Source: Erythrobacter sp. (lineage in GTDB: Bacteria > Pseudomonadota > Alphaproteobacteria > Sphingomonadales > Sphingomonadaceae). From it: a stretch of DNA of 64,000 bases. The stretch covers positions 53,072 through 117,071 of the forward strand of contig NZ_JBDXIY010000006.1 in the NCBI RefSeq assembly GCF_039988855.1, read 5' to 3'. Positions within the stretch are counted from its first letter, which is position 1; each line of letters begins with the position of its first letter. Positions 1-64,000 of this stretch are shown here, piece by piece. The notes under the pieces are model-generated. The model saw nothing but the letters and a program-made list of their open reading frames with translations. It ran no database searches and was not told the origin of the DNA. Both the position numbers and the translations under genes were made by a program.

Positions 1-649
1 GACTTACGTCGTCGAACAAATCCTCCCACGAGATGGCATCAAGGGTACTGAGATTGGCGATCGCGCGTGCGACCCGTTCATTTGCTTCCAGTGCATGCGC
101 CTCGCCTGCCCATGAGGTGGTCGCGACGGGCACGTCGAGCTGATCGCACAGCAGGGTCGACAGGGTTTCCACGAGGATCTCGACGCAAGCGATGCGAAGC
201 ATGGCCGGGAACGCCCAGAGTTCTCCGATGCGGAGCGGCGCCGTGCGCTGATAAGCGATCAGGAACCGGCTCAGGGCCGATGCCGAAACCTGCATTCGGC
301 TCAGTTCGAGAAAACGGTGCGCGAGCACGAAGGCACGCGGGAAGCCAATGGTTTCTTCACCCTCGAGGGCTGGCAGTTTGCTATAGAAGCCGGTCGGCAG
401 ATCCTGTTTGATCTGCCTCAGCGCGCGGTGGACCACATAGTCATTGTCGAGCAACCATTCCGCCGCCTTGCTGGCTTCGGCCCCAGCCTTGGCGCATGCC
501 AGGCAAGCCGCACGCAGCCACTCGAGGATGGCATCGGTTCCCGTGCGAGCGGGAATCTCTTGCGCTGCTTGCGGGGATATCCGGTCCTCCTCGGCAAACT
601 GGATTGCAGCATGATCGAGCGCCGAGAAATCGCTATTAATGTCCGACAT
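1..649 (-). CDS. NdvB/Cgs-family (cyclic beta-1,2-glucan synthase-like) protein, N-terminal fragment. The ORF continues past the left edge.
   Basis: Edge-open ORF absent from the track. My translation from ATG 649-647 gives MSDINSDFSALDH..AAEWLLDNDYVVHRALRQIKQDLPTGFYSKLP..RIGELWAFPAMLRIACVEIL. This matches my recollection of the AEWLLDNFY and IGELWA motifs near the N-terminus of NdvB/ChvB. The start overlaps the upstream stop (TGATG). Confidence 0.5.
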   Translation of the reverse strand, partial: MSDINSDFSALDHAAIQFAEEDRISPQAAQEIPARTGTDAILEWLRAACLACAKAGAEASKAAEWLLDNDYVVHRALRQIKQDLPTGFYSKLPALEGEETIGFPRAFVLAHRFLELSRMQVSASALSRFLIAYQRTAPLRIGELWAFPAMLRIACVEILVETLSTLLCDQLDVPVATTSWAGEAHALEANERVARAIANLSTLDAISWEDLFDDVS

Positions 650-1674
650 CAGCTGGCGAATTCAGTTTCCGCAGCGAGGGCCTCGAACATGAAGCCAGAG
701 CGGCCCGGTTTGGCCAATGGAATCCGAAGGTCCGGTTGGACGATGAATGTCGGGCAGGGCGCACTTTTCGCCAGAGCGCCGGCGACACTTCCGTAGGGCG
801 CGCTGGCAAGGTTGGTCTGGCCATGGGAAGCGACCACAACAAGGTCGATTTCGAGGCGGGATGCGATCAGATTGAGCCGCTCGCACGTTTCGCTGTCGGT
901 TCCGAAATACACGGTAGCGTCGATGCCTTGCCGCAGGAGCCTCAACTTCCATGTTTCGAGATAGTTGCGGGCGCGCGCGGAGGTATTGCTCCTATCGGAA
1001 CCGGCCTGTGTTTCGAGTGAGGGCAACTCGGCGGTTGGAGAAACAATGTGCGCCAGGATCACTTGCGCTTCTAGCGACTGGGCAAGCCTTGTGACAACCG
1101 GCAGCACGCTCTCGGAATTGGGCGATCCATCAAGCGGCACCAGAAGTCTGCGGTACTCGGCCGAACATTTCCTTTCGCGTCCCGAAGGAAGTAGAAGCAT
1201 GGATGCTGCGCCGCTTTTCAGCAGCCGGTCGGCGGTGGTGCCCAGGCCTGAATGTGGACCTCGCCCGCTATGCCGCGCGAGGACGAGGACCGACCCGCGA
1301 TGACCCTCCGCCCAGTCTATCAGCCGTTCATGGGCGGTCCCCGGGAGAACAACGGGCAGCACATCCGAGACCGTCTCGCTTGCCTCCCCAATAAGCTCGC
1401 CTATGCCGTCGCGGCATTCGGTGAAGCGCAGGTTCCACTCGATCGGGTCGGCAGGAAGAACCCCATGCGGGGCCGTTTCAACGATCTGGGCAAAGCCAAG
1501 CTGCAGGTCGAGAGCTTTCGCGATTGCGCGCGCGTGCCGTGTCACTTCGAGGCGGTTCATGTCTTCGTCCAGACAAGCAAGAATTTGCGGCGCTTGGCTA
1601 GAAAAGCGGGTGCGTTCGTCTCCAACCGGCGACCTCAGCACCGTGCTGGCACGTGATCGGGTATTCGTCGACAT
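649..1674 (-). CDS. Tandem-domain universal stress protein (UspA family)
   Basis: Track ORF 649..1779. It has two Usp-like halves (LLVPLDGSPNSESVLPVV.. and ..LVVVASHGQTNLASAPYGSVAGALAKSAPCPTFIV). I set the start at ATG 1674 (MSTNT) because GGAG lies 9 nt upstream. Longer starts are possible. Confidence 0.7.
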   Translation of the reverse strand: MSTNTRSRASTVLRSPVGDERTRFSSQAPQILACLDEDMNRLEVTRHARAIAKALDLQLGFAQIVETAPHGVLPADPIEWNLRFTECRDGIGELIGEASETVSDVLPVVLPGTAHERLIDWAEGHRGSVLVLARHSGRGPHSGLGTTADRLLKSGAASMLLLPSGRERKCSAEYRRLLVPLDGSPNSESVLPVVTRLAQSLEAQVILAHIVSPTAELPSLETQAGSDRSNTSARARNYLETWKLRLLRQGIDATVYFGTDSETCERLNLIASRLEIDLVVVASHGQTNLASAPYGSVAGALAKSAPCPTFIVQPDLRIPLAKPGRSGFMFEALAAETEFAS

Positions 1675-2034
1675 GGCAGTACGCTCCGGCATCATCGTTT
1701 CGCCCAGGCAATCATGCCTGGTGCCCCCGCGAATGGATTTTATGGCACATCGGCCATCAGACGCAGGAAGCACCGGCATGGTCTCACCAGCCTCATGCAG
1801 GGCAGCGAGACTTCTTCTCGAAAGCCGGCCGATCGGGGAAGGCCGACATATACTTGGACGCGAGCGGCACTGATCAATTACACCCGCACCATTGGTTCGC
1901 GTGCGGTCTCGCGTTCCAAGATCGAACCGGGATTATCGATCGGTGGAGGCTCTGGCCCGGCGGGGCATCTTGCTCACCAGACTGCGCGCAAGAGTCGATG
2001 CGCATTCGCCTCCAAGCGAAGAGGCTCTGCCCTG

Positions 2035-2220
2035 TCAGGGCTGCGCAATGTGCGCCGGCGGCCCGCCTTGCTGCCGATCAATGTATTTCTCGGGGCGCTG
2101 ATCGAAGCGCCGCACGCACTGAGCCGAGCAGAAGAAATAAGACCATCCCAAAAATTCGCGGTGGGCCTCGACGGTCTCTAGCGGAATGCTACGCTGGCAT
2201 ACTGGATCGGTCACCTGCAT
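2035..2220 (-). CDS. YHS/TRASH-domain metal-binding protein
   Basis: From the internal ATG at 2220: MQVTDPVCQRSIPLETVEAHREFLGWSYFFCSAQCVRRFDQRPEKYI. This fits the DPVC...YFFCS..C YHS pattern. The start lies 3 nt after the upstream stop. Confidence 0.75.
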   Translation of the reverse strand: MQVTDPVCQRSIPLETVEAHREFLGWSYFFCSAQCVRRFDQRPEKYIDRQQGGPPAHIAQP

Positions 2221-2222
2221 CG

Positions 2223-3338
2223 TCAGAACGCCGTTCCATGTTCGCACCACACGCATGTGCAGTCCTGATGGTCGCAACTTGGGTCATGTAAGCCCCTGCG
2301 CAGGCGACGTTCTGCAGCGGGGAAGAGCATAGCGTGGAGAGATGATGCCGCATACAGCTTGTGCAGCCTCTCTCCCGTACTGGCTTGCATCAGTTTCGCT
2401 GTCACCCAATGGCGTCCTGTCGTTCCGATGCTGTTGAAGACAAAACGATTGACGATGCCCGCCTTCATTCTCGGTAAAAGCAAACGGCGCCACAATTGCT
2501 CATAGCTTCGATTTTCGAGGATGCTTTGTGCAGCGAGCGCGCCCGAAGTGATTGAATAGCGTAAACCAAACCCCGCAAGGGCATCTTGGAAACCAGCATG
2601 CTCGCCCGCAACCGGATGGCGCCCCTGGACTGCGCTTCTTGGGAGTCGCAGATTTCCATAACCGCCGAAGGCTTGTTCGTTACGCATCACGAGCCCGACT
2701 TTCTCCCGGAAGAAATCACAGGTTCGCTCGACAAATTCCTGTTGCCGTTTGAAGCCGCTAAAAAGACACGCTGCGATAGTCCCGCGGCCTTGATGGACGA
2801 GGAGATAGGCATAGCCTCGCGGTGCCAAACGGTCGTCGAAGGCAATGTAAGCTCCATCTTCACACTCGGTTTCGAATACATATCCCGAGGCGATAATATC
2901 GGCTTTGCGCGGTCCCCCGGCGAGGATCGTTTCTCCCTCGGTTTCGCGAACGCGACTCCCGAAATGGACCCGCACACCAAGCGCCTCTGCCTGCTTGAGG
3001 AGCCCATACTCGAGGCTTTGCACCGATCCGCCGCGCTCAACGAGATAATAGAGTGGGCGGCGCGCTGAAATCTCGTGCCGCCGTCCGCGCGCATCGAAAC
3101 CCGTGCCTGTCCGGACTGGATGGGCCAGGAAGTTGATATCGATCCCCCAGCTTTGGAGTTCGCACAGCGTATCCTCGTCGCAGCTCCAGTTTTCAAGGCC
3201 CTGGAAATCGCCGTGAAACCGCGCCCCGACGTGGCGGTGCCATTCGTGAAGCTCGACATCCCTTCCGCCTTTGGCGAGCACGATCGCCGCGGCGAGACCC
3301 GCCGGACCTGCGCCGACCACTGTAACGGCTGCGCTCAT
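2223..3338 (-). CDS. FAD/NAD(P)-dependent oxidoreductase (geranylgeranyl-reductase-like)
   Basis: N-terminal dinucleotide-binding fold VTVVGAGPAGLAAAIVLAKGGRDVELHE. 371 aa. Confidence 0.75.
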   Translation of the reverse strand: MSAAVTVVGAGPAGLAAAIVLAKGGRDVELHEWHRHVGARFHGDFQGLENWSCDEDTLCELQSWGIDINFLAHPVRTGTGFDARGRRHEISARRPLYYLVERGGSVQSLEYGLLKQAEALGVRVHFGSRVRETEGETILAGGPRKADIIASGYVFETECEDGAYIAFDDRLAPRGYAYLLVHQGRGTIAACLFSGFKRQQEFVERTCDFFREKVGLVMRNEQAFGGYGNLRLPRSAVQGRHPVAGEHAGFQDALAGFGLRYSITSGALAAQSILENRSYEQLWRRLLLPRMKAGIVNRFVFNSIGTTGRHWVTAKLMQASTGERLHKLYAASSLHAMLFPAAERRLRRGLHDPSCDHQDCTCVWCEHGTAF

Positions 3339-3390
3339 TAGGTCAGGTCAGTCGCGAACCGCGCCCCGGCAGGAATGGAGCAAGTTATTG

Positions 3391-4044
3391 TCACCTCCCT
3401 GGCTTGGCGGAGACGAGCGTGCGAAACTTCGGGAAAAACCGGGGAACGCGTGCTGCGTACTGACGATAGCGTTCGCCGAACTCGGCGAGTGCCTCTCGCT
3501 CCTCCCGCAGCGACAGCCGCCAGTACATGAGGAGGAGGATCGGGAACATGGCCAGCGTAAGTATGGTCGGCCACTGAACCAGAAAGCCCAGCATGATGAG
3601 GACGAAACCGACATATTGCGGGTGGCGGATGCGAGCATAAGGTCCTTCGGTTGCAAGTGCCCCCCCCTTCTGTGCCTGATAGAGCACGCGCCACGCGGCC
3701 GACAAAAGGATGAAACCACCTCCGATCAATCCAAAACTGAGGAGGTGGAACGGACCGAAATGCGGATTGCCGCGCCAGCCAAACAGCATTTCGAGCAAAT
3801 GACCGGAATCGTGCGCGAACCAGTCAACCGACGGATAATTGCTCTGCAGCCATCCGGACAGGAAGTAGATGGTAAGCGGGAAGCCGTACATCTCGGTGAA
3901 AAGCGCCACGAGAAAGGCGCTGAACGCCCCAAAGGAGCGCCAATCTCGGCCCGATTTCGGCTTGAAAAAGCTGAACGCAAAAAGAATGAAGATCGCCGAG
4001 TTGAAGGCGACCAATATCCAAAGTCCGTATGCGGAATCGTGCAT
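3391..4044 (-). CDS. Isoprenylcysteine carboxyl methyltransferase (ICMT/PEMT) family membrane methyltransferase
   Basis: Polytopic protein. GPYARIRHPQYVGFVLIMLGFLVQWP is the conserved ICMT-type motif. Confidence 0.75.
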   Translation of the reverse strand: MHDSAYGLWILVAFNSAIFILFAFSFFKPKSGRDWRSFGAFSAFLVALFTEMYGFPLTIYFLSGWLQSNYPSVDWFAHDSGHLLEMLFGWRGNPHFGPFHLLSFGLIGGGFILLSAAWRVLYQAQKGGALATEGPYARIRHPQYVGFVLIMLGFLVQWPTILTLAMFPILLLMYWRLSLREEREALAEFGERYRQYAARVPRFFPKFRTLVSAKPGR

Positions 4045-4046
4045 CG

Positions 4047-4388
4047 TCAGCGCACTCCTCTTTCGTTGCCCGGCCGGTCATTAGCCGCATAGCGGGAGGC
4101 AGTTTTCTTGGACGCGCTATCGGTTGTCTGGTCATGTGCGCCATGGTGCCCGGAAGGTGGTGTATCGGCTTGGCCATGCCCGCCGTGTCCGCCATGCCCA
4201 CCGTGCATGAAGAGGTGGATGCCCACGCAAAACGCCAGGATCAATCCGAGCAGATAATAGTCGCCGGGGATATGGGCCTGATGCTCGAACAGCAGCAGAA
4301 ACCCGGCGGCGAGAAGAAACACGATCACCGTTATTCCCGCGCGCGTTCCAAAAAATGGCCGATCCGGACCACTTGTCCCCTTTCGCAT
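4047..4388 (-). CDS. DUF2933-like small membrane protein with a His/Gly tract
   Basis: One or two TM helices followed by MHGGHGGHGGHGQADTPPSGHHGAHD. The stop lies 3 nt before the ICMT start. The DUF number is from memory. Confidence 0.6.
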   Translation of the reverse strand: MRKGTSGPDRPFFGTRAGITVIVFLLAAGFLLLFEHQAHIPGDYYLLGLILAFCVGIHLFMHGGHGGHGGHGQADTPPSGHHGAHDQTTDSASKKTASRYAANDRPGNERGVR

Positions 4389-4577
4389 AGTTATTCCTCA
4401 ATCGCAGCGCCGCGCCTCGTTTGGCGGCGCTTCAAGAAGTAGACGCAGAGGCGGCCGCGTTCTTACAGGGAGGCTTTCTTGTGGTGCCCGAAACCACCCA
4501 CGCCGGACTTGGAAGTGTAAGTTGATCACCGACCGCTCGTCTTTGGGAACACAATCATTCAAGACCTGAGAGGCGGT

Positions 4578-5951
4578 ATGACCCAGAGACAACGAGGAAA
4601 ATCAGCGCGTCACGAACTTGGTCTGCGTGCATTGAAGCCGGCCTTGCGCGCCGTCGTGAAGGCTGGTCGACTTACAGTCATCGGTGCTCACGCGACGCGA
4701 CTGGTCATCGATTCGGGTGCACCAGGACCCTCGGTTGCGATCAAGCTTCATAGCGCTGCGCTGCCGTTCAAGCTTCTCTCGCGCCCCTCGCTTGCGCTCG
4801 GCGAGGCCTATATGGATGGGTCCCTCACTGTGGAGGACGGATCCATTCGCGATCTCCTTGCAATTGTTACTTCCGGGCTCGACGGACTTGATGAATTGCC
4901 GATCGAACGCCTCCGCGCACCGCTCGCGCGCATAGCCACCCGTCTCACAGGCAACCGGCGCCGTAAAGCGGCCAGAAACGTCGCGCGTCATTACGACCTT
5001 TCGAACGAGTTCTATGCACTCTTCCTCGACGAAGACTGGCAATACTCGTGTGCCTATTTTTGCGAAGGTTGTTCCTCGCTAGAGGACGCTCAAGCCGCAA
5101 AGCGCTCCCATATTGGTCAAAAGCTGATGGTAGGTGAAGGCATGAGCGTCCTTGACATTGGCTGTGGCTGGGGCGGCCTCGCGATCGAATTGGCAAAGCA
5201 GGGCGCGGCCGAAGTGTTAGGCATCAGCCTTTCGCAAGAGCAACTGACGCTGGCGCGCCAGCGCGCCGAGGAGGCTGGGTTTGCAGAAGAGGCGCGGTTC
5301 GATTTCTGCGACTACCGCGACCTTCAGGGTGAATTCGACCGTATCGTTTCCGTCGGGATGTTCGAACATGTCGGCCCTGCCAGCTACGGGTCCTTTTTCA
5401 GAGCCATCGAAGAGCATCTTGCTCCGGATGGGGTCGCCGTCGTCCACTCGATCGGGAGAATGGCTCCCCCGGGCGGAAAGGATCCCTGGGTCGACAAGTA
5501 CATCTTTCCCGGCGGCTACATCCCGTCGCTGTCAGAGACCCTGTCCGTCGTCGAGCGCATGGGCCTGTGGGTTACCGATATCGAGATCCTGAGGCTGCAC
5601 TATGCGGAAACGCTGGCGCATTGGTACGAGCGCTTTCAATCGCGCCGCGAAAAGGCGCTCGAACTCTTCGACGAGCGCTTCTGCCGGATGTGGGAGTATT
5701 ATCTCGCCGCCTGCGAAATGATGTTTCGCAATGGCAATCTTATGGTTTTCCAGCTCCAGCTTGCGCACAAGCGGGACGCGGTCCCGCTGACGCGTGAATA
5801 TCTCTACGCCCCACGCGATCAAAGCGCCGTGCCGCGCGATGCAGGCGGGAACCATTTGCGCTGCAGCTGCTCAGCTCGCTCGCGTTTGCTTGGGACGTCG
5901 AACTCCGAAGGGGTTCCACCGATGCGCTACGATGGTTCGTCGACCAGCTGA
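4578..5951 (+). CDS. cfa: Cyclopropane-fatty-acyl-phospholipid synthase family SAM-dependent methyltransferase
   Basis: SAM motif VLDIGCGWGGLAIELA, plus VSVGMFEHVG and YLAACEMMFRNGNLMVFQLQLAHK, typical of the CFA/CMAS family. The C-terminal ~50 aa extension is unverified. Confidence 0.8.
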   Translation: MTQRQRGKSARHELGLRALKPALRAVVKAGRLTVIGAHATRLVIDSGAPGPSVAIKLHSAALPFKLLSRPSLALGEAYMDGSLTVEDGSIRDLLAIVTSGLDGLDELPIERLRAPLARIATRLTGNRRRKAARNVARHYDLSNEFYALFLDEDWQYSCAYFCEGCSSLEDAQAAKRSHIGQKLMVGEGMSVLDIGCGWGGLAIELAKQGAAEVLGISLSQEQLTLARQRAEEAGFAEEARFDFCDYRDLQGEFDRIVSVGMFEHVGPASYGSFFRAIEEHLAPDGVAVVHSIGRMAPPGGKDPWVDKYIFPGGYIPSLSETLSVVERMGLWVTDIEILRLHYAETLAHWYERFQSRREKALELFDERFCRMWEYYLAACEMMFRNGNLMVFQLQLAHKRDAVPLTREYLYAPRDQSAVPRDAGGNHLRCSCSARSRLLGTSNSEGVPPMRYDGSSTS

Positions 5952-6265
5952 GGTTGAACGGCAGAACAAAGGCACGTCCGGTAAGAGTCGAGCCGCTTGT
6001 GAGGGTGCAATTCGCAAGCGGTTGCGAAGCACAGCATCTGCGGTGCTGCCAGCGATGCGAAATTAATTGCTGATCGAAAGCATTTGTACGACCCGTCTGC
6101 GTAGTATCGCCGAGCCAACGGTTCGAAACGAACCCACGCTTCGGATCGCGCCCATCCGTGCCGTGCCTGTTCTGGCATTTGAAAATCGAGGTCACCATGA
6201 CAATTAACATCACGATGCTCTTAGCCAATATGCGTAACTTCTCGCACGAGCCGCGGCAGATTGCC

Positions 6266-7009
6266 TCAGCGGCGCTCTCCCATCAGGCGAAGCAGGAACA
6301 GGAACAGATTGATGAAATCGAGATAGAGCGTCAGGGCGCCCAGTACGATGGCCTTGCCGCGAAACTCGGTCTGCCCGACCTGGAAATAGATGTTTCTGAT
6401 CTTCTGCGTGTCATAGGCAGTCAGGCCCGCGAAGATAAGCACGCCCAGACCGCTGACAATCAGGTCCATTGTCGAGGATTGGAGGAACATATTGACGACC
6501 AGGGCAACGAGCAGGCCGACAACCCCCATGATCAAAAAGGCGCCCCAGGCCGATAGATCTTTCTTGGTTGTATATCCCCACAGGCTCAGGCCGCCAAAGG
6601 CAGAGGCGGCGGCGAAAAAGGTCCGGGCGATGCTCACCCCGGTATAGGCGAGGAATACGGTCGATAGCGACACGCCCATGAGTGCCGCATAGCTCCAGAA
6701 CAGCGTTTTCGCGGTCCTTTCCGAGAAACGATTGATCCCAAATCCCAAGGCAAAGACAATGGCCAGGGGTGCAAAGATGGCGATCCAGCCCAGCACCGTT
6801 GGCGCGCCGGTAGCGGAAAAGAAGATCTCGCGAATGCTGGCGGTATTCGCGACCCAAAGTCCGACGATACCGGTAAGAAGCAATCCGCTCGTCATGTAAT
6901 TATAGACGCCGAGCATGTATGATCGCAGCCCCGCGTCAAACGTCCCCGAGGGAACCGATTGAGGGGTAGAGGCGCGATCAAAGCTTGTCGCGGATCGGTG
7001 GTCTTCCAT
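6266..7009 (-). CDS. Bax inhibitor-1/YccA family membrane protein
   Basis: Seven predicted TM helices. LRSYMLGVYNYMTSGLLLTG and a C-terminal LYLDFINLFLFLLRL are typical of BI-1/YccA. I chose the start at ATG 7009 (MEDHR), which has AAGGGA upstream. Confidence 0.8.
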   Translation of the reverse strand: MEDHRSATSFDRASTPQSVPSGTFDAGLRSYMLGVYNYMTSGLLLTGIVGLWVANTASIREIFFSATGAPTVLGWIAIFAPLAIVFALGFGINRFSERTAKTLFWSYAALMGVSLSTVFLAYTGVSIARTFFAAASAFGGLSLWGYTTKKDLSAWGAFLIMGVVGLLVALVVNMFLQSSTMDLIVSGLGVLIFAGLTAYDTQKIRNIYFQVGQTEFRGKAIVLGALTLYLDFINLFLFLLRLMGERR

Positions 7010-7057
7010 AAGAAGAATTCCCTTTCTTGCGCGGATCGGCACCTCGCGGCCCGATCG

Positions 7058-7585
7058 TTAGTCGTGGGTATAGGTAAAGTGCGCCGTGACGGCGGGGACC
7101 CGGTGCATTCTTGGCGGCGTATTCTTGGACGGGGAGGATTGCATATGCGGGGGGCGTTCGACCTCGATCCCGATCCGGTATTTGATGCCGCGTTGGAATG
7201 TCGTGAAACCACCGAAAGTGAGCGCGCCGGCGACGGTCATGGGTTCCAGACGGATCGTTCGCTGCAAACCGCCGGGCTCGGTGATATGCGCCCTGACCTT
7301 CGCATCGGTTATCCGGGCGCCGGAAGCCTCGTCGAAAACGGCCGCAACGATATGCATGCTGTGCGAACCGGCGGGCACGCCGCCGTGCATCCTCGCTTCG
7401 GGGTGGCTCTTGGCGTGGCCGCGCACTGTCGCGGCAGGCACCACGCCCAGATACATCACTAACCCGTCCGCGGTCCTGACACCATCGACCACCCCTGCGT
7501 GACTGTTGGTCGGCGCCATGACCGCTGCGAACATACCTGCCGCTGCAACCAGCGCGATTGCTGACCGAATGTGTTTCGAAATCAT
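7058..7585 (-). CDS. Secreted protein of unknown function
   Basis: Signal peptide MISKHIRSAIALVAAAGMFAAVMAPTNSHA. GGAG lies 6 nt upstream of ATG 7585. The mature part is His-rich. I recognise no family. Confidence 0.5.
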   Translation of the reverse strand: MISKHIRSAIALVAAAGMFAAVMAPTNSHAGVVDGVRTADGLVMYLGVVPAATVRGHAKSHPEARMHGGVPAGSHSMHIVAAVFDEASGARITDAKVRAHITEPGGLQRTIRLEPMTVAGALTFGGFTTFQRGIKYRIGIEVERPPHMQSSPSKNTPPRMHRVPAVTAHFTYTHD

Positions 7586-7723
7586 ATCGGGCTCCATTTG
7601 CGTGAAAGGTAAGACGCATGGGGAGGACGGAAATTACATCGCGCGGGCGAGCGGCATCGGGACTGCGGGGTCCGGAAAACGCGGTATCGCTCTTGCCCGC
7701 CTGCGCCAAGACGCGCTTGGGTC

Positions 7724-9430
<1,707 letters not shown>

Positions 9431-11245
9431 CTAAAGCCCCGCCAGTGCCAGCATTGCTGACGCGCCTTTTTCGGCCTCGTCGGCGTGCTGGCGCATCATC
9501 GCAAAGAGCTCACGGCCCAGCCCTTGCTCGTCCCGCGGCGGCAGGGCGGGTTCGCGGTCGTTCCAGTCTTTCTCGCTCACCAGGGCTTCGACCACGCCGT
9601 TATCCGCAGACAGCCGCACCACGTCGCCGTCGCGCAAGCGCGCGAGCGGACCACCAGCATGCGCTTCGGGCCAGACATGGATCGCCGCGGGCACCTTGCC
9701 CGAAGCCCCTGACATACGGCCGTCCGTGACAAGCCCGATGCTGAGTCCGCGGTCCTGAAGGACGCCCAGAGGTGGCATGAGCTTATGCAGTTCGGGCATC
9801 CCGTTCGCGCGCGGCCCCTGAAAGCGCACGACGATCACCATGTCGCGGTCGATCTCCCCCGCCTCGAATGCGCGTAGCACGTCATCCTGGTCCGGAAAAA
9901 TCCGCGCCGGCGCCTCGATTGTCCAGCGTTCGGGGGCGACCGCGCTCGTCTTCATGACACAGCGACCGAGATTGCCGGTGAGGAGCCTTATCCCGCCATC
10001 GAGCGAAAACGGTGCCTGAGCGGTTCTCAAAATGCTTTCGTCGCGGCTTATTGTTGCACCGCTGCGCCATACAAGTTCATCACCATCTAATGCCGGCTGC
10101 TTTGCATAGGCACCGAGATCGTTCTTCCAGACGGTCAGGACATCTTGGTGAAGCAAACCTGCCTCGAGGAGTTCGCGGATGACAAAGGCCATTCCGCCTG
10201 CCGCTTGGAAGTCGTTCACATCGCCACCGCCATTCGGATAAATCCGCGCCAAGAGCGGAACGACCGTGCCCAACTCCTCAAAATCGCTCCAGTCGATCTC
10301 CAGGCCCGCCGCGCGGGCGATGGCCGGCAGATGAATGGTGTGGTTGGTCGAGCCGCCGGTTGCGAGCAGGCCCACGGCAGCATTGACGATCGCCTTTTCG
10401 TCGATGCAATGCGCTAGCGGACGGTAATCTTGGCCCTCAGATCCGATCTCGGTAATCCTGTGGACGGCAGCGCGCGTAAGTTGCTGCCGCAGCTTCGTGC
10501 CGGGATTGACAAACGCAGCGCCCGGCACGTGGAGGCCCATCACCTCCATCATCATCTGGTTGGAATTGGCGGTGCCGTAAAATGTGCAGGTGCCAGGGGC
10601 ATGATAGGAGGCGCTCTCGGCTTCGAGCAGCTTGTCATGCCCGATCTTTCCTTCGGCGAAGAGCTGGCGGATGCGCGCCTTTTCCCGGTTTGGGAGCCCT
10701 GACGGCATCGGCCCGGCGGGCACGAGGATCGCAGGCAGATGTCCGAAACGGAGCATGCCGATCAACAAGCCAGGCACGATCTTGTCGCAAATGCCGAGGA
10801 GGAGCGCACCTTCGAACATCGCGTGACTGAGCCCTACCGCGGTGGCGAGCGCGATTGTATCGCGGCTGAACAGCGAGAGCTCCATGCCGTCCTGGCCCTG
10901 GGTGACGCCGTCGCACATCGCCGGTGCGCCGCCCGCGATCTGCGCTGTCGCGCCGACCTCGCGGGCAAAAATCTTGATTTGTTCGGGATAGCGATAATAG
11001 GGCGCATGCGCGGAGAGCATATCGTTATAGGCGGTGACCACTCCGATGTTGATCGCATGGGCGCCCGCGATGGTCTGCTTGTCCTCGCCCGAAGCGGCAA
11101 ATGCGTGCGCCAGATTGCTGCAAGAAAGCGCGCTTCGTCGCGGGCCGGCATCCCGCTGACGGTCAATGAAGGCGAGATAGGCGTCGCGTCGCCGCTTCGA
11201 ACGGTTGGCAATACGGGCAGTAACGGCTTCGACGACAGGGTTCAT
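9431..11245 (-). CDS. edd: Phosphogluconate dehydratase (Entner-Doudoroff pathway)
   Basis: 604 aa. It is collinear with E. coli Edd as I recall it (..CSNLAHAFA.., [52 protein letters not shown]). Confidence 0.92.
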
Positions 11246-11315
11246 GCGCGGTCCCTCCGGGACGTTTGGGGAATGCCACTAGCCGTGGCGTGTGCTGCCT
11301 GGCTGTGCATTTGCC

Positions 11316-12917
11316 TCATGGTTGTTGCTCGCTTTGACGGCGCGATTGGATGAGGATTTGAATGGTCAGCAGGAGGGCCGCTGCGAGGATGATGGCTGCC
11401 GGGAGGGGAATATCGCCAAGCACGCGCGGACCCCGATTGGCCACCATCAGCGCTGCCGAGGCGAGGTAGCTGCCGAGCGCGGCGATCGACAAGGCGACCT
11501 GCCTGACAGCATGGTCAAGCCTGTTTCCAGGGGCGAGAGATCCGCTCGGATGCCCTGCCGTCCCGGCGGAAACCCTTTGTAGCCACCCGGCGCCGATTGC
11601 GGGCGCCCGCCGGACCAATCGGGCGATTTCCCATTCGAGCCGGGGGGTATGGAGATTGCCGATAGCCGCGCTGCGTCGCTCCGCGAGCAAGCGGTTTCCG
11701 GTCGCCTGCAACACAAGCAGCAGATCCGCCTCGGGGTCGAGCTTCCGCAATGTACTTTCTGCCGTGAACACAGTGCGGACCAAGGCGGCCAGATGCGGCG
11801 GCAAGCTGAGTGTCCTGTGCCCCGACAACCGTCCGATATCGATCATGGTCTTGGCAAGAGACCATTCCGACATGGCAGCGCCCCGCAACTCCGCCAGGAT
11901 ACCGTCCACGCCCCGGGTAAGTGCCGCGCGGTCGGCAGTGACCGAAAGGAGACCGAGGTCGATCGCCGCATCGGTGAGCCATTCGGAATCGAGGTAAATG
12001 AACGCTGCCACAAAACCGAGCAGAGCCTCGCGGGTGCCAATGTCGAGCCTGCCGACAGCTCCGAAATCGTGCACGCACAGACGCCCGTCCGACATGATCA
12101 GCAAATTGCCCGGATGCGGGTCGGCATGAAAGGCACCAAGAACGAAAAACTGTTGCAGATAGAAATCGATGAAAGTCTCGGTGAGCGTATTGCCGCGCTC
12201 GATGGCCTCGCGCTCATCCAGCGGGGTGCCCATGCTGCGCTCCTGCGTAATGACGGAGGCGTCCGACATCTCGTCGACGACATCGGGAATGTAAACCGTC
12301 TCAGAATCAGCGAAAGCGCGGGCGAACAGGCGGATGTTGCGCGCTTCCTGCCGGAAATCGGTTTCCCTTTTCAGATTGTGCGAAAGCTCCTTCGCCAGTG
12401 CCGCCGCGCGGTGACGTCTCAGCGCAGGTATGACATGCTGAAACAGGTGCACCAATATGAGCAGAATGCGCATATCTCTTGCAATTTGCTCGCCCACTCC
12501 GGGCCGGAGGACCTTGACGACCACTTCGCGTCCGTCATGCAGCTTTGCGGCGTGGACCTGGGCTACCGAGCCCGCGGCCAGAGGGTCGCGTTCAAAACTG
12601 GCAAAGGCCGTTGCTGTGTTCGCGGCCAATGACTGCTCGATGATCCTTACCGCTGCATCGGCAGGGAAAGGAGCGGCCTTGCTTTGCAGGTTCGAGAGGC
12701 TCGCGGCCCAGTTCGCATCGAGGATATCGCGGCGCTCGCTCAGCGCCTGACCGAGCTTGGTGAAGGTCGGGCCGAGATTTTCGAGACGCCGCGTGGTCCT
12801 TTGCGGAAGCGTGGTCATGCGCCGACCGAACCCCATCCGATTCAGCATCATTGCGCTCAGCACATCCAGCAGGAGCCGGGTTGCTGTCCACATGATCTGA
12901 ATTCCCCGGATTATCAT
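11316..12917 (-). CDS. ABC1/AarF/UbiB-family atypical kinase
   Basis: LENLGPTFTKLGQALSERRDIL, AAGSVAQVHAAKL and FHADPHPGNLLI are ABC1-kinase hallmarks. TM helices are present at the C-terminus. Confidence 0.85.
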   Translation of the reverse strand: MIIRGIQIMWTATRLLLDVLSAMMLNRMGFGRRMTTLPQRTTRRLENLGPTFTKLGQALSERRDILDANWAASLSNLQSKAAPFPADAAVRIIEQSLAANTATAFASFERDPLAAGSVAQVHAAKLHDGREVVVKVLRPGVGEQIARDMRILLILVHLFQHVIPALRRHRAAALAKELSHNLKRETDFRQEARNIRLFARAFADSETVYIPDVVDEMSDASVITQERSMGTPLDEREAIERGNTLTETFIDFYLQQFFVLGAFHADPHPGNLLIMSDGRLCVHDFGAVGRLDIGTREALLGFVAAFIYLDSEWLTDAAIDLGLLSVTADRAALTRGVDGILAELRGAAMSEWSLAKTMIDIGRLSGHRTLSLPPHLAALVRTVFTAESTLRKLDPEADLLLVLQATGNRLLAERRSAAIGNLHTPRLEWEIARLVRRAPAIGAGWLQRVSAGTAGHPSGSLAPGNRLDHAVRQVALSIAALGSYLASAALMVANRGPRVLGDIPLPAAIILAAALLLTIQILIQSRRQSEQQP

Positions 12918-13181
12918 AGCCCGCTCTGACCTCTTGTGTCCTCACCATGATTGGACGCTCGAAATGCGGGTGGATTACTGTGCGGGGCTGGCCTGAGAAG
13001 GAGAACCCGCGCGGCGAAGTTGCTTCACTGACCGAGGGGTATTGCCGCCCAAGGTCTGCTCGCCGGTAGCGGCGTTTGTAATCAAGCGCTGCCAAAGGCG
13101 TCCATTCTCTACGCATTGACGATATTATTCGCGGCCGCGTCGATCGGTCGCGTTTGCAAAGACTGGAGCCGGGGAGACCCC

Positions 13182-14087
13182 ATGAAATATGCGGAAATGA
13201 TGGCGCAGCTTGTGGGTGGTGCCGGTTTTGTAGCGGCCCTCGACCAGTCCGGCGGCTCGACACCTGCTGCCCTTCAGGCCTTCGGCATCGACGCGGACCG
13301 GTATTCCGGCGAGGACGAGATGTTCGCGCTTATCCATGGATTGCGCGTGCGGATCATGAAAGCCCCATGCATCGATGGGCGAAGGGTGCTTGGCGTCATC
13401 CTTTTCGAGCGCACTATGGATGCGCAGATTGACACCGTACCGGTGCCAGAGTTTCTCTGGCGGCGGGGGATCGTGTCCTTCGTCAAGATCGACCAAGGGT
13501 TGGAGAAAGACACAGGCGGCGTCCAGCTCATGAAACCCATGCCGGATCTCGAAAGCCTGCTGTCCCGGGCGCGCTCAAGGGCCGTTTTTGGCACCAAGAT
13601 GCGTTCGGTGATCAACGTCGCATCGCACCAGGGGATCGGCGACGTCGTGCGCCAGCAATTCGAGCTGGCCAACCATGTCCTCGACCAGCGACTTGTGCCG
13701 ATTATCGAACCGGAAGTGAATATCGCAAGTGCAACGCGCCAAGAGTGCGAGAGTATCCTTCTTGCCGAACTCAGTAATGCGCTCGATGGGCAAGCCTATG
13801 GCCGCCGTGTGGTACTGAAACTCTCGCTGCCGGTTTCGGACGGGCTTTACGCGCCCCTCGTTGCCCATCCCAGCTGCGCGCGGGTGCTCGCCCTTTCGGG
13901 TGGGCTCTCCCAGGATGCCGCTTGCGCCGCGCTCGAAAGAAACCGCGGGATGATCGCGAGCTTCAGCCGGGCTCTGTTGCAGGATTTGCGGGCGCACATG
14001 CAAGATCAGGAATTCAACGATGTGCTCGGGCGCGCCGTCGAGCGCATCTACCGGGCTTCGACAGTCAAGCGTTTGGCCGATCGATAA
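13182..14087 (+). CDS. fba: Class I fructose-bisphosphate aldolase
   Basis: GFVAALDQSGGSTPAALQAFGI is the class I FBA N-terminal signature. The start is ATG 13182, with GGGGAGA upstream. Confidence 0.85.
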   Translation: MKYAEMMAQLVGGAGFVAALDQSGGSTPAALQAFGIDADRYSGEDEMFALIHGLRVRIMKAPCIDGRRVLGVILFERTMDAQIDTVPVPEFLWRRGIVSFVKIDQGLEKDTGGVQLMKPMPDLESLLSRARSRAVFGTKMRSVINVASHQGIGDVVRQQFELANHVLDQRLVPIIEPEVNIASATRQECESILLAELSNALDGQAYGRRVVLKLSLPVSDGLYAPLVAHPSCARVLALSGGLSQDAACAALERNRGMIASFSRALLQDLRAHMQDQEFNDVLGRAVERIYRASTVKRLADR

Positions 14088-14135
14088 GACGCCGCCAGTC
14101 CAACACAAGCCTAGATCCCTTATGCCTATTCTGCT

Positions 14136-14960
14136 CTAGTGCGCGAGAATCATCGGGATCGGGCTGTGCAGGATCATCTCCCGGGTGACCCCACCGAGTA
14201 TGGTTTCCCGGATACGCGAGTGCCCATAGGCGCCGAGCACGATGTAAGCCGCCCCAACATCGTTCGCCGCAGCCACCAACGCTTCAGAGATCGATGCATC
14301 TTCGGCGGGTTGCCGCCGGGTCTGCGCTTCGATGCCGTGTCGTGCAAGATATTGCGCAAGTTCGTCCGGCGACGAACCTTCTTTGTCCTCGCTGACGGTT
14401 ACGATGTGGACCTCAGCAGCATCGCGCAAGAGTGATCGGCTCAAGCGAACGGCATGCCCGGCTTCGGCGGATCCATTCCACGCAATGATCGCATTCCCCC
14501 TGGGCGCGAACCGCTTTCCGCCGAGCGGTACGACGAGCGAAGGAGACTGGATATGAACGACAAGATCGGCGACGAGCGGCGCGGCTCGCGGCAGGACGGC
14601 ATCTTTCTGCTCAGGCTGACTAATGACCACCAGATCGGCCAGCGTCGCGTGCGCAGCCAGCGCCTGTCCTGCGGAACCCTCGACGCGGCGCCATTCCCAC
14701 TCAACGCCTTCTTGCGCCAGGCGGCTCTCGATCAATTGGCGATCTTCATTTTCCGCATCGCGAACCGATTGCAACGCTTCGGGCGAAATATAGCTTGCAC
14801 CATACGGATCACCGATAAAAACATAGGAATTCCAGCTTGTGGCTTGCAGACAGATGAGGAGGCCCTTGTGATCTCGCACGAGATCGATCGCCGCAGCCAG
14901 GCGGCTGTCCTGTCCGGCGTCGCGATTGACGTGCAGCAGCACTGTTTTCATTTGTCTCAT
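14136..14960 (-). CDS. Tandem-domain universal stress protein
   Basis: Track ORF 14136..15224. The Usp-like region begins at MRQMKTVLLHVN. GGAAGGGA lies immediately upstream of ATG 14960. The C-terminal motif is LGAYGHSRIRETILGGVTREMILHSPIPMILAH. Confidence 0.75.
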   Translation of the reverse strand: MRQMKTVLLHVNRDAGQDSRLAAAIDLVRDHKGLLICLQATSWNSYVFIGDPYGASYISPEALQSVRDAENEDRQLIESRLAQEGVEWEWRRVEGSAGQALAAHATLADLVVISQPEQKDAVLPRAAPLVADLVVHIQSPSLVVPLGGKRFAPRGNAIIAWNGSAEAGHAVRLSRSLLRDAAEVHIVTVSEDKEGSSPDELAQYLARHGIEAQTRRQPAEDASISEALVAAANDVGAAYIVLGAYGHSRIRETILGGVTREMILHSPIPMILAH

Positions 14961-15238
14961 TCCCTTCCTGTAACCTTGCGAGCTTCGGCAAGCCGCCCGG
15001 CGCTCCGCTGGCGTGACGCATATCAGGCCACTCTTGGCAGATGCCTTGCGTTCGCCCCTGCTGGACCTGATCCAAAAGGACGCCGGAAGCCCGCGCGACT
15101 TACACTTTTCGGCGGCGCCTTTCGCTATCTCATTGCTGCTATGTAAGCCTTCGCGCGCCATTCCGTCCCTAATGGAGGGAAGCGCGCGCGGTTGAGCCGC
15201 GACTTCGCCCCATTCCTGCAGCAAGGAGCAATAGTCGC

Positions 15239-16438
15239 ATGTCGGTTCCGCAAACCCTCGATGATCTGGGCGAAATCGCTGGCCAAATTGCGCTGGTCCG
15301 GGTCGACTTCAATGTACCAATCGGAAACGACGGCGCGGTCGGTGATGATACGCGCTTGCGAGCGAGCTTGCCAACGGTGATGGCGCTCAGAAGGCGCGGC
15401 GCGGTAATCCTTTTGCTCTCGCATCTTGGTCGTCCCAAAGGAAAACCGAACGCGGCATTCTCGCTCGCGCCGGTTGCCAAAACCTACAGCTCCCTGCTCG
15501 GAGACGAGGTTCATTTTCTCGAAGACTGGACTGGCCCGGGAGCGCAGCGCGCGGTTTCCGAGCTAGAGGCGGGCGATGTTGCCTTACTGGAAAACACCCG
15601 CTTCTACGCAGGCGAAGAAAGCAACGATCCCGAGCTTGCAAGCGCGATGGCCGACCTTGCGGATTTTTATGTCAACGATGCGTTCTCGGCCTCACACCGG
15701 GCGCATGCATCCACGGTGGGAGTGGCAAGACTGCTGCCGAGCTATATGGGCCGCGCCCTGGAAGACGAGATCGGGGCGTTGCAATCGGCGACCGGGCTCG
15801 GGCGGCGCCCTTCCACCGCGATTATCGGCGGCGCCAAGATCTCGAGCAAGCTCAACGTCCTCGAGCAGCTCAGCACGAAGGTGGATAACCTCATCATCGG
15901 CGGAGCGATGGCGAACACCTTTCTTGCCGCGCTGAACAAGCCAATCGGCAGATCGCTCGCCGAGCGGAACCTCGAGGATGCAGCGCTACGAATTCTGAAG
16001 AGTGCCAGTCAGGGAAAGTGCCAGATCCATCTGCCCCAGGACGTCATGGTAGGCAGGGAACTGACGCCGCATCCCCTTTCGCTGCGCACGGCCCTGGTCG
16101 AAGATGTCGCCGCCGATGAGATGATCCTTGATCTGGGGCCTCTCACTGTCGCGAAAACTCTGGACGTGCTGCGATCCTCGCAGCTGCTCATCTGGAATGG
16201 CCCGCTCGGTGCATTCGAGACGCCTCCTTTCGAGACATCGACTTTTGCGATCGCCCAGGCGGCCGCCGAGCTGACACGAAAGGGATCGCTGACCTCGCTT
16301 GCCGGTGGCGGTGACACAGTTGCGGCCCTCAACAACAGCGGTCTGACTGCGGACCTCACCCACGTGTCGACTGGAGGCGGCGCATTTCTCGAATGGGTAG
16401 CTGGCATCGCGCTGCCCGGTCTGCAGGTCCTTACCTGA
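15239..16438 (+). CDS. pgk: Phosphoglycerate kinase
   Basis: 399 aa. RVDFNVP near the N-terminus, FYVNDAFSASHRAHAST and GGGDTVAA. AAGGAG RBS. Confidence 0.93.
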   Translation: MSVPQTLDDLGEIAGQIALVRVDFNVPIGNDGAVGDDTRLRASLPTVMALRRRGAVILLLSHLGRPKGKPNAAFSLAPVAKTYSSLLGDEVHFLEDWTGPGAQRAVSELEAGDVALLENTRFYAGEESNDPELASAMADLADFYVNDAFSASHRAHASTVGVARLLPSYMGRALEDEIGALQSATGLGRRPSTAIIGGAKISSKLNVLEQLSTKVDNLIIGGAMANTFLAALNKPIGRSLAERNLEDAALRILKSASQGKCQIHLPQDVMVGRELTPHPLSLRTALVEDVAADEMILDLGPLTVAKTLDVLRSSQLLIWNGPLGAFETPPFETSTFAIAQAAAELTRKGSLTSLAGGGDTVAALNNSGLTADLTHVSTGGGAFLEWVAGIALPGLQVLT

Positions 16439-16543
16439 CTGGGCCTTGAGCGGTATCTGGGTTCGGCGATCTTCCAGCGGGATAGATGTCGAAACGGGAC
16501 TGCGGCGAGCAACGGTGCTGACAAGGACGGCGGGACGGAAGGC

Positions 16544-17056
16544 GTGCGCCGGCGCGATTTTATCCATATCGCGCCCGTTGCGTTCGCGGGAACCGGTGCC
16601 GCAGCAGCCGTCTGGCCGCTTATCGACAGCATGAACCCATCGGCCGACGTGGTTGCACAAGCTACGATCGAAGTCGATTTGCAACCGATTGAGCCAGGTC
16701 AACGTATCACTGTGAGCTGGCGCGAGCAGCCGGTATTCATCGTGCGGCGCACAGCTGAAGAGATCGCGCGAGCCAGAGCCGACGATGCCTCTTCAGGGCT
16801 GATCGATCCAGAGACGGACGCTGCGCGCGTGCAGCGACCAGAGTGGCTTGTGGTGGTGGGCGTCTGCACGCATCTTGGCTGCATTCCGTTGGGACAGGGA
16901 GTGGGTGAAAATCGCGGAAGATATGGGGGATGGTTTTGTCCCTGCCACGGGTCAATATACGACAACTCCGGACGCGTGCGGAAAGGGCCGGCACCGAAGA
17001 ACTTGGTCGTTCCGCAATACGTGATCAGCGACGATCTAAAGCTCTCGATCGGCTGA
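16544..17056 (+). CDS. petA: Rieske [2Fe-2S] subunit of ubiquinol-cytochrome c reductase (PetA-like). No petB/petC follows.
   Basis: Tat-like RRRDFI N-terminus and Rieske boxes CTHLGC and CPCHGS. GTG start with GGAAGG upstream. No cytochrome b ORF lies downstream. Confidence 0.8.
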
Positions 17057-17312
17057 TGAACTTGGGGGTGAGCCGGGCCGCCTCGAATGCGAGCAAGAAA
17101 TGCACCGACGACATCGGGGAACTTCGGAACTATGCAAAGTGCCCCGCATGCCAGGCAATGCACTTACACCTTTAGAGAATGCCCACCGTCCGTAGCCCCT
17201 TTTTCTCCAGTCTGCCTGCGCTGGTGCCGAGACGAGCGCGGACCAGGCTGAAAACCCTGAGCATCAATCCCCTTCGGTGAAACCATAGCAGCCAGCTCAC
17301 CCTTCTTAAAAA

Positions 17313-17981
17313 CTAGCGCACCGGCTCGCCCATTGGGGGGGAGGGTGAGACGGCGGTGTCTCTACGCAGAAAGAACATCAGGACGATCACGCTCATCGCC
17401 GCGGCAAAGAAGCACCAGACCGATATGAACCAAGTGAGATAGAACGCGCCTGCCGCAAGAAAGGAGACGATTGCTCCGACCCCAAACCAGTTGACCCAGC
17501 GATGGCTGGATAGCAGCGGGCTGACACAGGTGCCCAAGACATACAGTGTCATAACGATGCCAACGTAGAAGTGGGGGGATTCGTAGTCGATATGACCGTC
17601 GCCGGCTGTCGCGACGATTGGCAAGCGGATAAGGAAATAGAGCAAGTAGAGCCCAACCAGGGTTCCGCCAATCGCCGTCGCCATGAGGGCCTTTCGGCGC
17701 CAGGCTACCCTCTCGAGCATATAAACCGCCACCGGGACATAGATCGGCCACAGAACATGCGAAAAGATCGAATAGAGATAGGTCAGAACTGTCTTCAGCA
17801 CCGGCGCCTTGTCAGGAAATGTCAGCCAAAGTGCGCCCTCGATCAATTGCTGGACGCCAAACAGAATCGGAATCAGCGCGTAGGGTCTCTCGCCGCTGTT
17901 GCGCGCCATTCGCATTGTGAAGGCACCGGTTGCCAACAGCACGGTGCCGGCGGCGAAACTCGCTGTGGCGGAAAAACACAT
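17313..17981 (-). CDS. Polytopic membrane protein of unknown function
   Basis: 222 aa with about 7 hydrophobic helices. I recognise no catalytic motif. Confidence 0.55.
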   Translation of the reverse strand: MCFSATASFAAGTVLLATGAFTMRMARNSGERPYALIPILFGVQQLIEGALWLTFPDKAPVLKTVLTYLYSIFSHVLWPIYVPVAVYMLERVAWRRKALMATAIGGTLVGLYLLYFLIRLPIVATAGDGHIDYESPHFYVGIVMTLYVLGTCVSPLLSSHRWVNWFGVGAIVSFLAAGAFYLTWFISVWCFFAAAMSVIVLMFFLRRDTAVSPSPPMGEPVR

Positions 17982-18156
17982 ACAATCTAACCTCGCTGAT
18001 TGGACGCCCGAATATTTCTTCGTGCACCCATATTACACACGGGCCAAGTACCAAGCTTGCCGTGCGCTGTAAGTATGATTTCAGCTCGACCATGGTCTCG
18101 CTCGCAAGTACGGACGTTTGTGCACCGCGAGGTTTACAAGGCCCAGGGGAAAAACG

Positions 18157-18171
18157 GCACACCGTACGCAG
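18157..18171 (+). repeat. Left direct repeat (putative attL core)
   Basis: Exact 15-mer GCACACCGTACGCAG, followed by TAGCACTGC. The right copy is followed by CGGTAGCTGC. Confidence 0.65.
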
Positions 18172-18327
18172 TAGCACTGCTGTGTTTTGGGAAAAAGTGC
18201 AATAAAATCAGTGCGCGAAACGCTCAAAGTGCTCGGCAGAGAGGGCGCTGTTGAATGCCGTGCGGTCCCCGCAAATGACAGTATTTCCAAGGGTTCTGGG
18301 GGCAGTTTGCATGAGGGCGAATGCCAT

Positions 18328-19500
18328 ATGGTCCCCAAGCGTCGAATGTCTGCGCGCAGAGCGCTTCTCGATGGCAATTTTGCCCGCCGAGAACTGCCGC
18401 TGCGCGAACGCGAATACTGCATCTGGGACACTGAGCTTGCGGGCTTTGGATTGCGCGTAAGGCCGAGCGGCAACTACTTTTGGTTCGTTCGCTTACGCCA
18501 TCGCGGGAAGCATCGCCGCATCACCCTTGGCCGGACCGACGAGCTTGAGGCGGGGCTGGCAAGGGCGCAGGCCCGCCGCATTCTTGCGGAAGCCGCGCTT
18601 GATGGTTTGCCCAAACGCGCAGTGGTCAAGGCCACCCCGACGATGACCGATTTCGTTGAGGCCTATTGGGATGATCTTTCGCGCGTCTGGAAGCCCTCGA
18701 CCACCAAGCGGAACTGGGACGCTTGGCGGCTCACCATCAAGCCTACGTTTGGCGACACGCGCGTGGCGGACATCCTCCCACCAGACATCCACCGCTGGCG
18801 CGATGGATGCGCGGGAGAGAGCGAGGTGAAGTTCAACCGCGCCGTCCCCGTGCTCTCCGCGCTGTTCAAGTATGCCGAAGCGCTCAAGATGCGTCGGCCA
18901 GGTTCGAACCCCTGCCGAGGGATGCCACGATACAAGCGGCAAAGCGTCGAGCGCTATTTGACACCAGCCGAATATCGCCGGATCGGGGCAGCTTTGCGTG
19001 AGGCCGAGGCAGACCGACCGGCAGAGGTCGCAATCGCTCGCCTACTATTGTTTACCGGCGCACGCGTTGGTGAGATCAAGAATCTGCGCTGGGAGTGGGT
19101 GAAACCCCCACGACTTGTGCTGCCAGATAGCAAGACCGGCCCCAAGGTGATTTGGCTCAACACGCAGGCCCAGGATGTCCTTGCCGGGATCGAGCGGCGC
19201 GATGACAGCGCTCTCGTTTTTCCGAACCGGACCGGAAAATGTCCGCTGAACTTCGATACCTGGTGGTACAACTTCCGGCGGCGCTGCGCTTTGCCCGACG
19301 TTCGCATCCATGATCTGCGCCACAGCTTCGCCTCGACCGCGATCATGGACAACGTGCCGCTATCGACCATTGGCAAGCTGCTTGGCCACAAGCTGGTCGA
19401 GACGACCGCAAAATATGCTCACCTGTCCGATGACGTGATCGGCGAAGCCGCCGAGCGGGTTTCCGGCTCGCTGGCGCAAGCGATTGGCATCAGGCCATGA
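18328..19500 (+). CDS. int: Tyrosine-type site-specific integrase (P4-like, arm-binding N-terminus), copy 1
   Basis: FTGARVGEI (Arg), RIHDLRHSFAS (H-x-x-R) and LGHKLVETTAKYAHL (His..Tyr). I chose the start at ATG 18328. The track ORF begins at 18187. Confidence 0.88.
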   Translation: MVPKRRMSARRALLDGNFARRELPLREREYCIWDTELAGFGLRVRPSGNYFWFVRLRHRGKHRRITLGRTDELEAGLARAQARRILAEAALDGLPKRAVVKATPTMTDFVEAYWDDLSRVWKPSTTKRNWDAWRLTIKPTFGDTRVADILPPDIHRWRDGCAGESEVKFNRAVPVLSALFKYAEALKMRRPGSNPCRGMPRYKRQSVERYLTPAEYRRIGAALREAEADRPAEVAIARLLLFTGARVGEIKNLRWEWVKPPRLVLPDSKTGPKVIWLNTQAQDVLAGIERRDDSALVFPNRTGKCPLNFDTWWYNFRRRCALPDVRIHDLRHSFASTAIMDNVPLSTIGKLLGHKLVETTAKYAHLSDDVIGEAAERVSGSLAQAIGIRP

Positions 19501-20705
19501 CCGCCGCCAGTCTAAAGAAGATTGTCGAGGAGGCGCTTGCCGAGGTCGGGGCAACCGTAAACTTCAAGCTCGTTCCTAAAGGCAAGGCGCGGACCACGAC
19601 CTGGCTTGGTGTCGAGCACGGCTTTGGCATCCGGCATTATCCGAGCGGTCGAAACGTCTACATTGTGCAGACCCGCATGGCAGGTCGTATGCGCACGGTG
19701 ACAATCGGGCCTGCATCGGTCCTTACCCGCTACCAGGCGCAGATGGTTGCACGCCGCGTCATCGCATACGCGCAGGTCGGTCGCGATCCGGCGACCGAAC
19801 GCCAGCGCATCCGCTCCGCTCCTAGCTTCGCCGACTTCGTGACCGAGTATTGGGGTCGCTGGGCACCACGCTGGAAAGCATCGACCCTGGATACGCACAC
19901 CGGCTACCGACGCCGCTATATTGATGACGCCTTCGCTGGCGTCTACATTGACGAACTGAACGAGGGTTACGTCACCAGCTGGTTTGCGGACCTCAACAAT
20001 CGGACCGGGCCGGGAGCATCGAACCGGACTTTCGAAATCCTCAAGCACATGCTGAACAAGGCAGAGGAATGGGGCTACCGGCTCGAAAATACCAATCCAT
20101 GCCGTTCTGTTCGACCCAATCGCAAGCGCCAGTGCGAGCGCTTCCTTTCGAACGAAGAACTAGCCCGTCTGGGTGCCGAGCTGGCGAAGCTGCGATCATC
20201 GGACGACCGCACTAAGCAGTGTGTGGGCGCGGCTATCACGCTCCTGCTGCTGACCGGCTGTCGGAAGAGCGAAATCCTCACGCTCGAATGGAGCGATATC
20301 AAGGGCAATCGCCTGCACCTGCGCGACAGCAAGACCGGCCCACGAACGGTCTGGCTCGGATCGGCAGCCCGCGAAGTGATCGCCGGGCTGCCACGCTTCG
20401 AGAGGGTTCCATACCCGTTCTGGAATTACAGCTACCGCAAGCCACTTCGCTGTGTGAACGGATTCTGGCGCAGGCTCAGAGACGAAGCAGGATTACCCGG
20501 CGTTCGCATCCACGACCTGCGCCACACCTTCGCGAGTCACGCGGCGATGAACAAAGAGACATTGCCGATGATCGGACGTCTCCTCGGGCACGCCAATGTT
20601 CAGACCACGGCCCGGTATGCGCACTTGGACGACAGGCATTTGCTCGAAGCGGCACAGCAGATCGGGGATGCGGTGGGCGCCCTTATGGACACGCACAGGT
20701 GTTAG
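19497..20705 (+). CDS. int: Tyrosine-type site-specific integrase, copy 2
   Basis: LTGCRKSEI, RIHDLRHTFAS and LGHANVQTTARYAHL. ATGA overlap with integrase 1. Confidence 0.88.
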   Translation: MTAASLKKIVEEALAEVGATVNFKLVPKGKARTTTWLGVEHGFGIRHYPSGRNVYIVQTRMAGRMRTVTIGPASVLTRYQAQMVARRVIAYAQVGRDPATERQRIRSAPSFADFVTEYWGRWAPRWKASTLDTHTGYRRRYIDDAFAGVYIDELNEGYVTSWFADLNNRTGPGASNRTFEILKHMLNKAEEWGYRLENTNPCRSVRPNRKRQCERFLSNEELARLGAELAKLRSSDDRTKQCVGAAITLLLLTGCRKSEILTLEWSDIKGNRLHLRDSKTGPRTVWLGSAAREVIAGLPRFERVPYPFWNYSYRKPLRCVNGFWRRLRDEAGLPGVRIHDLRHTFASHAAMNKETLPMIGRLLGHANVQTTARYAHLDDRHLLEAAQQIGDAVGALMDTHRC

Positions 20706-20825
20706 CGCGCTAGAATATGTGGATAGCGCAGCAAAGTGCAGCACTATGCTGTATTCCGCTCCACCTTGCCAAGCTATCACGAAGACGGTACTGGGCTGGA
20801 ACGTAAAGAGAACAAAGGGGCTACG

Positions 20826-21017
20826 ATGGCTGACAAGATTCAAAGAATTTCGGTCAATCTGACTCCCAAGGAGGATGCTGAGCTTCGTCAATATGCTGAC
20901 CGACTCCAAGTCTCTTGCTCTTGGGTGGCTCGGCAAGCGATCGTTCAATATCTCGAAGAACACGCTGGCCCACAAAGTGAGCTTCCGTTGGCCCGAACGA
21001 CGGGAGGCGCGAAATGA
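20826..21017 (+). CDS. Ribbon-helix-helix (CopG/Arc/MetJ-like) DNA-binding protein
   Basis: MADKIQRISVNLTPKEDAELRQYADRLQVSCSWVARQAIVQYLEEH has the RHH beta-alpha-alpha pattern. AAGGGG RBS. ATGA overlap with the methyltransferase start. Confidence 0.7.
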   Translation: MADKIQRISVNLTPKEDAELRQYADRLQVSCSWVARQAIVQYLEEHAGPQSELPLARTTGGAK

Positions 21018-22153
21018 CCTCTGAACTCACGGCGATCGACTTGTTTTGTGGTGCGGGGGGCCTTTCCGAAGGACTCCGCCAAGCTGGTTTCCATGTGCTT
21101 GCTGGCAACGATTTCGATGAAGCAGCCGGGGCGACTTATGCTCGAACGCACAAGGAAGCACGCTTCCTCAAAGGACCGATTCAGAACCTAACCGTGGAAG
21201 ACTTCTTGCGCGCGGCTCGATTGAAGCCCGGTCAGTTGAGCGTGCTCGCCGGAGGCCCACCGTGTCAGGCTTACAGTGTCTACAACCATCAACGAGGAAT
21301 GCACGACGAGAGGAGCTTCCTGTTCAAGGAATACCTGCGCCTTGTTGATGGGTTGGCCCCCGAATGGGTAATCATGGAAAACGTCATGGGGCTGCTCTCG
21401 ACCGGACAGGGTGCAGCAGTGCGAGCAATCACCGAGGGCTTCAAGTCACTTGGCTATGACATTGCATTCAAAGTTCTCAAAGCCGAGGAATATGGTGTGC
21501 CGCAGGAGAGACGCCGCATCGTCTTCATCGGCAATCGCATGGGAAAGCCTATCAACTTCCCGTCTGTGACGCACGGCCCTGAGTTGGAACCGCTAACAAC
21601 CGTTTTCGATGCGATCTCCGATCTGCCAAGATTGAAGAACGGTGAGGCATGGCTCAATTCTCATTATGCCTCTGAACCAAGGTCAAGCTACCAAACTGAA
21701 ATGCGGCGTGGGACGCCTGGCGTTCTCAATCATGCCGCCCCGCGCTTGGCGAAGGTCAATGAGCAGCGGATGCGTCATATTCCGCCGGGAGGGAGCTGGC
21801 GAGACATTCCAATAGAGTTGCTACCAGCAGGCATGAAGAAGGCACGGCGCTGCGATCACACCAAGCGATACGGACGGCTGGAATGGCATGGGTTGTCTTC
21901 GACAATCCTCACAAAGTGTGACATCCACTGGGGAGCATATATCCACCCAGACGATGATCGTTCTTTGACCGTGCGCGAGGCCGCCCGATTTCAGTCGTTC
22001 CCTGACTGGTTCGAGTTCGAAGGAAGTAGAACTGAGCAGTTCGTCCAAGTTGGGAATGCAGTGCCCCCACTTCTTGGGCGCGCGTTGGGCGAAGAAATTA
22101 AGAAAAGTATCTTGGGGCAGGCTGCCAAGCGTCGGCTTCGGGTCGCGGCTTAG
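21014..22153 (+). CDS. dcm: DNA (cytosine-5)-methyltransferase
   Basis: All C5-MTase motifs are seen: I DLFCGAGG, IV GGPPCQAYS, VI VIMENVMGL, VIII VPQERRRIVFIG, IX LTVREAARFQSFPDWFEF, X GNAVPPLL. Confidence 0.92.
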   Translation: MTSELTAIDLFCGAGGLSEGLRQAGFHVLAGNDFDEAAGATYARTHKEARFLKGPIQNLTVEDFLRAARLKPGQLSVLAGGPPCQAYSVYNHQRGMHDERSFLFKEYLRLVDGLAPEWVIMENVMGLLSTGQGAAVRAITEGFKSLGYDIAFKVLKAEEYGVPQERRRIVFIGNRMGKPINFPSVTHGPELEPLTTVFDAISDLPRLKNGEAWLNSHYASEPRSSYQTEMRRGTPGVLNHAAPRLAKVNEQRMRHIPPGGSWRDIPIELLPAGMKKARRCDHTKRYGRLEWHGLSSTILTKCDIHWGAYIHPDDDRSLTVREAARFQSFPDWFEFEGSRTEQFVQVGNAVPPLLGRALGEEIKKSILGQAAKRRLRVAA

Positions 22154-22240
22154 CCACCCGCCTCAGTTCGATCTCATAAGATTGCCAAAAGGAGCCAGGG
22201 GCCTAAGGTCTCTGGCTTCTGACTTTTGCAGTAAGATCCA

Positions 22241-23953
22241 ATGATTATTTCAAAGCTTAAAATTGATAATTTTCGCGGCATCACGGCGCTCGAAATCGAT
22301 TTCGATCAGACGACGGTCGTTTTTGGTTCGAATAACACCGGCAAGTCGACAGTTCTGGCAGCTATACAAATGGTCCTAGGCAGGGCCGTGGGGCGCCGGT
22401 CAGCTGCTTTCTCGGAATATGATTTTCATTTGGACCAAGATGGCCAACCGACAGACGCGGCGCCGATTAAGATCGAGCTGACTTTCAAGGAAACTGAACC
22501 TGATGATTGGTCTGACGCGATGGTTCAGCAACTTGGACCAGTGGTGGGTATCGGAGGCGACGGTCTCCAAATTGTTACATTGCGCCTTAGTGGCCGGTAC
22601 GACGAGGCAATCGGTTCGTTCGTCTCAGCATTTGATTTCCTAAACCCGAACGGCGATCCCCTGCCAGCTAATGCCTCCGCCCTGCGGCGCATTCAGCAGA
22701 TTGTCCCTGCTTTTTATCTTGCGGCGCTCAGAGATGCGGCTCGCGAGTTTCGATCAAACGGGGCTTTTTGGGGACCCTTCGTCAAATCGCTAAAGATTGA
22801 TCCCGATATAAGGGAAGAGATTGAAGCTGAAATTGCACAACTCAATCAGAGGGTTCTCGATGCACATACTGGCTTTGATGCCGTAAAGGCACGGCTTGGG
22901 CAATCTGCTCAGTTGGTGCCTCTTGGCGGAGCTGACGATCCTGTCAGCATCGATGCGTTACCCAGCCGAGTATTTGACATACTCGCGAGAACTCAAGTTT
23001 TGCTCTCAGGGGTATCAGGTGCGCGCCTTCCCCTCGCGCAGCACGGTGAGGGAACTCAGAGCTTGGCTGTAATTTGTCTTTTCGATGCATTTCTCGATGC
23101 TCGCCTGGTTGGTGAGTATGGCGAGGACGCTGTCCCCATCTTGACCCTAGAGGAGCCGGAAGCGCATCTGCACCCATCGGCGGTGCGTGCGGTCGGTCAG
23201 CTGATCTCCCGGTTGGGAGGGCAAAAAATCATCACTACCCATTCCGGAGACTTGCTTGCTTCCGTTCCATTGAAAAGCTTGCGGCGTCTGCGACGGGTCG
23301 GAAATGAGATCGACGTCTTCAAGATTGAGGACGGCATGATCGATGAGCCCACATTGAGTCGCTTGGACCATCAGATTCGACGTCTCCGTGGCTCCATACT
23401 TTTTGCACGGGTGTGGCTGTTGGTGGAGGGTGAAACCGATGAGGTCATTATCCAGGAGGCAGCACGTGTTGCAGGTATTGATCTCTTCGCCGCCGGCGTA
23501 GGTTGCTTCAAGTTTACCGAGCTCGGTATTGAACCGTATATTCGTTTGGCTGACGCCCTTGGAATTCACTGGATTTGCGTCTCAGACGGAGATCCAGCGG
23601 GTCAGGGCTACGCAAACACCGCAGTCGGGCTGCTTGGTGGCAAGCCTGCGCAGGATCACATCAGGACACTGCCAGCCTGGGATATGGAAACCTATCTTTG
23701 CATGAATGGATTTGGCGACATCTTTGAGGCCAGCGCTTCTCCTCAGAAGGTTGCGGCCAATCCAAATCCACATGCGCAGGGTACGCAAGAGTATTGGCAG
23801 CACCTGGTAAACAAACATCAACCCACTAAGGGGAAGCCGGTCCGCGCTACTCAGGTCGTGGATCGCCTCGATCAACAAGGCGCAGCGTCGATACCTCCAT
23901 TCCTGGTGGACCTAGCCAATTTCGCCGTGGCCAAAGGGAGGGAAGGTCTATGA
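22241..23953 (+). CDS. gajA: OLD-family ATP-dependent endonuclease (ABC-type ATPase plus Toprim), GajA-like
   Basis: Walker A GSNNTGKST, Walker B/H-loop LTLEEPEAHLHP and Toprim LLVEGETDEV...ICVSDGDPAG. 570 aa. The region has lower GC. Confidence 0.8.
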   Translation: MIISKLKIDNFRGITALEIDFDQTTVVFGSNNTGKSTVLAAIQMVLGRAVGRRSAAFSEYDFHLDQDGQPTDAAPIKIELTFKETEPDDWSDAMVQQLGPVVGIGGDGLQIVTLRLSGRYDEAIGSFVSAFDFLNPNGDPLPANASALRRIQQIVPAFYLAALRDAAREFRSNGAFWGPFVKSLKIDPDIREEIEAEIAQLNQRVLDAHTGFDAVKARLGQSAQLVPLGGADDPVSIDALPSRVFDILARTQVLLSGVSGARLPLAQHGEGTQSLAVICLFDAFLDARLVGEYGEDAVPILTLEEPEAHLHPSAVRAVGQLISRLGGQKIITTHSGDLLASVPLKSLRRLRRVGNEIDVFKIEDGMIDEPTLSRLDHQIRRLRGSILFARVWLLVEGETDEVIIQEAARVAGIDLFAAGVGCFKFTELGIEPYIRLADALGIHWICVSDGDPAGQGYANTAVGLLGGKPAQDHIRTLPAWDMETYLCMNGFGDIFEASASPQKVAANPNPHAQGTQEYWQHLVNKHQPTKGKPVRATQVVDRLDQQGAASIPPFLVDLANFAVAKGREGL

Positions 23954-25872
23954 GCGAATTTCTCAGTTCATTGAATGAGCGGCAAGCCGCAGCAGTTTCT
24001 TGGCAGGACGGACCACTCTTGGTTCTCGCCGGTCCCGGCTCAGGTAAGACGACAGTTCTAACGAGACGCATCGGGCGCATGATCCAACAATCGCCGGATG
24101 ATCATTATCGCGTTCTAGGATTGACCTTCACGAATAAAGCAGCAGCCGAAATGCGCGCGCGTATCGAAAAGCTGGCACCTGGCTCTGGCAATCGCGTCCT
24201 GTTGACCACTTTCCATTCGTTCGCAGGCGATCTTTTGCGTCAACACGGCCACCTGCTCGGCCTGAAACCGGACTTTACGATCCTGACTCAAGACGGCGAG
24301 CGAATAGGATTGTTAGACGAAGCCATCGCAGATGCCGGTCGATCTTTTGAGGTCTCGGAATTCAGCGGTGAACGACTACTGCCTTTGATCAACAGGTTAC
24401 TTGAGAACGATGTTGGTGACGAGCGAGTTGAGAAGATCGTCGCGACGCTGCCGGAGGAACGACGAGCGTCGGTGAGCGCTGTTTATCGAGCTTACAAGGA
24501 CAGGCTGATTGCGGCCAACAGCCTCGACTTCCCCTCGATGATTTCAGAAGCAGTGCGAGTGCTAAGGACGCATGCAGCCGTAGCGAAGCAAATCCGCCGC
24601 ATCTATCGCTACGTTTGCGTCGACGAATTCCAAGACACCAATTTCGCGCAATACAGCTTGCTCATTTGTTTGGTGGCTTCTGACTCGAGAAACCTCTTCG
24701 TGGTCGCGGATGACGACCAGATAATCTACCAATGGAATGGGGCTAGCCCAGCGCGCCTTGAAGGTTTGAAGCGCGATTTCGAGATGACCGTGCTTCAGCT
24801 CCCCACGAATTATCGATGCCCACCAGCGGTCATCGATATCGCCAACAAACTTATCGCCAACAACTCCACGCGAACGGCAAACAAGGATCAGCTTCTTGCC
24901 GAAAAGCCCGCGACTGAAGATCAGGGACTCAATCTTTATCATTTTCCAGACTTTGAAAGTGAGGTCGCGTGGGTTGCTCAAGACATTTCGGCGAAATCGG
25001 CTTCAGAGAGAGAACGATGCGTAGTCCTTGCGCGGACACGAAAGACGCTCGAGCGAGCGGTCGAGCACCTAGGCAACAATGGTGTGACCGCTTATTTGGC
25101 AAACCGAAAAGATGAATTTGTAAGCGCCCCGCTGCGCTGGCTCCACGCTGCGCTGCGACTGGCCAATAGTTCAAATGATCGAGAGCAAACTCGTAGACTG
25201 ACCAGAGCCTTTTTTGCACTGGAAGGACTGCAGATTGACCCGGCTGGTGTGACTTCTGCAGCCGAGGCATTCGAGGGTAGCGCTCTTCGTTCGTTTCTTA
25301 ACTTGGCCCTTGAGCGCAACGAGCTTAGTGATCACACGCGGAAGTATCTCGTGTCCGCATTGCCACAATTGGTCGAGCGGCTCGATTTTCGATCATTCTG
25401 CGCATCCACCTTCGAATGGTTCGCAGGTTTGCCCGATCAACCATTCCTCGCTTCCTCAAACGACTTCTCCGAGTTCGAAGATGAGAAGAAAGTTTGGGAG
25501 GCCCTGGTCGCTGATATTGAGGCCCAGTTTGGAAAGGAAAGTGTGACGCTTCATATGCTCCTTCAGGAGCTTGACCTCCGATCAAAAACGCCGCCTCAGC
25601 CCAAGGAAGCAGTGCCATGTTTTACGATTCATGCCTCGAAAGGAATGGAGTTCGGGCATGTCTATTTGATCGCCATGGTCGAGGACCAGCTTCCGAGCTG
25701 GGCAGCAGTCAAGAAAGGGGCCGAAAGCCCCGAAATGCAGGAAGAGCGGCGAAACTGTTTCGTGGCGATCACTAGGACCGAAGATAGCCTAACTCTGACC
25801 TACTCCGACAAGGTATTTGGTTGGCAGAAGGCCCCCTCGCGTTTCCTCCGGGAGATGGGATTCCAAGTCTGA
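23950..25872 (+). CDS. gajB: UvrD/PcrA-like superfamily 1 helicase, GajB-like
   Basis: LNERQAAAV, AGPGSGKTTVL, VCVDEFQDTN, NYRCP, TIHASKGMEFGHVYLI and AITRTEDSLTL. ATGA overlap with the gajA-like gene. Confidence 0.8.
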   Translation: MSEFLSSLNERQAAAVSWQDGPLLVLAGPGSGKTTVLTRRIGRMIQQSPDDHYRVLGLTFTNKAAAEMRARIEKLAPGSGNRVLLTTFHSFAGDLLRQHGHLLGLKPDFTILTQDGERIGLLDEAIADAGRSFEVSEFSGERLLPLINRLLENDVGDERVEKIVATLPEERRASVSAVYRAYKDRLIAANSLDFPSMISEAVRVLRTHAAVAKQIRRIYRYVCVDEFQDTNFAQYSLLICLVASDSRNLFVVADDDQIIYQWNGASPARLEGLKRDFEMTVLQLPTNYRCPPAVIDIANKLIANNSTRTANKDQLLAEKPATEDQGLNLYHFPDFESEVAWVAQDISAKSASERERCVVLARTRKTLERAVEHLGNNGVTAYLANRKDEFVSAPLRWLHAALRLANSSNDREQTRRLTRAFFALEGLQIDPAGVTSAAEAFEGSALRSFLNLALERNELSDHTRKYLVSALPQLVERLDFRSFCASTFEWFAGLPDQPFLASSNDFSEFEDEKKVWEALVADIEAQFGKESVTLHMLLQELDLRSKTPPQPKEAVPCFTIHASKGMEFGHVYLIAMVEDQLPSWAAVKKGAESPEMQEERRNCFVAITRTEDSLTLTYSDKVFGWQKAPSRFLREMGFQV

Positions 25873-25915
25873 AGTCGATCAATCGGACGCCGTTCGCACG
25901 TCAAGTTTGTGCGCT

Positions 25916-26815
25916 TTAACTCCCCAAAGCGAGCTTGATTGCAGACGCATAGACATTCTGGTCGGGGAGATTCATTGGCGACGTAAATGCCGTAGCGACT
26001 TGATCCACGGTTGTCGTGAATTGGGCGTTGAACTCCAATGGTCGTTGCATCGTTGAGGGATCTACATCGCCAAGTTGGTAGGACCTGAAAGAAAGGGTAC
26101 CTGGACCTACTGGATACTCGTGCAGGTTATTGCCCAATCTGTCTCTGATCTTTTGATAGACCTGCCCCGGGCAGACGAAAAACAGGCCTTTGGAGCACCG
26201 CGCCTCTCGACGCAGGACATGTCCCTTGTAGATCAGCTGAGGAAGAATGCGCTTGTTCACATTCTCCCAATTCATGCCAGACTTACTCCAGCCATCGAAG
26301 GTCTCTCCAGCAAAATAGGCGTCTGATTGATCCCTATAATTGCCCGTCGTGTCTATCGTTTGAACCTCCACGGCGGTAAATTCTTGGAGCTCGCCATCGG
26401 CATCGATGCGGGCCAATATCCAGTCAACGTAATATGCGCCACTCTTCGCCCCATCGGCTCGTTTAGGGCGAGGAAGGGGGAGTTCGCCTCCCCATCCTTT
26501 TCCAAAGGCAATGACCTCAGAACCGGTCAGCGACTCCGATCCTTTTCTTGCCCTTCCTTCAGCGGCGGTAATGAGTTCGATCTGCTGGCCGAAGACTTCG
26601 GCGGCTACTTCACGAAGCACGCGATAGTTCTCCGCATACAGACGATTTGGACAGCAGATTATTGGTTCACTTGTCGTCTGCCGAACGGAGCAGGCGCCGT
26701 GGTTTGGCTTAATGCAGGGGCTAACCGTGTAGGGGCATTGCTTTCCGGAAATGTATCCTGACGCAAGTGGCGAGAGTGGTGGAAATCCAAAAAACTCAAC
26801 AATCTTCAGTGCCAT
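25916..26815 (-). CDS. Type II restriction endonuclease, NotI family
   Basis: An N-terminal EFFGFP plus a Cys cluster (CPYTVSPC..GACSV..IICCPNR), a catalytic-core-like YYVDWILARID..FTAVEVQTIDTTGNY and NWENVNKRILPQLIYKG. These parallel NotI (AEFFGH.., ..LVCPNR, ..VLEIQTMDFHGSY, ..NVFKRTFYQM) as I recall it. Confidence 0.65.
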   Translation of the reverse strand: MALKIVEFFGFPPLSPLASGYISGKQCPYTVSPCIKPNHGACSVRQTTSEPIICCPNRLYAENYRVLREVAAEVFGQQIELITAAEGRARKGSESLTGSEVIAFGKGWGGELPLPRPKRADGAKSGAYYVDWILARIDADGELQEFTAVEVQTIDTTGNYRDQSDAYFAGETFDGWSKSGMNWENVNKRILPQLIYKGHVLRREARCSKGLFFVCPGQVYQKIRDRLGNNLHEYPVGPGTLSFRSYQLGDVDPSTMQRPLEFNAQFTTTVDQVATAFTSPMNLPDQNVYASAIKLALGS

Positions 26816-27142
26816 CGCGCGGGTCCCCTCTGCAGACCCTTATCGCAAGATTTCGCGGCGCGAAAGGCGCGGGAATTTCGTTCGTCGCGTGTGGGTGAGG
26901 TCGCGGAGAAATTGCTCAACCACGGACCGAGTTGATTGCATGCTCGTGAATGCTATTTGGTCCCCATTCCGGAACAATGAGCAAAATCCAGGGCCAATCC
27001 GGAACAAAAGCTCTCTATAAGATGCGGCGCTCGGCTGTCGCGCGCCGCCGCCTATCCCACTTGAAATTCAACAATTTTCGGCGGGATTCTTTCAGGCAAA
27101 TTTCCTGGTCACTAACGCGCACTTGAGAATGGGCTTGACCCA

Positions 27143-27157
27143 GCACACCGTACGCAG
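27143..27157 (+). repeat. Right direct repeat (putative attR core)
   Basis: Exact second copy of GCACACCGTACGCAG. Confidence 0.65.
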
Positions 27158-27321
27158 CGGTAGCTGCATAGGATGGCAAAAAAGCGCGAAGTAACAGAAG
27201 CATCGCTAGTCCGAAGGGGCGAGCAATCAGGTGGTAGCCAAGGCGCAGGAGTATCCCGTCGCTGGACCTGCGCATCCCACCATTGTGGGCACCGGGATGG
27301 AAGGCTATCGCTTAACCTACT

Positions 27322-28230
27322 ATGCCAGCGCGTCTTTCCGCAATCTTTGTGATGCTTCTTTGGGCGTCCTGCTATCCGCTCATAACGGTCGGTCTCGATA
27401 GCGCGCCCCATCTCACCTTCGCCGTGCTGCGCGCGGTTCTTGCAGGCACCACGTTACTGGCGGTCGGTATCATTCTAAGAAAGCCCTTTCCGCGCGATGG
27501 AAGCATCTGGGGATGGATCATTCTTGCCGGTCTCGGCATGACGGGGCTGGGTTACTACGGGATGTTCCATGCTGCGGAGTTCGTTTCGCCCGGCCTTGCA
27601 ACCGTCATCGCCAACAGCCAACCCCTCATCGCGGCAGGCCTTGCCTTTCTTTTTCTCCGTGAGCGCCTGTCTTCCAAGGGCTGGATCGGGTTATGGCTCG
27701 GCTTTGCGGGAATCCTCATCATTGCTGGCCCGCGAATTCTCCAAGGTCCGCTGGCGCTCTCAACCGGCTTTGCATATGTGCTGCTTGCGGCCTTCGGCGT
27801 TGCCGTGGGCAACATCGCCATCAAGAAGCTCTCGGGGCGCGCCGACGCAGCGATCGCCATGGGCCTTCAACTCCTCATCGGCGCTGTCCCGCTCGCGTTT
27901 CTGGCTTTGCTTACCGAAGATCAGGGCCAAATCGACTGGTCGCCGGTTTTCATCGCGAGCCTGCTTGGGTTGGCGATCCCAGGTACAGCCCTCGCATTCT
28001 GGCTGTGGCAATATACGCTCGGCAAAATCGAACTCTCGAAGGCTAATGTATTCAGCTTCCTGGTGCCCGTTTTCGGTTTAACGATCGGCGCTGCCTTCTT
28101 CGGTGAAAGGCTTACACCCCTGATCATCATGGGCACAGCAATTGCAACCGCGGGCGTATGGCTGACGACCATAAAGTCATCGAGTGACGTTCAGCCGAAA
28201 GCGAAAGGAGCGAGGGACGGGCGCGCATAA
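27322..28230 (+). CDS. EamA/DMT-family transporter
   Basis: 302 aa and 10 TM helices in two EamA-like halves. Confidence 0.8.
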   Translation: MPARLSAIFVMLLWASCYPLITVGLDSAPHLTFAVLRAVLAGTTLLAVGIILRKPFPRDGSIWGWIILAGLGMTGLGYYGMFHAAEFVSPGLATVIANSQPLIAAGLAFLFLRERLSSKGWIGLWLGFAGILIIAGPRILQGPLALSTGFAYVLLAAFGVAVGNIAIKKLSGRADAAIAMGLQLLIGAVPLAFLALLTEDQGQIDWSPVFIASLLGLAIPGTALAFWLWQYTLGKIELSKANVFSFLVPVFGLTIGAAFFGERLTPLIIMGTAIATAGVWLTTIKSSSDVQPKAKGARDGRA

Positions 28231-28310
28231 GGGATGCTCTTCGTGAAAAAATCAGGTGGCGATGGGCTGCAGCAAAGGGCGGGCGATGACTTCGTTGGCG
28301 GATGCTAAAG

Positions 28311-29639
28311 CTAAAACTCCTCAAGCGCGCTCGAAAGCCTGGGCAAACGCGTCGCCAGGGCCGCAGCTATGCAGTCATGAACAGGTTCGGCGAAGTCCAC
28401 CGGCATCGCTTCGCGCGCTACCGTCGGCGCATCACGTGCGCGGTCCATCAGTTCGTTGATGGCTGCACGCATGAGGCCTTTGCCAAGCCCCGCTGACTTG
28501 CCCGACTGGACAAAATGCCGACCGGTCACCTCGTTCAGCCGGTAGTGACGGTTGGTGCCTGCGGACATCGCGAGCCGGAACCTGTTCTGCGCAATCTGGT
28601 CGGAGTCGACGGCCGGTTGGGCCGAGAGCACATCGTAGAAGGGGGTCAGGCTGTAGCGTCCGCCGGGCTTCAGGAAGATACTGAAATTCTTGGCGTGCCC
28701 GTCCGTTGCACCAATGAGCCAGAAGAGGATCTGGCTCTTGAAAAAGGCGGCTGCGTCGGCTTGCGGATCGTCAGCACCGCGCAACAGGCCGAAGATATCC
28801 TTCATGTTCGGGCCGCCATCGCTCTGATATTTGTGCGTGGGCGGATAGCCGAGTGCTTGGCAGCAGTCCTCTTGCGGCAGACGCAGGATTTGCTTGGCGT
28901 TGCGCCAGTGCCTGTCGAACCGTTCGACGACGAGAACTCGGCGCTGGCCGACGGTCGCAATCTCTGTCGCTGCGACCGACAGGCCGAACGCCTTCATCAG
29001 CGTCATGCAATAGTGCTCGTTGTCGACGCTGTTCGACATGTCGATCATCCCGTCGGCGCTGGGTATCTGTCCAAGTTGCGGCTTCAGGATGTGAGTTGTC
29101 GGGGTCACACCGGCCGGTCGGTGCCATTTCCCATCGATTCGAAGCAGGGCCGTCTTCTCCTGCGCGCCGGCAACCGAGATCCTGAATTCCTGTTTCCGAT
29201 CGACGCCAAGTGGAGCCCGTGCGAGATCGGCGAGAAGGGCCTCGACTTCGGTGTCGCTGACCGGTTCGCTTTCGATGTCGGTACTCTGCGCCTGATCTGC
29301 GCCTTCGGGCAGGAACTGCATGGCACCGACGCAGTCGCGTCCGATGGCTTCGAGTAGGCTGTAGAAGTCGGTGCCCTGAGCGCCCATGCGCTCGGCTACG
29401 CGGCGGCGTACTGCATCCCTGTCCGGGAGAAGATTGTCGAACACGGCGATGACCGGAGCGCCACGATAGGCCGCCGGGGTCAGAGGCAGCGAGAGCGACG
29501 CTGCGAAGCGGTGCTCCCAGGCCAGCCACTCTTCGGAATACCGGAAACTGATTGCACCGCTCGCCGCCTTTTCGAGGCGGCCGACCTGCCTGCCGTTGAT
29601 AAGTACATCGAGGGGCGCATGGGTCTTTTTGCGCGCCAT
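28311..29639 (-). CDS. hipA: Type II toxin HipA-family serine/threonine kinase
   Basis: N-terminal LDVLINGRQVGRL, then ISVAGAQEKTALL and the catalytic TDGHAKNFSIFL. 442 aa. Confidence 0.9.
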   Translation of the reverse strand: MARKKTHAPLDVLINGRQVGRLEKAASGAISFRYSEEWLAWEHRFAASLSLPLTPAAYRGAPVIAVFDNLLPDRDAVRRRVAERMGAQGTDFYSLLEAIGRDCVGAMQFLPEGADQAQSTDIESEPVSDTEVEALLADLARAPLGVDRKQEFRISVAGAQEKTALLRIDGKWHRPAGVTPTTHILKPQLGQIPSADGMIDMSNSVDNEHYCMTLMKAFGLSVAATEIATVGQRRVLVVERFDRHWRNAKQILRLPQEDCCQALGYPPTHKYQSDGGPNMKDIFGLLRGADDPQADAAAFFKSQILFWLIGATDGHAKNFSIFLKPGGRYSLTPFYDVLSAQPAVDSDQIAQNRFRLAMSAGTNRHYRLNEVTGRHFVQSGKSAGLGKGLMRAAINELMDRARDAPTVAREAMPVDFAEPVHDCIAAALATRLPRLSSALEEF

Positions 29640-29888
29640 TTAGAAGACGTCCTCAATCGAGGCGCCGTCCTGCTGACGCGGCACGATCTGAAGATCGAGG
29701 CCGAGGACTGCGATGACACTGATGAGCGTGTCCAGCTTTGTTCCTTCGCTTCCGTTCTCTATGGCCGAGATGGTTTTCTGCTGCGTCCCGGCGAGTCTGG
29801 CGAGCTCGGTTTGGGTCAGGCCCTTGCCGAGGCGATGGGTCTGGATCACGGCTCCGAGTTGACTGGGAAGCCTGACGATCTGGCGCAT
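29640..29888 (-). CDS. hipB: HipB-like XRE-family antitoxin
   Basis: MRQIVRLPSQLGAVIQTHRLGKGLTQTELARLAGTQQKTISAIENG is an HTH_XRE pattern. The stop abuts the hipA start. I chose the internal ATG at 29888 over the track start at 29987. Confidence 0.85.
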   Translation of the reverse strand: MRQIVRLPSQLGAVIQTHRLGKGLTQTELARLAGTQQKTISAIENGSEGTKLDTLISVIAVLGLDLQIVPRQQDGASIEDVF

Positions 29889-29908
29889 AGCATACCTCCA
29901 CACTCCAC

Positions 29909-29981
29909 TATACCGCCAAGGGTATAAAATGGCAATATACCTTTTGGGGAATAAATCACCCTTATTCCCTGGGGGGGTATG
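29909..29981. promoter_or_regulatory. Tandem dyads upstream of hipB (putative HipB operators)
   Basis: TATACC-N6-GGTATA at 29909-29926, TATACC-N6-GGAATA at 29936-29953, and a degenerate TATTCC-N7-GGTATG at 29963-29981. E. coli hipBA operators are TATCC-N8-GGATA. Confidence 0.55.
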
Positions 29982-30084
29982 CTGCATCCGATCGCCACGA
30001 GAGATCCATCAATGGTGCCGGCCGGGCGAACCTCGCGTAGGAGAGAGGCGTCTTGAACAGGATGATCCGACCCGTGTCGGCGAG

Positions 30085-30819
30085 TCAGGAACCGGACTTT
30101 CGTTTCCCCCTAAGCCATCCGATCCTTGGTAACCTGTTGGCCAGCAGAACAAATCCCGAAAGGGCAATGAACGTACCTGCGATACCAAACAGGAGAAGCC
30201 ACCAGCTGTTGATGCGGTCGCGCTGGGTCCAGTCCATGATGTGAACGCCCCAGATGAAATCGAAGAGCCGCCAGGTATCGCTTCGCGCTGACAGGACCGT
30301 TCCGCTCGAGGCGTCGATATAGACGCGCGTCGCGTCGCGTTCGTCATAGGTGATCTGCCAGGCCGGGAAGGGGCCCCTGAATTCGGTCCCGACGTCGCGT
30401 TCGACAAGCCGCGCGCCGGCGACCGAAGTCTCCGGGCCTATCCAGGCGCGGCGAGCGATCGCGCGCGCTGTCGCGGCCGAAATGGGGGACAACAAGCGTC
30501 CGCTATGCGGATCATGCAGCGTGACACCGCCATCCGCTCGCCGCACTTCGGTAACCACCTTGCCGTCGAGAGCACGTGTGGCAACCGAAACCACATCATC
30601 TTGCCTTTCCAGCCATTCGGGTAACTCGGCCCGGGCAGGCAATATTTGCGCAGCGCGGGACACGATATGCTCCGAGCGTACCTCCTCCAGATCGAGAAAG
30701 GACATCAAGGCACCGGTGCCCATCCACATCAGAACTTGCGCCCCGATCAGGAGCGCCAACCACTTGTGGAGCTTGCTGCTAAAGACATGCAAGCGCAGTT
30801 TGAGGGACCGCGAAGCCAA
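30085..30819 (-). CDS. PepSY-associated TM helix / PepSY-domain membrane protein
   Basis: N-terminal SSKLHKWLALLIGAQVLMWMGTGALMSF, a central periplasmic domain and a C-terminal TM helix. Confidence 0.6.
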   Translation of the reverse strand: MASRSLKLRLHVFSSKLHKWLALLIGAQVLMWMGTGALMSFLDLEEVRSEHIVSRAAQILPARAELPEWLERQDDVVSVATRALDGKVVTEVRRADGGVTLHDPHSGRLLSPISAATARAIARRAWIGPETSVAGARLVERDVGTEFRGPFPAWQITYDERDATRVYIDASSGTVLSARSDTWRLFDFIWGVHIMDWTQRDRINSWWLLLFGIAGTFIALSGFVLLANRLPRIGWLRGKRKSGS

Positions 30820-30842
30820 CTGTCTCGCCGCTCCGTAGCGGG

Positions 30843-31364
30843 TCAGGGCCGCCGCGGCGCGTGCGAGGAGGAGTGGTACTGCACGATCTTCCAGCCCGAT
30901 TCATCGTGCGAAAGGACCGAGGTCGCGACCCCGTCACGCTCGATCACGCGCCCGTCCTCGAGCTCGATCCGGTAGCCGTAGGTTTCGTAGCCATAGGCCA
31001 TATGGCCCTTACGGGTCATCGTCAGCGTCGGGTCGGTGAAAGTAAAGCTCGTGATCGCATCGAGCTCGGGTCCGAGATGGTGCTCCATGTAATTGGCGAA
31101 ACTCCCCTCGGACTTGCCGTTCTCGAAGATCGCGGAGGCTTCCGCGAACAGGGCCGACATGCCTGCGGCATCGCGCGACACCAATGCGGCGCGATAAGCC
31201 TCGAGAATATCTTCAGCGCCCGACACATCTTCGCTGGCCGAACCTGTCTTGTCGGAATGATGTGTCCCATGTCCGGAATGGTCCATGTCCTGCGCCGCAG
31301 CCGGCACTGGCGCCGCAGCAATAGCTAGCGCAACTACCGGCACTCGCAATAAAGTGTTCATCAT
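30843..31364 (-). CDS. Secreted NTF2/SnoaL-like (DUF4440-like) protein with a His-rich N-terminus
   Basis: Signal peptide ..AAPVPAAAQD, then MDHSGHGTHHSD. The body, ILEAYRAALVSRDAAGMSALFAE...GWKIVQYHSS, is NTF2-fold-like. Confidence 0.5.
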   Translation of the reverse strand: MMNTLLRVPVVALAIAAAPVPAAAQDMDHSGHGTHHSDKTGSASEDVSGAEDILEAYRAALVSRDAAGMSALFAEASAIFENGKSEGSFANYMEHHLGPELDAITSFTFTDPTLTMTRKGHMAYGYETYGYRIELEDGRVIERDGVATSVLSHDESGWKIVQYHSSSHAPRRP

Positions 31365-31385
31365 GTCAGTTTCTTCTCCCTTGAC

Positions 31386-32501
31386 CTAAAACCAGAACCG
31401 CACGCCGACGACGTAGTTCGTTACGCTGGGGTCCTCGCCGGCGGCCCTTGCGAAATCGCGGCTGTTGCCGATCTTCCATTCCTGGTCGATGCCGATATAG
31501 GGCGCGAATTCGCGCGCGAATTCGTAGCGCAGGCGAATGCCGACCTCGATCGTATCGATCCCCGAGCCGATCCCGAGTTCGGGAATGTCCTGTGCTGACA
31601 GCGCGATTTCGGCGCGCGGCTGCACGATCAGACGCTGTGTGATGAACTGATCGATTTCACCTTCAATTCGTGCGGTAAGATCGCCCTTGTTCGACAGAAA
31701 TGCTGCTGCATCGACCTCGAACTCATAGGGAACGAGCCCTTGGATGCCCACAACCGCATGGGTGCGTTCAGGCCCAGTAAAATCCTGCCGCACGCCCGCC
31801 TGAAAATCGAAGAAAGGCGCAATGGCACGGCTCCAAAGCGCCTGCACTTCGGCGCTTTCAATGGTCTCGCCGAAGCTGCCTTCGCCTTCGGATTTGAACC
31901 AGAACTTGTTGTAGTCACCGCCATAATAACCCTGGACGTCCCACAAATAGCCGTCGTCGCCCTCGCGCAGGCGGTATTCGAGCCGGTCGCCCTGAAACCA
32001 GAATACCGGCGTTCCGCTCACTTCCTTGGTGACGGCCGCCCGAGACGCAGCCATTTCCTCTGCGCCGACAAAGGCATCGGCGGCAAAGGCGGGGCCCTGT
32101 AGCGCTTCAGGCGGGGGAGGGCCTTCCGGGATCGCCATATGGTCGGCGGATGCTCCATGGCCCATCGCGGAATGATCCATTTGCGACATGCCGCCCTCAT
32201 CCTCCTTGCCGGTCATGGGCATCGCGCCATGCTGGGCTGCCCCATGATCCATGTTCGAATGATCCATAACCTCCGGGTTCTCAACCTCCTCCTGAGGATG
32301 CTGCGTCCGGGAGTGATCCATCTGAGGTTGATCCGGCGCATGGTGATCGTGCGCCTCGCTCGCAGCCTCGTCGTCTTGAGCAGCTTGCCCGGCCTGGCTC
32401 TGCGGTTCGGCAGCCTGCGTGCCGTGATCATGCTGCTGTGCCCAGACTGCGCTCGGAAGTGCCAGCAGGGGGAGGGCGATCATCATGGTCGCGCGCTTCA
32501 T
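31386..32501 (-). CDS. copB: Copper resistance protein B (outer membrane, CopB/PcoB)
   Basis: Signal peptide and a Met/His-rich N-terminal region with repeated MDHS motifs. The C-terminal beta-barrel ends in ..NYVVGVRFWF. Confidence 0.85.
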   Translation of the reverse strand: MKRATMMIALPLLALPSAVWAQQHDHGTQAAEPQSQAGQAAQDDEAASEAHDHHAPDQPQMDHSRTQHPQEEVENPEVMDHSNMDHGAAQHGAMPMTGKEDEGGMSQMDHSAMGHGASADHMAIPEGPPPPEALQGPAFAADAFVGAEEMAASRAAVTKEVSGTPVFWFQGDRLEYRLREGDDGYLWDVQGYYGGDYNKFWFKSEGEGSFGETIESAEVQALWSRAIAPFFDFQAGVRQDFTGPERTHAVVGIQGLVPYEFEVDAAAFLSNKGDLTARIEGEIDQFITQRLIVQPRAEIALSAQDIPELGIGSGIDTIEVGIRLRYEFAREFAPYIGIDQEWKIGNSRDFARAAGEDPSVTNYVVGVRFWF

Positions 32502-34315
32502 CAGCCTTCTCCTCCCTCGAGCGGTCGGACCGTCACCACCTGAAACATTCCGTTATGCATGTGGTAAAAGAGATGACAGTGGAACGCCCAGTCGCCCCGT
32601 TCATTGGCGGTCAGGTCGAATTGCGCGCTGCCGCCGGGCTGGACCGTCAGCGTATGTTTGAGCGGTTGACGGTCGGCCGGAGCCCCGTTCACGAGTTCGA
32701 AGAAGTGTCCGTGCAAATGGATCGGATGCGCCATCATGGTGTTGTTGATGAGCTTGACGCGCACGCGCTCGTTATAGGCAAATTGAATCGGCTCGGTGAT
32801 CTCGTCGAACTTCTTCCCGTCGAACGACCACATATACCGCTCCATATTGCCGGTTAGATGGATCGTCTTGAGCCGGCTCGGACGCCGGTTGTCGGTATTG
32901 GGCTTGGCGGCGATAAGCTGGTTGTAGTTGAGCACGCGGTGGCTCACATCGTCGAGCCCGAGGCCAGGAAAACCCATCCGGTCGATAGGATTCATGGCAA
33001 CCGAGTCGATCCCTGGACCAACTTTCACATTGGGTGGAAGCAGTGATGTATCGCGCATGTTCATACCCGACATGCCGGCCATCCCAGCCATTTCGGATCC
33101 ACCGCTGGAGCCATGATCCATTCCGGCCATGCCACCCGCGCTTTGATCCATGCTCGCCGCGGCACCGTGACCCGCATGCCCGTCTCCAGCAGCGCCTGCG
33201 CTATCGCCGTGCCCGGCCATGCCCATATCGGTCATGGTGAGAAGCGGCGGTTTGCGCAGGGGCGGGACGCTGGCCCGGGCGCCGGGGCGACTGGCAAGGG
33301 TCGCCACGCCCATGCCCGAGCGATCAATGGCCTCGGCGACGAGCGAATAAGCCTCGCCGCGCGGCTCGATGATCACGTCGTAGGTTTCAGCAACACCGAT
33401 CTGGAACTCGTCGGTCTCGACCGGCTGTACGTTTTGGCCATCGGCCTGAACCACGGTCATCGGCAGGCCAGGGATGCGGATATTGAAATAGGTCATCGCG
33501 GCGCCGTTGATAAAGCGCAAGCGGACCCTCTCTCCCGGCTGAAAAAGGTATTCGAGATCGTCTTCCGGCCCGTGACCATTGATGAGGAAGGTGTAGGTCG
33601 CGCCGCTCACGTCGGAGATGTCGGTCGGCATCATCCGCATGCGCGCCCACATTCGGCGCTCTTCGCCGCTCATGTCGTAGTCGTCGGTCCAGGTGGTTTT
33701 GCCATAGTTGAAGTAGCCCTCGGCGACCTTGAGTTTCTTCATGATCGAATAGGGACTCATGGTCGACCAGTCGGACAGCATGACAACATAGTCGCGGTCG
33801 TATTCATATGGTTCGGGCTCGATCGGGTCGACGATCAGGGGGCCGTAATGGCCAAGCGGCTCCTGCAGCGTATGCGCGTGCCACCAATAGGTGCCCGACT
33901 GGCGGATGGGAAACTGGTAACGATAGGTATCGCCCGGCTCAACAGCCGCCATGCTCACCCCGGGTACACCGTCCATAAGGAAGGGTACGAGCAATCCGTG
34001 CCAGTGAATGGAAGTGCCATGCGAACTCCGATTGAGGAGATCGACCGTCAGGTTCTGGCCTTCCTTGAGGCGCACCAAGGGTCCTGGGATGGTGCCATTC
34101 ACGGCAACACCCGGCCCGCGGCGCGAGCCAGTGGTGAAGGTCGTGTCGGCGACGCTCATTGTAAGATGTTCGCCGGACAGAACGTCGCTCCCGCGGCGCG
34201 CGATCGTGCCATCGAGACCTCCGCGTGCCCACGCGGGCATTGCACCGGCAAGGCCAAGCATTCCGACCCCGCTTGCGCTAGACCCCAGAAAATTACGGCG
34301 ATTGATCGCGACCAT
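32501..34315 (-). CDS. copA: Copper resistance multicopper oxidase (CopA/PcoA)
   Basis: Tat signal NRRNFLGSSASGVGMLGLAGAMPAWA. Cu sites HWHG, WWHAH, HPIHLHGH and HCHLFYHMHNGM. Met/His/Gly-rich insert. Start at ATG 34315 with an AGGAG RBS. 1-nt overlap with copB. Confidence 0.9.
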   Translation of the reverse strand: MVAINRRNFLGSSASGVGMLGLAGAMPAWARGGLDGTIARRGSDVLSGEHLTMSVADTTFTTGSRRGPGVAVNGTIPGPLVRLKEGQNLTVDLLNRSSHGTSIHWHGLLVPFLMDGVPGVSMAAVEPGDTYRYQFPIRQSGTYWWHAHTLQEPLGHYGPLIVDPIEPEPYEYDRDYVVMLSDWSTMSPYSIMKKLKVAEGYFNYGKTTWTDDYDMSGEERRMWARMRMMPTDISDVSGATYTFLINGHGPEDDLEYLFQPGERVRLRFINGAAMTYFNIRIPGLPMTVVQADGQNVQPVETDEFQIGVAETYDVIIEPRGEAYSLVAEAIDRSGMGVATLASRPGARASVPPLRKPPLLTMTDMGMAGHGDSAGAAGDGHAGHGAAASMDQSAGGMAGMDHGSSGGSEMAGMAGMSGMNMRDTSLLPPNVKVGPGIDSVAMNPIDRMGFPGLGLDDVSHRVLNYNQLIAAKPNTDNRRPSRLKTIHLTGNMERYMWSFDGKKFDEITEPIQFAYNERVRVKLINNTMMAHPIHLHGHFFELVNGAPADRQPLKHTLTVQPGGSAQFDLTANERGDWAFHCHLFYHMHNGMFQVVTVRPLEGGEG

Positions 34316-34348
34316 CGAAAGCTCCTGTATGAACGATACACCCTCAAC

Positions 34349-34378
34349 TACGAAGGGCCCGGTTCTACCCCTCAAAAA
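34349..34378 (-). promoter_or_regulatory. ECF-type promoter upstream of copA
   Basis: The minus strand reads TTTTTGAGGG-N16-CGTA. The architecture is identical to the sites at 35702-35731 and 35734-35763. It overlaps the 3' end of the sigma gene. Confidence 0.65.
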
Positions 34379-34932
34379 TTTTCCAGGCGGTCGCGCAATT
34401 TTTGCCGGGCACGATAGATGCGGGTCTCGATTGCCTTTTCCGACACGCCGAGAAGTTCGGCGGCTTCCGCCTGGCTGCGTCCGTCGATACTGACCAATAT
34501 GAGCGCTTCGCGAAGACGGATCGGAAGACGCTCGATTTGCTCCAGGAGCATTCGCAATTCCTGGCGCTGCATCGCGATCTCTTGCGGATCGGGGCTGTCG
34601 TCAACAATCGCCAGTGTTTCAGATTCCGCGCCCAATCCGAAAAAGCGCGCCGTTTTGCGTTTGCGCAGCCTGTCGCGGCATTTGTTGAGCACGACTGTCG
34701 TCAAAAAAGGGCCAACAGGACGGTCCGGGTCGAGGCGGTGCCGGGCGACCCAGACCGAAGCAAGCCCGTCCTGAACAGCGTCTTCGGCCTGATGCGGAGA
34801 CGCAAGCATGCGTGTCGCCAAAGCAATAAGCCGCGCTATATGGGGTTCGACCAGCGTCCCATATGCTGCCTTGCTGCCCCTGCGGGCATCTTCGACCAGG
34901 GCGGTCTCGGACCGGCTTTGCGCCTGCGTCAC
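34372..34932 (-). CDS. ECF (sigma-70 family, group IV) RNA polymerase sigma factor, CnrH-like position
   Basis: Region 2 (AEDAVQDGLASVWVARHRLD) and region 4 HTH (SQAEAAELLGVSEKAIETRIYRARQKLR). 186 aa. Confidence 0.88.
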   Translation of the reverse strand: MTQAQSRSETALVEDARRGSKAAYGTLVEPHIARLIALATRMLASPHQAEDAVQDGLASVWVARHRLDPDRPVGPFLTTVVLNKCRDRLRKRKTARFFGLGAESETLAIVDDSPDPQEIAMQRQELRMLLEQIERLPIRLREALILVSIDGRSQAEAAELLGVSEKAIETRIYRARQKLRDRLENF

Positions 34933-34938
34933 GGAAGC

Positions 34939-35373
34939 CTAATTACGCGAATTGCTGGTGAGCGCCTCGGAGACCTTCCGATCGAACAGGCGCTGCTGCT
35001 CGGGCTCGAGTATCTCGCGCATGTCGAAGACGTGTTGGACCGTGGCTTTCTGCAATTCGCCCATCCGTCCATGCACATCGTCAATCGCCGCGCTCACTTC
35101 GGGGCCATATTCGTGCTCGTCGGCCATCGCCTGAGCGAGCCTCGCATTTGCCGCGCGCAGCGATGACTCAAGTTCAGCACGCTCGACGGCGAAGCGGGCT
35201 TCCAGGGTCTCGAGGCGCGCGTTCTGGTCTTCGGTCAAAACCAGTTCCTCGTGCACGAACTGGTGCAGGCTGCCATTGTCTTCGTGGCTGAGCCAGCGAT
35301 CAGCCGCGATCGCCCCCAAACATCCCGCGAGCCCGGCAAGAAGAACGGCAAGCAGGAGGCGTCCGTTCGTCAA
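34939..35373 (-). CDS. Periplasmic heavy-metal sensor (CnrX / Spy-CpxP-ZraP fold family)
   Basis: N-terminal TM/signal anchor, then helical LTEDQ..LE..F repeats. HQFVH (H-x3-H) and VHGRM motifs are possible metal ligands. 144 aa. Confidence 0.65.
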   Translation of the reverse strand: MTNGRLLLAVLLAGLAGCLGAIAADRWLSHEDNGSLHQFVHEELVLTEDQNARLETLEARFAVERAELESSLRAANARLAQAMADEHEYGPEVSAAIDDVHGRMGELQKATVQHVFDMREILEPEQQRLFDRKVSEALTSNSRN

Positions 35374-35376
35374 AGT

Positions 35377-35679
35377 CTAGCTCCCGACATGCAGGAGAGC
35401 GGCGGGAGAAAGGTGCTCGTTCGACGCAAAATCATTATAGGCGGAACTCGCAGTTGAGCCCTGATTGTAGGGCATGATGGTCGTGCCGAAGCCTGCTCCA
35501 AGGCCGATGACGAACAGGCTGCAAAAGAGCGCGGCACGCCGGCGGCGATCGGCAACCTCGCCAAGCTGTCCGGCGCGCTGCCAGACACCATCCATGAAGT
35601 CTGACGGGTCATGCACAATATCATGCGCGGCCAGCTGTTTGAGCGAAGCATCGAGGGAAGGATAATCTGACATAGGCAA
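35377..35679 (-). CDS. Small single-pass membrane protein, putative anti-sigma factor (CnrY-like position)
   Basis: 100 aa with one TM helix (ALFCSLFVIGLGAGFGTTI). It is the first gene of the sensor/sigma operon, as in cnrYXH. The assignment rests on context only. Confidence 0.5.
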   Translation of the reverse strand: MPMSDYPSLDASLKQLAAHDIVHDPSDFMDGVWQRAGQLGEVADRRRRAALFCSLFVIGLGAGFGTTIMPYNQGSTASSAYNDFASNEHLSPAALLHVGS

Positions 35680-35701
35680 CCTCTAACTATTGTAACTCCT
35701 T

Positions 35702-35731
35702 TACGCCACAGCCCGCCGAAGCCCTCAAAAA
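35702..35731 (-). promoter_or_regulatory. ECF-type promoter upstream of the anti-sigma/sensor/sigma operon
   Basis: The minus strand reads TTTTTGAGGG-CTTCGGCGGGCTGTGG-CGTA. Confidence 0.65.
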
Positions 35732-35733
35732 AA

Positions 35734-35763
35734 TATTTGAGGGGTATGATATTCTCGCGCGTA
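35734..35763 (+). promoter_or_regulatory. ECF-type promoter for the divergent DUF2231 operon
   Basis: The plus strand reads TATTTGAGGG-GTATGATATTCTCGCG-CGTA. Its -35 element forms a palindrome with the -35 of the opposite promoter. CGTA ends 9 nt before ATG 35773. Confidence 0.6.
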
Positions 35764-35772
35764 TCAAGGCAT

Positions 35773-36447
35773 ATGAGCATATTCACCCGCCTTGGCCTCG
35801 CCGCCCTCTTCGCAGCCTTTCTGCTTTCGGCACCCTTGCACGCGCATGAAGGGCATCAGGACAATATGTCCGACGCTGAAATGCTGGCGATGGAGGAGGG
35901 TATGGCCATGCCGGACGACGCCCATGCCGGCGAGCTTGCGCCGCCCGGGGAAGAGATGGACAGGCCGAACGCGCAGCAGTCCATGTCGCCTGAAGACATG
36001 ATGCAGCAGAAAATCACGGAAAACCGCCTGACCTCGGCAGAGGACCTTCTGTCGCGCCTTCATCCGGTCGCGGCGCATTTCCCGATTGCGCTTCTCCTCG
36101 TCGCCGCACTCGCCGAACTCGCCTTGATGGTGCGCCCGACCTTGGGGCTTGAGACGACGATCCGGTTTCTCGTAGCCGGCGGCGCGATCGGGGCGGTCGT
36201 TGCGGCTTTGCTCGGATGGTTTGCGGGTGGATGGCGACTGCTGGACCGGTCGGAAAATCTCGCCATTCACCGCTGGAACGGCACGACGATTGCCATATTG
36301 AGCCTCCTCGCCTGGTGGGTTGCTGCGCGCGGAAAGGGGAGAGGCGCGCTGCGCTTGCTTCTGGCGCTGATCGCTGCGGCGCTCATCGTACAAGGCTATT
36401 TCGGCGGGGAGATGGTGCACGGGCCCAATCATATGGGCATCATGTAG
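35773..36447 (+). CDS. DUF2231-like membrane protein with a Met/His-rich periplasmic N-terminus
   Basis: Signal peptide MSIFTRLGLAALFAAFLLSAPLHA, then HEGHQDNMSDAEMLAMEEGMAMPDDAH and four TM helices (HPVAAHFPIALLL..). Confidence 0.6.
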   Translation: MSIFTRLGLAALFAAFLLSAPLHAHEGHQDNMSDAEMLAMEEGMAMPDDAHAGELAPPGEEMDRPNAQQSMSPEDMMQQKITENRLTSAEDLLSRLHPVAAHFPIALLLVAALAELALMVRPTLGLETTIRFLVAGGAIGAVVAALLGWFAGGWRLLDRSENLAIHRWNGTTIAILSLLAWWVAARGKGRGALRLLLALIAAALIVQGYFGGEMVHGPNHMGIM

Positions 36448-37134
36448 GTGGGACGGGTAGCCGCTCCTCAAGGCGACCGAGCCTTCACGCCAGCCCTTGG
36501 CAAAGCTTGGCTGACCCCGGTCTATGACCTCACCATCGCCTTGTTTACGCGTGAGCGGACATGGCGGCGCGCGGTTGTCCGCGCCGCCAATCTTGCGCCC
36601 GGCGATCATCTTATCGATGTTGGGTGCGGAACCGGCACCTTGCTTCGCGATCTCATGATCAGCTGTCCGCAGGCGGGTCTCGCCGGCGTTGAGCCCGATC
36701 CGGCAGCACTGGCCATCGCGCGTCGCAAGTTTGGCGCCGGGGCGGATCTGATCCGTTGGCACAATGGCTTTCTCGATACCCTCGACCTGACCGCGCGATG
36801 GCAGCCAAACAAGATCGTCAGCAGCCTCGTCTTTCATCAGGTTCCGCTGGGTGAAAAGCGGGCAATCCTGGAGCAGATGCACGATCTGCTCCAGCCCGGA
36901 GGCATGGTGCTGATTGCCGACTATATGGCTCAGGACTCCGCCCTTATGCGCAAGCTTTTCCGCGCCACGGTGCAGCAGCTCGACGGTGTCGAAGACACGC
37001 AGCCCAATGCCGACGGTATCCTGGAGCGGCAGCTTGCCGAAATTTTCACCGACGCCGAAAGGCTTCACGTCTTCCCGACCGCCACCGGAGCGATATCGCT
37101 CTGGCACGGCTACAAGAAAGGTCCCCATACATGA
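36448..37134 (+). CDS. Class I SAM-dependent methyltransferase
   Basis: Motif I LIDVGCGTGTL and a post-I acidic residue. GTG start directly after the upstream TAG stop. Confidence 0.7.
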   Translation: MGRVAAPQGDRAFTPALGKAWLTPVYDLTIALFTRERTWRRAVVRAANLAPGDHLIDVGCGTGTLLRDLMISCPQAGLAGVEPDPAALAIARRKFGAGADLIRWHNGFLDTLDLTARWQPNKIVSSLVFHQVPLGEKRAILEQMHDLLQPGGMVLIADYMAQDSALMRKLFRATVQQLDGVEDTQPNADGILERQLAEIFTDAERLHVFPTATGAISLWHGYKKGPHT

Positions 37135-37598
37135 CCCGCACGTTTGCGCGAAAGCGCTTTCGCAACTCGTTCGCCGCAACAGCCCTCCTGGTAATTGCCG
37201 CCTGTTCGAACGTTGCCCAGGCGGCCACCTACACGATGTATCGCGATCCCGGCTGCGGCTGCTGCCTCAAATGGGCCAACCATTTCGAGAACGGCATGGA
37301 CGCCGAGGTTGCGACTGTCGACACCACTGACATGGGTTCGGTGAAAGCCGACAAGGGCGTACCTTCCGATCTGTGGTCGTGCCATACGATGGTGATCGAG
37401 GGATATGTCATCGAAGGTCACGTCCCGGCAGAAGCAATCTCAAAATTGCTGCGCGAGCGCCCGGCAGGCGTTTCCGGACTTGCCGTTCCCGGCATGCCGC
37501 TGGGCTCACCTGGCATGGAATACGAGAACCGTGTGCAACCCTATGACGTCATCGCCTTTGGGCCCGGCGGCCGTACGGTTTTCGCAAGTTACCCCTGA
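37131..37598 (+). CDS. DUF411 (CopG-like) periplasmic metal-binding protein
   Basis: Signal peptide, YRDPGCGCCLKWANHF and CHTMVIEGYVIEGHVP. ATGA overlap with the methyltransferase gene. Confidence 0.75.
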   Translation: MTRTFARKRFRNSFAATALLVIAACSNVAQAATYTMYRDPGCGCCLKWANHFENGMDAEVATVDTTDMGSVKADKGVPSDLWSCHTMVIEGYVIEGHVPAEAISKLLRERPAGVSGLAVPGMPLGSPGMEYENRVQPYDVIAFGPGGRTVFASYP

Positions 37599-37633
37599 AC
37601 GGGCAAGAAAACGCCCCCAACTTTTGGAGAATA

Positions 37634-37915
37634 ATGATGAAAATGATCCTCACCGTCACTGGCGCGCTTGCTTTCTCGGCAAGCCCGGTCCTTGCTCAGG
37701 AGGCCCCTTCTGAAAAGCCCAAAATGTGCGAGATGATGCTCGATGGCAAGAAAATGCAGGGTATGATGAAGAAGGACAAGGACGGAAAAATGTCATGCCA
37801 GATGATGGACCATTCCAAGATGGACCATTCGAAAATGGACCATGGCCAGTCCGGCCATGGCAAGAAAAAGGCCGCCGAGGCTGAAAAGCCGCAGACCGAA
37901 CACAAGCACGACTGA
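37634..37915 (+). CDS. Small secreted Met/His/Lys-rich protein (probable periplasmic Cu-binding peptide)
   Basis: Signal peptide ..SPVLAQE. The mature part is MCEMMLDGKKMQGMMKKDKDGKMSCQMMDHSKMDHSKMDHGQSGHG. GGAGAA RBS. Confidence 0.6.
   Translation: MMKMILTVTGALAFSASPVLAQEAPSEKPKMCEMMLDGKKMQGMMKKDKDGKMSCQMMDHSKMDHSKMDHGQSGHGKKKAAEAEKPQTEHKHD
37805..37849 (+). repeat. Three tandem 15-nt repeats encoding the MDHSK/MDHSK/MDHGQ units
   Basis: ATGGACCATTCCAAG / ATGGACCATTCGAAA / ATGGACCATGGCCAG, read directly from the sequence. Confidence 0.9.
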
Positions 37916-37926
37916 CCAGCCTTTGG

Positions 37927-37960
37927 CGTCTGGAGCCGACAATTCAATCGGCTCCAGACG
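37927..37960. terminator. Bidirectional hairpin between convergent genes
   Basis: A 13-bp perfect stem, CGTCTGGAGCCGA / TCGGCTCCAGACG, with an 8-nt loop (CAATTCAA). It lies between the small Met/His-rich gene (+) and the csoR-like gene (-). Confidence 0.7.
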
Positions 37961-37962
37961 GT

Positions 37963-38247
37963 CTAACGGGCCATGCGCTCGATGAGAGTGAGAAGTTCGG
38001 CGATCTTCTCCGATTGATCGGCCTTGTTGTTCGATGAGAGCGCCTGTTCGATGCAGTGCTTGGTATGGATGTCGAGTACTTTGGTCCTGGCGGCGCGCGC
38101 GGCGGCTTCGAGCGCGAGGATCTGCTGCAGGATATCGACGCAATAGCGCTCTTCTTCCATCATTCTCGATATTCCTCGCGCCTGCCCCTCGATCTTGCGC
38201 ATTCGGGTCAAGACATCACGAAACTTGGGGTTTTGATCATCGCTCAT
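37963..38247 (-). CDS. csoR: CsoR/RcnR/FrmR-family metal-sensing transcriptional repressor (CsoR-like x-C-H-C fingerprint)
   Basis: From ATG 38247 (GGAGAG RBS): MSDDQNPKFRDVLTRMRKIEGQARGISRMMEEERYCVDILQQI...HTKHCIE. It carries a Cys in helix 2 plus H-x3-C in helix 3. Confidence 0.8.
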   Translation of the reverse strand: MSDDQNPKFRDVLTRMRKIEGQARGISRMMEEERYCVDILQQILALEAAARAARTKVLDIHTKHCIEQALSSNNKADQSEKIAELLTLIERMAR

Positions 38248-38316
38248 GCCGTTCTCTCCAGACGCCGAGTTCATTCCTGACTGCTTTTGACACAGTTGCA
38301 AAGCAGTTCGCAATAC

Positions 38317-38334
38317 ACTATACCCCCCTATAGT
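38317..38334. promoter_or_regulatory. CsoR-type operator (inverted repeat around a C6 tract)
   Basis: ACTATA-CCCCCC-TATAGT, a perfect 6-bp inverted repeat flanking C6. It lies between the divergent csoR-like and DUF5676-like genes. A TTGACA hexamer lies at 38287-38292. Confidence 0.65.
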
Positions 38335-38351
38335 ATACGACGGAGGCAAAG

Positions 38352-38624
38352 ATGACCAATGCGACGACGAAAGGTTCAATCCTTGCCTGGGGCTGGGCTT
38401 TCAGCGTCTTACTGCTGATTACCTATCTGCTCTGCGTGGCCTTTGGCCTGATCGCGCCCGATACTTTCCATATGCATGAAGCATGGGCGCCTTTGCTGCC
38501 AGGCTTCGATTGGTTGACATGGCCTGGCTTCTTCGCCGGGGCTATCGGCAGCTTTCTCTATGGCTGGTATATCGCGATCCTAGGGGTCCCGCTCGTCCGC
38601 TATTTCAGAAAAAGGATCGGGTGA
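38352..38624 (+). CDS. Small two-TM membrane protein (DUF5676-like)
   Basis: 90 aa with two hydrophobic helices. GGAGGC RBS. The DUF assignment is from memory. Confidence 0.5.
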   Translation: MTNATTKGSILAWGWAFSVLLLITYLLCVAFGLIAPDTFHMHEAWAPLLPGFDWLTWPGFFAGAIGSFLYGWYIAILGVPLVRYFRKRIG

Positions 38625-38681
38625 AGAACCGGCAATGTGGATTTATCCGCTGCCGCGAATTCCGCACAGGTCGCAAAGCCT

Positions 38682-39521
38682 ATGACAATGCACAGCTTAC
38701 CCTTTTCCGGTTCGTCTTTCAGCAAAAAGAGGGAATTGTTCCTGCATACGGTTATCGGGCCAGTGCTGGGCATCTTAATCCTTCATCCGCTCACCGCGCT
38801 CGTTTATGGGTCTGGAGGGGCAGCAGCGGCGAGCGTGCCATTTGCTGAGCAGTTGGGCTCGGCGGTCGATCGACTGAGCGCGGCATTTGAAATCGAAATG
38901 CTGCCCATGAGCCTGGCTTTCGCGGTGATCGGCGGCGCAATCGGCCTGACGTTTGGTCTTTATCATCTGCGGCTCATGGCAGATCGCCAGATAATCCGCT
39001 CTCTGGAGCATCAATTGGCCGAAGAGCTGCCGCTGCTCATCGCCCGAGGCGAGGGCGCACAGCTGGAATTCAAATCGTCGCTGCGTTGGGGTACGCGTGA
39101 ACAGCGCGCAAATCGAAGCCTTCAACAGGTCGTGTTCAAAACGATTGCCGGATTTCTCAACAATGATGGCGGCACGCTGCTCATCGGCGTCGACGATAGC
39201 GGGGGCATCGTAGGAATCGAGGCCGATCTGAAGACTCTCAAGCACCCCAATAAGGACGGGTTCGAGCGCGTGCTGATGGACGCGATACGATCAGCACTCG
39301 GCGGTAACGCCTGCGCCCTGATCCATTGTTACTTTCACGATCTCGATGGCCGAACTGTTTGCCGCGTGATCGCACAAAAGAGCCTCGAACCGATCTATTT
39401 TCTCGACAATGGAGTGGCGCGCTTCTTGCTCCGCGCCGGCAACAGTACACGGGAATTGGATGCGCGCGAAGCGCACACTCACCTTTCGCAGCGCGGAAAA
39501 GAATATGCACGGCAGGCATGA
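38682..39521 (+). CDS. Membrane-anchored AlbA_2 (divergent AAA_4 / Schlafen-like) domain protein
   Basis: Two to three N-terminal TM helices, then GEGAQLEFKSSLRWG....VFKTIAGFLNNDGGTLLIGVDDSGGIVGIE, the AlbA_2 core as I recall it. The start is uncertain (GTG 38637 or ATG 38682). Confidence 0.55.
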   Translation: MTMHSLPFSGSSFSKKRELFLHTVIGPVLGILILHPLTALVYGSGGAAAASVPFAEQLGSAVDRLSAAFEIEMLPMSLAFAVIGGAIGLTFGLYHLRLMADRQIIRSLEHQLAEELPLLIARGEGAQLEFKSSLRWGTREQRANRSLQQVVFKTIAGFLNNDGGTLLIGVDDSGGIVGIEADLKTLKHPNKDGFERVLMDAIRSALGGNACALIHCYFHDLDGRTVCRVIAQKSLEPIYFLDNGVARFLLRAGNSTRELDAREAHTHLSQRGKEYARQA

Positions 39522-39667
39522 GATGATCCTCTGCCATAAATCGGCAAGTCGGGTTGATCTCGTTCCCCGTTTCACGCTGTCACTTTCAGCGGGGTACGCC
39601 GCCTGTCAGCTCGGTTCGGCCTTGTCGGCGGAACACTGGCACACCTTTGGCCAGATCCAGGGAGACT

Positions 39668-41881
39668 ATGATGGACCATTCTAATTGCAGCCATAGCGGC
39701 CACGGCGAAGCCGTTGCTGGCGATGATGGCCGCTACGATCTCGTTCCCGCTGGTTATGACGGACCGGTTTATACCTGCCCTATGCACCCGCAGGTCCGGC
39801 AGCCAAAGATGGGGTCGTGCCCGATCTGCGGCATGGGTCTCGAACTCGAATCCGCGGCCATGGTCGATGACGGACCGAACCCGGAGCTCGTCGACTTTAC
39901 AAGGCGTTTCTGGGTCGGCGCCATCCTCACCTTGCCGCTGCTTGTTCTCACGATGGGCCCCTATGTGGGCTGGCCGGGCGTGCGCGAAATATTTGGCGAG
40001 CGGGCCACCCTATGGATTGAACTGGTGCTCGGTACACCGGTCGTGTTGTGGAGCGGATGGCCGTTTCTCGAACGGGGCTGGAATTCGTTCCGCACCTGGA
40101 ACCTCAACATGTTCTCGCTCATCGGCATGGGCGTTCTCGCCGCATGGATTTTCAGTGTCGTCGCCGTCCTGGCACCGGACATCTTCCCGGATGGCTTTCG
40201 CGATCCAGAGGGACATGTCGGCGTCTATTTCGAAGCCGCGGCCGTTATCGTTACGCTTGTGCTCCTCGGCCAAGTCATGGAGCTGCGCGCGCGTGAAGGC
40301 ACCGGTAAGGCCATTCGCGCTCTCCTTGATCTTGCAGCCAAAACCGCCCGCGTCATCAGGGCAGACGGCACTGAAGAAGAAATCCCCCTTGAGCACGTGG
40401 CTGTTGGCGACCAATTGCGGGTCCGCCCAGGCGACAAGGTGCCCGTTGACGGTGTAGTGCTCAAAGGCCGCTCGTCGATCGACGAAAGCATGATCACCGG
40501 TGAACCAGTCCCGGTCGAAAAGGTCGAGGGCGACGCCGTGACCGGGGCAACGATCAACGGAACAGGCAGCCTGGTGATCGAAGCGAAACGTGTCGGATCA
40601 GACACCATGCTCGCGCAGATCGTGGAAATGGTTGCGGCCGCACAGCGCTCGCGCGCGCCGATCCAGAAGTACGCCGACAAGGTGGCCGGCATGTTCGTCC
40701 CCGCGGTTATCGGCATAGCCGTGCTCGCCTTCATCGCCTGGGCGATCTGGGGCCCCGCACCAGCGCTTGCCTATGCCCTCATTGCTGCAGTTGCGGTACT
40801 GATCATCGCCTGCCCCTGCGCTCTCGGCCTGGCGACGCCGATGTCGATCATGACCGCGACAGGAAGAGGGGCGCAGGCGGGCGTTCTGATCAAGAACGCC
40901 GAAGCGCTCGAGCGCTTCGAGAAAATCGATACGCTGATCGTCGACAAGACGGGTACGCTGACCGAGGGGCGCCCAAGGCTCGTCGCGGTTATGCCCGAAG
41001 AGGGCCACGATGAAATCGAGGTGTTGAGCCTGGCGGCGTCGCTCGAGCGCGGGTCGGAGCACCCGCTCGCAGAAGCGATCGTGCGCGGCGCCGAAGAACG
41101 CGGCGTCGCGATGGAAGCCGCCAGCGAGTTCGAGGCCGTAACCGGTAAAGGCGTCATGGGCACGGTTTCCGGTAAACGCGTCGCGCTGGGTAACCTTGCG
41201 CTCCTGTCAGACCTCGGTTTGGAAGGTGCCACGCTCAGCGAAAAGGCCAATGCGCGCCGCGACGAAGGCGAAACCGTCATGTTCGTGATCGTGGCAGGCA
41301 AGATTGCTGGCCTCATCAGCGTTGCCGACCCGGTCAAGGAAACCACTCCTGCGGCGATCAAGGACCTGCACAAGCTCGGCCTTACGATCATTATGGCGAC
41401 CGGCGACAATGAGCGGACGGCGCAGGCGGTTGCCGCCCGCCTTGGTATCGACGACATTCGCGCAGGCGTTCTTCCCGCGGACAAGGCGCGGCTCATCCGT
41501 GAATTGCAGGAAGGCGGTGCCAAGGTGGCCATGGCCGGCGACGGGGTTAACGACGCTCCGGCGCTTGCCCAGGCAGATGTCGGCATTGCGATGGGAACCG
41601 GCGCGGATGTCGCGATCGAAAGTGCGGGGATTACGCTCGTTAGAGGCAATCTCGACGGGATCGTCCGGGCCCGCAAGCTTGCCCGGGCTACGATGCGCAA
41701 TATTCGGCAAAATCTGTTTTTTGCGCTGATTTACAACGCCTCGGGCGTGCCCGTCGCGGCCGGTGTTCTTTATCCTTTCTTCGGCATCCTGATTGGCCCA
41801 ATGTTCGCAGCCTTTGCGATGAGTGCGTCCTCCATATCGGTAGTCCTGAACTCGCTCAGACTTCGTAGTGCGAAGCTGTGA
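39668..41881 (+). CDS. P1B-type heavy-metal (Cu+-type) translocating ATPase
   Basis: His-rich [13 protein letters not shown], a Cys-rich [22 protein letters not shown] module, TGEPVP, CPC ([13 protein letters not shown]), [15 protein letters not shown], and YN..P / MSASS in the last TM helices, which are copper-type. Start at ATG 39668. Confidence 0.9.
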
Positions 41882-42001
41882 ACATTCGACAATCGAACAA
41901 ATCGCCATCCCTGATCCATGCCTCAATGCCTCCGCATTGCGGCAGGGCCGGTCGCCTGTGGAAGATGGCAGCGCGACGCAAGCCATAGAAAGGTAAACCG
42001 C

Positions 42002-43375
42002 ATGGATAACCATTCGGCGCACGAAGATAATCTGAACAAGAGCAGCATCACCCTGCTTGGCGGCGTTGCCATGGGGACTGGCGTCATGATCGGTGCGGGC
42101 ATTTTTGCGCTCACCGGTCAGATCGCGGAGCTTGCCGGCCCTCTCTTCCCCCTCTCCTTCGTCGCAGGCGCGCTCATCACCGCGCTCGCATCATACAGCT
42201 ACATCAAGATGTCGAATGCCTGGCCATCGTCGGGTGGCATCGCGATGATCCTGCAAAAGGCCTATGGTCCGGGTGTCGTCGCGGCCTCCGCATCAGTGCT
42301 GATGGCCATGTCGATGGTTATCAATGAGAGCCTGGTGGCGCGAACCTTCGCGACCTATGCGCTGCGTCCGTTTGGGCTCGAAGAAAACGCATTGCTGATA
42401 TCGGGCTTGGCGCTGGGACTCATCGTTTTCGCCTATCTGGTCAACGCCGCGGGCAATAGATCGGTAAGCGGGTTTTCGCTCGTTATGTCGGCGATAAAGG
42501 TTGGCGGGATAGCGGTGTTCGCAGTTGCGGCGATCTGGGCCAGCGGACTGTTCGCAGGCGCCTTTACCGAGCCTGCTTCCTTGTCGAACGGCGAAGCATT
42601 GCTCGCTTCGGTGGCCTTCTCGATCCTTGCATTCAAGGGGTTTACAACCATCACCAACAGTGGCGGAGAAATCGTCGATCCGCACAAGAATGTCGGTCGC
42701 ACAATCATGATCTCGATTGCCGTGTGCATCGTGGTTTATCTGCTCGTCGCCTTGGCCGTTGGCTCCAGTCTCAGCATCGGCGAGATCGTTCAGGCGCGTG
42801 ACTATTCCCTGGCCGCGGCAGCGCGCCCCGCATTGGGAGATCTCGGGTTCTATTTCACCGTAGCGATTGCCATCTCGGCGACTACGTCGGGGGTCATTGC
42901 GAGCGTGTTCGCCGTCTCGCGGATGCTGACAATGCTGACCGAGATGAAGATGATCCCCCACAGCCATTTCGGAATGAAGGGCGGCATCCGTAGCCACATG
43001 CTGGTCTATACGGTCGTCATAGCCGGCACACTGGCGGTCCTGTTCGACCTTTCCCGCATCGCCTCGCTCGGCGCCTTCTTCTACCTTGTCATGGACATGC
43101 TCGTCCATTGGGGCGTGTTTCGCAGTCTTCGCAAAGAGATCGGCGCCCGCGCTTCCGTCCTGCTCACCGCGCTGGCGGCCGACGCCGTTGTGCTCGCCGC
43201 ATTTACGGCCGCCAAACTCAAGAGCGATCCGGCCGTGGTTTCCTATGCGGTGATCGGAATCGCGGCCGTGTTCGTGGCGGAATGGATATTTCTGTCCGGC
43301 CAGCGCAGGGAGACGAACACAGATTCTATTGAAAACAAGGTCGAGAGCGGAAGCGGCGATCACGACCGTCCTTGA
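42002..43375 (+). CDS. APC-family amino acid/polyamine permease
   Basis: About 12 TM helices. GGVAMGTGVMIGAGIFALTGQ is typical of the APC N-terminus. Start at ATG 42002. Confidence 0.75.
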   Translation: MDNHSAHEDNLNKSSITLLGGVAMGTGVMIGAGIFALTGQIAELAGPLFPLSFVAGALITALASYSYIKMSNAWPSSGGIAMILQKAYGPGVVAASASVLMAMSMVINESLVARTFATYALRPFGLEENALLISGLALGLIVFAYLVNAAGNRSVSGFSLVMSAIKVGGIAVFAVAAIWASGLFAGAFTEPASLSNGEALLASVAFSILAFKGFTTITNSGGEIVDPHKNVGRTIMISIAVCIVVYLLVALAVGSSLSIGEIVQARDYSLAAAARPALGDLGFYFTVAIAISATTSGVIASVFAVSRMLTMLTEMKMIPHSHFGMKGGIRSHMLVYTVVIAGTLAVLFDLSRIASLGAFFYLVMDMLVHWGVFRSLRKEIGARASVLLTALAADAVVLAAFTAAKLKSDPAVVSYAVIGIAAVFVAEWIFLSGQRRETNTDSIENKVESGSGDHDRP

Positions 43376-43417
43376 GCGCAACATTGGCTGTTTGGCAGCT
43401 CAGATAAATATTTTTGA

Positions 43418-43442
43418 GGCGGCGCCGTAATTTCGCGCCGCC
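43418..43442 (+). terminator. GC-rich hairpin downstream of the permease gene
   Basis: GGCGGCGC-(9 nt)-GCGCCGCC, with only a weak T-run afterwards. Confidence 0.35.
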
Positions 43443-43670
43443 CCGCCCGTCTTTATTCCTTCGGCTGCAATCGGAATACCGGAAGTTTGTCCATCTTGTC
43501 CGTACCAGGCCGCGCGATCGACCGGCAGAAAGAGATTCGCGGGAGGAATGTCGGCGATTGCGACAAACATCGTTTCTCTTTCGAAGAACGATGAAACGAA
43601 AACGCGAAACGAACATTGGAATTGAACAAGCAGCCCCAGGCTGTGCGTGTGAACAAGGGGCTGTAAAGGC

Positions 43671-44414
43671 ATGAAAACTGCGAGTGTTTACCGGATGGTG
43701 ATGGAGGATCATGTCTGTCCCTATGGCATCAAAACGGTCGATCTTCTCAAGCGGCAAGGCTTCGAGGTCGACGATCATCACCTGACCAGCAGGGAGGAAA
43801 CCGACGCGTTCAAGGACAAGCACGACGTCGAGACCACGCCGCAGACCTTTATGGAAGGCAAGCGCATTGGCGGCTATGACGATGTCCGCGAGTTCTTCGG
43901 CAAAAGCCGCTCGCAGCCCGAGGAAGGCGAAACCAGCTATCAGCCTGTCATTGCGATTTTCGCGGTCGCGCTGCTGCTCGCGCTCGGGCTGAGCTGGGCG
44001 TTTTTTGACGACCTCTTCACCGTTCGGGCCGCGGAGTGGTTCGTCAGCCTCTCGATGACCTTGCTCGCCGTCCAGAAGCTTCAGGACGTGCGCAGTTTCT
44101 CGACCATGTTCCTCAACTACGATCTACTCGCACGGCGCTGGGTGCCCTATGGCTTCGTCTATCCGTTCGGCGAAGCCGCTGCCGGCATTCTCATGACCGC
44201 GGGCGCACTGACCTGGCTTTCTGCCCCGCTGGCATTATTCATCGGCACCGTCGGCGCTGTCAGCGTCTTCAAGGCTGTCTACATCGACAAGCGTGAGCTC
44301 AAATGCGCTTGCGTCGGAGGTAGCAGCAACGTCCCGCTCGGTTTCGTCTCGCTGACAGAGAACCTGTTCATGATGGGGATGGGGCTCTGGATGGGTCTCA
44401 AGGTCTTTACATGA
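43671..44414 (+). CDS. Glutaredoxin-like domain fused to a MauE/DoxX-type membrane domain
   Basis: The N-terminus, VYRMVMEDHVCPYGIKTVDLLK...TTPQTFMEGKRIGGYDDVREFF, is Grx-like with a CPYG motif. Four TM helices follow, and a CAC/CVGG motif sits near the C-terminus. Confidence 0.65.
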   Translation: MKTASVYRMVMEDHVCPYGIKTVDLLKRQGFEVDDHHLTSREETDAFKDKHDVETTPQTFMEGKRIGGYDDVREFFGKSRSQPEEGETSYQPVIAIFAVALLLALGLSWAFFDDLFTVRAAEWFVSLSMTLLAVQKLQDVRSFSTMFLNYDLLARRWVPYGFVYPFGEAAAGILMTAGALTWLSAPLALFIGTVGAVSVFKAVYIDKRELKCACVGGSSNVPLGFVSLTENLFMMGMGLWMGLKVFT

Positions 44415-44824
44415 TCCTCGGTTTAATCCTGGCGACCTCGCTGTTCCTGATATCGGTGGGCTCGCACCTCGTCATACTGAATGCGGGCCATACGCTGCTC
44501 GAGCAAAACTGCAGCCTTCTGCACAAGCTGGGCATCGCGCTGCTCGTTCTTTTCTCGCATCTGACCGTAGCGGCGTTCTTCGCCGCCGGCTTCTGGATCG
44601 GCGAGGAGCTGGGTCTGGGCGGCTTCCGGCAGGCCGGCGCGATGACCGCGATGGACTATTTCTATTTTTCTCTGATCAACGTGACGACGCTTGGTTTGGC
44701 GGACATTTTCCCAACCGAGCACCTGCGGGTTCTCGCCGGCGTCGAGGCCCTCACCGGCTTCGCTCTCATCAGCTGCTCGGCGCAGCTATTCTGGACCATG
44801 ATGCACAAAGGAGAAGAAGCATGA
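44411..44824 (+). CDS. Ion-channel (two-TM potassium-channel-like, Ion_trans_2) protein
   Basis: The pore-like segment YFSLINVTTLGLADIFP lies between TM helices. ATGA overlap upstream. Confidence 0.6.
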   Translation: MILGLILATSLFLISVGSHLVILNAGHTLLEQNCSLLHKLGIALLVLFSHLTVAAFFAAGFWIGEELGLGGFRQAGAMTAMDYFYFSLINVTTLGLADIFPTEHLRVLAGVEALTGFALISCSAQLFWTMMHKGEEA

Positions 44825-45348
44825 CCGAAAAGACGACCCACTCGGACAAGGGAGGGGGCGGCAACTACTGGCGGTTCATGGCCATGGTATCGACTTCGAC
44901 CGTCATCATGTTCTTCCTGATGTATGCCAACACCTTCACCATTGACGATGTCTTCTGGAGTGAAACGCGCTTCTGGATGATGTTTGTCATGGGCGCGATG
45001 ATGATGGTCGTCATGCTCCTCTTCATGTGGGGCATGTACAAGGACCGGACCAAGAATTTTATCATTCTGGGCGTCGGCGCCTTTGTGTTCGCGCTCGCAC
45101 TTTGGCTGGTACGCAGCCAGACCACCGTCGACGACACCGAATATATGGCAGCGATGATCCCGCACCACTCGATCGCGATCATGACCAGCGAACGGGCCAG
45201 CCTCAAGGATCCGCGCGTTCGCGAACTCGCCAAGGCAATCATCGTCGCCCAGCGCCGCGAGATCGCCGAGATGAAATATCTCATAGACGATATCGAGCAG
45301 AACGGTCCTCGGACCGAAGAACGCCTGCCCGAGGAGATGCAGCCATGA
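44821..45348 (+). CDS. DUF305-domain protein
   Basis: AAMIPHHSIAIMTSE...LAKAIIVAQRREIAEMKYLI is the DUF305 pattern. It has N-terminal TM helices. ATGA overlap upstream. Confidence 0.7.
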   Translation: MTEKTTHSDKGGGGNYWRFMAMVSTSTVIMFFLMYANTFTIDDVFWSETRFWMMFVMGAMMMVVMLLFMWGMYKDRTKNFIILGVGAFVFALALWLVRSQTTVDDTEYMAAMIPHHSIAIMTSERASLKDPRVRELAKAIIVAQRREIAEMKYLIDDIEQNGPRTEERLPEEMQP

Positions 45349-45833
45349 ACAAGATAGCTTTAACGGCGCTCATCGCGCTGCCGCTCGCCGCCTGCAATTC
45401 GAACACCGCTCCGGGCAACGACCGCGAAGCCCAGCTCGACCCGCCTGCCACTGCCGCGCCGATCGAGGACGCGGCCAGTGCACTGGCAAATGTTGACCCG
45501 GGCCTCATGCTTCCCGGGACTATGAATGACGCGGACCTTGCTGCTCTGGGCGCAGGACAGGCCTGCCAGTTTCGTCTGACCGAAGTAGCCTTTCCCTCGT
45601 TTGTATATGACGGCGACGGGGGCGGTGCGATCAAGATCAATGGCAAATTGATCCCCGTCACCGCCGATGGCACCGGCAGCTATTCGAATGGCGAGCTTCG
45701 GATCAGGACCCGCATGCTGGATGATGAAGGCGATGCGGGTCTGCAAATGCAGGAGATGATCGTCGTCGGACCCCGGATGAAGGACGAGTTCGGGTTCTGG
45801 GGATATACCACCTGTCCGGCAGGCGGAGCCTGA
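45345..45833 (+). CDS. Lipoprotein of unknown function
   Basis: MNKIALTALIALPLAACNS lipobox. ATGA overlap with the DUF305 gene. Confidence 0.6.
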   Translation: MNKIALTALIALPLAACNSNTAPGNDREAQLDPPATAAPIEDAASALANVDPGLMLPGTMNDADLAALGAGQACQFRLTEVAFPSFVYDGDGGGAIKINGKLIPVTADGTGSYSNGELRIRTRMLDDEGDAGLQMQEMIVVGPRMKDEFGFWGYTTCPAGGA

Positions 45834-45926
45834 TACTGGCAGGGCGCATGGGCGGGCCGTTGGCTACCCCGTGCGCCCGCAGCTCCTCCGTTCGTCGCCC
45901 ACACCTGTCTTAACAGGAACAAGCAG

Positions 45927-46058
45927 ATGACCGATACGAGGCCCATCGCTGTCTTCGGTGCAGGCGGGAAGACCGGCACCGAGCTATTGCGGCGTGCCCT
46001 TGCGCGGGACATACCGATCCGCGCCTTCGAACACACCGTGCCCGGGCCAGACGAGCGC
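45927..46058 (+). pseudogene. 5' fragment of an NAD(P)H-binding (NmrA/SDR-like) gene
   Basis: MTDTRPIAVFGAGGKTGTELLRRALARDIPIRAFEH is a Rossmann N-terminus. Similarity is lost after about 44 codons, where the truncated lspA begins on the other strand. Confidence 0.45.
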
Positions 46059-46353
46059 CAATCGCCAGGCTCAAGCCGAGCGCATGGATGGGGGATCGGG
46101 TTCTCATCAGCCAAATCCCGAGCATGCCCGAAAGCAGAACGCCGATCGCGATAAGGATCACGGGGGCTGCTCCACCGGCCAGTCCGAAAGCCACGCCGCT
46201 ATTGGCGATGGCGACTAGATTGAAGCCCGGGAACACTGCGATCACGTTACCCGAACCAACCAAAGAATGCGCCCAGGTTTTCGACAATTGATCGAGGCCG
46301 AAGGCGGCCAGTATCAAGAGGGGCGCAAGCCGTTTCGCCGCGCTCAAGGTCAT
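46056..46353 (-). pseudogene. lspA: Truncated signal peptidase II (lspA), first ~99 codons only
   Basis: MTLSAAKRLAPLLILAAFGLDQLSKTW...FNLVAIANSGVAFGL...ALGLSLAIG, then non-LspA sequence. The expected GALGNxxDR and downstream motifs are missing. ATGA overlap with the upstream aldehyde dehydrogenase gene. Confidence 0.6.
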
Positions 46354-47753
46354 CGGACGCTGGATGGTGCATTCACGACCACCATCTTTTCTTCGCTCAT
46401 ATCGGCCATCGTGTAACCTATACCGCCTGTTCCGAGGCCCGACTGCCGACGTCCTGCGAACGGCATCCAGTCGACGCGAAATGCGGTATGATCGTTGACC
46501 ATTACGGCTGACGCGGCCAGCGTTTCGACGCAGTAATCGGCCCAGGACATTCGGTCGGTAAACACAGCCGCCTGAAAGGCGTAGGGAAGCGCGTTCGCTT
46601 GGCCGATCGCAGCATCGACGTCGTCGTATCCGTAAATGCAGACCACAGGGCCAAACACTTCCTTGCGCGATACATCGGCGTCGCACGGCGGATCGACAAG
46701 GACCGTGGGCTGGTAAAGGGTGGAACCCATGCGCTTACCCCCTGCGGCGAGCCTGGCGCCGCCCTGAACGGCTGCATCGACCCAGGATGCGACGCGGTCG
46801 ACTTCGGCAGGACGAATGAGCGGACCGCATTGGGTTTCCGCTTTGGTCGGATCGCCCACAGTCAGCGCTTCTGCTCCCTCAGCGAGCTCGGCAGCGAAGT
46901 CCGGCAGTTCGGCGCGCGGAACGAACACGCGCTGCACCGAGACGCAGACTTGTCCAGAATGATAAAAGCCGCCTTTCAGGAGAGGAGGAATTACCTTGCC
47001 GCTTGCGACGCCCTCATCGACGAGGACTGGAGCCGCGCCACCGTGTTCCAGTGCCAGGCGGGTGCCCGGCGCCAGTTTGGAGCGGAGCATCCAGCCAACT
47101 CTGGCCGAACCGATGAAGGAGAAAAATGCCGTCCGCGAATCGATGACCATTTGTTCGGCGACCCCGTCCGAGCACGGCACGAAACGGCACCAACTTTCAT
47201 CGAGTCCGGCTTCATAAAGGATTTCGACGAAGCTCTTGCAGGAAAGGGGCGTGTCCTTGGCCGGTTTCACCAGAACAGGGCATCCGCTTGCGACTGCCGG
47301 TCCCACCTGATGGGCGATCAGGTTCAGAGGATGATTGAAAGCGGAGATCGCCACGACCGGCCCAATCGGCTCACGGAAGGTATAGGCTTTGCGTCCTGCC
47401 CCCGCCTGCGTCAGGTCCATCGGGATTTCGCGCCCGCCGCTGGCGAACAATTCGTGTATGCACAATTCGACGCTCTGAATGGCGCGACTGGTTTCCACGC
47501 GCGCGTCGACGATGGGTTTACCGCCCTCGAGCGCAATCTGCATTGCCAGTGTCTCCGCGCGCTCGCGCATCAGCCCGATGGCGCGCTGCAGGATGGCGAT
47601 GCGTTCATGCGCGGGGAGCCGCGCTTGTCGGTCTTCGTGCAGCGCGCGCGCCTCGTCGAGCCAACGATCGACTTGCGGCCAGTCGACCAGCTCAACGCTG
47701 CCAATGCATTCCTGGTCGTAGGGATTGAGGACCTGCCACGTCATTGGGGACAC
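46350..47753 (-). CDS. NAD(P)-dependent aldehyde dehydrogenase family protein
   Basis: 467 aa. LALEHGGAAP (catalytic Glu region), YHSGQVCVSVQRVFV (catalytic Cys) and KEVFGPV. Confidence 0.85.
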   Translation of the reverse strand: MSPMTWQVLNPYDQECIGSVELVDWPQVDRWLDEARALHEDRQARLPAHERIAILQRAIGLMRERAETLAMQIALEGGKPIVDARVETSRAIQSVELCIHELFASGGREIPMDLTQAGAGRKAYTFREPIGPVVAISAFNHPLNLIAHQVGPAVASGCPVLVKPAKDTPLSCKSFVEILYEAGLDESWCRFVPCSDGVAEQMVIDSRTAFFSFIGSARVGWMLRSKLAPGTRLALEHGGAAPVLVDEGVASGKVIPPLLKGGFYHSGQVCVSVQRVFVPRAELPDFAAELAEGAEALTVGDPTKAETQCGPLIRPAEVDRVASWVDAAVQGGARLAAGGKRMGSTLYQPTVLVDPPCDADVSRKEVFGPVVCIYGYDDVDAAIGQANALPYAFQAAVFTDRMSWADYCVETLAASAVMVNDHTAFRVDWMPFAGRRQSGLGTGGIGYTMADMSEEKMVVVNAPSSVR

Positions 47754-49381
47754 TCCATCGCCTTGAGTTCATCGATCAGAACCTTGCGGTTCTCGGAGTA
47801 ATCCACCGGCAAGTCGACAAGGTGAACGCCGCCGCTTTCAAACCCTTCATTCAAGGTCGGTACCAGTGCTTCGCTGCTTTCGATCCGGTGGCCCGTCGCA
47901 CCATAACTCTTCGCATAGGTAACGAAGTCGGGGTTGGCGAAGCTCAGACCGTAATCGGGAAAGCCAAGTTCTTCCTGCTTCCACCGGATCATACCGTAAG
48001 CGGAATCATTGAGGATGAGTACGACGAGGTTGAGGCCGAGCCTGACCGCGGTTTCCACCTCCTGCGAATTCATCATGAACCCGCCATCGCCGCATACGGC
48101 GAGCACGCGGCGCTCGGGCGACAGCATCGCTGCCATCATCGCCGAGGGGAGACCCGCTCCCATCGTCGCCAGCGCGTTGTCGAGCAGAATCGTGTTCGGC
48201 TCATGCGCGATATAGTTGCGGGCGAACCAGATCTTGTAGATGCCGTTGTCGAGTGCGACGATGTCGTCGCGGCCCATGACCGCCCGTACATCTGCAACGA
48301 TGCGCTGGGGCACCATCGGAAAGCGGCCATCGTCGCTGCCTTGGCGGATGTGCGCCGCGATGTCCTCATGGACTTTGGCGTAGGCTGCCGGGTCACTAGG
48401 GTGTTTGCCGCGCAGCCGGTTTCCCAGTCGCTCGACAGATCCGGCAATATCGCCGATGACTTCCAGCTGCGGGAAATAGACCTGGTCGACCTCTGCGGCC
48501 TTGTAATTTATATGGATAACAGTGCGTCCGTCAGGCTCCATGAAAAAGGGCGGTTTCTCGACCACGTCATGGCCGATATTGACGATCAGGTCTGCGCGAT
48601 CGATGGCGCAATGAACATAGTCATCCGATGATAGAGCCGCCGTTCCAAGATACAGGGGGCTTGCCTCATCAAGCACTCCCTTGCCCATTTGCGTATTGAA
48701 AAACGGAAATTGGGTGTCGTCGACGAACTTTCGGAGCGCCTTACAAGCGCTACGTCGGTTGGCCCCGGCACCAACCAGTAGCAGCGGGCGATCGGCGGCC
48801 AGAATACGCTCGGCGGCTTCGTCTAGCGCGGCATCTCCGGCCACCGCATATTGTCGGGGGTGGGGCGCCACGACAGGTTCGGAGGTTTCTTCCTCGGCAA
48901 TGTCTTCGGGCAGCTCCAGCAGAACTGCACCGGGCCGCTCTTCCTGAGCTCTCCTGAAACCCTCTCGTACGAGCGAGGGAATCCGCTCTCCATTTACGAT
49001 CTGCTTCGCCATCTTGCACAAGGGGGTAAAAAGCGAGACGACATCGACGATCTGGAACTGTGCTTGCTTCGAGACCTTGATGGGTTTCTGGCCGGTTATC
49101 ATGACCAGCGGGAAAGCGCCCAGAGCGGCATAAGCTGCGGGCGTCGTGAGGTTTGTCGCCCCTGGTCCCAGCGTGGCAAGGCATACGCCGGCGTTACCGG
49201 TAAGGCGACCGTAGGTTGCCGCCATGAACCCTGCCCCTTGCTCGTGCCGGGTAACGATCAGACGGATCGACGAGGTGCGCAGCGACTCCAGAAGATCGAG
49301 GTTTTCTTCGCCCGGAACCGCGAAGATATACTCGACGCCTTCGGCTTCCAACGCGGCGACAAGAAGATCGGATGCTTTCAT
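47741..49381 (-). CDS. Thiamine-pyrophosphate enzyme, acetolactate synthase large-subunit-like
   Basis: VEYIFAVPGEENLDLLESL, HEQGAGFMAATYGRLTG and the TPP-binding motif GDGGFMMNSQEVETAVRLGLNLVVLILND. Confidence 0.85.
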   Translation of the reverse strand: MKASDLLVAALEAEGVEYIFAVPGEENLDLLESLRTSSIRLIVTRHEQGAGFMAATYGRLTGNAGVCLATLGPGATNLTTPAAYAALGAFPLVMITGQKPIKVSKQAQFQIVDVVSLFTPLCKMAKQIVNGERIPSLVREGFRRAQEERPGAVLLELPEDIAEEETSEPVVAPHPRQYAVAGDAALDEAAERILAADRPLLLVGAGANRRSACKALRKFVDDTQFPFFNTQMGKGVLDEASPLYLGTAALSSDDYVHCAIDRADLIVNIGHDVVEKPPFFMEPDGRTVIHINYKAAEVDQVYFPQLEVIGDIAGSVERLGNRLRGKHPSDPAAYAKVHEDIAAHIRQGSDDGRFPMVPQRIVADVRAVMGRDDIVALDNGIYKIWFARNYIAHEPNTILLDNALATMGAGLPSAMMAAMLSPERRVLAVCGDGGFMMNSQEVETAVRLGLNLVVLILNDSAYGMIRWKQEELGFPDYGLSFANPDFVTYAKSYGATGHRIESSEALVPTLNEGFESGGVHLVDLPVDYSENRKVLIDELKAMECPQ

Positions 49382-49448
49382 GAAATGGTTCTCGCATTGG
49401 TGAGGGCCTGGAGGCCGTCGGTGGCAGGTCTTCTGCCCGGTTACTGAT

Positions 49449-51068
49449 TCAGGCTGTGACGGTGAATTGCCCCATCATGCCGGCGTCTTCGTGCTCGAGG
49501 ATGTGGCAGTGATACATGTAAGGCAAATCCGGGTCGGTATAGTCCTCGAACCGCAAAAGGAGCCGCACGGCTTCGCCCGGATAGACGACAACCGTGTCCT
49601 TTAGCCCCTGTTCCGTCGCATCAGGGGCCCTGCCGTTCCGGTCGAGGATACGGAACTGCACATCGTGGATGTGGAACGGATGCGCCATCATCGAGGCATT
49701 CTCGACCTGCCAGATTTCGGTGGTATTGACCCGTACTGTCTCGTCGATACGCTGCATATCCATCGATTTGCCGTTGATGGTGAAACCACCTCCACGCATC
49801 ATGCGCATTCCCATGCCCATATCGAGAACAAAACGGCGCGTGCGAACGGCATTGCCCGGATCGACCTGAGGCAAAGTAGCGAGCTGGCGAGGCATAGCGA
49901 TCGCCCGCCTGCGGCTCGCGGCCGGCTGGATATCCAGCACGATAAAGCGACGCCTTTCATCCATCATGCCGCCCATCATCCCATCGCGACGCTCCTCTTC
50001 GCCCATCATACCGCCACGGCCGCCTCGGTCGCCCATCATCCAATTGTCCGTCGGCCGGTCGGAATCGCCCACGGGTCCGGACCCTCTCATTCCCCGGCCC
50101 ATATTTCCCATACCCATGATTTCGAGCCCGTCCGCAAGCAGCGAAACCGGCCTTCCATCGCTGACATCGACGATTACCTGCGCGCGTTCGCCGGGAGCGA
50201 GAACAACATTGTCGGTTGGCAGCGGCGCAGTGAGCAAACCGCCGTCGGTTCCGATCTGATGGAAGCTGCGGCCATCGTCGAACCCGAAACGGTAAAAGCG
50301 TGCGTTCGAGCCATTGACTAGTCGCAGCCTCAAACGATCGGACTTTGCCTCGAAGACGGGCTCGACGACGCCGTTGACCAGCATCGTGTCACCCATCATT
50401 CCCATCATGATATTATGCATTCGCGTGGAGTAAATGAAGCTTCCATCGCTCGCGAACGCGCGGTCTTGAACGACCAGCGGTATATCATCGATGCCATAAT
50501 CGTTGGGAAGGTCGAACGCCTCGCTCTCGCTGTCCCGGACATAAATCATTCCGGCCAGACCCTGATAGACCTGTGGCCCCGAACGACGGTGCGCATGCGA
50601 ATGATACCAGAACATCGATGCGCGCTGGCGGACATCGAAACGCGCGGTCCAGCTGCCTCCTGGCTCGATCGGTTGATGCGGTCCGCCATCGGCGCGCGCA
50701 GGCAGATGAAAACCGTGCCAATGGACGGTCGCCGTTTCGGATAGATCGCTCGTGATATTCATACGCACCGTATCGCCCGCGTTCAGTTCAAGCGTGGGGC
50801 CGAGATAGGGCTGGTTGATGCCGATGGTCGGCGTTTCGATCCCGTCAAAAAATTGCGAGACGCCGTGGCGCAGATTGAGATCGAAAACCCGCTCGCCACT
50901 ATCTCGTTCGCCTGAATAAAGAGGAGGAATGAGAAGTTGCGAGTGCGCGGTTACCGAAGCAAGCGCCGTATTCCGGTCTGTCAACAGGTCGCGCCGGGCA
51001 TACGCGGCTATTCCCAGTGCACCTGCGCCAAGCACTGCACCGCCCAGAATAGAACGTCTGTCGATCAT
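49449..51068 (-). CDS. Multicopper oxidase (CueO-like) with a Met/Gly/Arg-rich insert
   Basis: Tat signal MIDRRSILGGAVLGAGALGIAAYA. Cu sites HWHGFH, FWYHSHAH, HPFHIHD and HCHILEHEDAGMM. The insert is MGMGNMGRGMRGSG...MMGDRGGRGGMMGEEERRDGMMGGMMDE. Confidence 0.88.
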   Translation of the reverse strand: MIDRRSILGGAVLGAGALGIAAYARRDLLTDRNTALASVTAHSQLLIPPLYSGERDSGERVFDLNLRHGVSQFFDGIETPTIGINQPYLGPTLELNAGDTVRMNITSDLSETATVHWHGFHLPARADGGPHQPIEPGGSWTARFDVRQRASMFWYHSHAHRRSGPQVYQGLAGMIYVRDSESEAFDLPNDYGIDDIPLVVQDRAFASDGSFIYSTRMHNIMMGMMGDTMLVNGVVEPVFEAKSDRLRLRLVNGSNARFYRFGFDDGRSFHQIGTDGGLLTAPLPTDNVVLAPGERAQVIVDVSDGRPVSLLADGLEIMGMGNMGRGMRGSGPVGDSDRPTDNWMMGDRGGRGGMMGEEERRDGMMGGMMDERRRFIVLDIQPAASRRRAIAMPRQLATLPQVDPGNAVRTRRFVLDMGMGMRMMRGGGFTINGKSMDMQRIDETVRVNTTEIWQVENASMMAHPFHIHDVQFRILDRNGRAPDATEQGLKDTVVVYPGEAVRLLLRFEDYTDPDLPYMYHCHILEHEDAGMMGQFTVTA

Positions 51069-51093
51069 AATGCTTCCCTTGCCCGGAGCGTCG

Positions 51094-53034
51094 TCAACCG
51101 GTTTCGGCCTGCGGCGCCCGGGCTTGCATGCCTTTCATTCTGTTGCGCCAATAACCCAGCGCGATGAGCGCGAGCGTGAGAATTTGCGCCGCCACTGGCT
51201 CAAGTGCCGGTGCGATGCCCAGAATCGGCATGCGGGGCAGATTCGGAAGCGGAGTGATGCCCAACAATCCGGCTTCCTGGAGCCCCGAAATACCCTTCCC
51301 GGCCAGAACGACGGCAAGAATGCCGATCAGAACCGAACTATACGCGAAGAATGTTCCAATTGGCAGTCGGCGGCTGTAGCGAAGCATCGCCCACGCAATC
51401 AGCGCTAGCAAGACGATTGCGGCGGCAGCGCCAGCAAGAATCGCGTCGGTATGGCCCTGACTCCAGAGCGCTGCGAAGAACAGGATCGTCTCGAAGACTT
51501 CCCGGTAAACCACGAGGAAGGCCAGCCCGAACAGAAACCATGCGGATCTGCGCGAGAGAGCGTGCTGCATGGTTTTCTGGATATAGCGTTGCCATTCGCC
51601 GGCCTGCGACTTGCCGTGCATCCATATACCGACCGACAGCAGGACGAGAGCGGCAAAAAGCGATCCGAACCCCTCCACGAGTTCACGGCCTGCTCCACTT
51701 ATGCCGATCAGGTAAGTCGCTGCCACCCAAGTCAGGCCACCGGCGACAAGGGCCGACAGCCATCCGCCATGGACGAAGGGCAAGACTTCCGTCCTCTTGG
51801 CCTTGCGCAGGAACGCGATCATCGCGATCACGATCAGCAACGCCTCGAGCCCTTCGCGCAACAAGATCGCAAAGGCTCCCGCGAATGCCGACGCCGCGCT
51901 GGCATTGTCCGGGGCGAGGACCGTCTCGACGCGGTAGAAAAGAACGTCGAGCGCATTCACCCTTTGGGCGACGGCGGCCAGCGGATCCCCGCGACCTATT
52001 GCCGCTCGAAGCTCCGCCATGCCGGTTTCGACAGATGCGAGCAGGTCTGCATCGCGCGTGCTTAAAACGGCTTCCAATGGTTCGAAGCCATCCAGATAGG
52101 CCGAGAGTGCGAGTTCGCGCGCTTCGGCCTCATTACCCGCTTCGTAAGCGGCAAGACTTTGCTGCAAGCGTTTGCGTGCCAAAGCGAGTGAGCCGGTCGT
52201 ATCGCTCGCCACGGCTTCGGGATGAGCCCGCAAATAGGCCATAACGGCATCGGCACGCTCGGTTCCGATCGCCTCGCCAAGGGTTGCCGGCGTAAGGCCG
52301 GATAGAGCGGCGAGGTCAGGAATACGCGCCCGGATTTCCGGATCGTCGTTCCAGATCCGTCTGCCGCGCTCCACATCCTCAAATGCGATCGACCCTGAAT
52401 AGTAGGCCAGGCTCCAGCGATCTTCCGCCCCGAGATCGGAAAAGCCCGGCATGGCCGTTCCCTCCAGACCCTGTCCAATGACCTGGTAGAGCGCGAAAGC
52501 GCTTCGCTCGCGGGCACGGACGACGTCGTCGAACGCGATTGGCGGGGGATCGAGTCCCTCTGCCGCGGGGCCGTCGCCTCCTCCGCTCACGCCATGACAG
52601 CTTGCGCAGTTCTGGGCGTACAGCGCGGCACCTCGCGCGAGGTCGGGTGCCGCCTCGGGAGCAAGCGGAACGGGAAACGCCGCGATCAGCTCGCTTGCCA
52701 ATCTGCGCGCGTCTCGTGCGACGACAGCAGGCTCCACCTTCGTCGAGATTGACTCGACGAGAGCCTCTGCCTCCGCAACCAGCTGGGCACGGTGCGCGTT
52801 TGCGGGCAGGGCAGCCATGCGTTCGGCTACCGAGGCAGAAAATTCCTGCATTTCGGCATACTCCAGCTCGTTCGTGACTTCACCGCCGCTAACGGCTTCG
52901 GTGTAATCCACGGCGATGTAATCGAGCAGGCGCCAGGTCGTCTGAACCGCGTCATGCGTGCCTGCAGAAGCGGGCATTGCGACTGCGATCGACAAGAAAG
53001 CGATCAATTGGACCGCAAAAGCACGTAGCGTCAT
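51094..53034 (-). CDS. Cytochrome c domain fused to an FTR1-family iron permease
   Basis: Signal peptide MTLRAFAVQLIAFLSIAVAMPASA, heme motif CASCHG, and an FTR1 membrane domain with two REXXE motifs (REGLE, REVFE). The ATG at 53034 overlaps the CDF stop (ATGA). Confidence 0.8.
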   Translation of the reverse strand: MTLRAFAVQLIAFLSIAVAMPASAGTHDAVQTTWRLLDYIAVDYTEAVSGGEVTNELEYAEMQEFSASVAERMAALPANAHRAQLVAEAEALVESISTKVEPAVVARDARRLASELIAAFPVPLAPEAAPDLARGAALYAQNCASCHGVSGGGDGPAAEGLDPPPIAFDDVVRARERSAFALYQVIGQGLEGTAMPGFSDLGAEDRWSLAYYSGSIAFEDVERGRRIWNDDPEIRARIPDLAALSGLTPATLGEAIGTERADAVMAYLRAHPEAVASDTTGSLALARKRLQQSLAAYEAGNEAEARELALSAYLDGFEPLEAVLSTRDADLLASVETGMAELRAAIGRGDPLAAVAQRVNALDVLFYRVETVLAPDNASAASAFAGAFAILLREGLEALLIVIAMIAFLRKAKRTEVLPFVHGGWLSALVAGGLTWVAATYLIGISGAGRELVEGFGSLFAALVLLSVGIWMHGKSQAGEWQRYIQKTMQHALSRRSAWFLFGLAFLVVYREVFETILFFAALWSQGHTDAILAGAAAAIVLLALIAWAMLRYSRRLPIGTFFAYSSVLIGILAVVLAGKGISGLQEAGLLGITPLPNLPRMPILGIAPALEPVAAQILTLALIALGYWRNRMKGMQARAPQAETG

Positions 53035-53693
53035 TTGGAGGCGGCCTTTCCGAGAGCCGGAGCATGTTGCGCGCGAAGTTCTTCGGTCGCGCGTTTTACA
53101 ATGAGGTAAGCCGAATGCAGGAAGATCAGGGCGATCACCGCTGCGACCAGCAGATCGGGCCAAGCTTGCCCGGTCCAGGCGACCAGGGCAGCAGCGATGA
53201 TCACTCCGACATTGGCGATCGCGTCATTGCGGCTGAACAGCCAGATCGCGGATACATGTGCGTCGCCTTCGCGAAACCGCATCAGCACAAGCGCCGCCGC
53301 GATGTTGACTATCAAGGCTGCGACGGCGATCCCGCCCATCAAGCCGGCTTCCGGCGCGACCGCGTTAAGCGATCGCCAGGCCGCCAGACCGATCACTCCG
53401 AGGCCTAGTACGCCCAGAAACAGGCCCTGTGCCAGCGCGACCCGGGCGCGCGTGCGGGCAGTCCACGCAAGAGCAAGGATGCCGATGAGCGTGATCGATC
53501 CATCGCCGATGAAGTCGAGAGCGTCGGCCTTGAGCGCTTGGCTGTCCGCCAGAAACCCGCCGAAGGCCTCGAAAACGCCAAAGCCCAGATTGAGCAATAC
53601 GACGATCCAAAGGGCGCGGCGATAGGCGGGGTCTGCGCCTGCTCTTTGCGTATCGCCTGTGCAGCCGCAATCCGATGTTTCGTTATTCGACAT
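53031..53693 (-). CDS. Cation diffusion facilitator (CDF) transporter, short form lacking a C-terminal cytoplasmic domain
   Basis: ADSQALKADALDFIGDG (TM2 metal site) and a Cys/His-containing N-terminus, MSNNETSDCGCTGD. 220 aa and six TM helices. Confidence 0.8.
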   Translation of the reverse strand: MSNNETSDCGCTGDTQRAGADPAYRRALWIVVLLNLGFGVFEAFGGFLADSQALKADALDFIGDGSITLIGILALAWTARTRARVALAQGLFLGVLGLGVIGLAAWRSLNAVAPEAGLMGGIAVAALIVNIAAALVLMRFREGDAHVSAIWLFSRNDAIANVGVIIAAALVAWTGQAWPDLLVAAVIALIFLHSAYLIVKRATEELRAQHAPALGKAASK

Positions 53694-53700
53694 GAGGCAT

Positions 53701-53731
53701 TAGGTAACACCTCTAGCAACTGTAGGAGCAA
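53701..53731 (-). promoter_or_regulatory. MerR-type promoter (19-bp spacer) for the CDF operon
   Basis: The minus strand reads TTGCTC-CTACAGTTGCTAGAGGTGT-TACCTA. An imperfect dyad, CCTACAGTTGCTAGAGG, lies in the spacer. The -10 ends 7 nt before the CDF ATG. Confidence 0.6.
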
Positions 53732-53779
53732 GCCAAAATTGCGAATGGTTCGCGGTTTCGGAGCTGGAGGAGTGAGTTC

Positions 53780-54193
53780 ATGCTTATCGGAGGTCTTTCG
53801 AAGGCGACGGGCACCAAGGTCAATACGATAAGGTTTTATGAGGATATCGGACTGATGCCCGAAGCCGCGCGTACGGCAGCGGGGCAGCGAACCTACAAAG
53901 AGCAGGACGTCGAGCGCCTTTCCTTTATTCGGCATGCTCGAAAATTGGGGTTTTCGATCGATGAAACACGCTCGCTTTTAAGCGTGAAGGCGAGACCGGA
54001 TCAGAGCTGTGACGAGGCGGGTGACATCGCTTTGCGGCACCTTCGAGCCGTGGACGAGCGCATCAGTCGGCTACAAGCGCTTCGTTCCGAACTGAGAAGT
54101 GTGGTCGCGGCCTGCACGGGCGGCGAGGTTTCCGAATGCAAAATCATCGAAACGCTTTCTCGAAACCCAGCCGCCTCTTCCGCGGGTCGCTGA
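53780..54193 (+). CDS. MerR-family heavy-metal-responsive transcriptional regulator
   Basis: HTH MLIGGLSKATGTKVNTIRFYEDIGLM, a coiled-coil, a C-terminal loop CTGGEVSEC (C-x7-C) followed by KIIETL, and an extra Cys in ..PDQSCDE.. Confidence 0.88.
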   Translation: MLIGGLSKATGTKVNTIRFYEDIGLMPEAARTAAGQRTYKEQDVERLSFIRHARKLGFSIDETRSLLSVKARPDQSCDEAGDIALRHLRAVDERISRLQALRSELRSVVAACTGGEVSECKIIETLSRNPAASSAGR

Positions 54194-54247
54194 CGCGAAA
54201 GCTATAATGGGACTATGGACACCGAACCCAGACAGCAAAAAAAGTGC

Positions 54248-54278
54248 TTGCACCTCCAGTCGCTGGAAGCGTTATCAT
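54248..54278 (+). promoter_or_regulatory. MerR-type promoter (19-bp spacer) facing the czc genes
   Basis: TTGCAC-CTCCAGTCGCTGGAAGCGT-TATCAT with the dyad TCCAG-TCG-CTGGA. By my count it matches the CDF promoter at 23 of 30 aligned positions. Confidence 0.6.
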
Positions 54279-54523
54279 CGTGATAATCCAGATTCTGATG
54301 TCGTGATCTAGGATTGGATGGCTGATTATGACGGAACTTGGGTAATTTGAATATTAATCAGCTTTCGCCTTATAAGAACGCTGCATTCATTCCATGGAAT
54401 TTGGTCGAAAAAGAAACTACTCGAACAATATTCATTGTCCGGACGCTTCGTGACAATATCACATTACAGCAACCGAGAAGATTTTTGTTTCAACTTTCGT
54501 TTCACCTTGTTAGGGGCCACAGG

Positions 54524-54871
54524 ATGTTCGATCTGAACGCCTTGATTCCCGTCAGGATTGTCGCCGCCCTTTTGGCGGTCGCAGCGCTGATGGCGTCTCC
54601 GGCGGTCGAAGCAGCGCAATGTGCGGACGAGCTGTCAGAAATAGCCTATTCGGTCCAGATGTTCGACATTGATGCGGACGAGAGCCCGCAAAACGAAAGC
54701 CCGGAGCAGCAGGAATGCGCCCACGGGCATTGCCATCACGTCGCCGCAGCACTGAAATCGAAGCTTTTAAACGACATGCCCGACCGGCTTAACATCACGG
54801 TTGGGTCGCATATGGCCGAAGAATTATTCGGCGATGCGAGCAATTTACCCAAACGCCCTCCTCGCGCCTGA
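54524..54871 (+). CDS. Small secreted Cys/His protein upstream of czcCBA (CzcI-like position)
   Basis: From ATG 54524: a signal peptide ..LMASPAVEAAQC and a HGHCHH motif. 115 aa. The function is inferred from position only. Confidence 0.45.
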   Translation: MFDLNALIPVRIVAALLAVAALMASPAVEAAQCADELSEIAYSVQMFDIDADESPQNESPEQQECAHGHCHHVAAALKSKLLNDMPDRLNITVGSHMAEELFGDASNLPKRPPRA

Positions 54872-54934
54872 CGACCGTCACTGCGCTGCTTGACGCAGCG
54901 CATTTCGATTTGTCAGCAGAGAGAGTTTTGAAAA

Positions 54935-56188
54935 ATGCCAGCCATCAAATGGCGAGGGGCCCTGATAGCAGGGCTAGCCCTCGCCGCAATTGTCACGCCT
55001 GTGGCAGCGCAGGAGCGGGAGCTTCTGACGCTCGACGAGGCGTTGGGCCGGACAGGCGTGGTTGCCGAACCCGCTAACACCGAGTTAAACCCGCGCATCG
55101 TCGGCCCTCGAGCGGAAGCCGAGGCGGCGCAGGCTCTTGTCGGACAGGCGCGGTTGCGGCCCAACCCTGAAATATCGCTCGAGGTCGAGAACATCGCCGG
55201 GAGTGGGGCCTTCTCCGGGCTAAGCGCCACCGAATATACGCTTGCTGTCGGACAGCGGCTCGAACTTGGAGGTAAACGCGGCACACGCGTCGAGGCTGCC
55301 CGGGCGCAGGCACAGCTGGCGGATCTGCGGGCTGACCTTGCGGGGGCCGAACTCGGATTTCTTGTCCGTGAACGCTACGTAGCAGCGGCTGCAGCAGCCT
55401 CGCGCGTCGAACTGGCCCTCGATGTGGTTGAGCGAAACGAAGAACTCGCCCGCATTGCCGGTCTCCTCGTAGAAGTCGGGCGCGAGCCCCCGCTCCGTGC
55501 TCTTCGGGCCGAAGCGGCCTTGGCGGAAGCGCAAGCCGAACTTCAGGCCGCCGAAGCGACAAGTCTTGCAGCCCGAACGGCCCTCGCCTCGCTATGGGGC
55601 GATCAGGGGGCGCCGCCGCTTGTTCCGAGCAGGTTCCCCGGGATCGAACCGCCCGGTGCTGTAATGGCGACAGCAAGCGGTCTGCAATTGCGAGTGGCGC
55701 GTGCGGAAAGCACCGCCGCTGCCGCCGAGATCGATCGTGAGCGCAGCCTGCGCATTCCCGATCCCGTCGTTTCCGCCGGTGTTCGACGCTTCGAGGAAAG
55801 CAATGACAGTGCCTTTCTTCTCGGTGTCTCGATCCCGCTTCCCTTCTTGAATCGTAATCAGGGCAATATCGCTGCAGCCGAAGCAAGGCTGCGCGCCGCC
55901 AATGCTCGCGAGGCTGTAGCGTTGGCCGATTTCGAGCAAGCCGTGACGCGCGCACGATCGCAATATCTTGCCGCCGAAGCGCGCGTCGAGACGCTTTCCA
56001 CGACATCACTCCCCCAGGCCGAGGAGGCTCTTCGGCTCGTCCGCATCGGTTATCGCAATGGCCGCTTTCCGCTGATCGAAGTGTTGAGCGCAGCCGAAGC
56101 GCGCGATGCCATTCGCGAGGCGTTGATTGCTGCGCAAGAAGACCGGGGACAAGCTGCCGCCGAACTGATCAGGCTGGCCGCACAATGA
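54935..56188 (+). CDS. czcC: Outer-membrane efflux protein (TolC/CzcC family)
   Basis: 417 aa with a signal peptide and two OEP repeats. It precedes the adaptor and RND pump genes. Confidence 0.85.
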   Translation: MPAIKWRGALIAGLALAAIVTPVAAQERELLTLDEALGRTGVVAEPANTELNPRIVGPRAEAEAAQALVGQARLRPNPEISLEVENIAGSGAFSGLSATEYTLAVGQRLELGGKRGTRVEAARAQAQLADLRADLAGAELGFLVRERYVAAAAAASRVELALDVVERNEELARIAGLLVEVGREPPLRALRAEAALAEAQAELQAAEATSLAARTALASLWGDQGAPPLVPSRFPGIEPPGAVMATASGLQLRVARAESTAAAAEIDRERSLRIPDPVVSAGVRRFEESNDSAFLLGVSIPLPFLNRNQGNIAAAEARLRAANAREAVALADFEQAVTRARSQYLAAEARVETLSTTSLPQAEEALRLVRIGYRNGRFPLIEVLSAAEARDAIREALIAAQEDRGQAAAELIRLAAQ

Positions 56189-57348
56189 GGAATACCAAAA
56201 TGAACCGCAAAAGACTGGCGATCATCGCCGGAATTGTCATACTTGTTTCGGCCTTGATGCTGATGTTCTGGCCTGACAGCCAGGTCGACACCCACGCGGA
56301 CGAAGAGGTCGCAGAGACAGAACTGCCCGAGGGGCTCGTGCTAATCGAGCAAGAGCAGATCCGCACCGCCGAGATCGAGGTCGCAGCGGTGCAAACGGGT
56401 GCCGCTGTCGAACTCGTATTTCCTGCAACGGTTGCGGCAAGTCCGACCGCCAGCGCACGCATCGATGCACGGGCTTCCGGTGTCGTGCGCAGCGTTGGCA
56501 AGACGCTTGGCGATTATGTCCGGCAGGGCGAGACCGTCGCTCGGATCGAAAGCGCCGATGCGGCTGCACTCGCTTCCCAGCTTAGTGCCGCCCGCGCCCG
56601 CGTAACCGAGCTTTCGGCGGCCTATGAACGGGAGCGCCGGCTATTCGAAGCCAATGTGACAGCGCGCCAGGATCTCGAAGCGGCGCGCGCCAATCTTGAC
56701 GTTGCCCGTTCCGAACTGAACCGGTCGCAGGCTGCTGTCGCGGCAGCAGGTGTGAGCGGCGATGGGCGCTCGCTCGCTGTCACAAGCCCGCTTTCGGGCC
56801 GTGTGACCGCCGCTCCAATCGTGCTCGGCTCGTTCGTCGACGCCGGGGAGGAGCTTTACAGCGTGGTCAATCCCAGCGGCTTGCAGATCGAGGTTGCGCT
56901 GCCTTCCGAAGATGCTTCACGCATCCAGCCTGGCGACGAGGCTGCGTTGATCCTCGGCGATGGAAGGGAGATCGGCGCTCGCGTCCGGTCGGTAACGCCT
57001 TCGCTCGATGCCGAGAGCCGTAGCGCGACAGCGGTTCTTACCTTGACGCGCGCCGTTCCCGGTCTGCAGCCCGGATCGTTCCTTCAGGCGCGTATTCGCC
57101 CCTCGGGCGAATTGGACCAGAGCCGTATCGCGGTACCCGAAGATGCTGTGCAGGTGCTCGAAGGACGCGATGTTGTCTTCGTGCGGACACGACGCGGATT
57201 TCAGGCTCGGGAGGTCGAGATCGGCAGCCGGTCTGCCGGAATGGTGACGATCCTCTCCGGGCTCGAGCCCGGTCAGCGGATCGCGACTGCCAATGCCTTC
57301 CTGTTGAAGTCCGAGCTCGAAAAGGAGGGCGCAGAACATGGCCATTGA
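56185..57348 (+). CDS. czcB: RND efflux periplasmic adaptor (CzcB family)
   Basis: N-terminal TM helix, a coiled-coil hairpin (..RRLFEANVTARQDLEAARANLDVARSEL..) and a beta-barrel domain. ATGA overlap with czcC. Confidence 0.85.
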   Translation: MRNTKMNRKRLAIIAGIVILVSALMLMFWPDSQVDTHADEEVAETELPEGLVLIEQEQIRTAEIEVAAVQTGAAVELVFPATVAASPTASARIDARASGVVRSVGKTLGDYVRQGETVARIESADAAALASQLSAARARVTELSAAYERERRLFEANVTARQDLEAARANLDVARSELNRSQAAVAAAGVSGDGRSLAVTSPLSGRVTAAPIVLGSFVDAGEELYSVVNPSGLQIEVALPSEDASRIQPGDEAALILGDGREIGARVRSVTPSLDAESRSATAVLTLTRAVPGLQPGSFLQARIRPSGELDQSRIAVPEDAVQVLEGRDVVFVRTRRGFQAREVEIGSRSAGMVTILSGLEPGQRIATANAFLLKSELEKEGAEHGH

Positions 57349-60300
57349 TCAAACCACGGCATCTTCTCCCATGTCTTCGGACGAAGGTAGCCACCGTCAC
57401 GGCCCGATCGGAGTCATCCTCGATGTCGCCGTTCGTTTCCGCTGGGCGATCATCGTCCTGACCGTGTTCGCAGCGATCTACGGAGCGTTCAATCTGGTGC
57501 GCCTGCCGATCGACGCGGTTCCCGACATCACCAACACGCAGGTCCAGATCAACACCAGCGCTGCCGCGCTCTCACCTTCGCAGGTCGAGACGCAGGTGAC
57601 CTTCCCCATCGAAACCGGACTTGCCGGGATCGAAGGCCTGGAGATGACACGATCGATTTCGCGCAACGGCTTCAGCCAGGTCACCGCGATTTTCGAGGAG
57701 GGCACCGACCTCTACTTCGCCCGGCAGCAGGTGAACGAACGGCTCGCGCCGATTGGCGCTTCATTGCCCGAAGGAGCGGAGCCTACCATGGGGCCGATCT
57801 CCACCGGCCTTGGCGAAGTGCTGATGTATACGATCGAGTATGAGCATCCCGGTGGCAAGGGTGCGACCACTGGTGGCCGCACAGGCTGGCAGTCCGATGG
57901 CAGCTTCATCACCGAACGCGGCGACCGCCTCGAGAGTGAGGTGGCTAAGGCGGCCTATCTGCGCACTGTGCAGGATTGGGTGGTCGCGCCGTTGATGCGC
58001 TCGATCGACGGCGTGGCCGGCGTGGATTCGATTGGCGGGTTCGAAAAGCAATTCCTTGTTCAGCCCGATCCGGCACGTCTCACCGGCTATGGCCTGTCAT
58101 TCGACTCACTCATCGATGCTCTAGAAGCCGCCAATCTGGCGGCAGGCGCCAATTTCGTCGATCGTGCCGACGAAGCCCTGCTTGTCCGCGTGGACGCGAG
58201 GCTGGGCAGCATTGCCGACATCGAAGAAGCCGTCATTGCGACCCGCGAGGGCGTGCCCATCCGCATCGGCGATGTGGCCGATGTGGAGATCGGCGGCGAC
58301 CTGCGAACCGGTGCTGCTTCACTGAACGGTGAAGAGGCGGTGGTGGGAACCGTGCTGATGCGCGCGGGCGAGAACAGCCGGACCGTTGCGGCTGGTGCTG
58401 CCGAGAGACTTGAAGAGGTCCGCGCATCGCTTCCGGACGGAGTTGTCGCTGAGATTGTCTACAATCGTTCCTCACTAGTCGATGCGACGATCTCCACCGT
58501 CGAAAAGAACCTGCTCGAAGGCGCATTGCTCGTGATCGCCGTCCTGTTCCTCTTGCTCGGCAATATCCGCGCCGCCATAATCACCGCACTGGTCATTCCC
58601 GTTTCGATGCTGATGGCAGCGGTGGGGATGAACCGGCTTGGTGTCTCAGGTAATCTGATGAGCCTGGGCGCGCTCGACTTCGGGCTGATCGTCGATGGTG
58701 CGGTCATCATTGTCGAGAACAGCGTCGCCCGGCTTGCGGCCCGGCAACATCGCGAAGGACGCTTGCTTACCTTGGGTGAGCGGCTGACCGAAACGCGTCT
58801 CGCAGCGCAGGAAATGATCAAACCGACCGTCTACGGTCAGGCGATTATCTTCCTCGTCTTCGCGCCGCTGCTGACCTTTACCGGGGTCGAGGGCAAGACG
58901 TTCTCGCCCATGGCGATCACGATGATGCTCGCGCTGGCTTCGGCCTTCGTTCTTTCATTGACCTTCGTGCCAGCGATGATTGCGGTCCTGCTCAACAAGA
59001 AGCTGACCGAAAAGGAGGTGAAGCCCATTCGCTGGGCCAAAGAGCGCTACGGTCCCGCCGTGCGCAAGGTCATTGCGCGGCCCTGGCCGATGATTGGTGC
59101 CGGGGTTGGTCTCTTCACAGTAGCGGTTTTTGTGTTCGGCTTTCTGGGCAGCGAGTTCACCCCGCAGCTCGATGAACGCGACATCGCGGTGCAATCCTTG
59201 CGCATCCCCTCGACATCGCTCGAACGCTCGCTGGCGATGCAGCGGCGGGTCGAAGACCGGCTCGAAGAGTTTCCCCAAGTTGATCTTGTGTTCTCACGGA
59301 CGGGCACGGCCGAAGTCGCCAGCGATCCAATGCCCCCCAATGCTTCGGACGCTTATGTCATCCTGAAGCCTCGCGACGAATGGCCCGATCCCGATTTGCC
59401 GAAAGATGAGCTTGTTGGTGAAATGGAAAGCGCGCTCGGAGGCCTCATCGGCAATCTCTACGAGTTCAGCCAGCCTATCGAGCTGCGCTTCAACGAGCTG
59501 ATCGCCGGTGTGCGCGGCGATGTCGCGGTCAAGCTCTACGGCGATGACCTCACTGCGCTCACCGAAGCTGCGGGCGAGGTCGCGGGCGTGCTTGGAGGCG
59601 TCGAAGGCGCCGCGGACGTGAAGGTGCAGCAGGTGACCGGCTTTCCTACGCTGGACATCGCCTTCGATCGCCCGACCATCGCGCGCTATGGTCTGACCGT
59701 CGAGGAAGTGGCACAGTCGGTTGCTATCGCGCTCGGCGGGCGGCCAGCAGGACTGGTGTTCGAGGGCGATCGCCGTTTCGATGTTGTCGTGCGCCTCGAG
59801 GATGCTACGCGCGACGATTTCGACCAGCTCGGCGCGCTCCCGATCGTGCTTGAAAACGGGGTCACCGTTCCTTTGCGGACATTGGCCGATTTTCAGGTCG
59901 TCGATGGCCTTGCCGAGGTTCGGCGAGAGCAGGGCCGAAGGCTTGTGATCGTCTCGGCCAACGTACGCGAGCGCGATCTCGGCTCCTTTGTTGAGGAAGC
60001 GCAGGAAAGGGTTTCGACCGGCGTCGATATGCCGCCGGCCTCCTTCATCGAATGGGGCGGACAGTATCAGAACCTGCAGGAAGCGCAGGCGCGGCTCACC
60101 ATCGTCGTCCCGATTGCCTTCGCTCTGGTTCTCCTCTTGCTGTTCATGGCTTTGGGTGGATGGGTTCCAGCGCTTGCCGTGTTCAGTGCCATTCCCATGG
60201 CCTTGGCTGGCGGGGTGTTCGCTCTGGCGCTGCGAGGCTTGCCATTCTCGGTGTCGGCAGCGGTCGGCTTTATCGCGCTTTCCGGCGTGGCGGTGCTCAA

Positions 60301-60667
60301 CGGTCTCGTCATGATGACCGCGATCCGGCAGCGACTCGACAGCGGGATGTCACTGGATGAGGCGATTGCCGATGGCGCGCTGGCGCGACTGCGACCGGTG
60401 CTCATGACCGCGTTGGTGGCGTCGCTGGGTTTTGTGCCGATGGCGATTGCCACAGGAACAGGTGCTGAGGTGCAACGTCCCTTGGCTACGGTGGTTATCG
60501 GCGGGCTGATCACAGCCACTGCGCTCACGCTGTTCGTTTTGCCAGCGATCGCTCGCCTGGTACTCGATGATGGCAAGGAGAAGCGAAGCTGGCGCCAAAG
60601 ATGGTGGGACCGCCTGCGTCGCAACGTCACGCCTGAGGAACGTAAAGAACTTCGGGATGTTACTTGA
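57338..60667 (+). CDS. czcA: Heavy-metal efflux RND pump (CzcA family, divalent-cation type)
   Basis: 1109 aa. The TM4 signature LDFGLIVDGAVIIVEN (DFG-DGA-VEN) is the divalent HME-RND pattern as I recall it, as opposed to the CusA-type pattern. Confidence 0.9.
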   Translation: MAIDQTTASSPMSSDEGSHRHGPIGVILDVAVRFRWAIIVLTVFAAIYGAFNLVRLPIDAVPDITNTQVQINTSAAALSPSQVETQVTFPIETGLAGIEGLEMTRSISRNGFSQVTAIFEEGTDLYFARQQVNERLAPIGASLPEGAEPTMGPISTGLGEVLMYTIEYEHPGGKGATTGGRTGWQSDGSFITERGDRLESEVAKAAYLRTVQDWVVAPLMRSIDGVAGVDSIGGFEKQFLVQPDPARLTGYGLSFDSLIDALEAANLAAGANFVDRADEALLVRVDARLGSIADIEEAVIATREGVPIRIGDVADVEIGGDLRTGAASLNGEEAVVGTVLMRAGENSRTVAAGAAERLEEVRASLPDGVVAEIVYNRSSLVDATISTVEKNLLEGALLVIAVLFLLLGNIRAAIITALVIPVSMLMAAVGMNRLGVSGNLMSLGALDFGLIVDGAVIIVENSVARLAARQHREGRLLTLGERLTETRLAAQEMIKPTVYGQAIIFLVFAPLLTFTGVEGKTFSPMAITMMLALASAFVLSLTFVPAMIAVLLNKKLTEKEVKPIRWAKERYGPAVRKVIARPWPMIGAGVGLFTVAVFVFGFLGSEFTPQLDERDIAVQSLRIPSTSLERSLAMQRRVEDRLEEFPQVDLVFSRTGTAEVASDPMPPNASDAYVILKPRDEWPDPDLPKDELVGEMESALGGLIGNLYEFSQPIELRFNELIAGVRGDVAVKLYGDDLTALTEAAGEVAGVLGGVEGAADVKVQQVTGFPTLDIAFDRPTIARYGLTVEEVAQSVAIALGGRPAGLVFEGDRRFDVVVRLEDATRDDFDQLGALPIVLENGVTVPLRTLADFQVVDGLAEVRREQGRRLVIVSANVRERDLGSFVEEAQERVSTGVDMPPASFIEWGGQYQNLQEAQARLTIVVPIAFALVLLLLFMALGGWVPALAVFSAIPMALAGGVFALALRGLPFSVSAAVGFIALSGVAVLNGLVMMTAIRQRLDSGMSLDEAIADGALARLRPVLMTALVASLGFVPMAIATGTGAEVQRPLATVVIGGLITATALTLFVLPAIARLVLDDGKEKRSWRQRWWDRLRRNVTPEERKELRDVT

Positions 60668-60712
60668 AGGGGAGGGCTAATTGAAGTTAGCTAGGTCAAT
60701 TTGTCTGCCTCA

Positions 60713-60746
60713 GATCGCTTCGGGACTGACAAGTCTCGAAGCGATC
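60713..60746 (+). terminator. Strong hairpin 46 nt downstream of czcA
   Basis: A 15-bp stem, GATCGCTTCGGGACT / AGTCTCGAAGCGATC, with one G-U pair and a GACA loop. No T-tract follows. Confidence 0.5.
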
Positions 60747-61107
60747 CGGTATCGGACTCAATTGCGGGCGCGCGGAGCCTCGGCAGAACGCCCGGCTGCG
60801 ATACGGGCACGGCGTGGGTGTTTTTCGCCGATGGCTTCTATGCAGAGGTGCAACCTTCGGACGGTGATCTGTCCGCTGTCGGCATCTGGCGCGATGAGGG
60901 TGAGGCCATCGCATATACCATGACCATAAGCCCTTCGAACGGCATGCGCGGCCAATGCAAGTGCGCCATCTTACGATCGAAGATTGTAGCCCGGGACGGC
61001 CCTTCACCTGCAACTATCGAGGTTTCGAGCGCATCTTTTACCGCTGTCCAGAGGACGCGCCAAAGCCGCTCGACGGTCGCGCGGAACATTCAAGAGGAGA
61101 AATCGCC

Positions 61108-61479
61108 ATGCTCACCGCAATCGAAGATAACGGTCTGTTGCTCATCAGGGCGGACGGAACGCTTTCCGATAGCGACTATGACCGCTTCGTTCCGTTTTTC
61201 GAGCGCGTCGCGGCGCGAGTTCCTGGGACGGTTCCGATGCTTATCGAACTTGCTCCCGACTTTTCTGGCTGGGATATGGGCGGTCTCTGGCGCGACCTGA
61301 AATTCGATGCGAAGCACAAGGACAGCTTCGGCCGGATCGCGATGGTCGGCGATAGTAGTTGGGAAGAGTGGGGCACCAAGCTTTTCGATCCGCTATTCCG
61401 CGCGGAGATGAGGTTTTTCACACCTGTCGAGCGGGTTGCCGCCGAAAGCTGGGCGAGAGACGGAAGGAATGCGTCATGA
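61108..61479 (+). CDS. STAS/SpoIIAA-like (DUF3478-like) protein
   Basis: From ATG 61108 (AGAGGAGA RBS): MLTAIEDNGLLLIRADGTLSDSDYDRFVP...FGRIAMVGDSSWEEWGTKL. The family assignment is from memory. Confidence 0.55.
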   Translation: MLTAIEDNGLLLIRADGTLSDSDYDRFVPFFERVAARVPGTVPMLIELAPDFSGWDMGGLWRDLKFDAKHKDSFGRIAMVGDSSWEEWGTKLFDPLFRAEMRFFTPVERVAAESWARDGRNAS

Positions 61480-62105
61480 GCGGCGAAGGCGAACTCAACC
61501 TCGATTCGGCCGAAAAGCGCCGCACTCTCTGGATCGTTTTCTGGCTCAATGTGGCGATTGCGATAGGGTTTTTCATCACCGGGGTAATCGGCGATTCCAA
61601 CGCGCTGATTGCCAATGGGCTCGACAATTCGTCGGACGCGATTGTCTATGCATTGAGCCTGCTTGCGCTCACCCGCTCCCGGGTCTGGAAGCGCGGAGCC
61701 GCGCGTTTTTCCGGGGTCATGCTGCTTGTGTTCGCAGGCGGTGTGATTCTCGATGCCATCCGGCGCTTCATGGAGGGTTCGGATCCGATCGGCGGCGTCA
61801 TGATGGTGATGGCGCTGGTTGCCGGTGCGGTGAACCTCTGGTGCCTTTACCTGCTGAAACGGCTGCAGAACAAGGATGTGAATTTGCGTGCGGCCACCAC
61901 GTTCAGTTTGAATGATTTCGTTTCGAACGGCGGGATTATCATAGCGGGTATCGTAGTGTTTTTCACCGGATCGAACTGGCCCGATCTCGTCGTCGGGATC
62001 GGTGTGGCCTGCATAGCGATCTACGGCGGCATCGAGATCCTGCGCGACGCGCATATTGACGTTCACGAGGAAGAGGGCACAGAGCACAAGGGCTGGCGCA
62101 AGTGA
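61476..62105 (+). CDS. Cation diffusion facilitator transporter, short form
   Basis: GDSNALIANGLDNSSDAIVY (TM2 site) and NDFVSNGGIIIAG (TM5 site). About 209 aa and six TM helices. ATGA overlap with the STAS gene. Confidence 0.75.
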   Translation: MSGEGELNLDSAEKRRTLWIVFWLNVAIAIGFFITGVIGDSNALIANGLDNSSDAIVYALSLLALTRSRVWKRGAARFSGVMLLVFAGGVILDAIRRFMEGSDPIGGVMMVMALVAGAVNLWCLYLLKRLQNKDVNLRAATTFSLNDFVSNGGIIIAGIVVFFTGSNWPDLVVGIGVACIAIYGGIEILRDAHIDVHEEEGTEHKGWRK

Positions 62106-63124
62106 TCGCGGTCTGGGCAGCGGTTCTCCTCGCCGCCGTCTGGGCCGCTCATTGGGGCGCGGAACGCCTGTCCGCCCCGCTCAAGAAACTGCGCAAGCAA
62201 TGGGGCTTCTCCGTCGCGGCCGGGGGCTCCTTTTTAGGTCTAGCCGCCGCTTCGCCGGAGATGGGCATCAATGTGACGAGCGCTGCTCGCGATGTGTCCG
62301 ATATCGGCCTTGGCGCCATGCTGGGTTCGACCGTTCTGGTGATTCCGGTGATCGTGACGACCGCTTATCTGGCGACCCGTAAAGCGGCCCTTGAAGGTGC
62401 TGACAAGGAGCACGGGAAGCATCGGCGCGATCATTACGTCGCGGTCGACAAGGGGGCTCTTACCGTCCAGGCGCTGCCTTACCTGGCGATCCTCGGGGTC
62501 TTCGCTCTACTGACGCTTCCCGCCCCCTGGCGCGGGTTGCAGCCGATCGATGGATGGCTGCTGCTGATCGCGTATCTCGCCTATCTCGTACAGGCTCTCG
62601 TTCGGGGCCGAGAGAAGGGAGAAGAGGTCGAGTGGAGCCGAAAGGAGAAATGGATGGCCATAGCGGGCGTCGGCGCCTTGGCGGTCGGGGCCTACTTCAC
62701 CGTATTCTCGACCGAGAGGATCGTGAGCGCACTCGGCATCCCGAATATCGTCGGCGGTCTTTTCATCACTGCCGCCGTCGCATCGCTGCCCGAGGTGTTC
62801 ACGACTTGGAGCGTCGCGCGCTCCGGTCAGGTGACCTCCGCTAGCACAAGCGTGATCGGCGACCATGTTGTGACCATGACGCTCGCCTTCATCCCGCTCA
62901 CGATCATCGGAACCCCGATCGAGAATTTTCAACTTTTCTGGGTCAGTCTCCTGTTCGTCGTGCTGATGGCCGCGCTATACGCTCTCTTTCTTTCGTTGGG
63001 AGACGAAGAGAAAAGAGGCTTCGGTCGATGGCACATCTTCGCGTTCTGGGCAGCCAATGCGGCTTTTATTGCCGTAATATTCCTGTGGGTGCAGCCTTTG
63101 CAAGTCTCCGGAGGAGCCGGATGA
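62102..63124 (+). CDS. CaCA-family (sodium/calcium exchanger-like) cation antiporter
   Basis: Two alpha-repeat-like regions (GLAAASPEMGINV.. and ..ITAAVASLPEVFTTW) and about 10 TM helices. The GTG start overlaps the CDF stop (GTGA). Confidence 0.7.
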   Translation: MIAVWAAVLLAAVWAAHWGAERLSAPLKKLRKQWGFSVAAGGSFLGLAAASPEMGINVTSAARDVSDIGLGAMLGSTVLVIPVIVTTAYLATRKAALEGADKEHGKHRRDHYVAVDKGALTVQALPYLAILGVFALLTLPAPWRGLQPIDGWLLLIAYLAYLVQALVRGREKGEEVEWSRKEKWMAIAGVGALAVGAYFTVFSTERIVSALGIPNIVGGLFITAAVASLPEVFTTWSVARSGQVTSASTSVIGDHVVTMTLAFIPLTIIGTPIENFQLFWVSLLFVVLMAALYALFLSLGDEEKRGFGRWHIFAFWAANAAFIAVIFLWVQPLQVSGGAG

Positions 63125-63303
63125 GCAATGGCAACCAAGATCAGGGTGAGCGGAGCGGCCATAGCCACCGCGAAGAGGGTCATGACGATCAGCCCTTGCT
63201 TATGAAGACATCTCCTCGAAAAGACTGTGATGGAGATTTGCCTGTCGCGCGGAAGAAAGTCGCAGACGAACTTCCGGCGGTACGGGGTGTGAAAAGCAAA
63301 TGA
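63121..63303 (+). CDS. Small hydrophilic His/acid-rich protein
   Basis: MSNGNQDQGERSGHSHREEGHDDQ.. It is 60 aa, with ATGA overlaps at both ends, which support translation. Confidence 0.4.
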   Translation: MSNGNQDQGERSGHSHREEGHDDQPLLMKTSPRKDCDGDLPVARKKVADELPAVRGVKSK

Positions 63304-64000
63304 GCCTTTTCGACACTATCTTTGAGACACAAGGCCGATCGCATGTTTTGCTTCTTGCGATATTCGCAAGCACCGGCTTGGTCGTAGGGACGTTGTGGGT
63401 CGAACGGGTGGGGGCGGGATTGCGCCGGTCCGATCTGTTGTATCCCGGTGCTGCGGGCTTTCTGTTTGCGACCGTCGCGCTGGCGATCACGCCGTTCGTA
63501 CAATCGACAGTCGACAGCTGGGCCATCCCTGTGCTCTTTTTGCTCGGCGGAGGAGCCTATGTTCTTCTGTGCAGGGCAGCCGGCTATTTCAGAGGCCGTT
63601 TCGCGGACGGCAAAAGAAAGCAGCATGATCGCGACGAGGATTTGTCCAATGTTGCTGTATCCTCGATCTTTTCAATCGTCGATTTGATCGGCTATGGTTT
63701 GACGCTCGGTATTGCAGCAGCCGCTTCCGTGACTTTGGCAATAGTCACAGCGGCAGGGTTAGCCACGGCGAATATCTTGGTCAGTCGCCAGATTGGCTCT
63801 AGGTTCATAGCCGCTAGCTCAAGCCGAATGGACCGCATCGCGCTACAGGTCGGTCTCGCTCTGGCCTTCATCGGTTCTGCGCTGTTGGCATTCTGGATGG
63901 TACACAGTGTCGATAGTTTCGGCCTGCCTTGGCTTCTCACCGTCCTTGCAGGGTTGCTCTTGGCTGCAGCGGTAAGAGCTTTGCTTCTTCATCAAGCGGC
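63300..64000 (+). CDS. Polytopic membrane protein (possible metal-ion transporter). The ORF continues past the right edge.
   Basis: Edge-open ORF absent from the track. My translation: MSLFDTIFETQGRSHVLLLAIFASTGLVVG...DEDLSNVAVSSIFSIVDLIGYGLTLGIAAAAS... No stop codon occurs before position 64000. Confidence 0.5.
   Translation, partial: MSLFDTIFETQGRSHVLLLAIFASTGLVVGTLWVERVGAGLRRSDLLYPGAAGFLFATVALAITPFVQSTVDSWAIPVLFLLGGGAYVLLCRAAGYFRGRFADGKRKQHDRDEDLSNVAVSSIFSIVDLIGYGLTLGIAAAASVTLAIVTAAGLATANILVSRQIGSRFIAASSSRMDRIALQVGLALAFIGSALLAFWMVHSVDSFGLPWLLTVLAGLLLAAAVRALLLHQA

What the first reader, a model, noticed from the sequence alone, without database searches (positions are those of the whole stretch)
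18157..27157. 9-kb integrative island bounded by a 15-bp direct repeat, with a non-tRNA target in a divergent promoter region
Seen: GCACACCGTACGCAG occurs at 18157-18171 and again at 27143-27157, and imperfect similarity continues just downstream (TAGCACTGC versus CGGTAGCTGC). A 15-mer shared by two flanks of a few hundred bp is very unlikely by chance. All genes between the copies are accessory: two integrases, an RHH protein, a C5-MTase, an OLD ATPase, a UvrD helicase and a NotI-like nuclease. The integrases sit directly inside the left repeat, and the 22.2-25.9 kb part is visibly more AT-rich than the flanks. Joining the flanks gives a 354-bp divergent intergenic region between the membrane-protein gene (17313-17981, minus) and the EamA gene (27322, plus). 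I see no tRNA or tmRNA gene at either end. Inference: this is a site-specific island whose att site lies in an intergenic promoter region and whose whole cargo is anti-phage/anti-plasmid defence.
Basis: partly seen in the sequence, partly recalled or inferred. Interest (0 to 1): 0.8.

Follow-up and report, generated by a model that had tools for sequence, protein, structure and literature searches.

The report
Dual-integrase defence island at hotspot
A 9-kb mobile island carrying two anti-phage systems (Gabija and a restriction-modification system) sits between exact 15-bp repeats in a Qipengyuania-type genome. It is built on an always-paired set of two integrase genes that carries many other cargoes in related bacteria.

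Summary
GCACACCGTACGCAG occurs exactly twice in the window (18157-18171, 27143-27157) and marks the two ends of an 8,986-bp integrative island.

The ends are corroborated independently:
- In Erythrobacter westpacificensis the two flanking genes are adjacent, 343 bp apart (354 predicted).
- Related islands elsewhere lose homology to the window exactly at 18157 and at about 27161.
- Tandem arrays carry a single core copy between islands.
- In 141 fetched loci the 15-mer occurs only at island junctions.

The cargo is Gabija (GajA/GajB) plus a type II restriction-modification system (RHH regulator, C5 methylase, NotI-like nuclease). No tRNA, tmRNA or Rfam RNA lies at the target.

The part worth keeping is the integration module:
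- The two integrases are an obligate, co-diverging pair of DUF4102 (P4/IntSXT-type) tyrosine recombinases. In 72 of 72 cases Int1 is followed at once by Int2. Both keep all catalytic residues.
- The attP architecture is conserved: an invariant GCACACC 171-172 nt upstream of int1, a co-varying palindrome, three arm-type repeats, and no excisionase gene.
- The same module carries restriction-modification systems, pili, secretion systems and cytochromes across Sphingomonadales.

This is a new variant of a known kind. Mobility and the need for both integrases are inferred, not shown.

The parts
18157..18171 (+). attL core: the left copy of the 15-bp direct repeat. Its first 7 bases, GCACACC, are invariant in the family.
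   Evidence: Exact repeat. Homology of related islands to the window starts at 18157. GCACACC lies 171-172 nt upstream of the Int1 start in about 55 of 60 loci examined; 4 show a variant core and 1 a different spacing.
18168..18180 (+). P' palindrome GCAGT-AGC-ACTGC, overlapping the last 4 bases of the core.
   Evidence: 44 of 53 att-like sequences have a perfect stem of 4 bp or more starting at core position 12. At least 10 different stem sequences occur, which means compensatory changes. The terminator scan also picks it up as a stem-loop.
18172..18327 (+). P' arm of attP, also the int1 leader. Contains the conserved block GGGAAAAAGYGCAATAAAATCAGT and two arm-type repeats, at 18253-18270 and at 18319-18336; the second overlaps the int1 start codon.
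   Evidence: GAATGCNNNNNGGTCCCC occurs only 3 times in 64 kb, all at island ends. The same three positions are occupied in 7 of 7 complete islands. The block is conserved across genera.
18328..19500 (+). int1: tyrosine integrase, 390 aa, with a DUF4102/Arm-DNA-bind_3 N-terminus, a SAM-like core-binding domain and a catalytic domain.
   Evidence: Pfam. Gene calls of 390 aa in public assemblies. Catalytic R-K-H-R-H-Y invariant in 63 homologues.
19497..20705 (+). int2: paralogous tyrosine integrase, 402 aa, 35% identical to Int1. Its start overlaps the int1 stop by 4 nt.
   Evidence: It follows Int1 at once in 72 of 72 cases. Co-divergence r=0.97 over 54 pairs. Catalytic residues invariant in 64 homologues. 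The conserved left module ends at 20669-20671.
20826..21017 (+). RHH (CopG-type) protein, 63 aa. Its stop overlaps the methylase start. It is most likely the regulator of the restriction-modification system, not an excisionase.
   Evidence: Pfam RHH_1. Homologues sit beside methylase genes in L060 and L052. In L066 the homologue is at the far end of the cargo, not next to int2.
21014..22153 (+). C5 cytosine DNA methyltransferase (type II).
   Evidence: PF00145 at 1.8e-66. PADLOC MTase_II at 5.9e-124.
22241..23953 (+). gajA: OLD-family ATPase with TOPRIM nuclease domain (Gabija).
   Evidence: PADLOC GajA PDLC00094 at 4.7e-196 over 1-566 of 569. Pfam DUF2813, AAA_15 and OLD-like TOPRIM.
23950..25872 (+). 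gajB: UvrD-type helicase (Gabija), overlapping gajA by 4 nt.
   Evidence: PADLOC GajB PDLC00114 at 2.4e-267 over 2-631 of 635. Pfam UvrD-helicase and UvrD_C.
25916..26815 (-). Type II restriction endonuclease, NotI-like fold.
   Evidence: PADLOC REase_II PDLC03465 at 7.7e-42, full length. Pfam NotI match is weak and partial.
26816..27142 (+). P arm of attP. Contains the arm-type repeat at 26948-26965, followed by ATTCCGGAACAA (a second copy at 26996-27007), and the conserved right-end block 27027-27142, which ends ...CGCGCACTTGAGAATGGGCTTGACCCA.
   Evidence: The right-end block is 89.6% identical in L064/L065, and that homology stops at 27161. The consensus CGCAnnnnGARAA-N4-5-YTTGACC-N1-2 precedes GCACACC in the other islands whose right end was identified.
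27143..27157 (+). attR core: the right copy of the 15-bp repeat.
   Evidence: In POYF01000002.1 homology to the window on the EamA side begins exactly at 27143.
27154..27167 (+). B' palindrome GCAGC-GGTA-GCTGC on the target side. The flank to about 27250 resembles island P' ends at roughly 60% by eye.
   Evidence: A second island in POYF01000002.1 carries its own roughly 105-bp look-alike of 27143-27248.
17313..17981 (-). Left flanking gene: DUF6629 membrane protein in a core-genome neighbourhood (Rieske protein, PGK, aldolase, IlvD).
27322..28230 (+). Right flanking gene: EamA transporter. It is the first gene of a HipAB and copper/metal-resistance region that is shared between genera.

Best explanation
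The segment 18157-27142 (8,986 bp, counting one core copy) is a non-conjugative, site-specific integrative island. It entered by recombination between its attP and a short target that contains GCACACC-N-TAC followed by a small palindrome. That event left the 15-bp identity block at both junctions.

The mobility module has three parts:
- The leftmost 2.5 kb: the P' arm, int1 and int2.
- The last 116-330 bp: the P arm.
- Three direct arm-type repeats (consensus GAWGGCYATNTGGTCCCC) placed about 95 and 160 nt right of the core and about 195 nt left of it.

The two integrases are catalytically complete paralogues of the DUF4102 (P4/IntSXT) type. They are inherited as one unit. I infer that they act together on an asymmetric core, in the manner of XerC/XerD: one paralogue on the TTGACC-side half-site and the other on the TAC-palindrome side. 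I also infer that both are held in an intasome through the arm sites. Strand exchange lies inside the first 13 bases of the core, most likely at the invariant GCACACC.

The module contains no excisionase gene, so directionality would have to come from the pair itself or from host factors.

The cargo is defence only. It consists of a type II restriction-modification system (RHH regulator, C5 methylase, NotI-like nuclease) with a Gabija operon (gajA-gajB) lying between its methylase and nuclease genes.

Shown here: the repeats, the ends, the modularity, the pairing, the conserved catalytic residues and the repeated motifs. Inferred: present-day mobility, joint action of the two integrases, the roles of the motifs and the position of cleavage.
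For: Repeat:
- The 15-mer is exact and unique to the two junctions.
- It occurs only at island junctions in 141 fetched loci.

Empty arrangement:
- In E. westpacificensis JCM 18014 and two MAGs, DUF6629 and EamA are neighbours with a 343-bp spacer.
- Homology to the window ends at 18144 and resumes at 27261.

Ends:
- Eight independent loci share about 89% identity with the window from 18157 (+/-3) to 20669-20671, then diverge.
- L064/L065 share 27027-27161 at the other end.

Core:
- GCACACC lies 171-172 nt upstream of the Int1 ATG in about 55 of 60 loci, with unrelated DNA to its left.

Complete islands:
- Six further islands have a second core copy 7.7-10.6 kb downstream, preceded by a conserved TTGACC block.

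Tandem arrays and alternative occupancy:
- In POYF01000002.1 the order is island 1, one core copy, island 2, one core copy, EamA.
- The A. atlanticus plasmid has island A plus island B. L062 has island B directly at the same 91-nt left arm, and identity breaks after core position 13.

Integrase pair:
- 72 of 72 Int1 C-termini are followed at once by Int2.
- Identities co-vary with r=0.97 over 54 pairs.
- All six catalytic residues are invariant in 63 and 64 homologues.
- A pair at 34% identity on the Shewanella MR-1 megaplasmid has CCACACC 169 nt upstream.

Arm sites:
- Three copies in 64 kb, all at the island ends.
- The same three positions are used in 7 of 7 islands.

Palindrome:
- It co-varies, and it is self-consistent within attL and within attR. 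That places the crossover to its left.

Cargo:
- PADLOC gives full-length GajA, GajB, MTase_II and REase_II matches.
- G+C is lower over the cargo.
Against: - No empty site carrying the core was found. The exact predicted attB 27-mer is absent from the JGI metagenome collection.
- The E. westpacificensis spacer is diverged over the central ~115 bp and has no core. The pre-insertion sequence therefore cannot be reconstructed base by base.
- No circular attP junction was found (viral contigs only).
- Every close relative examined carries the island at this site. It may be fixed and no longer moving.
- The target-side flank 27158-27250 looks like the left end of an island. The 'attB' here may be a relic of an older element rather than a primary chromosomal target.
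- Joint action of the two integrases, the half-site assignment and the absence of an RDF rest on sequence patterns only.
Confidence: 0.85

Rival explanations
1. The island did arrive by site-specific integration but is now a fixed, immobile resident of this lineage, effectively a domesticated defence locus. The intact repeats and integrase genes would then be recent history rather than current activity.
For: - All genomes and metagenome contigs with identical flanking proteins carry it at the same place at 99.9-100% identity.
- No empty site with the core was found and no circle junction.
- Two relatives show decay by IS insertion: CP087588.1 and CP011770.1.
Against: - Both integrases are intact, with all catalytic residues.
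- The 15/15 repeat is undamaged.
- The same module at about 89% identity sits at other sites with other cargo.
- A second island has been added next to it in POYF01000002.1, so the site and the family are still active.
Confidence: 0.3
2. The element is a transposon-like, multi-recombinase element of the SE/GInt/Tn554 kind. It would move by copy-out and paste-in and never leave an empty donor site, rather than being a classical excising island.
For: - It has two tyrosine recombinase genes at one end, is not mobilisable, and is found in several unrelated sequence contexts that share only a short core.
- No empty site with the core was found.
- SEs are described as leaving no empty site (PMC10214605).
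Against: - The tfp and srap/TnpC-like core genes are absent; int1 and int2 overlap by 4 nt and the conserved module ends with int2.
- Both integrases are ordinary-sized and carry arm-binding domains.
- The ends carry a 13-15-bp direct repeat and arm-type repeats rather than imperfect terminal inverted repeats with a 6-bp footprint.
- Tandem arrays share a single core copy.
Confidence: 0.08
3. The two integrase genes belong to two separate islands that lie in tandem, one of them reduced to its integrase. Only one of them would serve this island.
For: Tandem arrays of islands do occur at this core. A chimeric single integrase exists in L019/L130.
Against: - There is no core copy between int1 and int2, and the genes overlap by 4 nt.
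- The pair is intact in 72 of 72 cases down to 47%/42% identity and co-diverges with r=0.97.
- The single-integrase cases are deletion chimeras or decayed copies.
Confidence: 0.03
4. The 15-mer is a chance or REP-like repeat, and the region is a variable segment exchanged by homologous recombination through its flanks.
For: Croceicoccus naphthovorans shares the right part of the island together with the EamA/metal region at 99.9% identity. That looks like transfer of a larger block, not of the island alone.
Against: - There are two copies only in 64 kb, against 0.16 expected.
- The repeat is found only at island junctions in 141 loci.
- Breakpoints of unrelated islands fall on it to the base.
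Confidence: 0.02

Closest known systems
Genomic islands and satellites with P4-type / IntSXT-subgroup integrases (DUF4102 arm-binding domain)
   Same: - Both integrases have the DUF4102/Arm-DNA-bind_3 N-terminus, a SAM-like core-binding domain and a full catalytic domain. PMC8138268 gives the DUF4102 N-terminus as the hallmark of the IntSXT subgroup.
- The integrase gene is next to attL and reads inward.
- The island has direct repeats at both ends.
- attP is complex, with arm-type repeats on both sides of the core.
   Different: - There are two integrases instead of one, always together.
- The target is not a tRNA/tmRNA gene or the flank of a conserved gene. It is a short core plus palindrome found in varied contexts.
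- No excisionase gene is present in the conserved module.
ICEPmu1 / ICEMh1 of Pasteurellaceae
   Same: As described in PMC6861422, these carry a pair of element-encoded tyrosine recombinases thought to work in tandem. They have an 11-13-bp direct repeat at the ends and a conserved palindrome next to the repeat.
   Different: [quoted passage not shown] Here there are no conjugation genes, no tRNA, and the island is 9 kb. Whether their recombinases are related to Int1/Int2 was not tested.
Strand-biased circularizing integrative elements (SE), GInt, Tn554 and RIT elements
   Same: Small, non-mobilisable integrative elements whose movement depends on more than one tyrosine recombinase gene placed at one end (PMC10214605).
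   Different: - SEs need intA-tfp-intB-srap; GInt and RIT have three recombinase-like genes; Tn554 has TnpC. None of these extra genes is present here.
- Those elements have imperfect terminal inverted repeats and 6-bp footprints.
- SEs are reported only in Gammaproteobacteria. This family is mainly in Sphingomonadales.
XerC/XerD at dif
   Same: Two paralogous tyrosine recombinases that would each bind one half of an asymmetric core. This is proposed here from the lack of symmetry around GCACACC.
   Different: Xer proteins are host housekeeping enzymes without arm-binding domains and without arm sites. Here the pair is element-borne. NCBIfam XerC/XerD scores are far below cut-off.
Gabija and type II restriction-modification defence islands
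   Same: GajA and GajB match full length, with a C5 methylase and a type II nuclease. Defence systems are clustered on a mobile island.
   Different: Nothing unusual in the systems themselves. The Gabija operon lies between the methylase and nuclease genes of the restriction-modification system.

Membership tests
Site-specific integrative island (tyrosine-integrase genomic island) | Integrase gene adjacent to one end, reading inward | tested here: met
   int1 starts 171 nt right of the attL core.
Site-specific integrative island (tyrosine-integrase genomic island) | Direct repeat (att core) at both junctions | tested here: met
   15/15 exact, unique in 64 kb. Six other family members have core copies at both ends.
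Site-specific integrative island (tyrosine-integrase genomic island) | Uninterrupted (empty) site in relatives | tested here: inconclusive
   The flanking genes are adjacent in E. westpacificensis and two MAGs, with a 343-bp spacer. That spacer lacks the core, and the exact predicted attB was not found.
Site-specific integrative island (tyrosine-integrase genomic island) | Excision to a circle carrying attP | not testable with these tools
   Only a scan of viral contigs for the junction was possible; it gave 0 hits.
P4-type / IntSXT-subgroup integrase | N-terminal DUF4102 (Arm-DNA-bind_3) domain plus tyrosine recombinase catalytic domain with R-K-H-R-H-Y | tested here: met
   Pfam hits for both proteins. 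Catalytic residues are invariant.
P4-type / IntSXT-subgroup integrase | Integration into a tRNA/tmRNA gene or next to a conserved gene | tested here: not met
   No tRNA, tmRNA or Rfam RNA. The flanks of family members are unrelated.
Gabija | GajA (ABC-type ATPase plus TOPRIM, OLD family) directly followed by GajB (UvrD-like helicase) | tested here: met
   PDLC00094 at 4.7e-196 and PDLC00114 at 2.4e-267, both full length; the genes overlap by 4 nt.
Gabija | Protection against phage | not testable with these tools
   Needs infection assays.
Type II restriction-modification system | Separate methyltransferase and endonuclease genes in one locus | tested here: met
   MTase_II at 5.9e-124 and REase_II at 7.7e-42. 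The specificity is unknown; GCGGCCGC is not avoided in the window, with 5 sites against 7.5 expected.
[quoted passage not shown] | Core operon intA-tfp-intB plus srap | tested here: not met
   int1 and int2 overlap with nothing between them. The conserved module ends with int2. Definition from PMC10214605.
[quoted passage not shown] | 13-19-bp imperfect terminal inverted repeats with 6-bp footprint | tested here: not met
   The ends carry a 13-15-bp direct repeat. No terminal inverted repeat appeared among the inverted repeats reported for 17000-28500.
Tn554 / GInt / RIT | TnpC-like third gene (Tn554) or three recombinase-like genes (GInt, RIT) | tested here: not met
   There are only two recombinase genes. 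The next gene is an RHH protein that belongs to the cargo.
Integrative and conjugative element (including ICEPmu1/ICEMh1) | Relaxase and mating-pair formation genes | tested here: not met
   All seven genes are accounted for as integrases or defence genes.
IMEX (element exploiting host XerCD at dif) | No recombinase of its own; dif-like site | tested here: not met
   The element encodes its own two integrases. NCBIfam XerC/XerD scores are 45-65 bits against cut-offs above 329.

The most novel reading that the evidence does not exclude
Int1 and Int2 form an obligate heteromeric integrase: an element-borne, arm-binding counterpart of XerC/XerD. Each paralogue would recognise one half of an asymmetric core (TTGACC-NN | GCACACC | N-TAC-palindrome). 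The pair would set the direction of recombination without a separate excisionase. This two-gene, roughly 2.9-kb cassette (2.5 kb at the left end plus up to about 0.33 kb at the right end) would be a self-sufficient vehicle. It shuttles defence systems, pili, secretion systems and respiratory genes among Sphingomonadales, with relatives in Shewanella, and builds tandem arrays at shared hotspots.
Probability: 0.35. Interest if true: 0.65.

Novelty: new variant of a known kind. Interest (0 to 1): 0.48.

Why it matters
As a defence island it is ordinary: Gabija and a restriction-modification system on a small integrative element.

What matters is the vehicle:
- It is a compact, sharply delimited integration cassette with two co-inherited, catalytically complete arm-binding integrases.
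- Its core sequence is invariant.
- It has no excisionase.
- It has interchangeable cargo and is found in dozens of public contigs from several genera.

If both integrases are needed together, this would be a heteromeric lambda/P4-type integrase. I found no description of adjacent DUF4102 integrase pairs in the literature I could search. It would be useful for two purposes. One is understanding how directionality and site choice can be split between two subunits. The other is tracing how defence systems move in marine Alphaproteobacteria. The precise ends given here make the experiments straightforward.

Tried and rejected
1. Exact predicted empty site (AAACG + core + CGGTAGC) in JGI metagenome contigs: no hit. 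Uninformative, because the island seems fixed in this species.
2. Circular junction (P arm + core + P') in viral contigs: no hit.
3. A hidden RNA gene at the target: none. ARAGORN and Rfam at gathering score found nothing, and permissive scans of both junctions gave only noise.
4. Sigma-70 promoter scan at both junctions, to test 'promoter region': no site.
5. NotI-site avoidance, to guess the specificity of the nuclease: 5 sites against 7.5 expected, so no signal.
6. RHH protein as excisionase: rejected, because its homologues travel with methylase genes and not with int2. The small ORF after int2 in L020 is unrelated.
7. The 5.5-kb 'different island' between the same 15-mers in Tsuneonella suprasediminis (L019) as independent proof of integration: rejected. 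Its single integrase is a chimera of the Int1 arm domain and another integrase's catalytic domain. It is a deletion derivative of a tandem array.
8. Enterobacterial plasmid hits at about 28% identity as further pairs: the one inspected (Citrobacter pN354-1) has a single integrase.
9. Literature searches for adjacent or tandem integrase pairs: nothing specific beyond the SE, GInt, Tn554 and ICEPmu1 families.
10. Inverted-repeat half-sites around GCACACC: no symmetry seen by eye between the TTGACC side and the TAC side. This is why a heteromeric model is proposed rather than shown.

Full report
THE OBSERVATION

GCACACCGTACGCAG occurs at 18157-18171 and 27143-27157 on the + strand and nowhere else in the 64-kb window, even with two mismatches. 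Shuffles give 0.16 matches on average.

- int1, whose true start is the ATG at 18328 (390 aa, the same length as most gene calls in public assemblies).
- int2, 19497-20705, overlapping the int1 stop by 4 nt.
- A 63-aa RHH protein, 20826-21017.
- A C5 methylase, 21014-22153.
- An OLD-family ATPase, 22241-23953.
- A UvrD helicase, 23950-25872.
- A NotI-like nuclease on the minus strand, 25916-26815.

G+C falls to 0.52-0.57 between 22.0 and 27.0 kb, against 0.60-0.64 outside. There is no tRNA or tmRNA in the window. No Rfam family reaches gathering score, and permissive scans of both junctions give only noise. The arithmetic of the 354-bp joined spacer is right.

WHAT THE CARGO IS

- The ATPase and helicase are full-length matches to PADLOC GajA (4.7e-196) and GajB (2.4e-267). 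This is a Gabija system.
- The methylase and nuclease match type II models at 5.9e-124 and 7.7e-42.
- The RHH protein overlaps the methylase start. Its homologues sit beside methylase genes in other islands. In L066 the homologue lies at the far end of the cargo, away from the integrases. I therefore read it as the regulator of the restriction-modification system, not as an excisionase.

The Gabija operon lies between the two halves of the restriction-modification system.

ARE THE REPEATS THE ENDS OF AN INSERTED ELEMENT?

Five independent lines say yes.

1. Empty arrangement in a related species.
   - A scan of one genome per species with the DUF6629 protein found Erythrobacter westpacificensis JCM 18014 and two MAGs in which DUF6629 and EamA are neighbours, 343 bp apart.
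   - Homology to the window stops at 18144 and resumes at 27261.

2. Breakpoints in related islands.
   - Islands in eight other contigs, and on a plasmid of Aurantiacibacter atlanticus, share about 89% identity with the window from 18157 (+/-3 nt) to 20669-20671, then carry different genes.
   - Two of them (L064, L065) also share 27027-27161 at the other end.
   - The conserved parts of the element therefore begin on the first base of the left repeat and end four bases after the right repeat.

3. Core position across the family.
   - In about 55 of the 60 loci recovered with Int1, the heptamer GCACACC lies 171-172 nt upstream of the Int1 start codon.
   - The DNA to its left is unrelated from locus to locus.

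4. Tandem arrays with a single core copy between islands.
   - In POYF01000002.1 the order is DUF6629, core, this island, core with one mismatch, a second island of about 20 kb, exact core, EamA.
   - Homology to the window on the EamA side starts exactly at 27143.
   - On the A. atlanticus plasmid, an island A and an island B follow one another. In metagenome contig L062, island B sits directly at the same left arm. There 104 nt are identical up to core position 13, then the sequences diverge.

5. The 15-mer is not dispersed.

Two caveats:
- The spacer of E. westpacificensis is strongly diverged over its central ~115 bp and has no core.
- The exact predicted empty site was not found in the metagenome collection.

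All close relatives of the window's organism carry the island. That organism is Qipengyuania citrea by a source's name for the identical Int1.

THE INTEGRATION MODULE

Both integrases have the DUF4102/Arm-DNA-bind_3 N-terminus, a SAM-like core-binding domain and a catalytic domain. According to PMC8138268, the DUF4102 N-terminus characterises the IntSXT subgroup, which includes the P4 integrase.

- They are 35% identical paralogues, each with R, K, H-x-x-R, H and Y.
- Among the loci recovered with Int1 alone, 72 of 72 Int1 C-termini with room downstream are followed within 0-13 nt by an Int2 homologue.
- The identities of the two proteins to the window pair co-vary with r=0.97 over 54 pairs, down to 47%/42%.
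- All six catalytic residues are invariant in 63 and 64 distinct homologues.
- The only single integrases are deletion chimeras (L019, L130, L131: the Int1 arm domain fused to another catalytic domain) and a decayed copy (L050).
- A pair at 34% identity on the Shewanella oneidensis MR-1 megaplasmid has CCACACC 169 nt upstream of its first gene.

The pair is therefore an old, obligate unit. It is not two islands side by side.

THE ATTACHMENT SITE

To the right of GCACACC the family consensus has three parts:
- N-TAY.
- A palindrome with a 4-6-bp stem and a 2-6-nt loop.
- In the window's lineage, ATGGGAAAAA.GC..TAAAATCAGT.

The palindrome is kept by compensatory changes. Its stems include GCAGT/ACTGC, GCGGT/ACCGC, GCGGC/GCCGC, GCAAGC/GCTTGC, GCAC/GTGC, GCATC/GATGC and others. 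44 of 53 att-like sequences have a perfect stem starting at core position 12.

In the window, the attL palindrome (GCAGT-AGC-ACTGC) and the attR palindrome (GCAGC-GGTA-GCTGC) are each self-consistent. The crossover must therefore lie to their left. The L062/plasmid comparison puts it within the first 13 bases, and only GCACACC is invariant.

To the left of the core, island right ends share CGCAnnnnGARAA-N4-5-YTTGACC-N1-2.

The 18-mer GAATGCNNNNNGGTCCCC occurs three times in 64 kb, at 18253, 18319 (over the int1 start codon) and 26948. The same three positions carry the motif in 7 of 7 complete islands whose Int1 is 71-100% identical. I read these as arm-type sites for the DUF4102 domains. This gives an attP of about 400 bp, like those of lambda- and P4-type elements.

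I saw no symmetry between the TTGACC side and the TAC side of the core. Together with the obligate pairing, this is why I propose that the two paralogues bind different half-sites. That step is inference.

The conserved module holds no third gene, so no excisionase is evident.

CARGO ELSEWHERE AND CONTEXT

The same module carries many cargoes:
- A XamI-like restriction-modification system (L064).
- A type IIG enzyme with a methylase and a PLD nuclease (L066).
- Chaperone-usher pili (L083).
- A type I secretion system with a giant RTX protein (E. longus, L049).
- Methylases and large unknown proteins (Sphingomonas, L052).
- Cytochrome oxidase genes (the plasmid, L138).

Defence is common but not exclusive.

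The window's left flank is core genome (Rieske protein, PGK, aldolase, IlvD). The right flank (EamA, HipAB, copper and other metal-resistance genes, through to the window end) is different:
- It is 99.9% identical in Croceicoccus naphthovorans, together with the right part of the island.
- It recurs in hundreds of public assemblies.

The island therefore sits at the border of another horizontally moving region. The target-side flank 27158-27250 resembles island left ends. The attB here may be the relic of an earlier element.

COMPARISON WITH WHAT IS KNOWN

The element works like a classical P4/IntSXT-type integrative island. It differs in having an obligate second integrase, a non-tRNA short target, and no excisionase.

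Elements with several tyrosine recombinases are known: SE, GInt, RIT and Tn554 (PMC10214605). Their defining extra genes (tfp, srap or TnpC, or a third recombinase) and their terminal inverted repeats with 6-bp footprints are absent here.

ICEPmu1/ICEMh1 are described as carrying a XerCD-like pair, with a direct repeat and a neighbouring palindrome in tRNA-Leu (PMC6861422). That is the nearest described parallel, but they are large conjugative elements in a tRNA gene.

Searches of the held literature for adjacent or tandem integrase pairs found nothing specific to DUF4102 pairs.

VERDICT

The finding is real and its interpretation is essentially right. As a defence island it is a new member of a known kind. 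The dual-integrase cassette that carries it is a new variant of a known kind. It has a clear, testable mechanism, but no experimental support yet.

Noticed in passing
window 27322-64000 (EamA, HipA 28311-29639, HipB 29640-29888, CopB/multicopper oxidase, P-type ATPase 39554-41881, second multicopper oxidase 49449-51068, RND efflux 54935-60667): The whole right flank is a metal-resistance region that looks horizontally mobile. It is 99.9% identical in Croceicoccus naphthovorans CP011770.1. Its AcrB-type protein is found, residue for residue, in 677 blocks of the public assembly index. In one genome a different integrase sits beside part of it (L057).
   Followed up: partly
L022 9658-10000 (Erythrobacter westpacificensis) versus window 18145-18171 plus 27158-27260: The DUF6629-EamA spacer is 90-96% identical at both edges. 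Its central ~115 bp is almost unalignable between the two species although the length is kept (343 versus 354 bp). The att core exists only in the lineage that carries islands. The origin of the core-bearing segment is unexplained.
   Followed up: partly
L019 8712-9794 (Tsuneonella suprasediminis Ery12); also L130, L131: This is a chimeric integrase. Residues 1-160 of its ORF are identical to the corresponding part of the window's upstream-extended int1 ORF, that is, the first ~113 residues of Int1 including the arm-binding domain. They are fused, with the core-binding domain missing, to a catalytic domain 49% identical to Int2. It is apparently a deletion across a tandem array that left a 5.5-kb remnant between two intact 15-mers.
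   Followed up: yes
L139 5796-8462 (Shewanella oneidensis MR-1 megaplasmid NC_004349.1): A distant integrase pair (376 and 456 aa, overlapping) has CCACACC 169 nt upstream. A P-arm-like CTTGAGAAT...GACCAGA lies to its left, and AAATCCCC repeats lie further upstream. This suggests that the same att architecture reaches Gammaproteobacteria.
   Followed up: partly
L006/L015 (CP087588.1) and L007 (CP011770.1): Copies of this island are being destroyed by IS elements. int2 is split by two transposase insertions, gajA is truncated, and gajB is replaced by an IS21-type element in CP087588.1. In CP011770.1 the left half is deleted next to an IS3-family element, and another IS lies between the P arm and the core.
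   Followed up: no
window 38637-39521: An ORF with a Schlafen AlbA_2 domain lies inside the metal-resistance region, next to the P-type ATPase gene. It was not examined further.
   Followed up: no
L062 7213-9738 versus L141 6241-6242: A 2.5-kb insertion lies 91 nt to the left of the att core in the metagenome contig, relative to the Aurantiacibacter atlanticus plasmid. Its content was not examined.
   Followed up: no

Follow-up and report, generated by a model that had tools for sequence, protein, structure and literature searches.

Why should the two enzymes of a type II restriction-modification (R-M) system be encoded several kilobases apart, with the genes of a different defence system between them? 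The question is raised by a block of five genes in 64,000 nucleotides of Erythrobacter sp. DNA (the window, by which we mean this whole stretch). In the block, genes for a C5 cytosine DNA methyltransferase (M) and a NotI-family restriction endonuclease (R) enclose a pair of Gabija-type genes, gajA and gajB. We have compared the components of this block with their relatives in other genomes to ask whether the two systems form a unit, whether one stabilises the other, or whether they have simply come to share an address.

Gene content and organisation of the locus

The block and the segment that it encloses are made up as follows.

20826-21017, plus strand: ribbon-helix-helix (RHH, CopG-type) regulator (Pfam RHH_1, E 2.3e-5), sharing an ATGA overlap with M at 21014-21017
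21014-22153, plus strand: M, C5 cytosine DNA methyltransferase (PF00145, E 1.8e-66; PADLOC MTase_II, E 5.9e-124)
22154-25915, plus strand: inserted segment of 3762 bp between the M and R stop codons, consisting of an 87-bp leader, gajA, gajB and a 43-bp trailer
22241-23953, plus strand: GajA, OLD-family ABC ATPase with a Toprim nuclease domain (PADLOC GajA PDLC00094, E 4.7e-196; Pfam DUF2813, AAA_15, AAA_21 and OLD-like_TOPRIM)
23950-25872, plus strand: GajB, UvrD/PcrA/Rep-like SF1 helicase (PADLOC GajB PDLC00114, E 2.4e-267; Pfam UvrD-helicase and UvrD_C)
25916-26815, minus strand: R, NotI-family type II restriction endonuclease, convergent with gajB (Pfam NotI, E 1.9e-7; PADLOC REase_II, E 7.7e-42)

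An earlier account of this DNA, which we call the sequence-only reading, had described the same gene order and ATGA couplings, and the open reading frame list, Pfam and PADLOC found every gene where it had been placed. The M stop codon (22153) and the gajA ATG (22241) are separated by an 87-bp spacer, the overlap of gajA and gajB at 23950 can be read in the sequence, and 43 bp lie between the stop codons of gajB and R. A defence-system profile scan, proposed in that account as a check, was run with PADLOC and matched the GajA, GajB, MTase_II and REase_II models. The scan also bore out the statement that M and R are the only methyltransferase and the only restriction enzyme present: among the 49 other window ORFs of at least 110 amino acids it found no further enzyme of either kind, the only matches being to the mad1, mad2 and HTH_VI models. 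All four enzymes (M, R, GajA and GajB) retain their catalytic motifs.

The gajAB cassette is Gabija by the PADLOC models, with a predicted anti-phage function. An OLD ABC ATPase with a Toprim domain is encoded directly upstream of a UvrD-like helicase in the same operon, and GajB follows GajA in every related locus that has enough sequence past gajA. Class 2 OLD nucleases are those whose genes are paired with a UvrD/PcrA/Rep-like helicase gene, and gajAB is such a pair. GajA matches PDLC00094 over its full length (residues 1-566 of 570), and in the subfamily alignment the Walker A lysine K35, the EEPEAHLHP segment, EGE396-398 and D449/D451 are invariant. The cassette shares with the Gabija system of Bacillus cereus VD045, and with class 2 OLD pairs, a two-gene operon with overlapping reading frames; it has the same GajA layout of ABC ATPase and Toprim domains, in which the Walker A, signature and acidic Toprim residues are conserved, and a GajB of the same SF1 UvrD-like type. 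The relationship to the solved B. cereus proteins is nevertheless distant (GajA E 4e-11, GajB E 2e-18). At 640 amino acids, GajB is nearer to UvrD/PcrA (E about 1e-59) than to the 494-amino-acid B. cereus GajB, and its best PDB matches are UvrD (E 2.5e-59), PcrA and Rep. A further difference is that the pair sits here between the M and R genes of a type II system.

The restriction-modification module

The translation of M shows the motifs DLFCGAGG, GPPCQ, ENV, QERRR and GNAVPP. The assignment of R to the NotI family comes from a Pfam score of 31 bits against a cut-off of 22 and from the R family profile, which matches the NotI structure 3BVQ (E 8.6e-10) over residues 5-236 with the Cys motifs inside the alignment; NotI was reached by the family profile only, a phmmer search of the PDB with the single R sequence giving no match. 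The invariant residues of R comprise a Cys cluster (C27, C34, C42, C54 and C55) together with D131, E150 and Q152, a D...E-x-Q set that we take to be the NotI catalytic core. R shares the N-terminal Cys cluster and this core with NotI-family type II systems that use a C5-methyltransferase, and M is likewise a canonical enzyme of that class, although R is shorter (about 300 amino acids) than NotI itself (383). Many contigs carry what seemed to be a 234-amino-acid truncation of R; this is only a difference in the start chosen by the gene caller, the DNA being identical save for one SNP at 26166.

NotI-family M/R pairs elsewhere are widespread, adjacent and common on plasmids of Xanthomonas, Pseudomonas, Klebsiella and others, whereas here the two genes stand 3.76 kb apart. 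One way to account for the distance is to suppose that R is not the partner of M at all, and that a gajAB-R unit landed beside an orphan RHH-M pair. The physical separation, and nothing else, speaks for this. M adjoins R in 76 of the 80 genomes that have an R homologue (22 of these 76 loci are convergent and 51 co-directional). The gap between the two genes has a median of 43 bp and never exceeds 1064 bp, and across the 76 loci R and M co-vary in how similar they are to the window proteins (Pearson r = 0.85 for the identities). The nearest relatives of R (74-75% identical) lie directly beside the nearest relatives of M (78-80%) and RHH (65-80%), and a NotI-family R is found in none of 84 gajAB loci, whose GajA homologues are 39-74% identical to ours. 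The adjacency of M and R in 76 relatives and their co-varying identities argue that the two are a cognate pair here too, despite the 3762 bp between them. A non-cognate R is highly improbable, and the joint arrival of R and gajAB was rejected on the same co-divergence and adjacency and on the lack of any such R among the gajAB relatives. Site avoidance was examined as a guide to specificity. Among hexamer palindromes, CGGCCG ranks second for depletion in the window (observed/expected 0.71), and the mobile island described below lacks it, but the island lacks CCGCGG and GGGCCC as well.

The RHH gene is, on comparative grounds, a component of the R-M system with no Gabija-linked novelty, because a homologous gene lies upstream of M in 23 of the 76 related Gabija-free R-M loci, in both gene orders. 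There is no C protein (HTH, Xre-type) in the block: its sole small regulator is the RHH protein coupled to M, and no genes were called in the approximately 500 bp upstream of R. The module resembles systems under C-protein or M.SsoII-type control in encoding a small DNA-binding protein that probably sets M and R expression, and the regulator lies on the M side here as in SsoII-type systems. It differs from C proteins, which are HTH proteins encoded upstream of R, in being a separate ribbon-helix-helix protein whose gene is coupled to M and not to R. In the library that could be searched, no account of a type II R-M system with an RHH regulator came to light; within a widespread NotI-family R-M lineage such a regulator recurs on the M side. 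In one relative (L035), an HTH-like stretch was seen by eye at the N-terminus of M.

A probable single insertion at the M/R junction

The closest relatives have no room between M and R, whose stop codons abut or overlap. This is so in L088, where M is 80%, R 74%, RHH 80%, Int1 60% and Int2 59% identical to the window proteins (Int1 and Int2 are the integrases listed in the next section), and in L090 (M 78%, R 75%, RHH 65%); L004 has the same Int-Int-RHH-M/R order, again without gajAB. Because these stop codons abut, we read positions 22154-25915 as one 3.76-kb insertion. Neither gajA nor gajB separates M from R in any of the 80 genomes that carry an R homologue, and a C5-methyltransferase of some kind flanks gajAB in three of the 84 gajAB loci, in none of them with nesting. 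The sequence-only reading had raised the prospect that M-gajAB-R would co-occur as a block in other genomes. It does so in 0 of 80 R-M loci and 0 of 84 gajAB loci, and is seen only in near-identical copies of one island.

The gajAB cassette is self-contained and is present in many unrelated contexts. Its nearest relatives are found on a conjugative element, beside an M-M-McrBC cluster, and joined to a type I hsdR gene at its end; in L099 the end of such a gene is overlapped by a gajA that is 64% identical to ours. The composition of the cargo is foreign: its GC3 is 0.47-0.60, whereas the integrases have 0.72 and those flanking genes that were measured 0.64-0.74. In an attempt to trace the insertion junctions, the gajA leader and gajB trailer were aligned with those of cassettes 64-72% identical, and no similarity was found outside the coding frames; no transposase or target duplication flanks the cassette.

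Relatives carry other genes at the same M/R junction: vsr in L023, L035 and L041, a 315-amino-acid Mrr_cat protein in L011 and an unannotated 182-amino-acid protein in L080. Other cargo was counted at this junction in six relatives, and the nested genes, which run on the same strand, are separated by 4-30 bp from where M or R ends.

The block as probable cargo of an integrative island

The block has two tyrosine recombinase genes to its left and is flanked by direct repeats.

18157-18171: left 15-nt exact direct repeat, GCACACCGTACGCAG, putative attL (pair spacing 8986 bp)
18307-18337: left 31-nt imperfect direct repeat (81% identical), from a repeat search, just inside the island end
18346-19500, plus strand: Int1, tyrosine recombinase (Pfam Phage_integrase, Arm-DNA-bind_3, Phage_int_SAM_3); start uncertain, callers giving 18328 or 18346
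19497-20705, plus strand: Int2, tyrosine recombinase, sharing its first 4 nt with the end of Int1
26936-26966: right 31-nt imperfect direct repeat, from the same search, 120-150 bp upstream of R
27143-27157: right 15-nt direct repeat, putative attR (exact repeat search)

These features, two tyrosine recombinases at one end and flanking direct repeats, support the view that the block is cargo of an integrative island of about 9.0 kb, delimited by the 15-nt repeats at 18157 and 27143. None of the loci retrieved shows the target site without an island. About 0.06 exact repeats of 15 nt would be expected by chance in 11 kb, and the left repeat is present in all sister assemblies. The 31-nt repeats are possible arm-type sites for the integrases, both of which carry Arm-DNA-bind_3 domains. 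Erythrobacter sp. SAORIC-644 (L190) is 99.66% identical to the window over 13.3 kb and diverges from it from 27151/27159 onward, in support of the proposed island ends; a second tandem-integrase element follows, starting at the right repeat. Elsewhere, an Int2 at least 90% identical and an adjacent integrase of 390-429 amino acids precede other genes (RND efflux, MarR and CBASS-like genes; glycosyltransferases).

The nested block is seen only as copies of at least 99.9% identity in a few marine Erythrobacteraceae, SAORIC-644 among them, with 0-1 SNP over 9 kb among Qipengyuania citrea assemblies and about 99.9% identity to Croceicoccus naphthovorans and to an assembly labelled Croceicoccus sp. 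Ery15. Near-identical copies of one mobile island point to one event that spread and not to a recurrent design. In the collection, 111 blocks index exactly this GajA sequence and 137 exactly this GajB; a megablast search of PLSDB plasmids with the block gave no match. SNP density did not delimit the island, the left flank being as invariant as the island itself.

The leader of gajAB

The 87-bp spacer between M and gajA contains one conspicuous structure.

22191-22219, plus strand: hairpin (13-bp stem, 3-nt loop) preceded by an A-run and followed by TGACTTTTGC; it ends 21 nt short of the gajA ATG

The 111-nt fold of the leader region has an energy of -40.8 kcal/mol (z = -3.0), and the hairpin, which is unique in the window, looks like a terminator or an attenuator. 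No sigma-70-like promoter was recognised in the spacer. The M/R spacers of 16 convergent relatives hold no homologue of the hairpin, though several of them fold. The upstream regions of RHH, gajA and R, compared in search of a common RHH operator, share no k-mer of at least 8.

Discussion

The reading that we favour, with a probability of roughly 0.75, is that gajAB inserted once into an ordinary R-M junction on a mobile island, leaving two systems side by side by the stacking of cargo. The original cargo of the island would have been a three-gene type II R-M system, in which RHH was translationally coupled to the C5-methyltransferase and the NotI-family R lay tail to tail with M. The 3.76-kb gajAB cassette would then have entered the tail-to-tail junction in a single event; neither a donor nor a mechanism for it was traced, which weighs against this reading. 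Nowhere else in the module could DNA be inserted without cutting a gene off from its promoter, and insertions that are neutral or beneficial can therefore survive at this junction; the argument for a permissive junction is a logical one, with six non-adjacent cases among 77 lineages. The composite island would subsequently have spread among the Erythrobacteraceae. In the bacterium M would methylate host DNA and R would cut unmethylated incoming DNA, with RHH presumably autoregulating the RHH-M operon, as the N-terminal region of M.SsoII and comparable M-side regulators would suggest. GajAB would be a second layer of defence directed at the DNA of invaders, in keeping with descriptions of Gabija elsewhere. 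Its transcription probably comes by read-through from the RHH-M promoter past an attenuating hairpin, or from a promoter that was not recognised. Co-regulation with RHH-M is possible since gajAB is co-directional, 87 bp downstream and without a recognisable promoter; the comparative picture makes it most likely that R-M and Gabija function in parallel, like the systems of any defence island.

The sequence-only reading had offered two independent systems as one of its explanations, and it is this one that the data favour: M and R are adjacent in 76 of 80 genomes and co-vary, and gajAB is self-contained in unrelated contexts. The circumstance that it had named as telling against a functional arrangement, a chance insertion into an M/R pair that is normally adjacent elsewhere, is essentially what we find, with that same adjacency and one insertion. 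If this is right, the locus is one more case of defence-island growth, in which a complete system dropped into a permissive intergenic spot and the composite travels between genera as one package, documented here together with natural decay alleles.

A closer partnership can be imagined, in which RHH-M-gajA-gajB is one RHH-controlled transcription unit and the R-M and Gabija systems cooperate mechanistically, for example if DNA ends made by the restriction enzyme, or phage inhibitors of end-processing nucleases, license Gabija. The orientation and proximity of gajAB to RHH-M fit such a unit, as does a spacer that offers a hairpin and no sigma-70-like promoter, although the hairpin resembles a terminator. 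The close, same-strand spacing of the genes at this junction in relatives has an operonic look, the gajA that overlaps hsdR in L099 is a comparable coupling, and there are precedents for coupled embedding in PrrC of EcoprrI and in DarTG2 of a type I system under RptR. Published work reports that DNA termini activate GajB and that the targets of Gabija are ends of linear DNA unoccupied by RecBCD. Set against this, this Gabija clade and this R-M family are paired once, and each mechanistic step in the scheme is an inference. Nor is there a sign of the RHH protein acting as the common controller that the sequence-only reading had suggested: it is a trait of the R-M family without Gabija (23 of 76 relatives), and no motif of 8 or more nucleotides is common to the RHH, gajA and R upstream regions. 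We regard an integrated unit as unlikely. Little credence likewise attaches to its generalisation, in which the convergent type II M/R junction would be a cargo slot wiring defence genes into R-M systems, with RHH-M-gajAB as one RHH-governed transcript and Gabija as a coupled second layer licensed by REase-made ends or phage nuclease inhibitors. Were it true, the 315-amino-acid Mrr_cat protein and the 182-amino-acid protein would be new defence genes.

The remaining proposal is that the R-M module stabilises Gabija by addiction: deletions of gajAB would tend to take M with them, and the surviving R would then kill the cell. R-M modules are known from review to behave as addiction systems, and most sampled copies of the block keep full-length gajAB (the 111 and 137 blocks above). 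Two natural alleles have lost Gabija all the same, in two of the four named lineages and despite nesting. In C. naphthovorans an IS3 element splits gajA, and a later rearrangement has separated M from R, each of them intact, by about 160 kb. In Ery15, the sole deletion allele, an IS21-associated deletion took gajB entirely, together with the ends of gajA and R. That deletion ran toward R and spared M, the direction that addiction logic allows, yet protection of this kind is one-sided at best. The single origin of the arrangement also counts against the proposal, because a strong nesting advantage should recur and neither the 80 R-M loci nor the 84 gajAB loci repeat it. Stabilisation by addiction is thus distinctly unlikely; the decay alleles indicate that nesting within an R-M pair fails to protect the inner system, and it gives Gabija no demonstrable extra stability.

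Defence genes embedded in other defence systems are already described. PrrC is embedded in the type Ic EcoprrI locus, DarTG2 lies between hsdS and hsdR under RptR, and a 'guilt-by-embedding' survey covers Hma, BREX, DISARM and type I R-M systems. The sequence-only reading had regarded the split R-M arrangement as undescribed; this stands for type II M/R pairs, for which we found no description of embedding in the searchable literature, and does not stand for defence-in-defence embedding as such. With gajAB flanked on both sides by a cognate M and R, our locus resembles these cases: a complete defence system lies between the genes of another and runs in the direction of the host gene upstream of it, and the block is headed by a small regulator gene. 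It differs from them in its host, a type II system of two genes, M and R, that converge, and in that the insert occupies a 3'-3' junction and not the inside of an operon. PrrC is functionally dependent on its host system, whereas the relation of gajAB to R-M is known here from comparative genomics; and, unlike recurrent embedded architectures, gajAB within M/R has a single evolutionary origin. The M/R junction of this lineage nonetheless carries extra genes repeatedly, and 'guilt-by-embedding' searches could therefore be extended to type II systems.

Gene order and gene identities

The five genes stand exactly in the order proposed by the sequence-only reading, RHH, M, GajA, GajB and a convergent R, as judged from open reading frames, Pfam and PADLOC:

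20826-21017, + strand, RHH regulator (Pfam RHH_1, E 2.3e-5)
21014-22153, + strand, C5-methyltransferase M (PF00145, E 1.8e-66; PADLOC MTase_II, E 5.9e-124); ATGA overlap with RHH
22241-23953, + strand, GajA (PADLOC GajA PDLC00094, E 4.7e-196; Pfam OLD-like_TOPRIM, AAA_15, DUF2813)
23950-25872, + strand, GajB (PADLOC GajB PDLC00114, E 2.4e-267; UvrD-helicase, UvrD_C); ATGA overlap with gajA
25916-26815, - strand, R, a 299-aa endonuclease convergent with gajB (Pfam NotI, E 1.9e-7; PADLOC REase_II, E 7.7e-42)

The M stop codon is followed by an 87-bp spacer before gajA. Catalytic motifs are intact in M, GajA and GajB, and a profile of the R family (27 members) matches the NotI crystal structure 3BVQ at E 8.6e-10 in an alignment that covers the N-terminal cysteine motifs and the D...E-x-Q core, both of which are invariant across the family. 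In line with the claim that M and R are the only methyltransferase and restriction enzyme of the window, PADLOC found no second one of either kind among the remaining 49 long ORFs (at least 110 aa). Its matches outside the island were limited to the mad2 (6e-22), mad1 and HTH_VI models, and our guess is that they come from a HipA/HipB-like pair at 28311-29987.

M and R, a probable cognate pair, are normally adjacent

GTDB representatives, a single genome for each species, were scanned with the R-family alignment and gave 80 loci. R has a homologue of the window M beside it in 76 of these; the gap between the two is 43 bp at the median and at most 1064 bp, and the genes are convergent in 22 pairs and co-directional (M then R) in 51. 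Across loci, the identity of R to its window counterpart correlates with that of M (Pearson r = 0.85), which argues for a co-evolving, cognate pair. Neither gajA nor gajB lies between M and R in any of the 80 loci. The closest relatives are L088, where RHH is 80%, M 80%, R 74%, Int1 60% and Int2 59% identical, and L090, a locus on a conjugative element (RHH 65%, M 78%, R 75%). The stop codons of M and R abut or overlap in both, so that 22154-25915 (3762 bp) is an insertion relative to that state. The Int-Int-RHH-M/R order without gajAB is also found in a deltaproteobacterial MAG (L004). Homologues of R (43-50% identical) occur on 28 PLSDB plasmids, and an annotated C5-methyltransferase gene overlaps the match in most of the matches listed. 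The closest R homologue of the genome collection (75%), from Sphingomonas hominis (L001), is separated from its contig end by 228 bp (L001:10892-11119) that hold repeated CTGCTC(A/G)C motifs and no M; what follows R in this genome is thus not M.

Relatives carry other genes at the M/R junction:

L041:10913-11356 and L035:2041-2508, vsr between convergent R and M
L011:10951-11898, + strand, 315-aa Mrr_cat protein between R and M (Loktanella genome)
L080:3017-3565, - strand, 182-aa protein between R and M (Ruegeria genome); no Pfam or PADLOC match

A third vsr probably lies between M and R in L023, which has the same 475-bp gap as its vsr-bearing relatives; the two vsr genes tested gave Pfam Vsr E-values of 1e-29 and 7e-20. 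In L090, vsr is on the other side of R. The inserted gene lies 4-30 bp past the end of M or R, on the same strand, in the four cases examined. The survival of inserts at the 3'-3' junction would be explained by its being the only spot in so tightly packed a module at which every gene stays joined to its promoter after an insertion. By the embedding argument, the Mrr_cat protein and the 182-aa protein are candidate defence genes.

An independent mobile Gabija cassette

GajA has 1647 homologues at E <= 1e-50, and GajB follows GajA in every related locus with enough sequence downstream. The nearest cassettes are in unrelated contexts: one (GajA 72% identical) follows DUF6118 on a conjugative element with MobA/TraD/TraG, a type of backbone that also carries the R-M pair in L090; a second (72%) is divergent from a cluster of two C5-MTases and McrBC; in a third (64%; L099:4600-11629) the gajA ATG overlaps the stop codon of an hsdR gene of a type I system. 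A NotI-family R was found near none of 84 loci with gajA homologues, 80 of which were contributed by a metagenome scan, and any C5-MTase was present in the flanks of only 3. The gajAB cassette is an independent mobile unit. It has the domains and synteny that define Gabija and class 2 OLD systems, and its anti-phage activity is a prediction. The pair is only distantly related to the structurally solved proteins of B. cereus (GajA E 4e-11, GajB E 2e-18), the window GajB being nearer to UvrD/PcrA/Rep (E about 1e-59) than to B. cereus GajB.

In L099 the order is hsdM-IS-hsdS-Ymh-hsdR-gajA-gajB, with gajA starting 4 nt before the end of hsdR, a further juxtaposition within the same GajA clade that is appended rather than nested. 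In the related MobA/TraD/TraG elements L090 and L096, the slot beside DUF6118 holds either RHH-M/R (plus vsr) or gajAB, so both modules frequent the same cargo hotspot.

A probable integrative island as carrier of the nested block

G+C content falls from about 0.60 to 0.52-0.56 over 21-27 kb, and GC3 is 0.47-0.60 in the cargo genes, 0.72 in the two integrases and 0.64-0.74 in the flanking genes measured. An exact 15-nt direct repeat, GCACACCGTACGCAG, at 18157-18171 and 27143-27157 bounds an element of about 9 kb and encloses Int1 and Int2 (overlapping genes for tandem tyrosine recombinases), RHH, M, GajA, GajB and R. No tRNA genes were found within the window. In Erythrobacter sp. SAORIC-644 (L190) the match to the window runs to the right repeat and diverges from 27151/27159 on; a second tandem-integrase element with different cargo (an SMC-like 1290-aa protein and T5orf172) begins at that repeat (L190:13200-21923). 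An imperfect 31-nt repeat just inside both island ends may be an arm-type site. Elsewhere (L197-L200), an Int2 of at least 90% identity stands next to another integrase, and the genes after it are either RND efflux, MarR and CBASS-like genes or glycosyltransferase genes; the integrase pair thus looks like a general cargo carrier.

The island is identical to that of Qipengyuania citrea (Erythrobacteraceae) assembly GCA_039966475.1, with 0-1 SNP over 9 kb among Q. citrea assemblies; it is about 99.9% identical in Croceicoccus naphthovorans, a different genus, and in an assembly labelled Croceicoccus sp. Ery15, and 99.66% identical over 13.3 kb in SAORIC-644. The exact GajA protein is indexed in 111 blocks of a public sequence collection and the exact GajB in 137, with the same gene order at the places inspected. 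Q. citrea and C. naphthovorans share at least 17.5 kb (window 17030-34549) at 98.7-99.95% identity. Besides the island, this stretch includes DUF6629, EamA, HipAB and a copper-resistance cluster with CopB and a multicopper oxidase; the island therefore lies within a larger segment that moves horizontally. Where the window and its sister assemblies differ, it is mostly in 28.9-34.5 kb.

Origin of the nesting

Every nested copy descends from a single insertion. The architecture is accordingly not unique to this genome, as had been considered, but neither is it a block that recurs among R-M or GajA loci: it is one event seen in near-identical copies. The adjacency of M and R elsewhere, named beforehand, along with uniqueness to this genome, as a sign of chance insertion, is the rule, and together with the unrelated settings of gajAB it favours the suggestion that two independent systems are packed together. 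We give a probability of about three in four to a single Gabija insertion at a permissive RHH-M/R junction on a tandem-integrase island that later spread in Erythrobacteraceae. A standard RHH-M/R module would have been the prior cargo of a small island of this type, a standard Gabija cassette would have entered once at the M/R junction, and the composite would afterwards have spread within the family.

The proposal that Gabija is stabilised by its position inside an R-M addiction module is not supported by natural decay alleles. In C. naphthovorans CP011770 (L188, L192) an IS3-family element lies in gajA at window position 23006-23009, with 4 bp common to both gajA halves, consistent with target duplication. 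A rearrangement then separated the halves of the island (DUF6629-Int-Int-RHH-M-gajA' and 'gajA-gajB-R-IS-EamA), which now point in opposite directions with about 160 kb between them; gajA is inactivated, and M, gajB and R are intact. In Ery15 (CP087588, L195) an IS21 element replaces window 23605-26034: gajA has lost its final 349 nt and R its final 119 nt, and gajB is gone entirely. RHH and M are intact there, M being effectively an orphan methyltransferase. Insertion sequences also break Int2 (9-bp overlap at 20160-20168). A truncated gajA allele of the Ery15 type recurs in a metagenome contig (L196). Nesting thus failed to keep Gabija from being lost in two of the four named lineages. The Ery15 deletion ran towards R and spared M, the direction that addiction logic permits, which makes any protection one-sided at best.

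RHH and the expression of gajAB

RHH had also been proposed as a common controller of both systems, which is not supported. It belongs to the R-M family: in 23 of the 76 loci of the NotI-family lineage that lack Gabija, an RHH HMM has a match no more than 500 bp upstream of M (8 among the 22 convergent pairs, 15 among the others), with the conserved signature ...VSLAWVVReA..Y...WPLF. The upstream regions of RHH, gajA and R share no k-mer of 8 or more, which also speaks against common control. The position of RHH before M, and the 507-aa M of L035 with an N-terminal extension that is HTH-like by eye, point to a putative M-side autoregulator, of the kind known from the N-terminal region of M.SsoII-type enzymes. 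The classical C protein is an HTH protein encoded upstream of R, whereas the regulator here is an RHH protein on the M side; the literature searched yielded no account of type II R-M control by an RHH protein.

The M-gajA spacer contains a hairpin (22191-22219) with a 13-bp stem that ends 21 nt before the gajA ATG; an A-run lies ahead of it and TGACTTTTGC after it. A 111-nt fold around it has -40.8 kcal/mol (z = -3.0), and the window holds no second copy. No sigma-70-like promoter was detected in this 87-bp spacer, and the gajB-R spacer is unstructured. Most likely, gajAB would be expressed by attenuated read-through from the RHH-M promoter or from an unrecognised promoter.

Relation to known systems

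Both systems, and embedding as a phenomenon, are already known. Earlier work describes defence genes embedded in other defence systems, namely Hma, BREX, DISARM and type I R-M; worked examples are PrrC in EcoprrI and DarTG2 in a type I system with the small repressor RptR at its head. For embedded Gabija and PARIS, a role as backups that anti-restriction proteins set off has been discussed explicitly. The nesting described here differs in its host, since type II M/R pairs are not among the host systems analysed in the embedding literature examined. Published models have GajB responding to DNA termini and Gabija attacking linear DNA ends not covered by RecBCD, which makes cooperation between Gabija and a restriction enzyme plausible as a hypothesis.

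Follow-up and report, generated by a model that had tools for sequence, protein, structure and literature searches.

A copper-associated CnrYXH-type module of membrane protein, periplasmic sensor and ECF sigma factor, with three predicted promoters, beside copAB in Erythrobacter

We analyzed a stretch of Erythrobacter sp. DNA of 64,000 nucleotides (64 kb), referred to below as the window. On its minus strand lie, in order, genes for a small protein with a single transmembrane (TM) segment, a 144-aa sensor of family PF13801 and a 186-aa ECF sigma factor, followed by copA and copB. ORF and domain searches agreed on this order with the first-pass annotation of the sequence. The small protein, here called Y, had been counted there as 100 aa, a length that requires a TTG start at 35679; the ATG at 35673, which has AGAGG six nt upstream, is the likelier start and gives 98 aa (35377..35673). 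The sensor gene, X, occupies 34939..35373 and the sigma gene 34372..34932. copA (32501..34318) encodes a cop/pco-type multicopper oxidase of the periplasm that has a Tat signal and three Cu-oxidase domains (TIGR01480, 719 bits). Its stop codon is overlapped by the start of copB (31386..32501), the gene for the outer membrane copper resistance protein B (PF05275, 1.1e-85). Genes for a SnoaL_3/DUF4440 protein (30843-31364) and a PepSY_TM protein (30085-30819) run in the same direction and in most related loci are syntenic with copAB; they are probably the tail of the copA operon.

Oriented divergently from the Y-X-sigma-copAB block is the plus-strand gene for a DUF2231 membrane protein with a His/Met-rich periplasmic N terminus (35773-36447). 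Genes for a SAM methyltransferase (36448-37134) and a DUF411 metal-binding protein (37131-37598) follow, each abutting or overlapping its neighbor, in a divergent operon (35773..37598, plus strand), and the same trio is divergent from Y in many related loci. A CsoR-family repressor is encoded at 37963-38379; this and other copper regulators of the window could also act on parts of the island. In textbook accounts, multicopper oxidase systems of the cop/pco type are controlled by the two-component systems CopRS and PcoRS. Among the ORFs examined around copAB, from 27.3 to 44.4 kb, we found no CopRS-type two-component genes and no histidine kinase/response regulator pair beside copAB.

The sigma factor (PF04542, PF08281) is CnrH-like and falls in the ECF20/ECF291 lineage. 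Its best PDB match was CnrH (4cxf_A, 9.9e-25), with SigW next (3.6e-16), and a plasmid search returned CnrH and NccH as its closest named homologues, at 38-39% identity. Region 4 ends at residue 179 of 186; the protein has a single Cys and no C-terminal extension. Azospirillum plasmid matches from the same search were discarded as an unrelated flagellar-cluster ECF factor that has no sensor gene.

X (PF13801, 6.8e-16) is predicted to be a periplasmic sensor anchored in the membrane by a TM segment at residues 6-24. It matched CnrX and NccX in the PDB over its full length (E 1.6e-22 and 4.7e-22) and is 41% identical to CnrX. Databases label relatives of X either "CnrR" or "Spy/CpxP family protein refolding chaperone." The structural comparison with CnrX that the first-pass annotation had proposed was carried out with an AF2 model (pLDDT 83). 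The model superposed on the CnrXs structures (TM 0.79-0.87, rmsd 1.7-3.3 Å), and its top 15 Foldseek matches in the PDB were all CnrXs or NccX. The predicted metal ligands H37, H41, E58, H114 and M118 are invariant in a four-way alignment with CnrX, where they correspond to the metal site His42, His46, Glu63, His119 and Met123. Across 30 nonredundant sensors from copper contexts, H37, H114 and M118 are kept in every one and H41 and E58 in 29.

Might X be a chaperone of the CpxP/Spy/ZraP kind, or a general envelope stress adaptor, with the ECF factor answering envelope damage caused by copper and not metal binding? X does match the LTXXQ family (PF07813, 1.9e-6), CpxP is among the weak structural matches, and the chaperone label is the one that some database sources apply to relatives of X. 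Yet X matches CnrX far better (E 1e-22; Foldseek E 1e-6, versus 0.2-0.3 for CpxP), the metal ligands are strictly conserved and X is membrane anchored like CnrX. We regard a chaperone role as very unlikely. Judged from its sequence and model, X is a true CnrX relative with a complete His3-Glu-Met metal site. Because that site retains the exact Ni/Co ligand set of CnrX, however, it is by itself no argument for copper over nickel/cobalt.

Y is harder to place. It has a 48-aa cytoplasmic N terminus ending in RRRR, a TM segment at 49-67 and a periplasmic tail of about 30 aa that ends in LSPAALLHVGS. CnrY is comparable in length (95 versus 98 aa) and topology (TM 46-67), and both genes lie two positions upstream of their sigma gene (-2). 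The Y proteins also share with CnrY a C-terminal (S/A)P-x-x-LL motif; in CnrY it is the C terminus that reportedly docks into CnrX (PMC6851896). Sequence searches gave no link between the two. Y had no match in Pfam, in NCBIfam (including its CnrY and NccY entries) or, by phmmer and profile search, in the PDB. A profile of 19 Y sequences compared with four CnrY/NccY sequences scored an hhalign probability of 0.4%, a search of 5.8 billion proteins for a Y-CnrY connection was negative, and none of the 57 matches of the Y profile among 1.84 billion representatives was CnrY-like by BLAST against CnrY. The Y proteins of Caulobacter, Asticcacaulis and Sphingobium chlorophenolicum can barely be aligned even with the Y of the window. 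All Y proteins are annotated as "hypothetical." The first-pass annotation had called Y an anti-sigma factor; position, size, topology and the shared C-terminal motif favor that role, whereas homology to CnrY was not detected by any sequence method tried, and we treat Y as a putative anti-sigma factor.

The motif TTTGAGGG-N16-CGTA occurs exactly three times in the 64 kb: at 34349-34376 (minus strand; P_copA), 35702-35729 (minus strand; P_Y) and 35736-35763 (plus strand; P_div). One hundred dinucleotide-preserving shuffles contained none (three observed versus zero expected). These are the copies that the first-pass annotation had pointed out, spaced by exactly 16 nt and placed one each in front of the small-protein gene, of copA (across the stop codon of the sigma gene) and of the divergent DUF2231 gene. 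Its sites and spacing were recovered by our pattern search, while the 30-nt length it gave them included two surplus 5' bases, the motif proper being 28 nt. Permitting one mismatch in the core TGAGGG-N16-CGTA added no site in the window, and relaxing the pattern to AGGG-N16-CGTA, to N15 or N17 spacers or to CGTN produced only a chance-level match at 29393, within a hipA-like ORF. The three sites have in common the grammar A/T-rich-TTTGAGGGnT-N13-GCGTA and stand at promoter distance from Y, copA and the DUF2231 gene.

The same grammar is found in the cnr system. The promoters cnrYp (AAGGG-N17-CGTATA) and cnrCp (GAGGG-N17-CGTATA) have published transcription start sites (TSSs) exactly 9 nt after the A of CGTA (PMC9045368), and we therefore predicted the TSSs of the window by this distance. 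P_Y, the presumed autoregulatory promoter of the Y-X-sigma operon, has its -35 block TTTGAGGG at 35729-35722 and its -10 block CGTA at 35705-35702; the predicted TSS, near 35693, leaves a 5' untranslated region (UTR) of about 20 nt. P_copA is internal to the gene block (-35 TTTGAGGG at 34376-34369, -10 CGTA at 34352-34349), and the TGA within its -35 block is the stop codon of the sigma gene. Its predicted TSS at about 34340 gives a 5' UTR of about 22 nt with the Shine-Dalgarno sequence AGGAG. The interval from the sigma gene to copA was scanned for terminators and sigma-70-type promoters, and nothing turned up that would insulate copA from read-through. In P_div (-35 at 35736-35743, -10 CGTA at 35760-35763) the DUF2231 ATG, at 35773, is just 9 nt past the CGTA. 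Since the predicted TSS (35772/35773) coincides with this ATG, the P_div mRNA is probably leaderless or nearly so.

In both the window and cnr, then, two co-directional promoters of the (G/A)AGGG-spacer-CGTA type, with GAGGG and CGTAT-type blocks, precede Y and the cargo, the second of them between the sigma gene and the cargo. The differences lie in the details. The spacer is N17 in cnrYp, cnrCp and three further Ni/Co loci, all (G/A)AGGG-N17-CGTAT, and N16 in the copper-type loci. The 5' UTRs are predicted at 20-22 nt, those of cnr being 23-24 nt long. Unlike in cnr, the -35 block of the cargo promoter here overlaps the sigma stop codon, and there is a third, divergent promoter with a further operon. 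A recent Cupriavidus study gives the ECF291 consensus as ATACGC / CCCTCA (PMC13492112). This is the reverse complement of TGAGGG...GCGTAT and suggests that the consensus was quoted there for the wrong strand.

About 80 related genomes and several plasmids share the gene order and the three promoter positions. copA adjoins the sigma gene in 78 of 81 related loci, and the motif is present at the sigma/copA junction in 77 of the 81, before Y in every one of the 79 loci that have a Y gene and at the divergent position in 75/79. The sigma stop codon falls within or beside the -35 block in 74/78 loci, and of the 32 loci in which a DUF2231 gene follows the motif, 18 have 8-9 nt between CGTA and ATG. 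Across the related loci both blocks of the motif, -35 and -10, stay constant, and the 16-nt spacer is free to vary, with no information content; flanking positions that the search pattern did not force are conserved as well (T-1 0.88, G0 0.90, G20 0.81, A24 0.99).

These data also bear on the nature of the motif. The two copies in the intergenic region read together as a near-palindrome, CCCTCAAA-TATTTT-TTTGAGGG, and a CsoR-family repressor gene is nearby. Perhaps the TTTGAGGG...CGTA elements are operators of a conventional regulator, for example a dimeric repressor on the inverted CCCTCAAA/TTTGAGGG pair at 35702-35763, and not ECF promoters? The distance between the back-to-back copies, however, is 9-16 bp in 66 of 68 loci and reaches 26 and 37 in outliers; because it varies in this way, the pair is incompatible with one fixed dimer operator, and we rejected a fixed palindromic operator. 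Moreover, the copA site is a single oriented copy, the element has two blocks around a strict 16-nt unconstrained spacer and always faces a gene at promoter distance, and the same grammar has been tied experimentally to CnrH-dependent transcription starts. An operator function is thus highly improbable, and we infer that the three sites are active promoters dependent on the sigma factor.

What metal does the module answer? The cargo is copper related at all sampled loci and comprises copAB, copCD, DUF411 and DUF2231 proteins, copper-binding proteins and P-type ATPases. We infer copper as the inducer from the regulated genes; the CnrX Ni/Co ligand set, as noted above, is fully retained. The same module could therefore sense nickel/cobalt (or zinc), its adjacency to copAB reflecting co-selection on metal resistance islands or cross-protection. 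All five CnrX ligands are kept, among them the Met by which Ni/Co sensing is told apart from Zn sensing (mechanism in PMC6851896). Against this, promoters of this type in about 85 loci always precede copper-handling genes and never a Ni/Co pump. The window has a CnrCBA-like RND pump of its own (54935-60667), and this lacks a TTTGAGGG-type motif and is adjoined by a MerR-family gene. The sensors from copper contexts also differ from the Ni/Co clade at positions conserved among themselves: D98 versus Q/R, H101 versus E and M104 versus A in 30/30, and H87 versus P in 27/30. E86, another residue specific to the copper contexts, is present in 28/30. Finally, Cu(II) can occupy the CnrX site, and the Cu-bound structure 3EPV is among the Foldseek matches. 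Sensing of nickel/cobalt or zinc by the module is, in our estimate, unlikely, and copper remains the favored signal.

The closest known systems are CnrYXH of Cupriavidus metallidurans pMOL28 and NccYXH of strain 31A (ECF20/ECF291), which have the same gene order of TM protein, sensor and sigma factor. The window sensor has the CnrX fold and all five ligands, and the sigma factor is about 39% identical to CnrH. The cargo differs: copAB here, and in 78/81 related loci, versus an RND CBA pump and CnrT in cnr. Y has no recognizable similarity to CnrY, and the sensor has, besides the clade-specific D98/H101/M104 and H87, a Phe at the position of Tyr135 in CnrX. The hosts are likewise distinct from those of CnrYXH/NccYXH, the copper clade being alphaproteobacterial. 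It spans Sphingomonadales and Caulobacterales, is found both chromosomally and on many plasmids, and could be more numerous than the Ni/Co type; there are 580 sensor-encoding loci in all. Carriers of the module include Sphingobium chlorophenolicum L-1 (pSPHCH01), Sphingobium sp. SYK-6, Erythrobacter/Qipengyuania isolates and Asticcacaulis excentricus CB48. From the kinship of sensor and sigma factor, the conserved gene order and promoters and the CnrH-like promoter grammar, we conclude that, on sequence evidence, the module is a copper-associated clade of the CnrYXH (ECF291) family.

CopRS, PcoRS and CusRS have output genes in common with this module (copA/pcoA and copB/pcoB), and the sensing compartment is presumably the periplasm in both. 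They consist of a kinase and a response regulator, whereas here an ECF sigma factor is combined with a separate sensor and a putative anti-sigma factor. The copper-linked ECF sigma factors reviewed in PMC6851896 are only CorE and CarQ. CorE of Myxococcus xanthus, like the window sigma factor, is linked to copper, and it activates a multicopper oxidase gene (PMC6851896). Copper is bound by CorE directly, in a Cys-rich C-terminal extension, and no anti-sigma factor is involved; the window sigma factor has no such Cys-rich or CxC extension. CarQ of the same species is held by the six-TM CarR. SigAb of Acinetobacter is a looser parallel and controls copper genes only indirectly (PMC12153292). None of CorE, CarQ/CarR and SigAb uses a CnrX-type periplasmic sensor. 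In the full-text literature on ECF291, CnrX and sphingomonad or Caulobacter copper topics we found no published description of a CnrYXH-like or ECF system tied to copAB, and the arrangement, widespread in marine and soil Sphingomonadales, is apparently undescribed there.

How might the module work? In the resting state the small single-pass Y protein would keep the sigma factor at the membrane. Binding of a periplasmic metal, most likely copper, to X would alter the X-Y contact and release the sigma factor, which with RNA polymerase would then fire P_Y, P_copA and P_div. P_Y would provide positive autoregulation, P_copA would boost copA-copB-SnoaL-PepSY and P_div would yield the leaderless DUF2231-methyltransferase-DUF411 transcript. 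The outcome would be copper handling and oxidation of Cu(I) in the periplasm, where CnrH instead controls RND efflux of Ni/Co. The module apparently regulates itself and drives copAB together with a divergent, probably leaderless, copper operon.

The first-pass annotation had read the locus as a CnrX-type sensor and ECF cascade rewired to a copper multicopper oxidase system. The kinship with CnrX and CnrH, the CnrH promoter grammar and the conserved promoter positions support that reading; the link to copper genes stands, and it is the property of a large clade and not a one-off rewiring. We consider it likely that a copper-associated trans-envelope module of the CnrYXH type, firing three promoters with copper as its most probable signal, explains the locus as a whole. 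A more far-reaching proposal is offered tentatively and may well prove wrong. It holds that copper-linked modules make up most of the CnrYXH family and represent a third, mechanistically distinct class of copper-responsive ECF signaling (periplasmic sensor to transmembrane anti-sigma factor to sigma factor). These modules would owe their copper specificity to a second site peculiar to the clade, Asp98-x-x-His101-x-x-Met104 and possibly His87, which supplements the ancestral His3-Glu-Met site. Their anti-sigma factor would come from a rapidly evolving family with no sequence kinship to CnrY. The regulon would take in the DUF2231 transcript, conserved and leaderless, and in relatives also an APC-family permease.

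If this picture is true, a whole order, the environmentally important Sphingomonadales, together with the Caulobacterales, uses a CnrX-type sensor and an ECF cascade for copper, in a module often carried on conjugative plasmids. The clade would be a natural experiment in metal selectivity, in which the first-shell ligands are those of CnrX and the second-shell and accessory residues differ. It would also supply a compact, apparently orthogonal set of sigma factor and promoters with a readable regulon, of use in biosensor design and, given the names that Y proteins and sensors now carry in databases, in annotation.

On the minus strand, Y, a small ORF for the putative one-TM anti-sigma (35377-35673/9), is followed by X, the 144-aa sensor ORF of family PF13801 (34939-35373), the 186-aa ECF sigma ORF (34372-34932), copA (32501-34318; TIGR01480 at 719 bits, with a Tat signal) and copB (31386-32501; PF05275). 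SnoaL_3 and PepSY_TM genes come after copB on the same strand, and DUF2231, methyltransferase and DUF411 genes are encoded divergently, on the plus strand. The ORFs examined around copAB (27.3 to 44.4 kb) included no CopRS-type two-component genes. The pattern TTTGAGGG-N16-CGTA has exactly three matches in the 64-kb window: proximal to copA (34349-34376, minus), before Y (35702-35729, minus) and before DUF2231 (35736-35763, plus). At the copA-proximal site, the TGA stop codon of sigma falls within the -35 block. There were 0 matches in 100 dinucleotide-preserving shuffles, and a search with one core mismatch permitted, or with a looser spacer or blocks, added a single chance-level match in the window, in a hipA-like ORF. 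The first-pass annotation had described a CnrYXH-like module wired to copAB through three promoters. Its genes, gene order and three exact sites were all recovered; only trivial start-codon and coordinate details had to be amended.

Just downstream of DUF411 lies a gene (37634-37915, plus) for a secreted, very Met/His-rich 93-aa protein (MDHSKMDHSKMDHGQSGHG...) that matches no family. The product is likely a periplasmic copper-binding protein, and the gene may close the divergent operon. The copper island has at its edge a HipA-like kinase toxin gene (28311-29987, minus; PF07804 and PF13657), with a small HTH (HipB-like) ORF upstream.

The best PDB match of the sigma factor was CnrH (9.9e-25), with SigW far behind at 3.6e-16, and its nearest named plasmid relatives are CnrH and NccH (38-39% identity). 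Plasmid records with a sigma homologue (n = 88) are mostly from Sphingomonadales (about 65); Cupriavidus and Ralstonia together contribute only about 9. X matched CnrX over its full length (E 1.6e-22) and NccX (4.7e-22), end to end. By sequence comparison, X and the sigma factor are homologous to CnrX and CnrH. Might X nevertheless be a CpxP/Spy-like stress adaptor? An AlphaFold2 model made with 20 homologues as input (pLDDT 83) has a TM helix at the N-terminus, then a helical bundle. In a Foldseek search of the PDB with this model, the top 15 structures were all CnrXs or NccX (target-normalised TM 0.71-0.87; lowest rmsd 1.7 A), and we disfavor the adaptor reading.

The metal ligands of CnrX, namely, His42, His46, Glu63, His119 and Met123, the last being recruited in the reported Ni/Co trigger (PMC6851896), align with H37, H41, E58, H114 and M118 of our CnrX-like sensor. 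They are invariant in a four-way alignment and retained in 29-30 of 30 non-redundant copper-context relatives. The Foldseek matches include 3EPV, a copper-bound CnrX structure; hence, the His3-Glu-Met site of CnrX is able to hold Cu(II). We compared the residues of 30 copper-context sensors with those of four Ni/Co-clade sensors. D98, H101 and M104 occur in 30/30 of the former, whereas the Ni/Co clade has Q or R, E and A; Q50, Q126 and F130, likewise in all 30, correspond to E, H and Y; and E86 (28/30) and H87 (27/30) correspond to N and P. F130 occupies the position of CnrX Tyr135; a Y135F mutant of CnrX has been studied, and its structure, 4WWB, is among the matches of X. These clade-specific residues may provide an additional site or modulate the existing one.

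Y resembles CnrY in length (98 versus 95 aa), in the place of its gene two upstream of the sigma gene, in a single TM segment preceded by basic residues (49-67; 46-67 in CnrY) and in a C-terminal (S/A)P-x-x-LL (LSPAALLHV in Y, SPFGLLIG in CnrY). It had no match in Pfam, NCBIfam or PDB, and profile-profile comparison with CnrY gave a probability of 0.4%. Its family comprises 61 clusters in 5.8 billion proteins, every one labeled 'hypothetical', and 57 members among 1.84 billion representatives, of which 0 are CnrY-like. We therefore take Y only as a putative functional and positional analogue of CnrY, homology being unproven. Seven long proteins (P0186, P0205, P0220, P0227, P0231, P0233 and P0234; 955-2875 aa) match the Y profile at about 8-43, 4 to 13 times each. 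They resemble repeat proteins (P0186 has VCBS/cadherin-like sequence), and their matches are probably compositional.

Scanning one genome per species with the sensor alignment yielded 580 loci, the best 80 of which are all from Erythrobacteraceae or other Sphingomonadales; an Erythrobacter MAG is nearly identical to the window (sensor identity 98%). Among 81 loci with a sigma gene, copA lies immediately downstream in 78 and NAGGG-N16-CGT occurs at the sigma/copA junction in 77; the sigma stop codon falls within or beside the -35 block in 74/78. The motif precedes Y in all 79 loci with a Y gene, and an oppositely oriented second copy shares the intergenic region in 75 of them. We disfavor the possibility that a Ni/Co-sensing module is merely parked beside copAB. 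Could the motif instead be the operator of a conventional regulator? The gap between the back-to-back copies is 9 to 16 bp in 66/68 loci (outliers, 26 and 37), and this variability points to two independent promoters, not one palindromic operator, so that the operator reading is also disfavored. In a set of 69 non-redundant sites, almost no information resides in the 13 central positions of the spacer, an A/T-rich stretch lies upstream, and positions unforced by the search pattern are conserved (T-1 0.88, G0 0.90, T+6 0.74, G20 0.81 and A24 0.99).

More distant plasmid relatives keep the regulatory logic while the copper cargo varies. Sphingobium chlorophenolicum pSPHCH01 has Y-X-sigma-copA-copB with divergent copC-copD (sigma 37.5% identical), a Blastomonas plasmid carries copABCD, Asticcacaulis pASTEX02 has copA-copB in the divergent operon with copA retaining its own motif, and in Caulobacter henricii pCB4 an N17 copy precedes the gene of a copper-binding protein. 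Extra copies in relatives precede a second DUF2231 gene and an APC-family amino-acid/polyamine-type permease (about 450 aa). Because the permease has its own TTTGAGGG-N16-CGTAC site in many related loci (for example, L011 2746, L046 3878 and L031 4787, all minus), it looks like a putative regulon member there. The window's own permease gene (41918-43375, plus), directly after a P-type ATPase gene, lacks the motif.

On pMOL28, cnrYp reads TTCAAGGG-N17-CGTATAAG and cnrCp reads ACCGAGGG-N17-CGTATAGA. The published starts TSS_53286 and TSS_54660, 23 and 24 bp upstream of cnrY and cnrC (PMC9045368), both fall, in locus coordinates, exactly 9 nt past the A of CGTA. At the corresponding positions, CGAGGG-N17-CGTAT occurs in three more Ni/Co-type loci, from Ralstonia and from two Cupriavidus plasmids. 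The window motif thus shares the experimentally anchored grammar of CnrH promoters, although its spacer is one base shorter. By the 9-nt rule, predicted starts are 35693 (minus) for Y (5'UTR of about 20 nt; AGAGG before the ATG at 35673), 34340 (minus) for copA (UTR of about 22 nt; AGGAG) and 35772 (plus) for DUF2231. The DUF2231 start codon (ATG at 35773) is only 9 nt past the CGTA -10 block, and since mapped CnrH starts have this same distance, its transcript is predicted to be leaderless; CGTA-to-ATG is 8-9 nt for DUF2231 in 18/32 related loci. A 2026 Cupriavidus paper quotes an ECF291 (CnrH-group) consensus of -35 ATACGC and -10 CCCTCA (PMC13492112, Table 4). Its reverse complement is exactly TGAGGG...GCGTAT, which suggests that the group logo is the same motif read on the opposite strand and may explain that paper's failed match to cnrYp and cnrCp.

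Other metal circuits lie in the window. A CsoR-family metal-sensitive repressor gene (37963-38379, minus) opens a second copper circuit (37963-41881) with a divergent DUF5676 2-TM protein (38352-38624), a membrane-anchored Schlafen/AlbA_2-domain protein (38637-39521), an odd neighbor within a copper island, and a copper P-type ATPase (about 39680-41881). Next to a cytochrome c-FTR1 iron permease fusion (51094-53163, minus) is another multicopper oxidase, the second of the window (49449-51068, minus); the two resemble a ferroxidase and its permease partner more than a cop system. A separate heavy-metal island (53031-60667) holds a CDF transporter (53031-53693, minus), a MerR-family regulator (53780-54193, plus) and a Cnr-like RND CBA pump (54935-60667; C and B subunits 36-41% identical to CnrC and CnrB). 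The pump has no ECF-type motif and adjoins the MerR-family gene; because the motif is absent, a MerR-type regulator probably controls the pump.

In sequence terms, three ECF-type promoter sites are evident, with their orientation, spacing and deep conservation; the copper-related cargo of the module and the topology of X and Y in the membrane are also clear. On the model of CnrYXH (PMC6851896), Y would hold sigma at the membrane until metal bound by the periplasmic dimer of X changed the X-Y contact and freed it. Sigma would then act on its own operon in positive feedback, on the divergent operon, and on the internal promoter, through which copAB would be expressed more strongly than the regulators. 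We infer that the signal is copper, since the regulon is copper-related. A review of metal-responsive ECFs has only CarQ and CorE as copper entries (PMC6851896), and full-text literature searches turned up no account of copAB being controlled by a CnrX-type/ECF system. The module belongs with CnrYXH/NccYXH (ECF20, now ECF291) in its sensor, its sigma factor, the order of its genes and its promoter grammar; it departs from that family in cargo, and family membership of its anti-sigma by sequence is unproven. We conclude that the module is clearly real and widespread, that its mechanism is readable, and that it extends a known signaling architecture rather than founding a new one.
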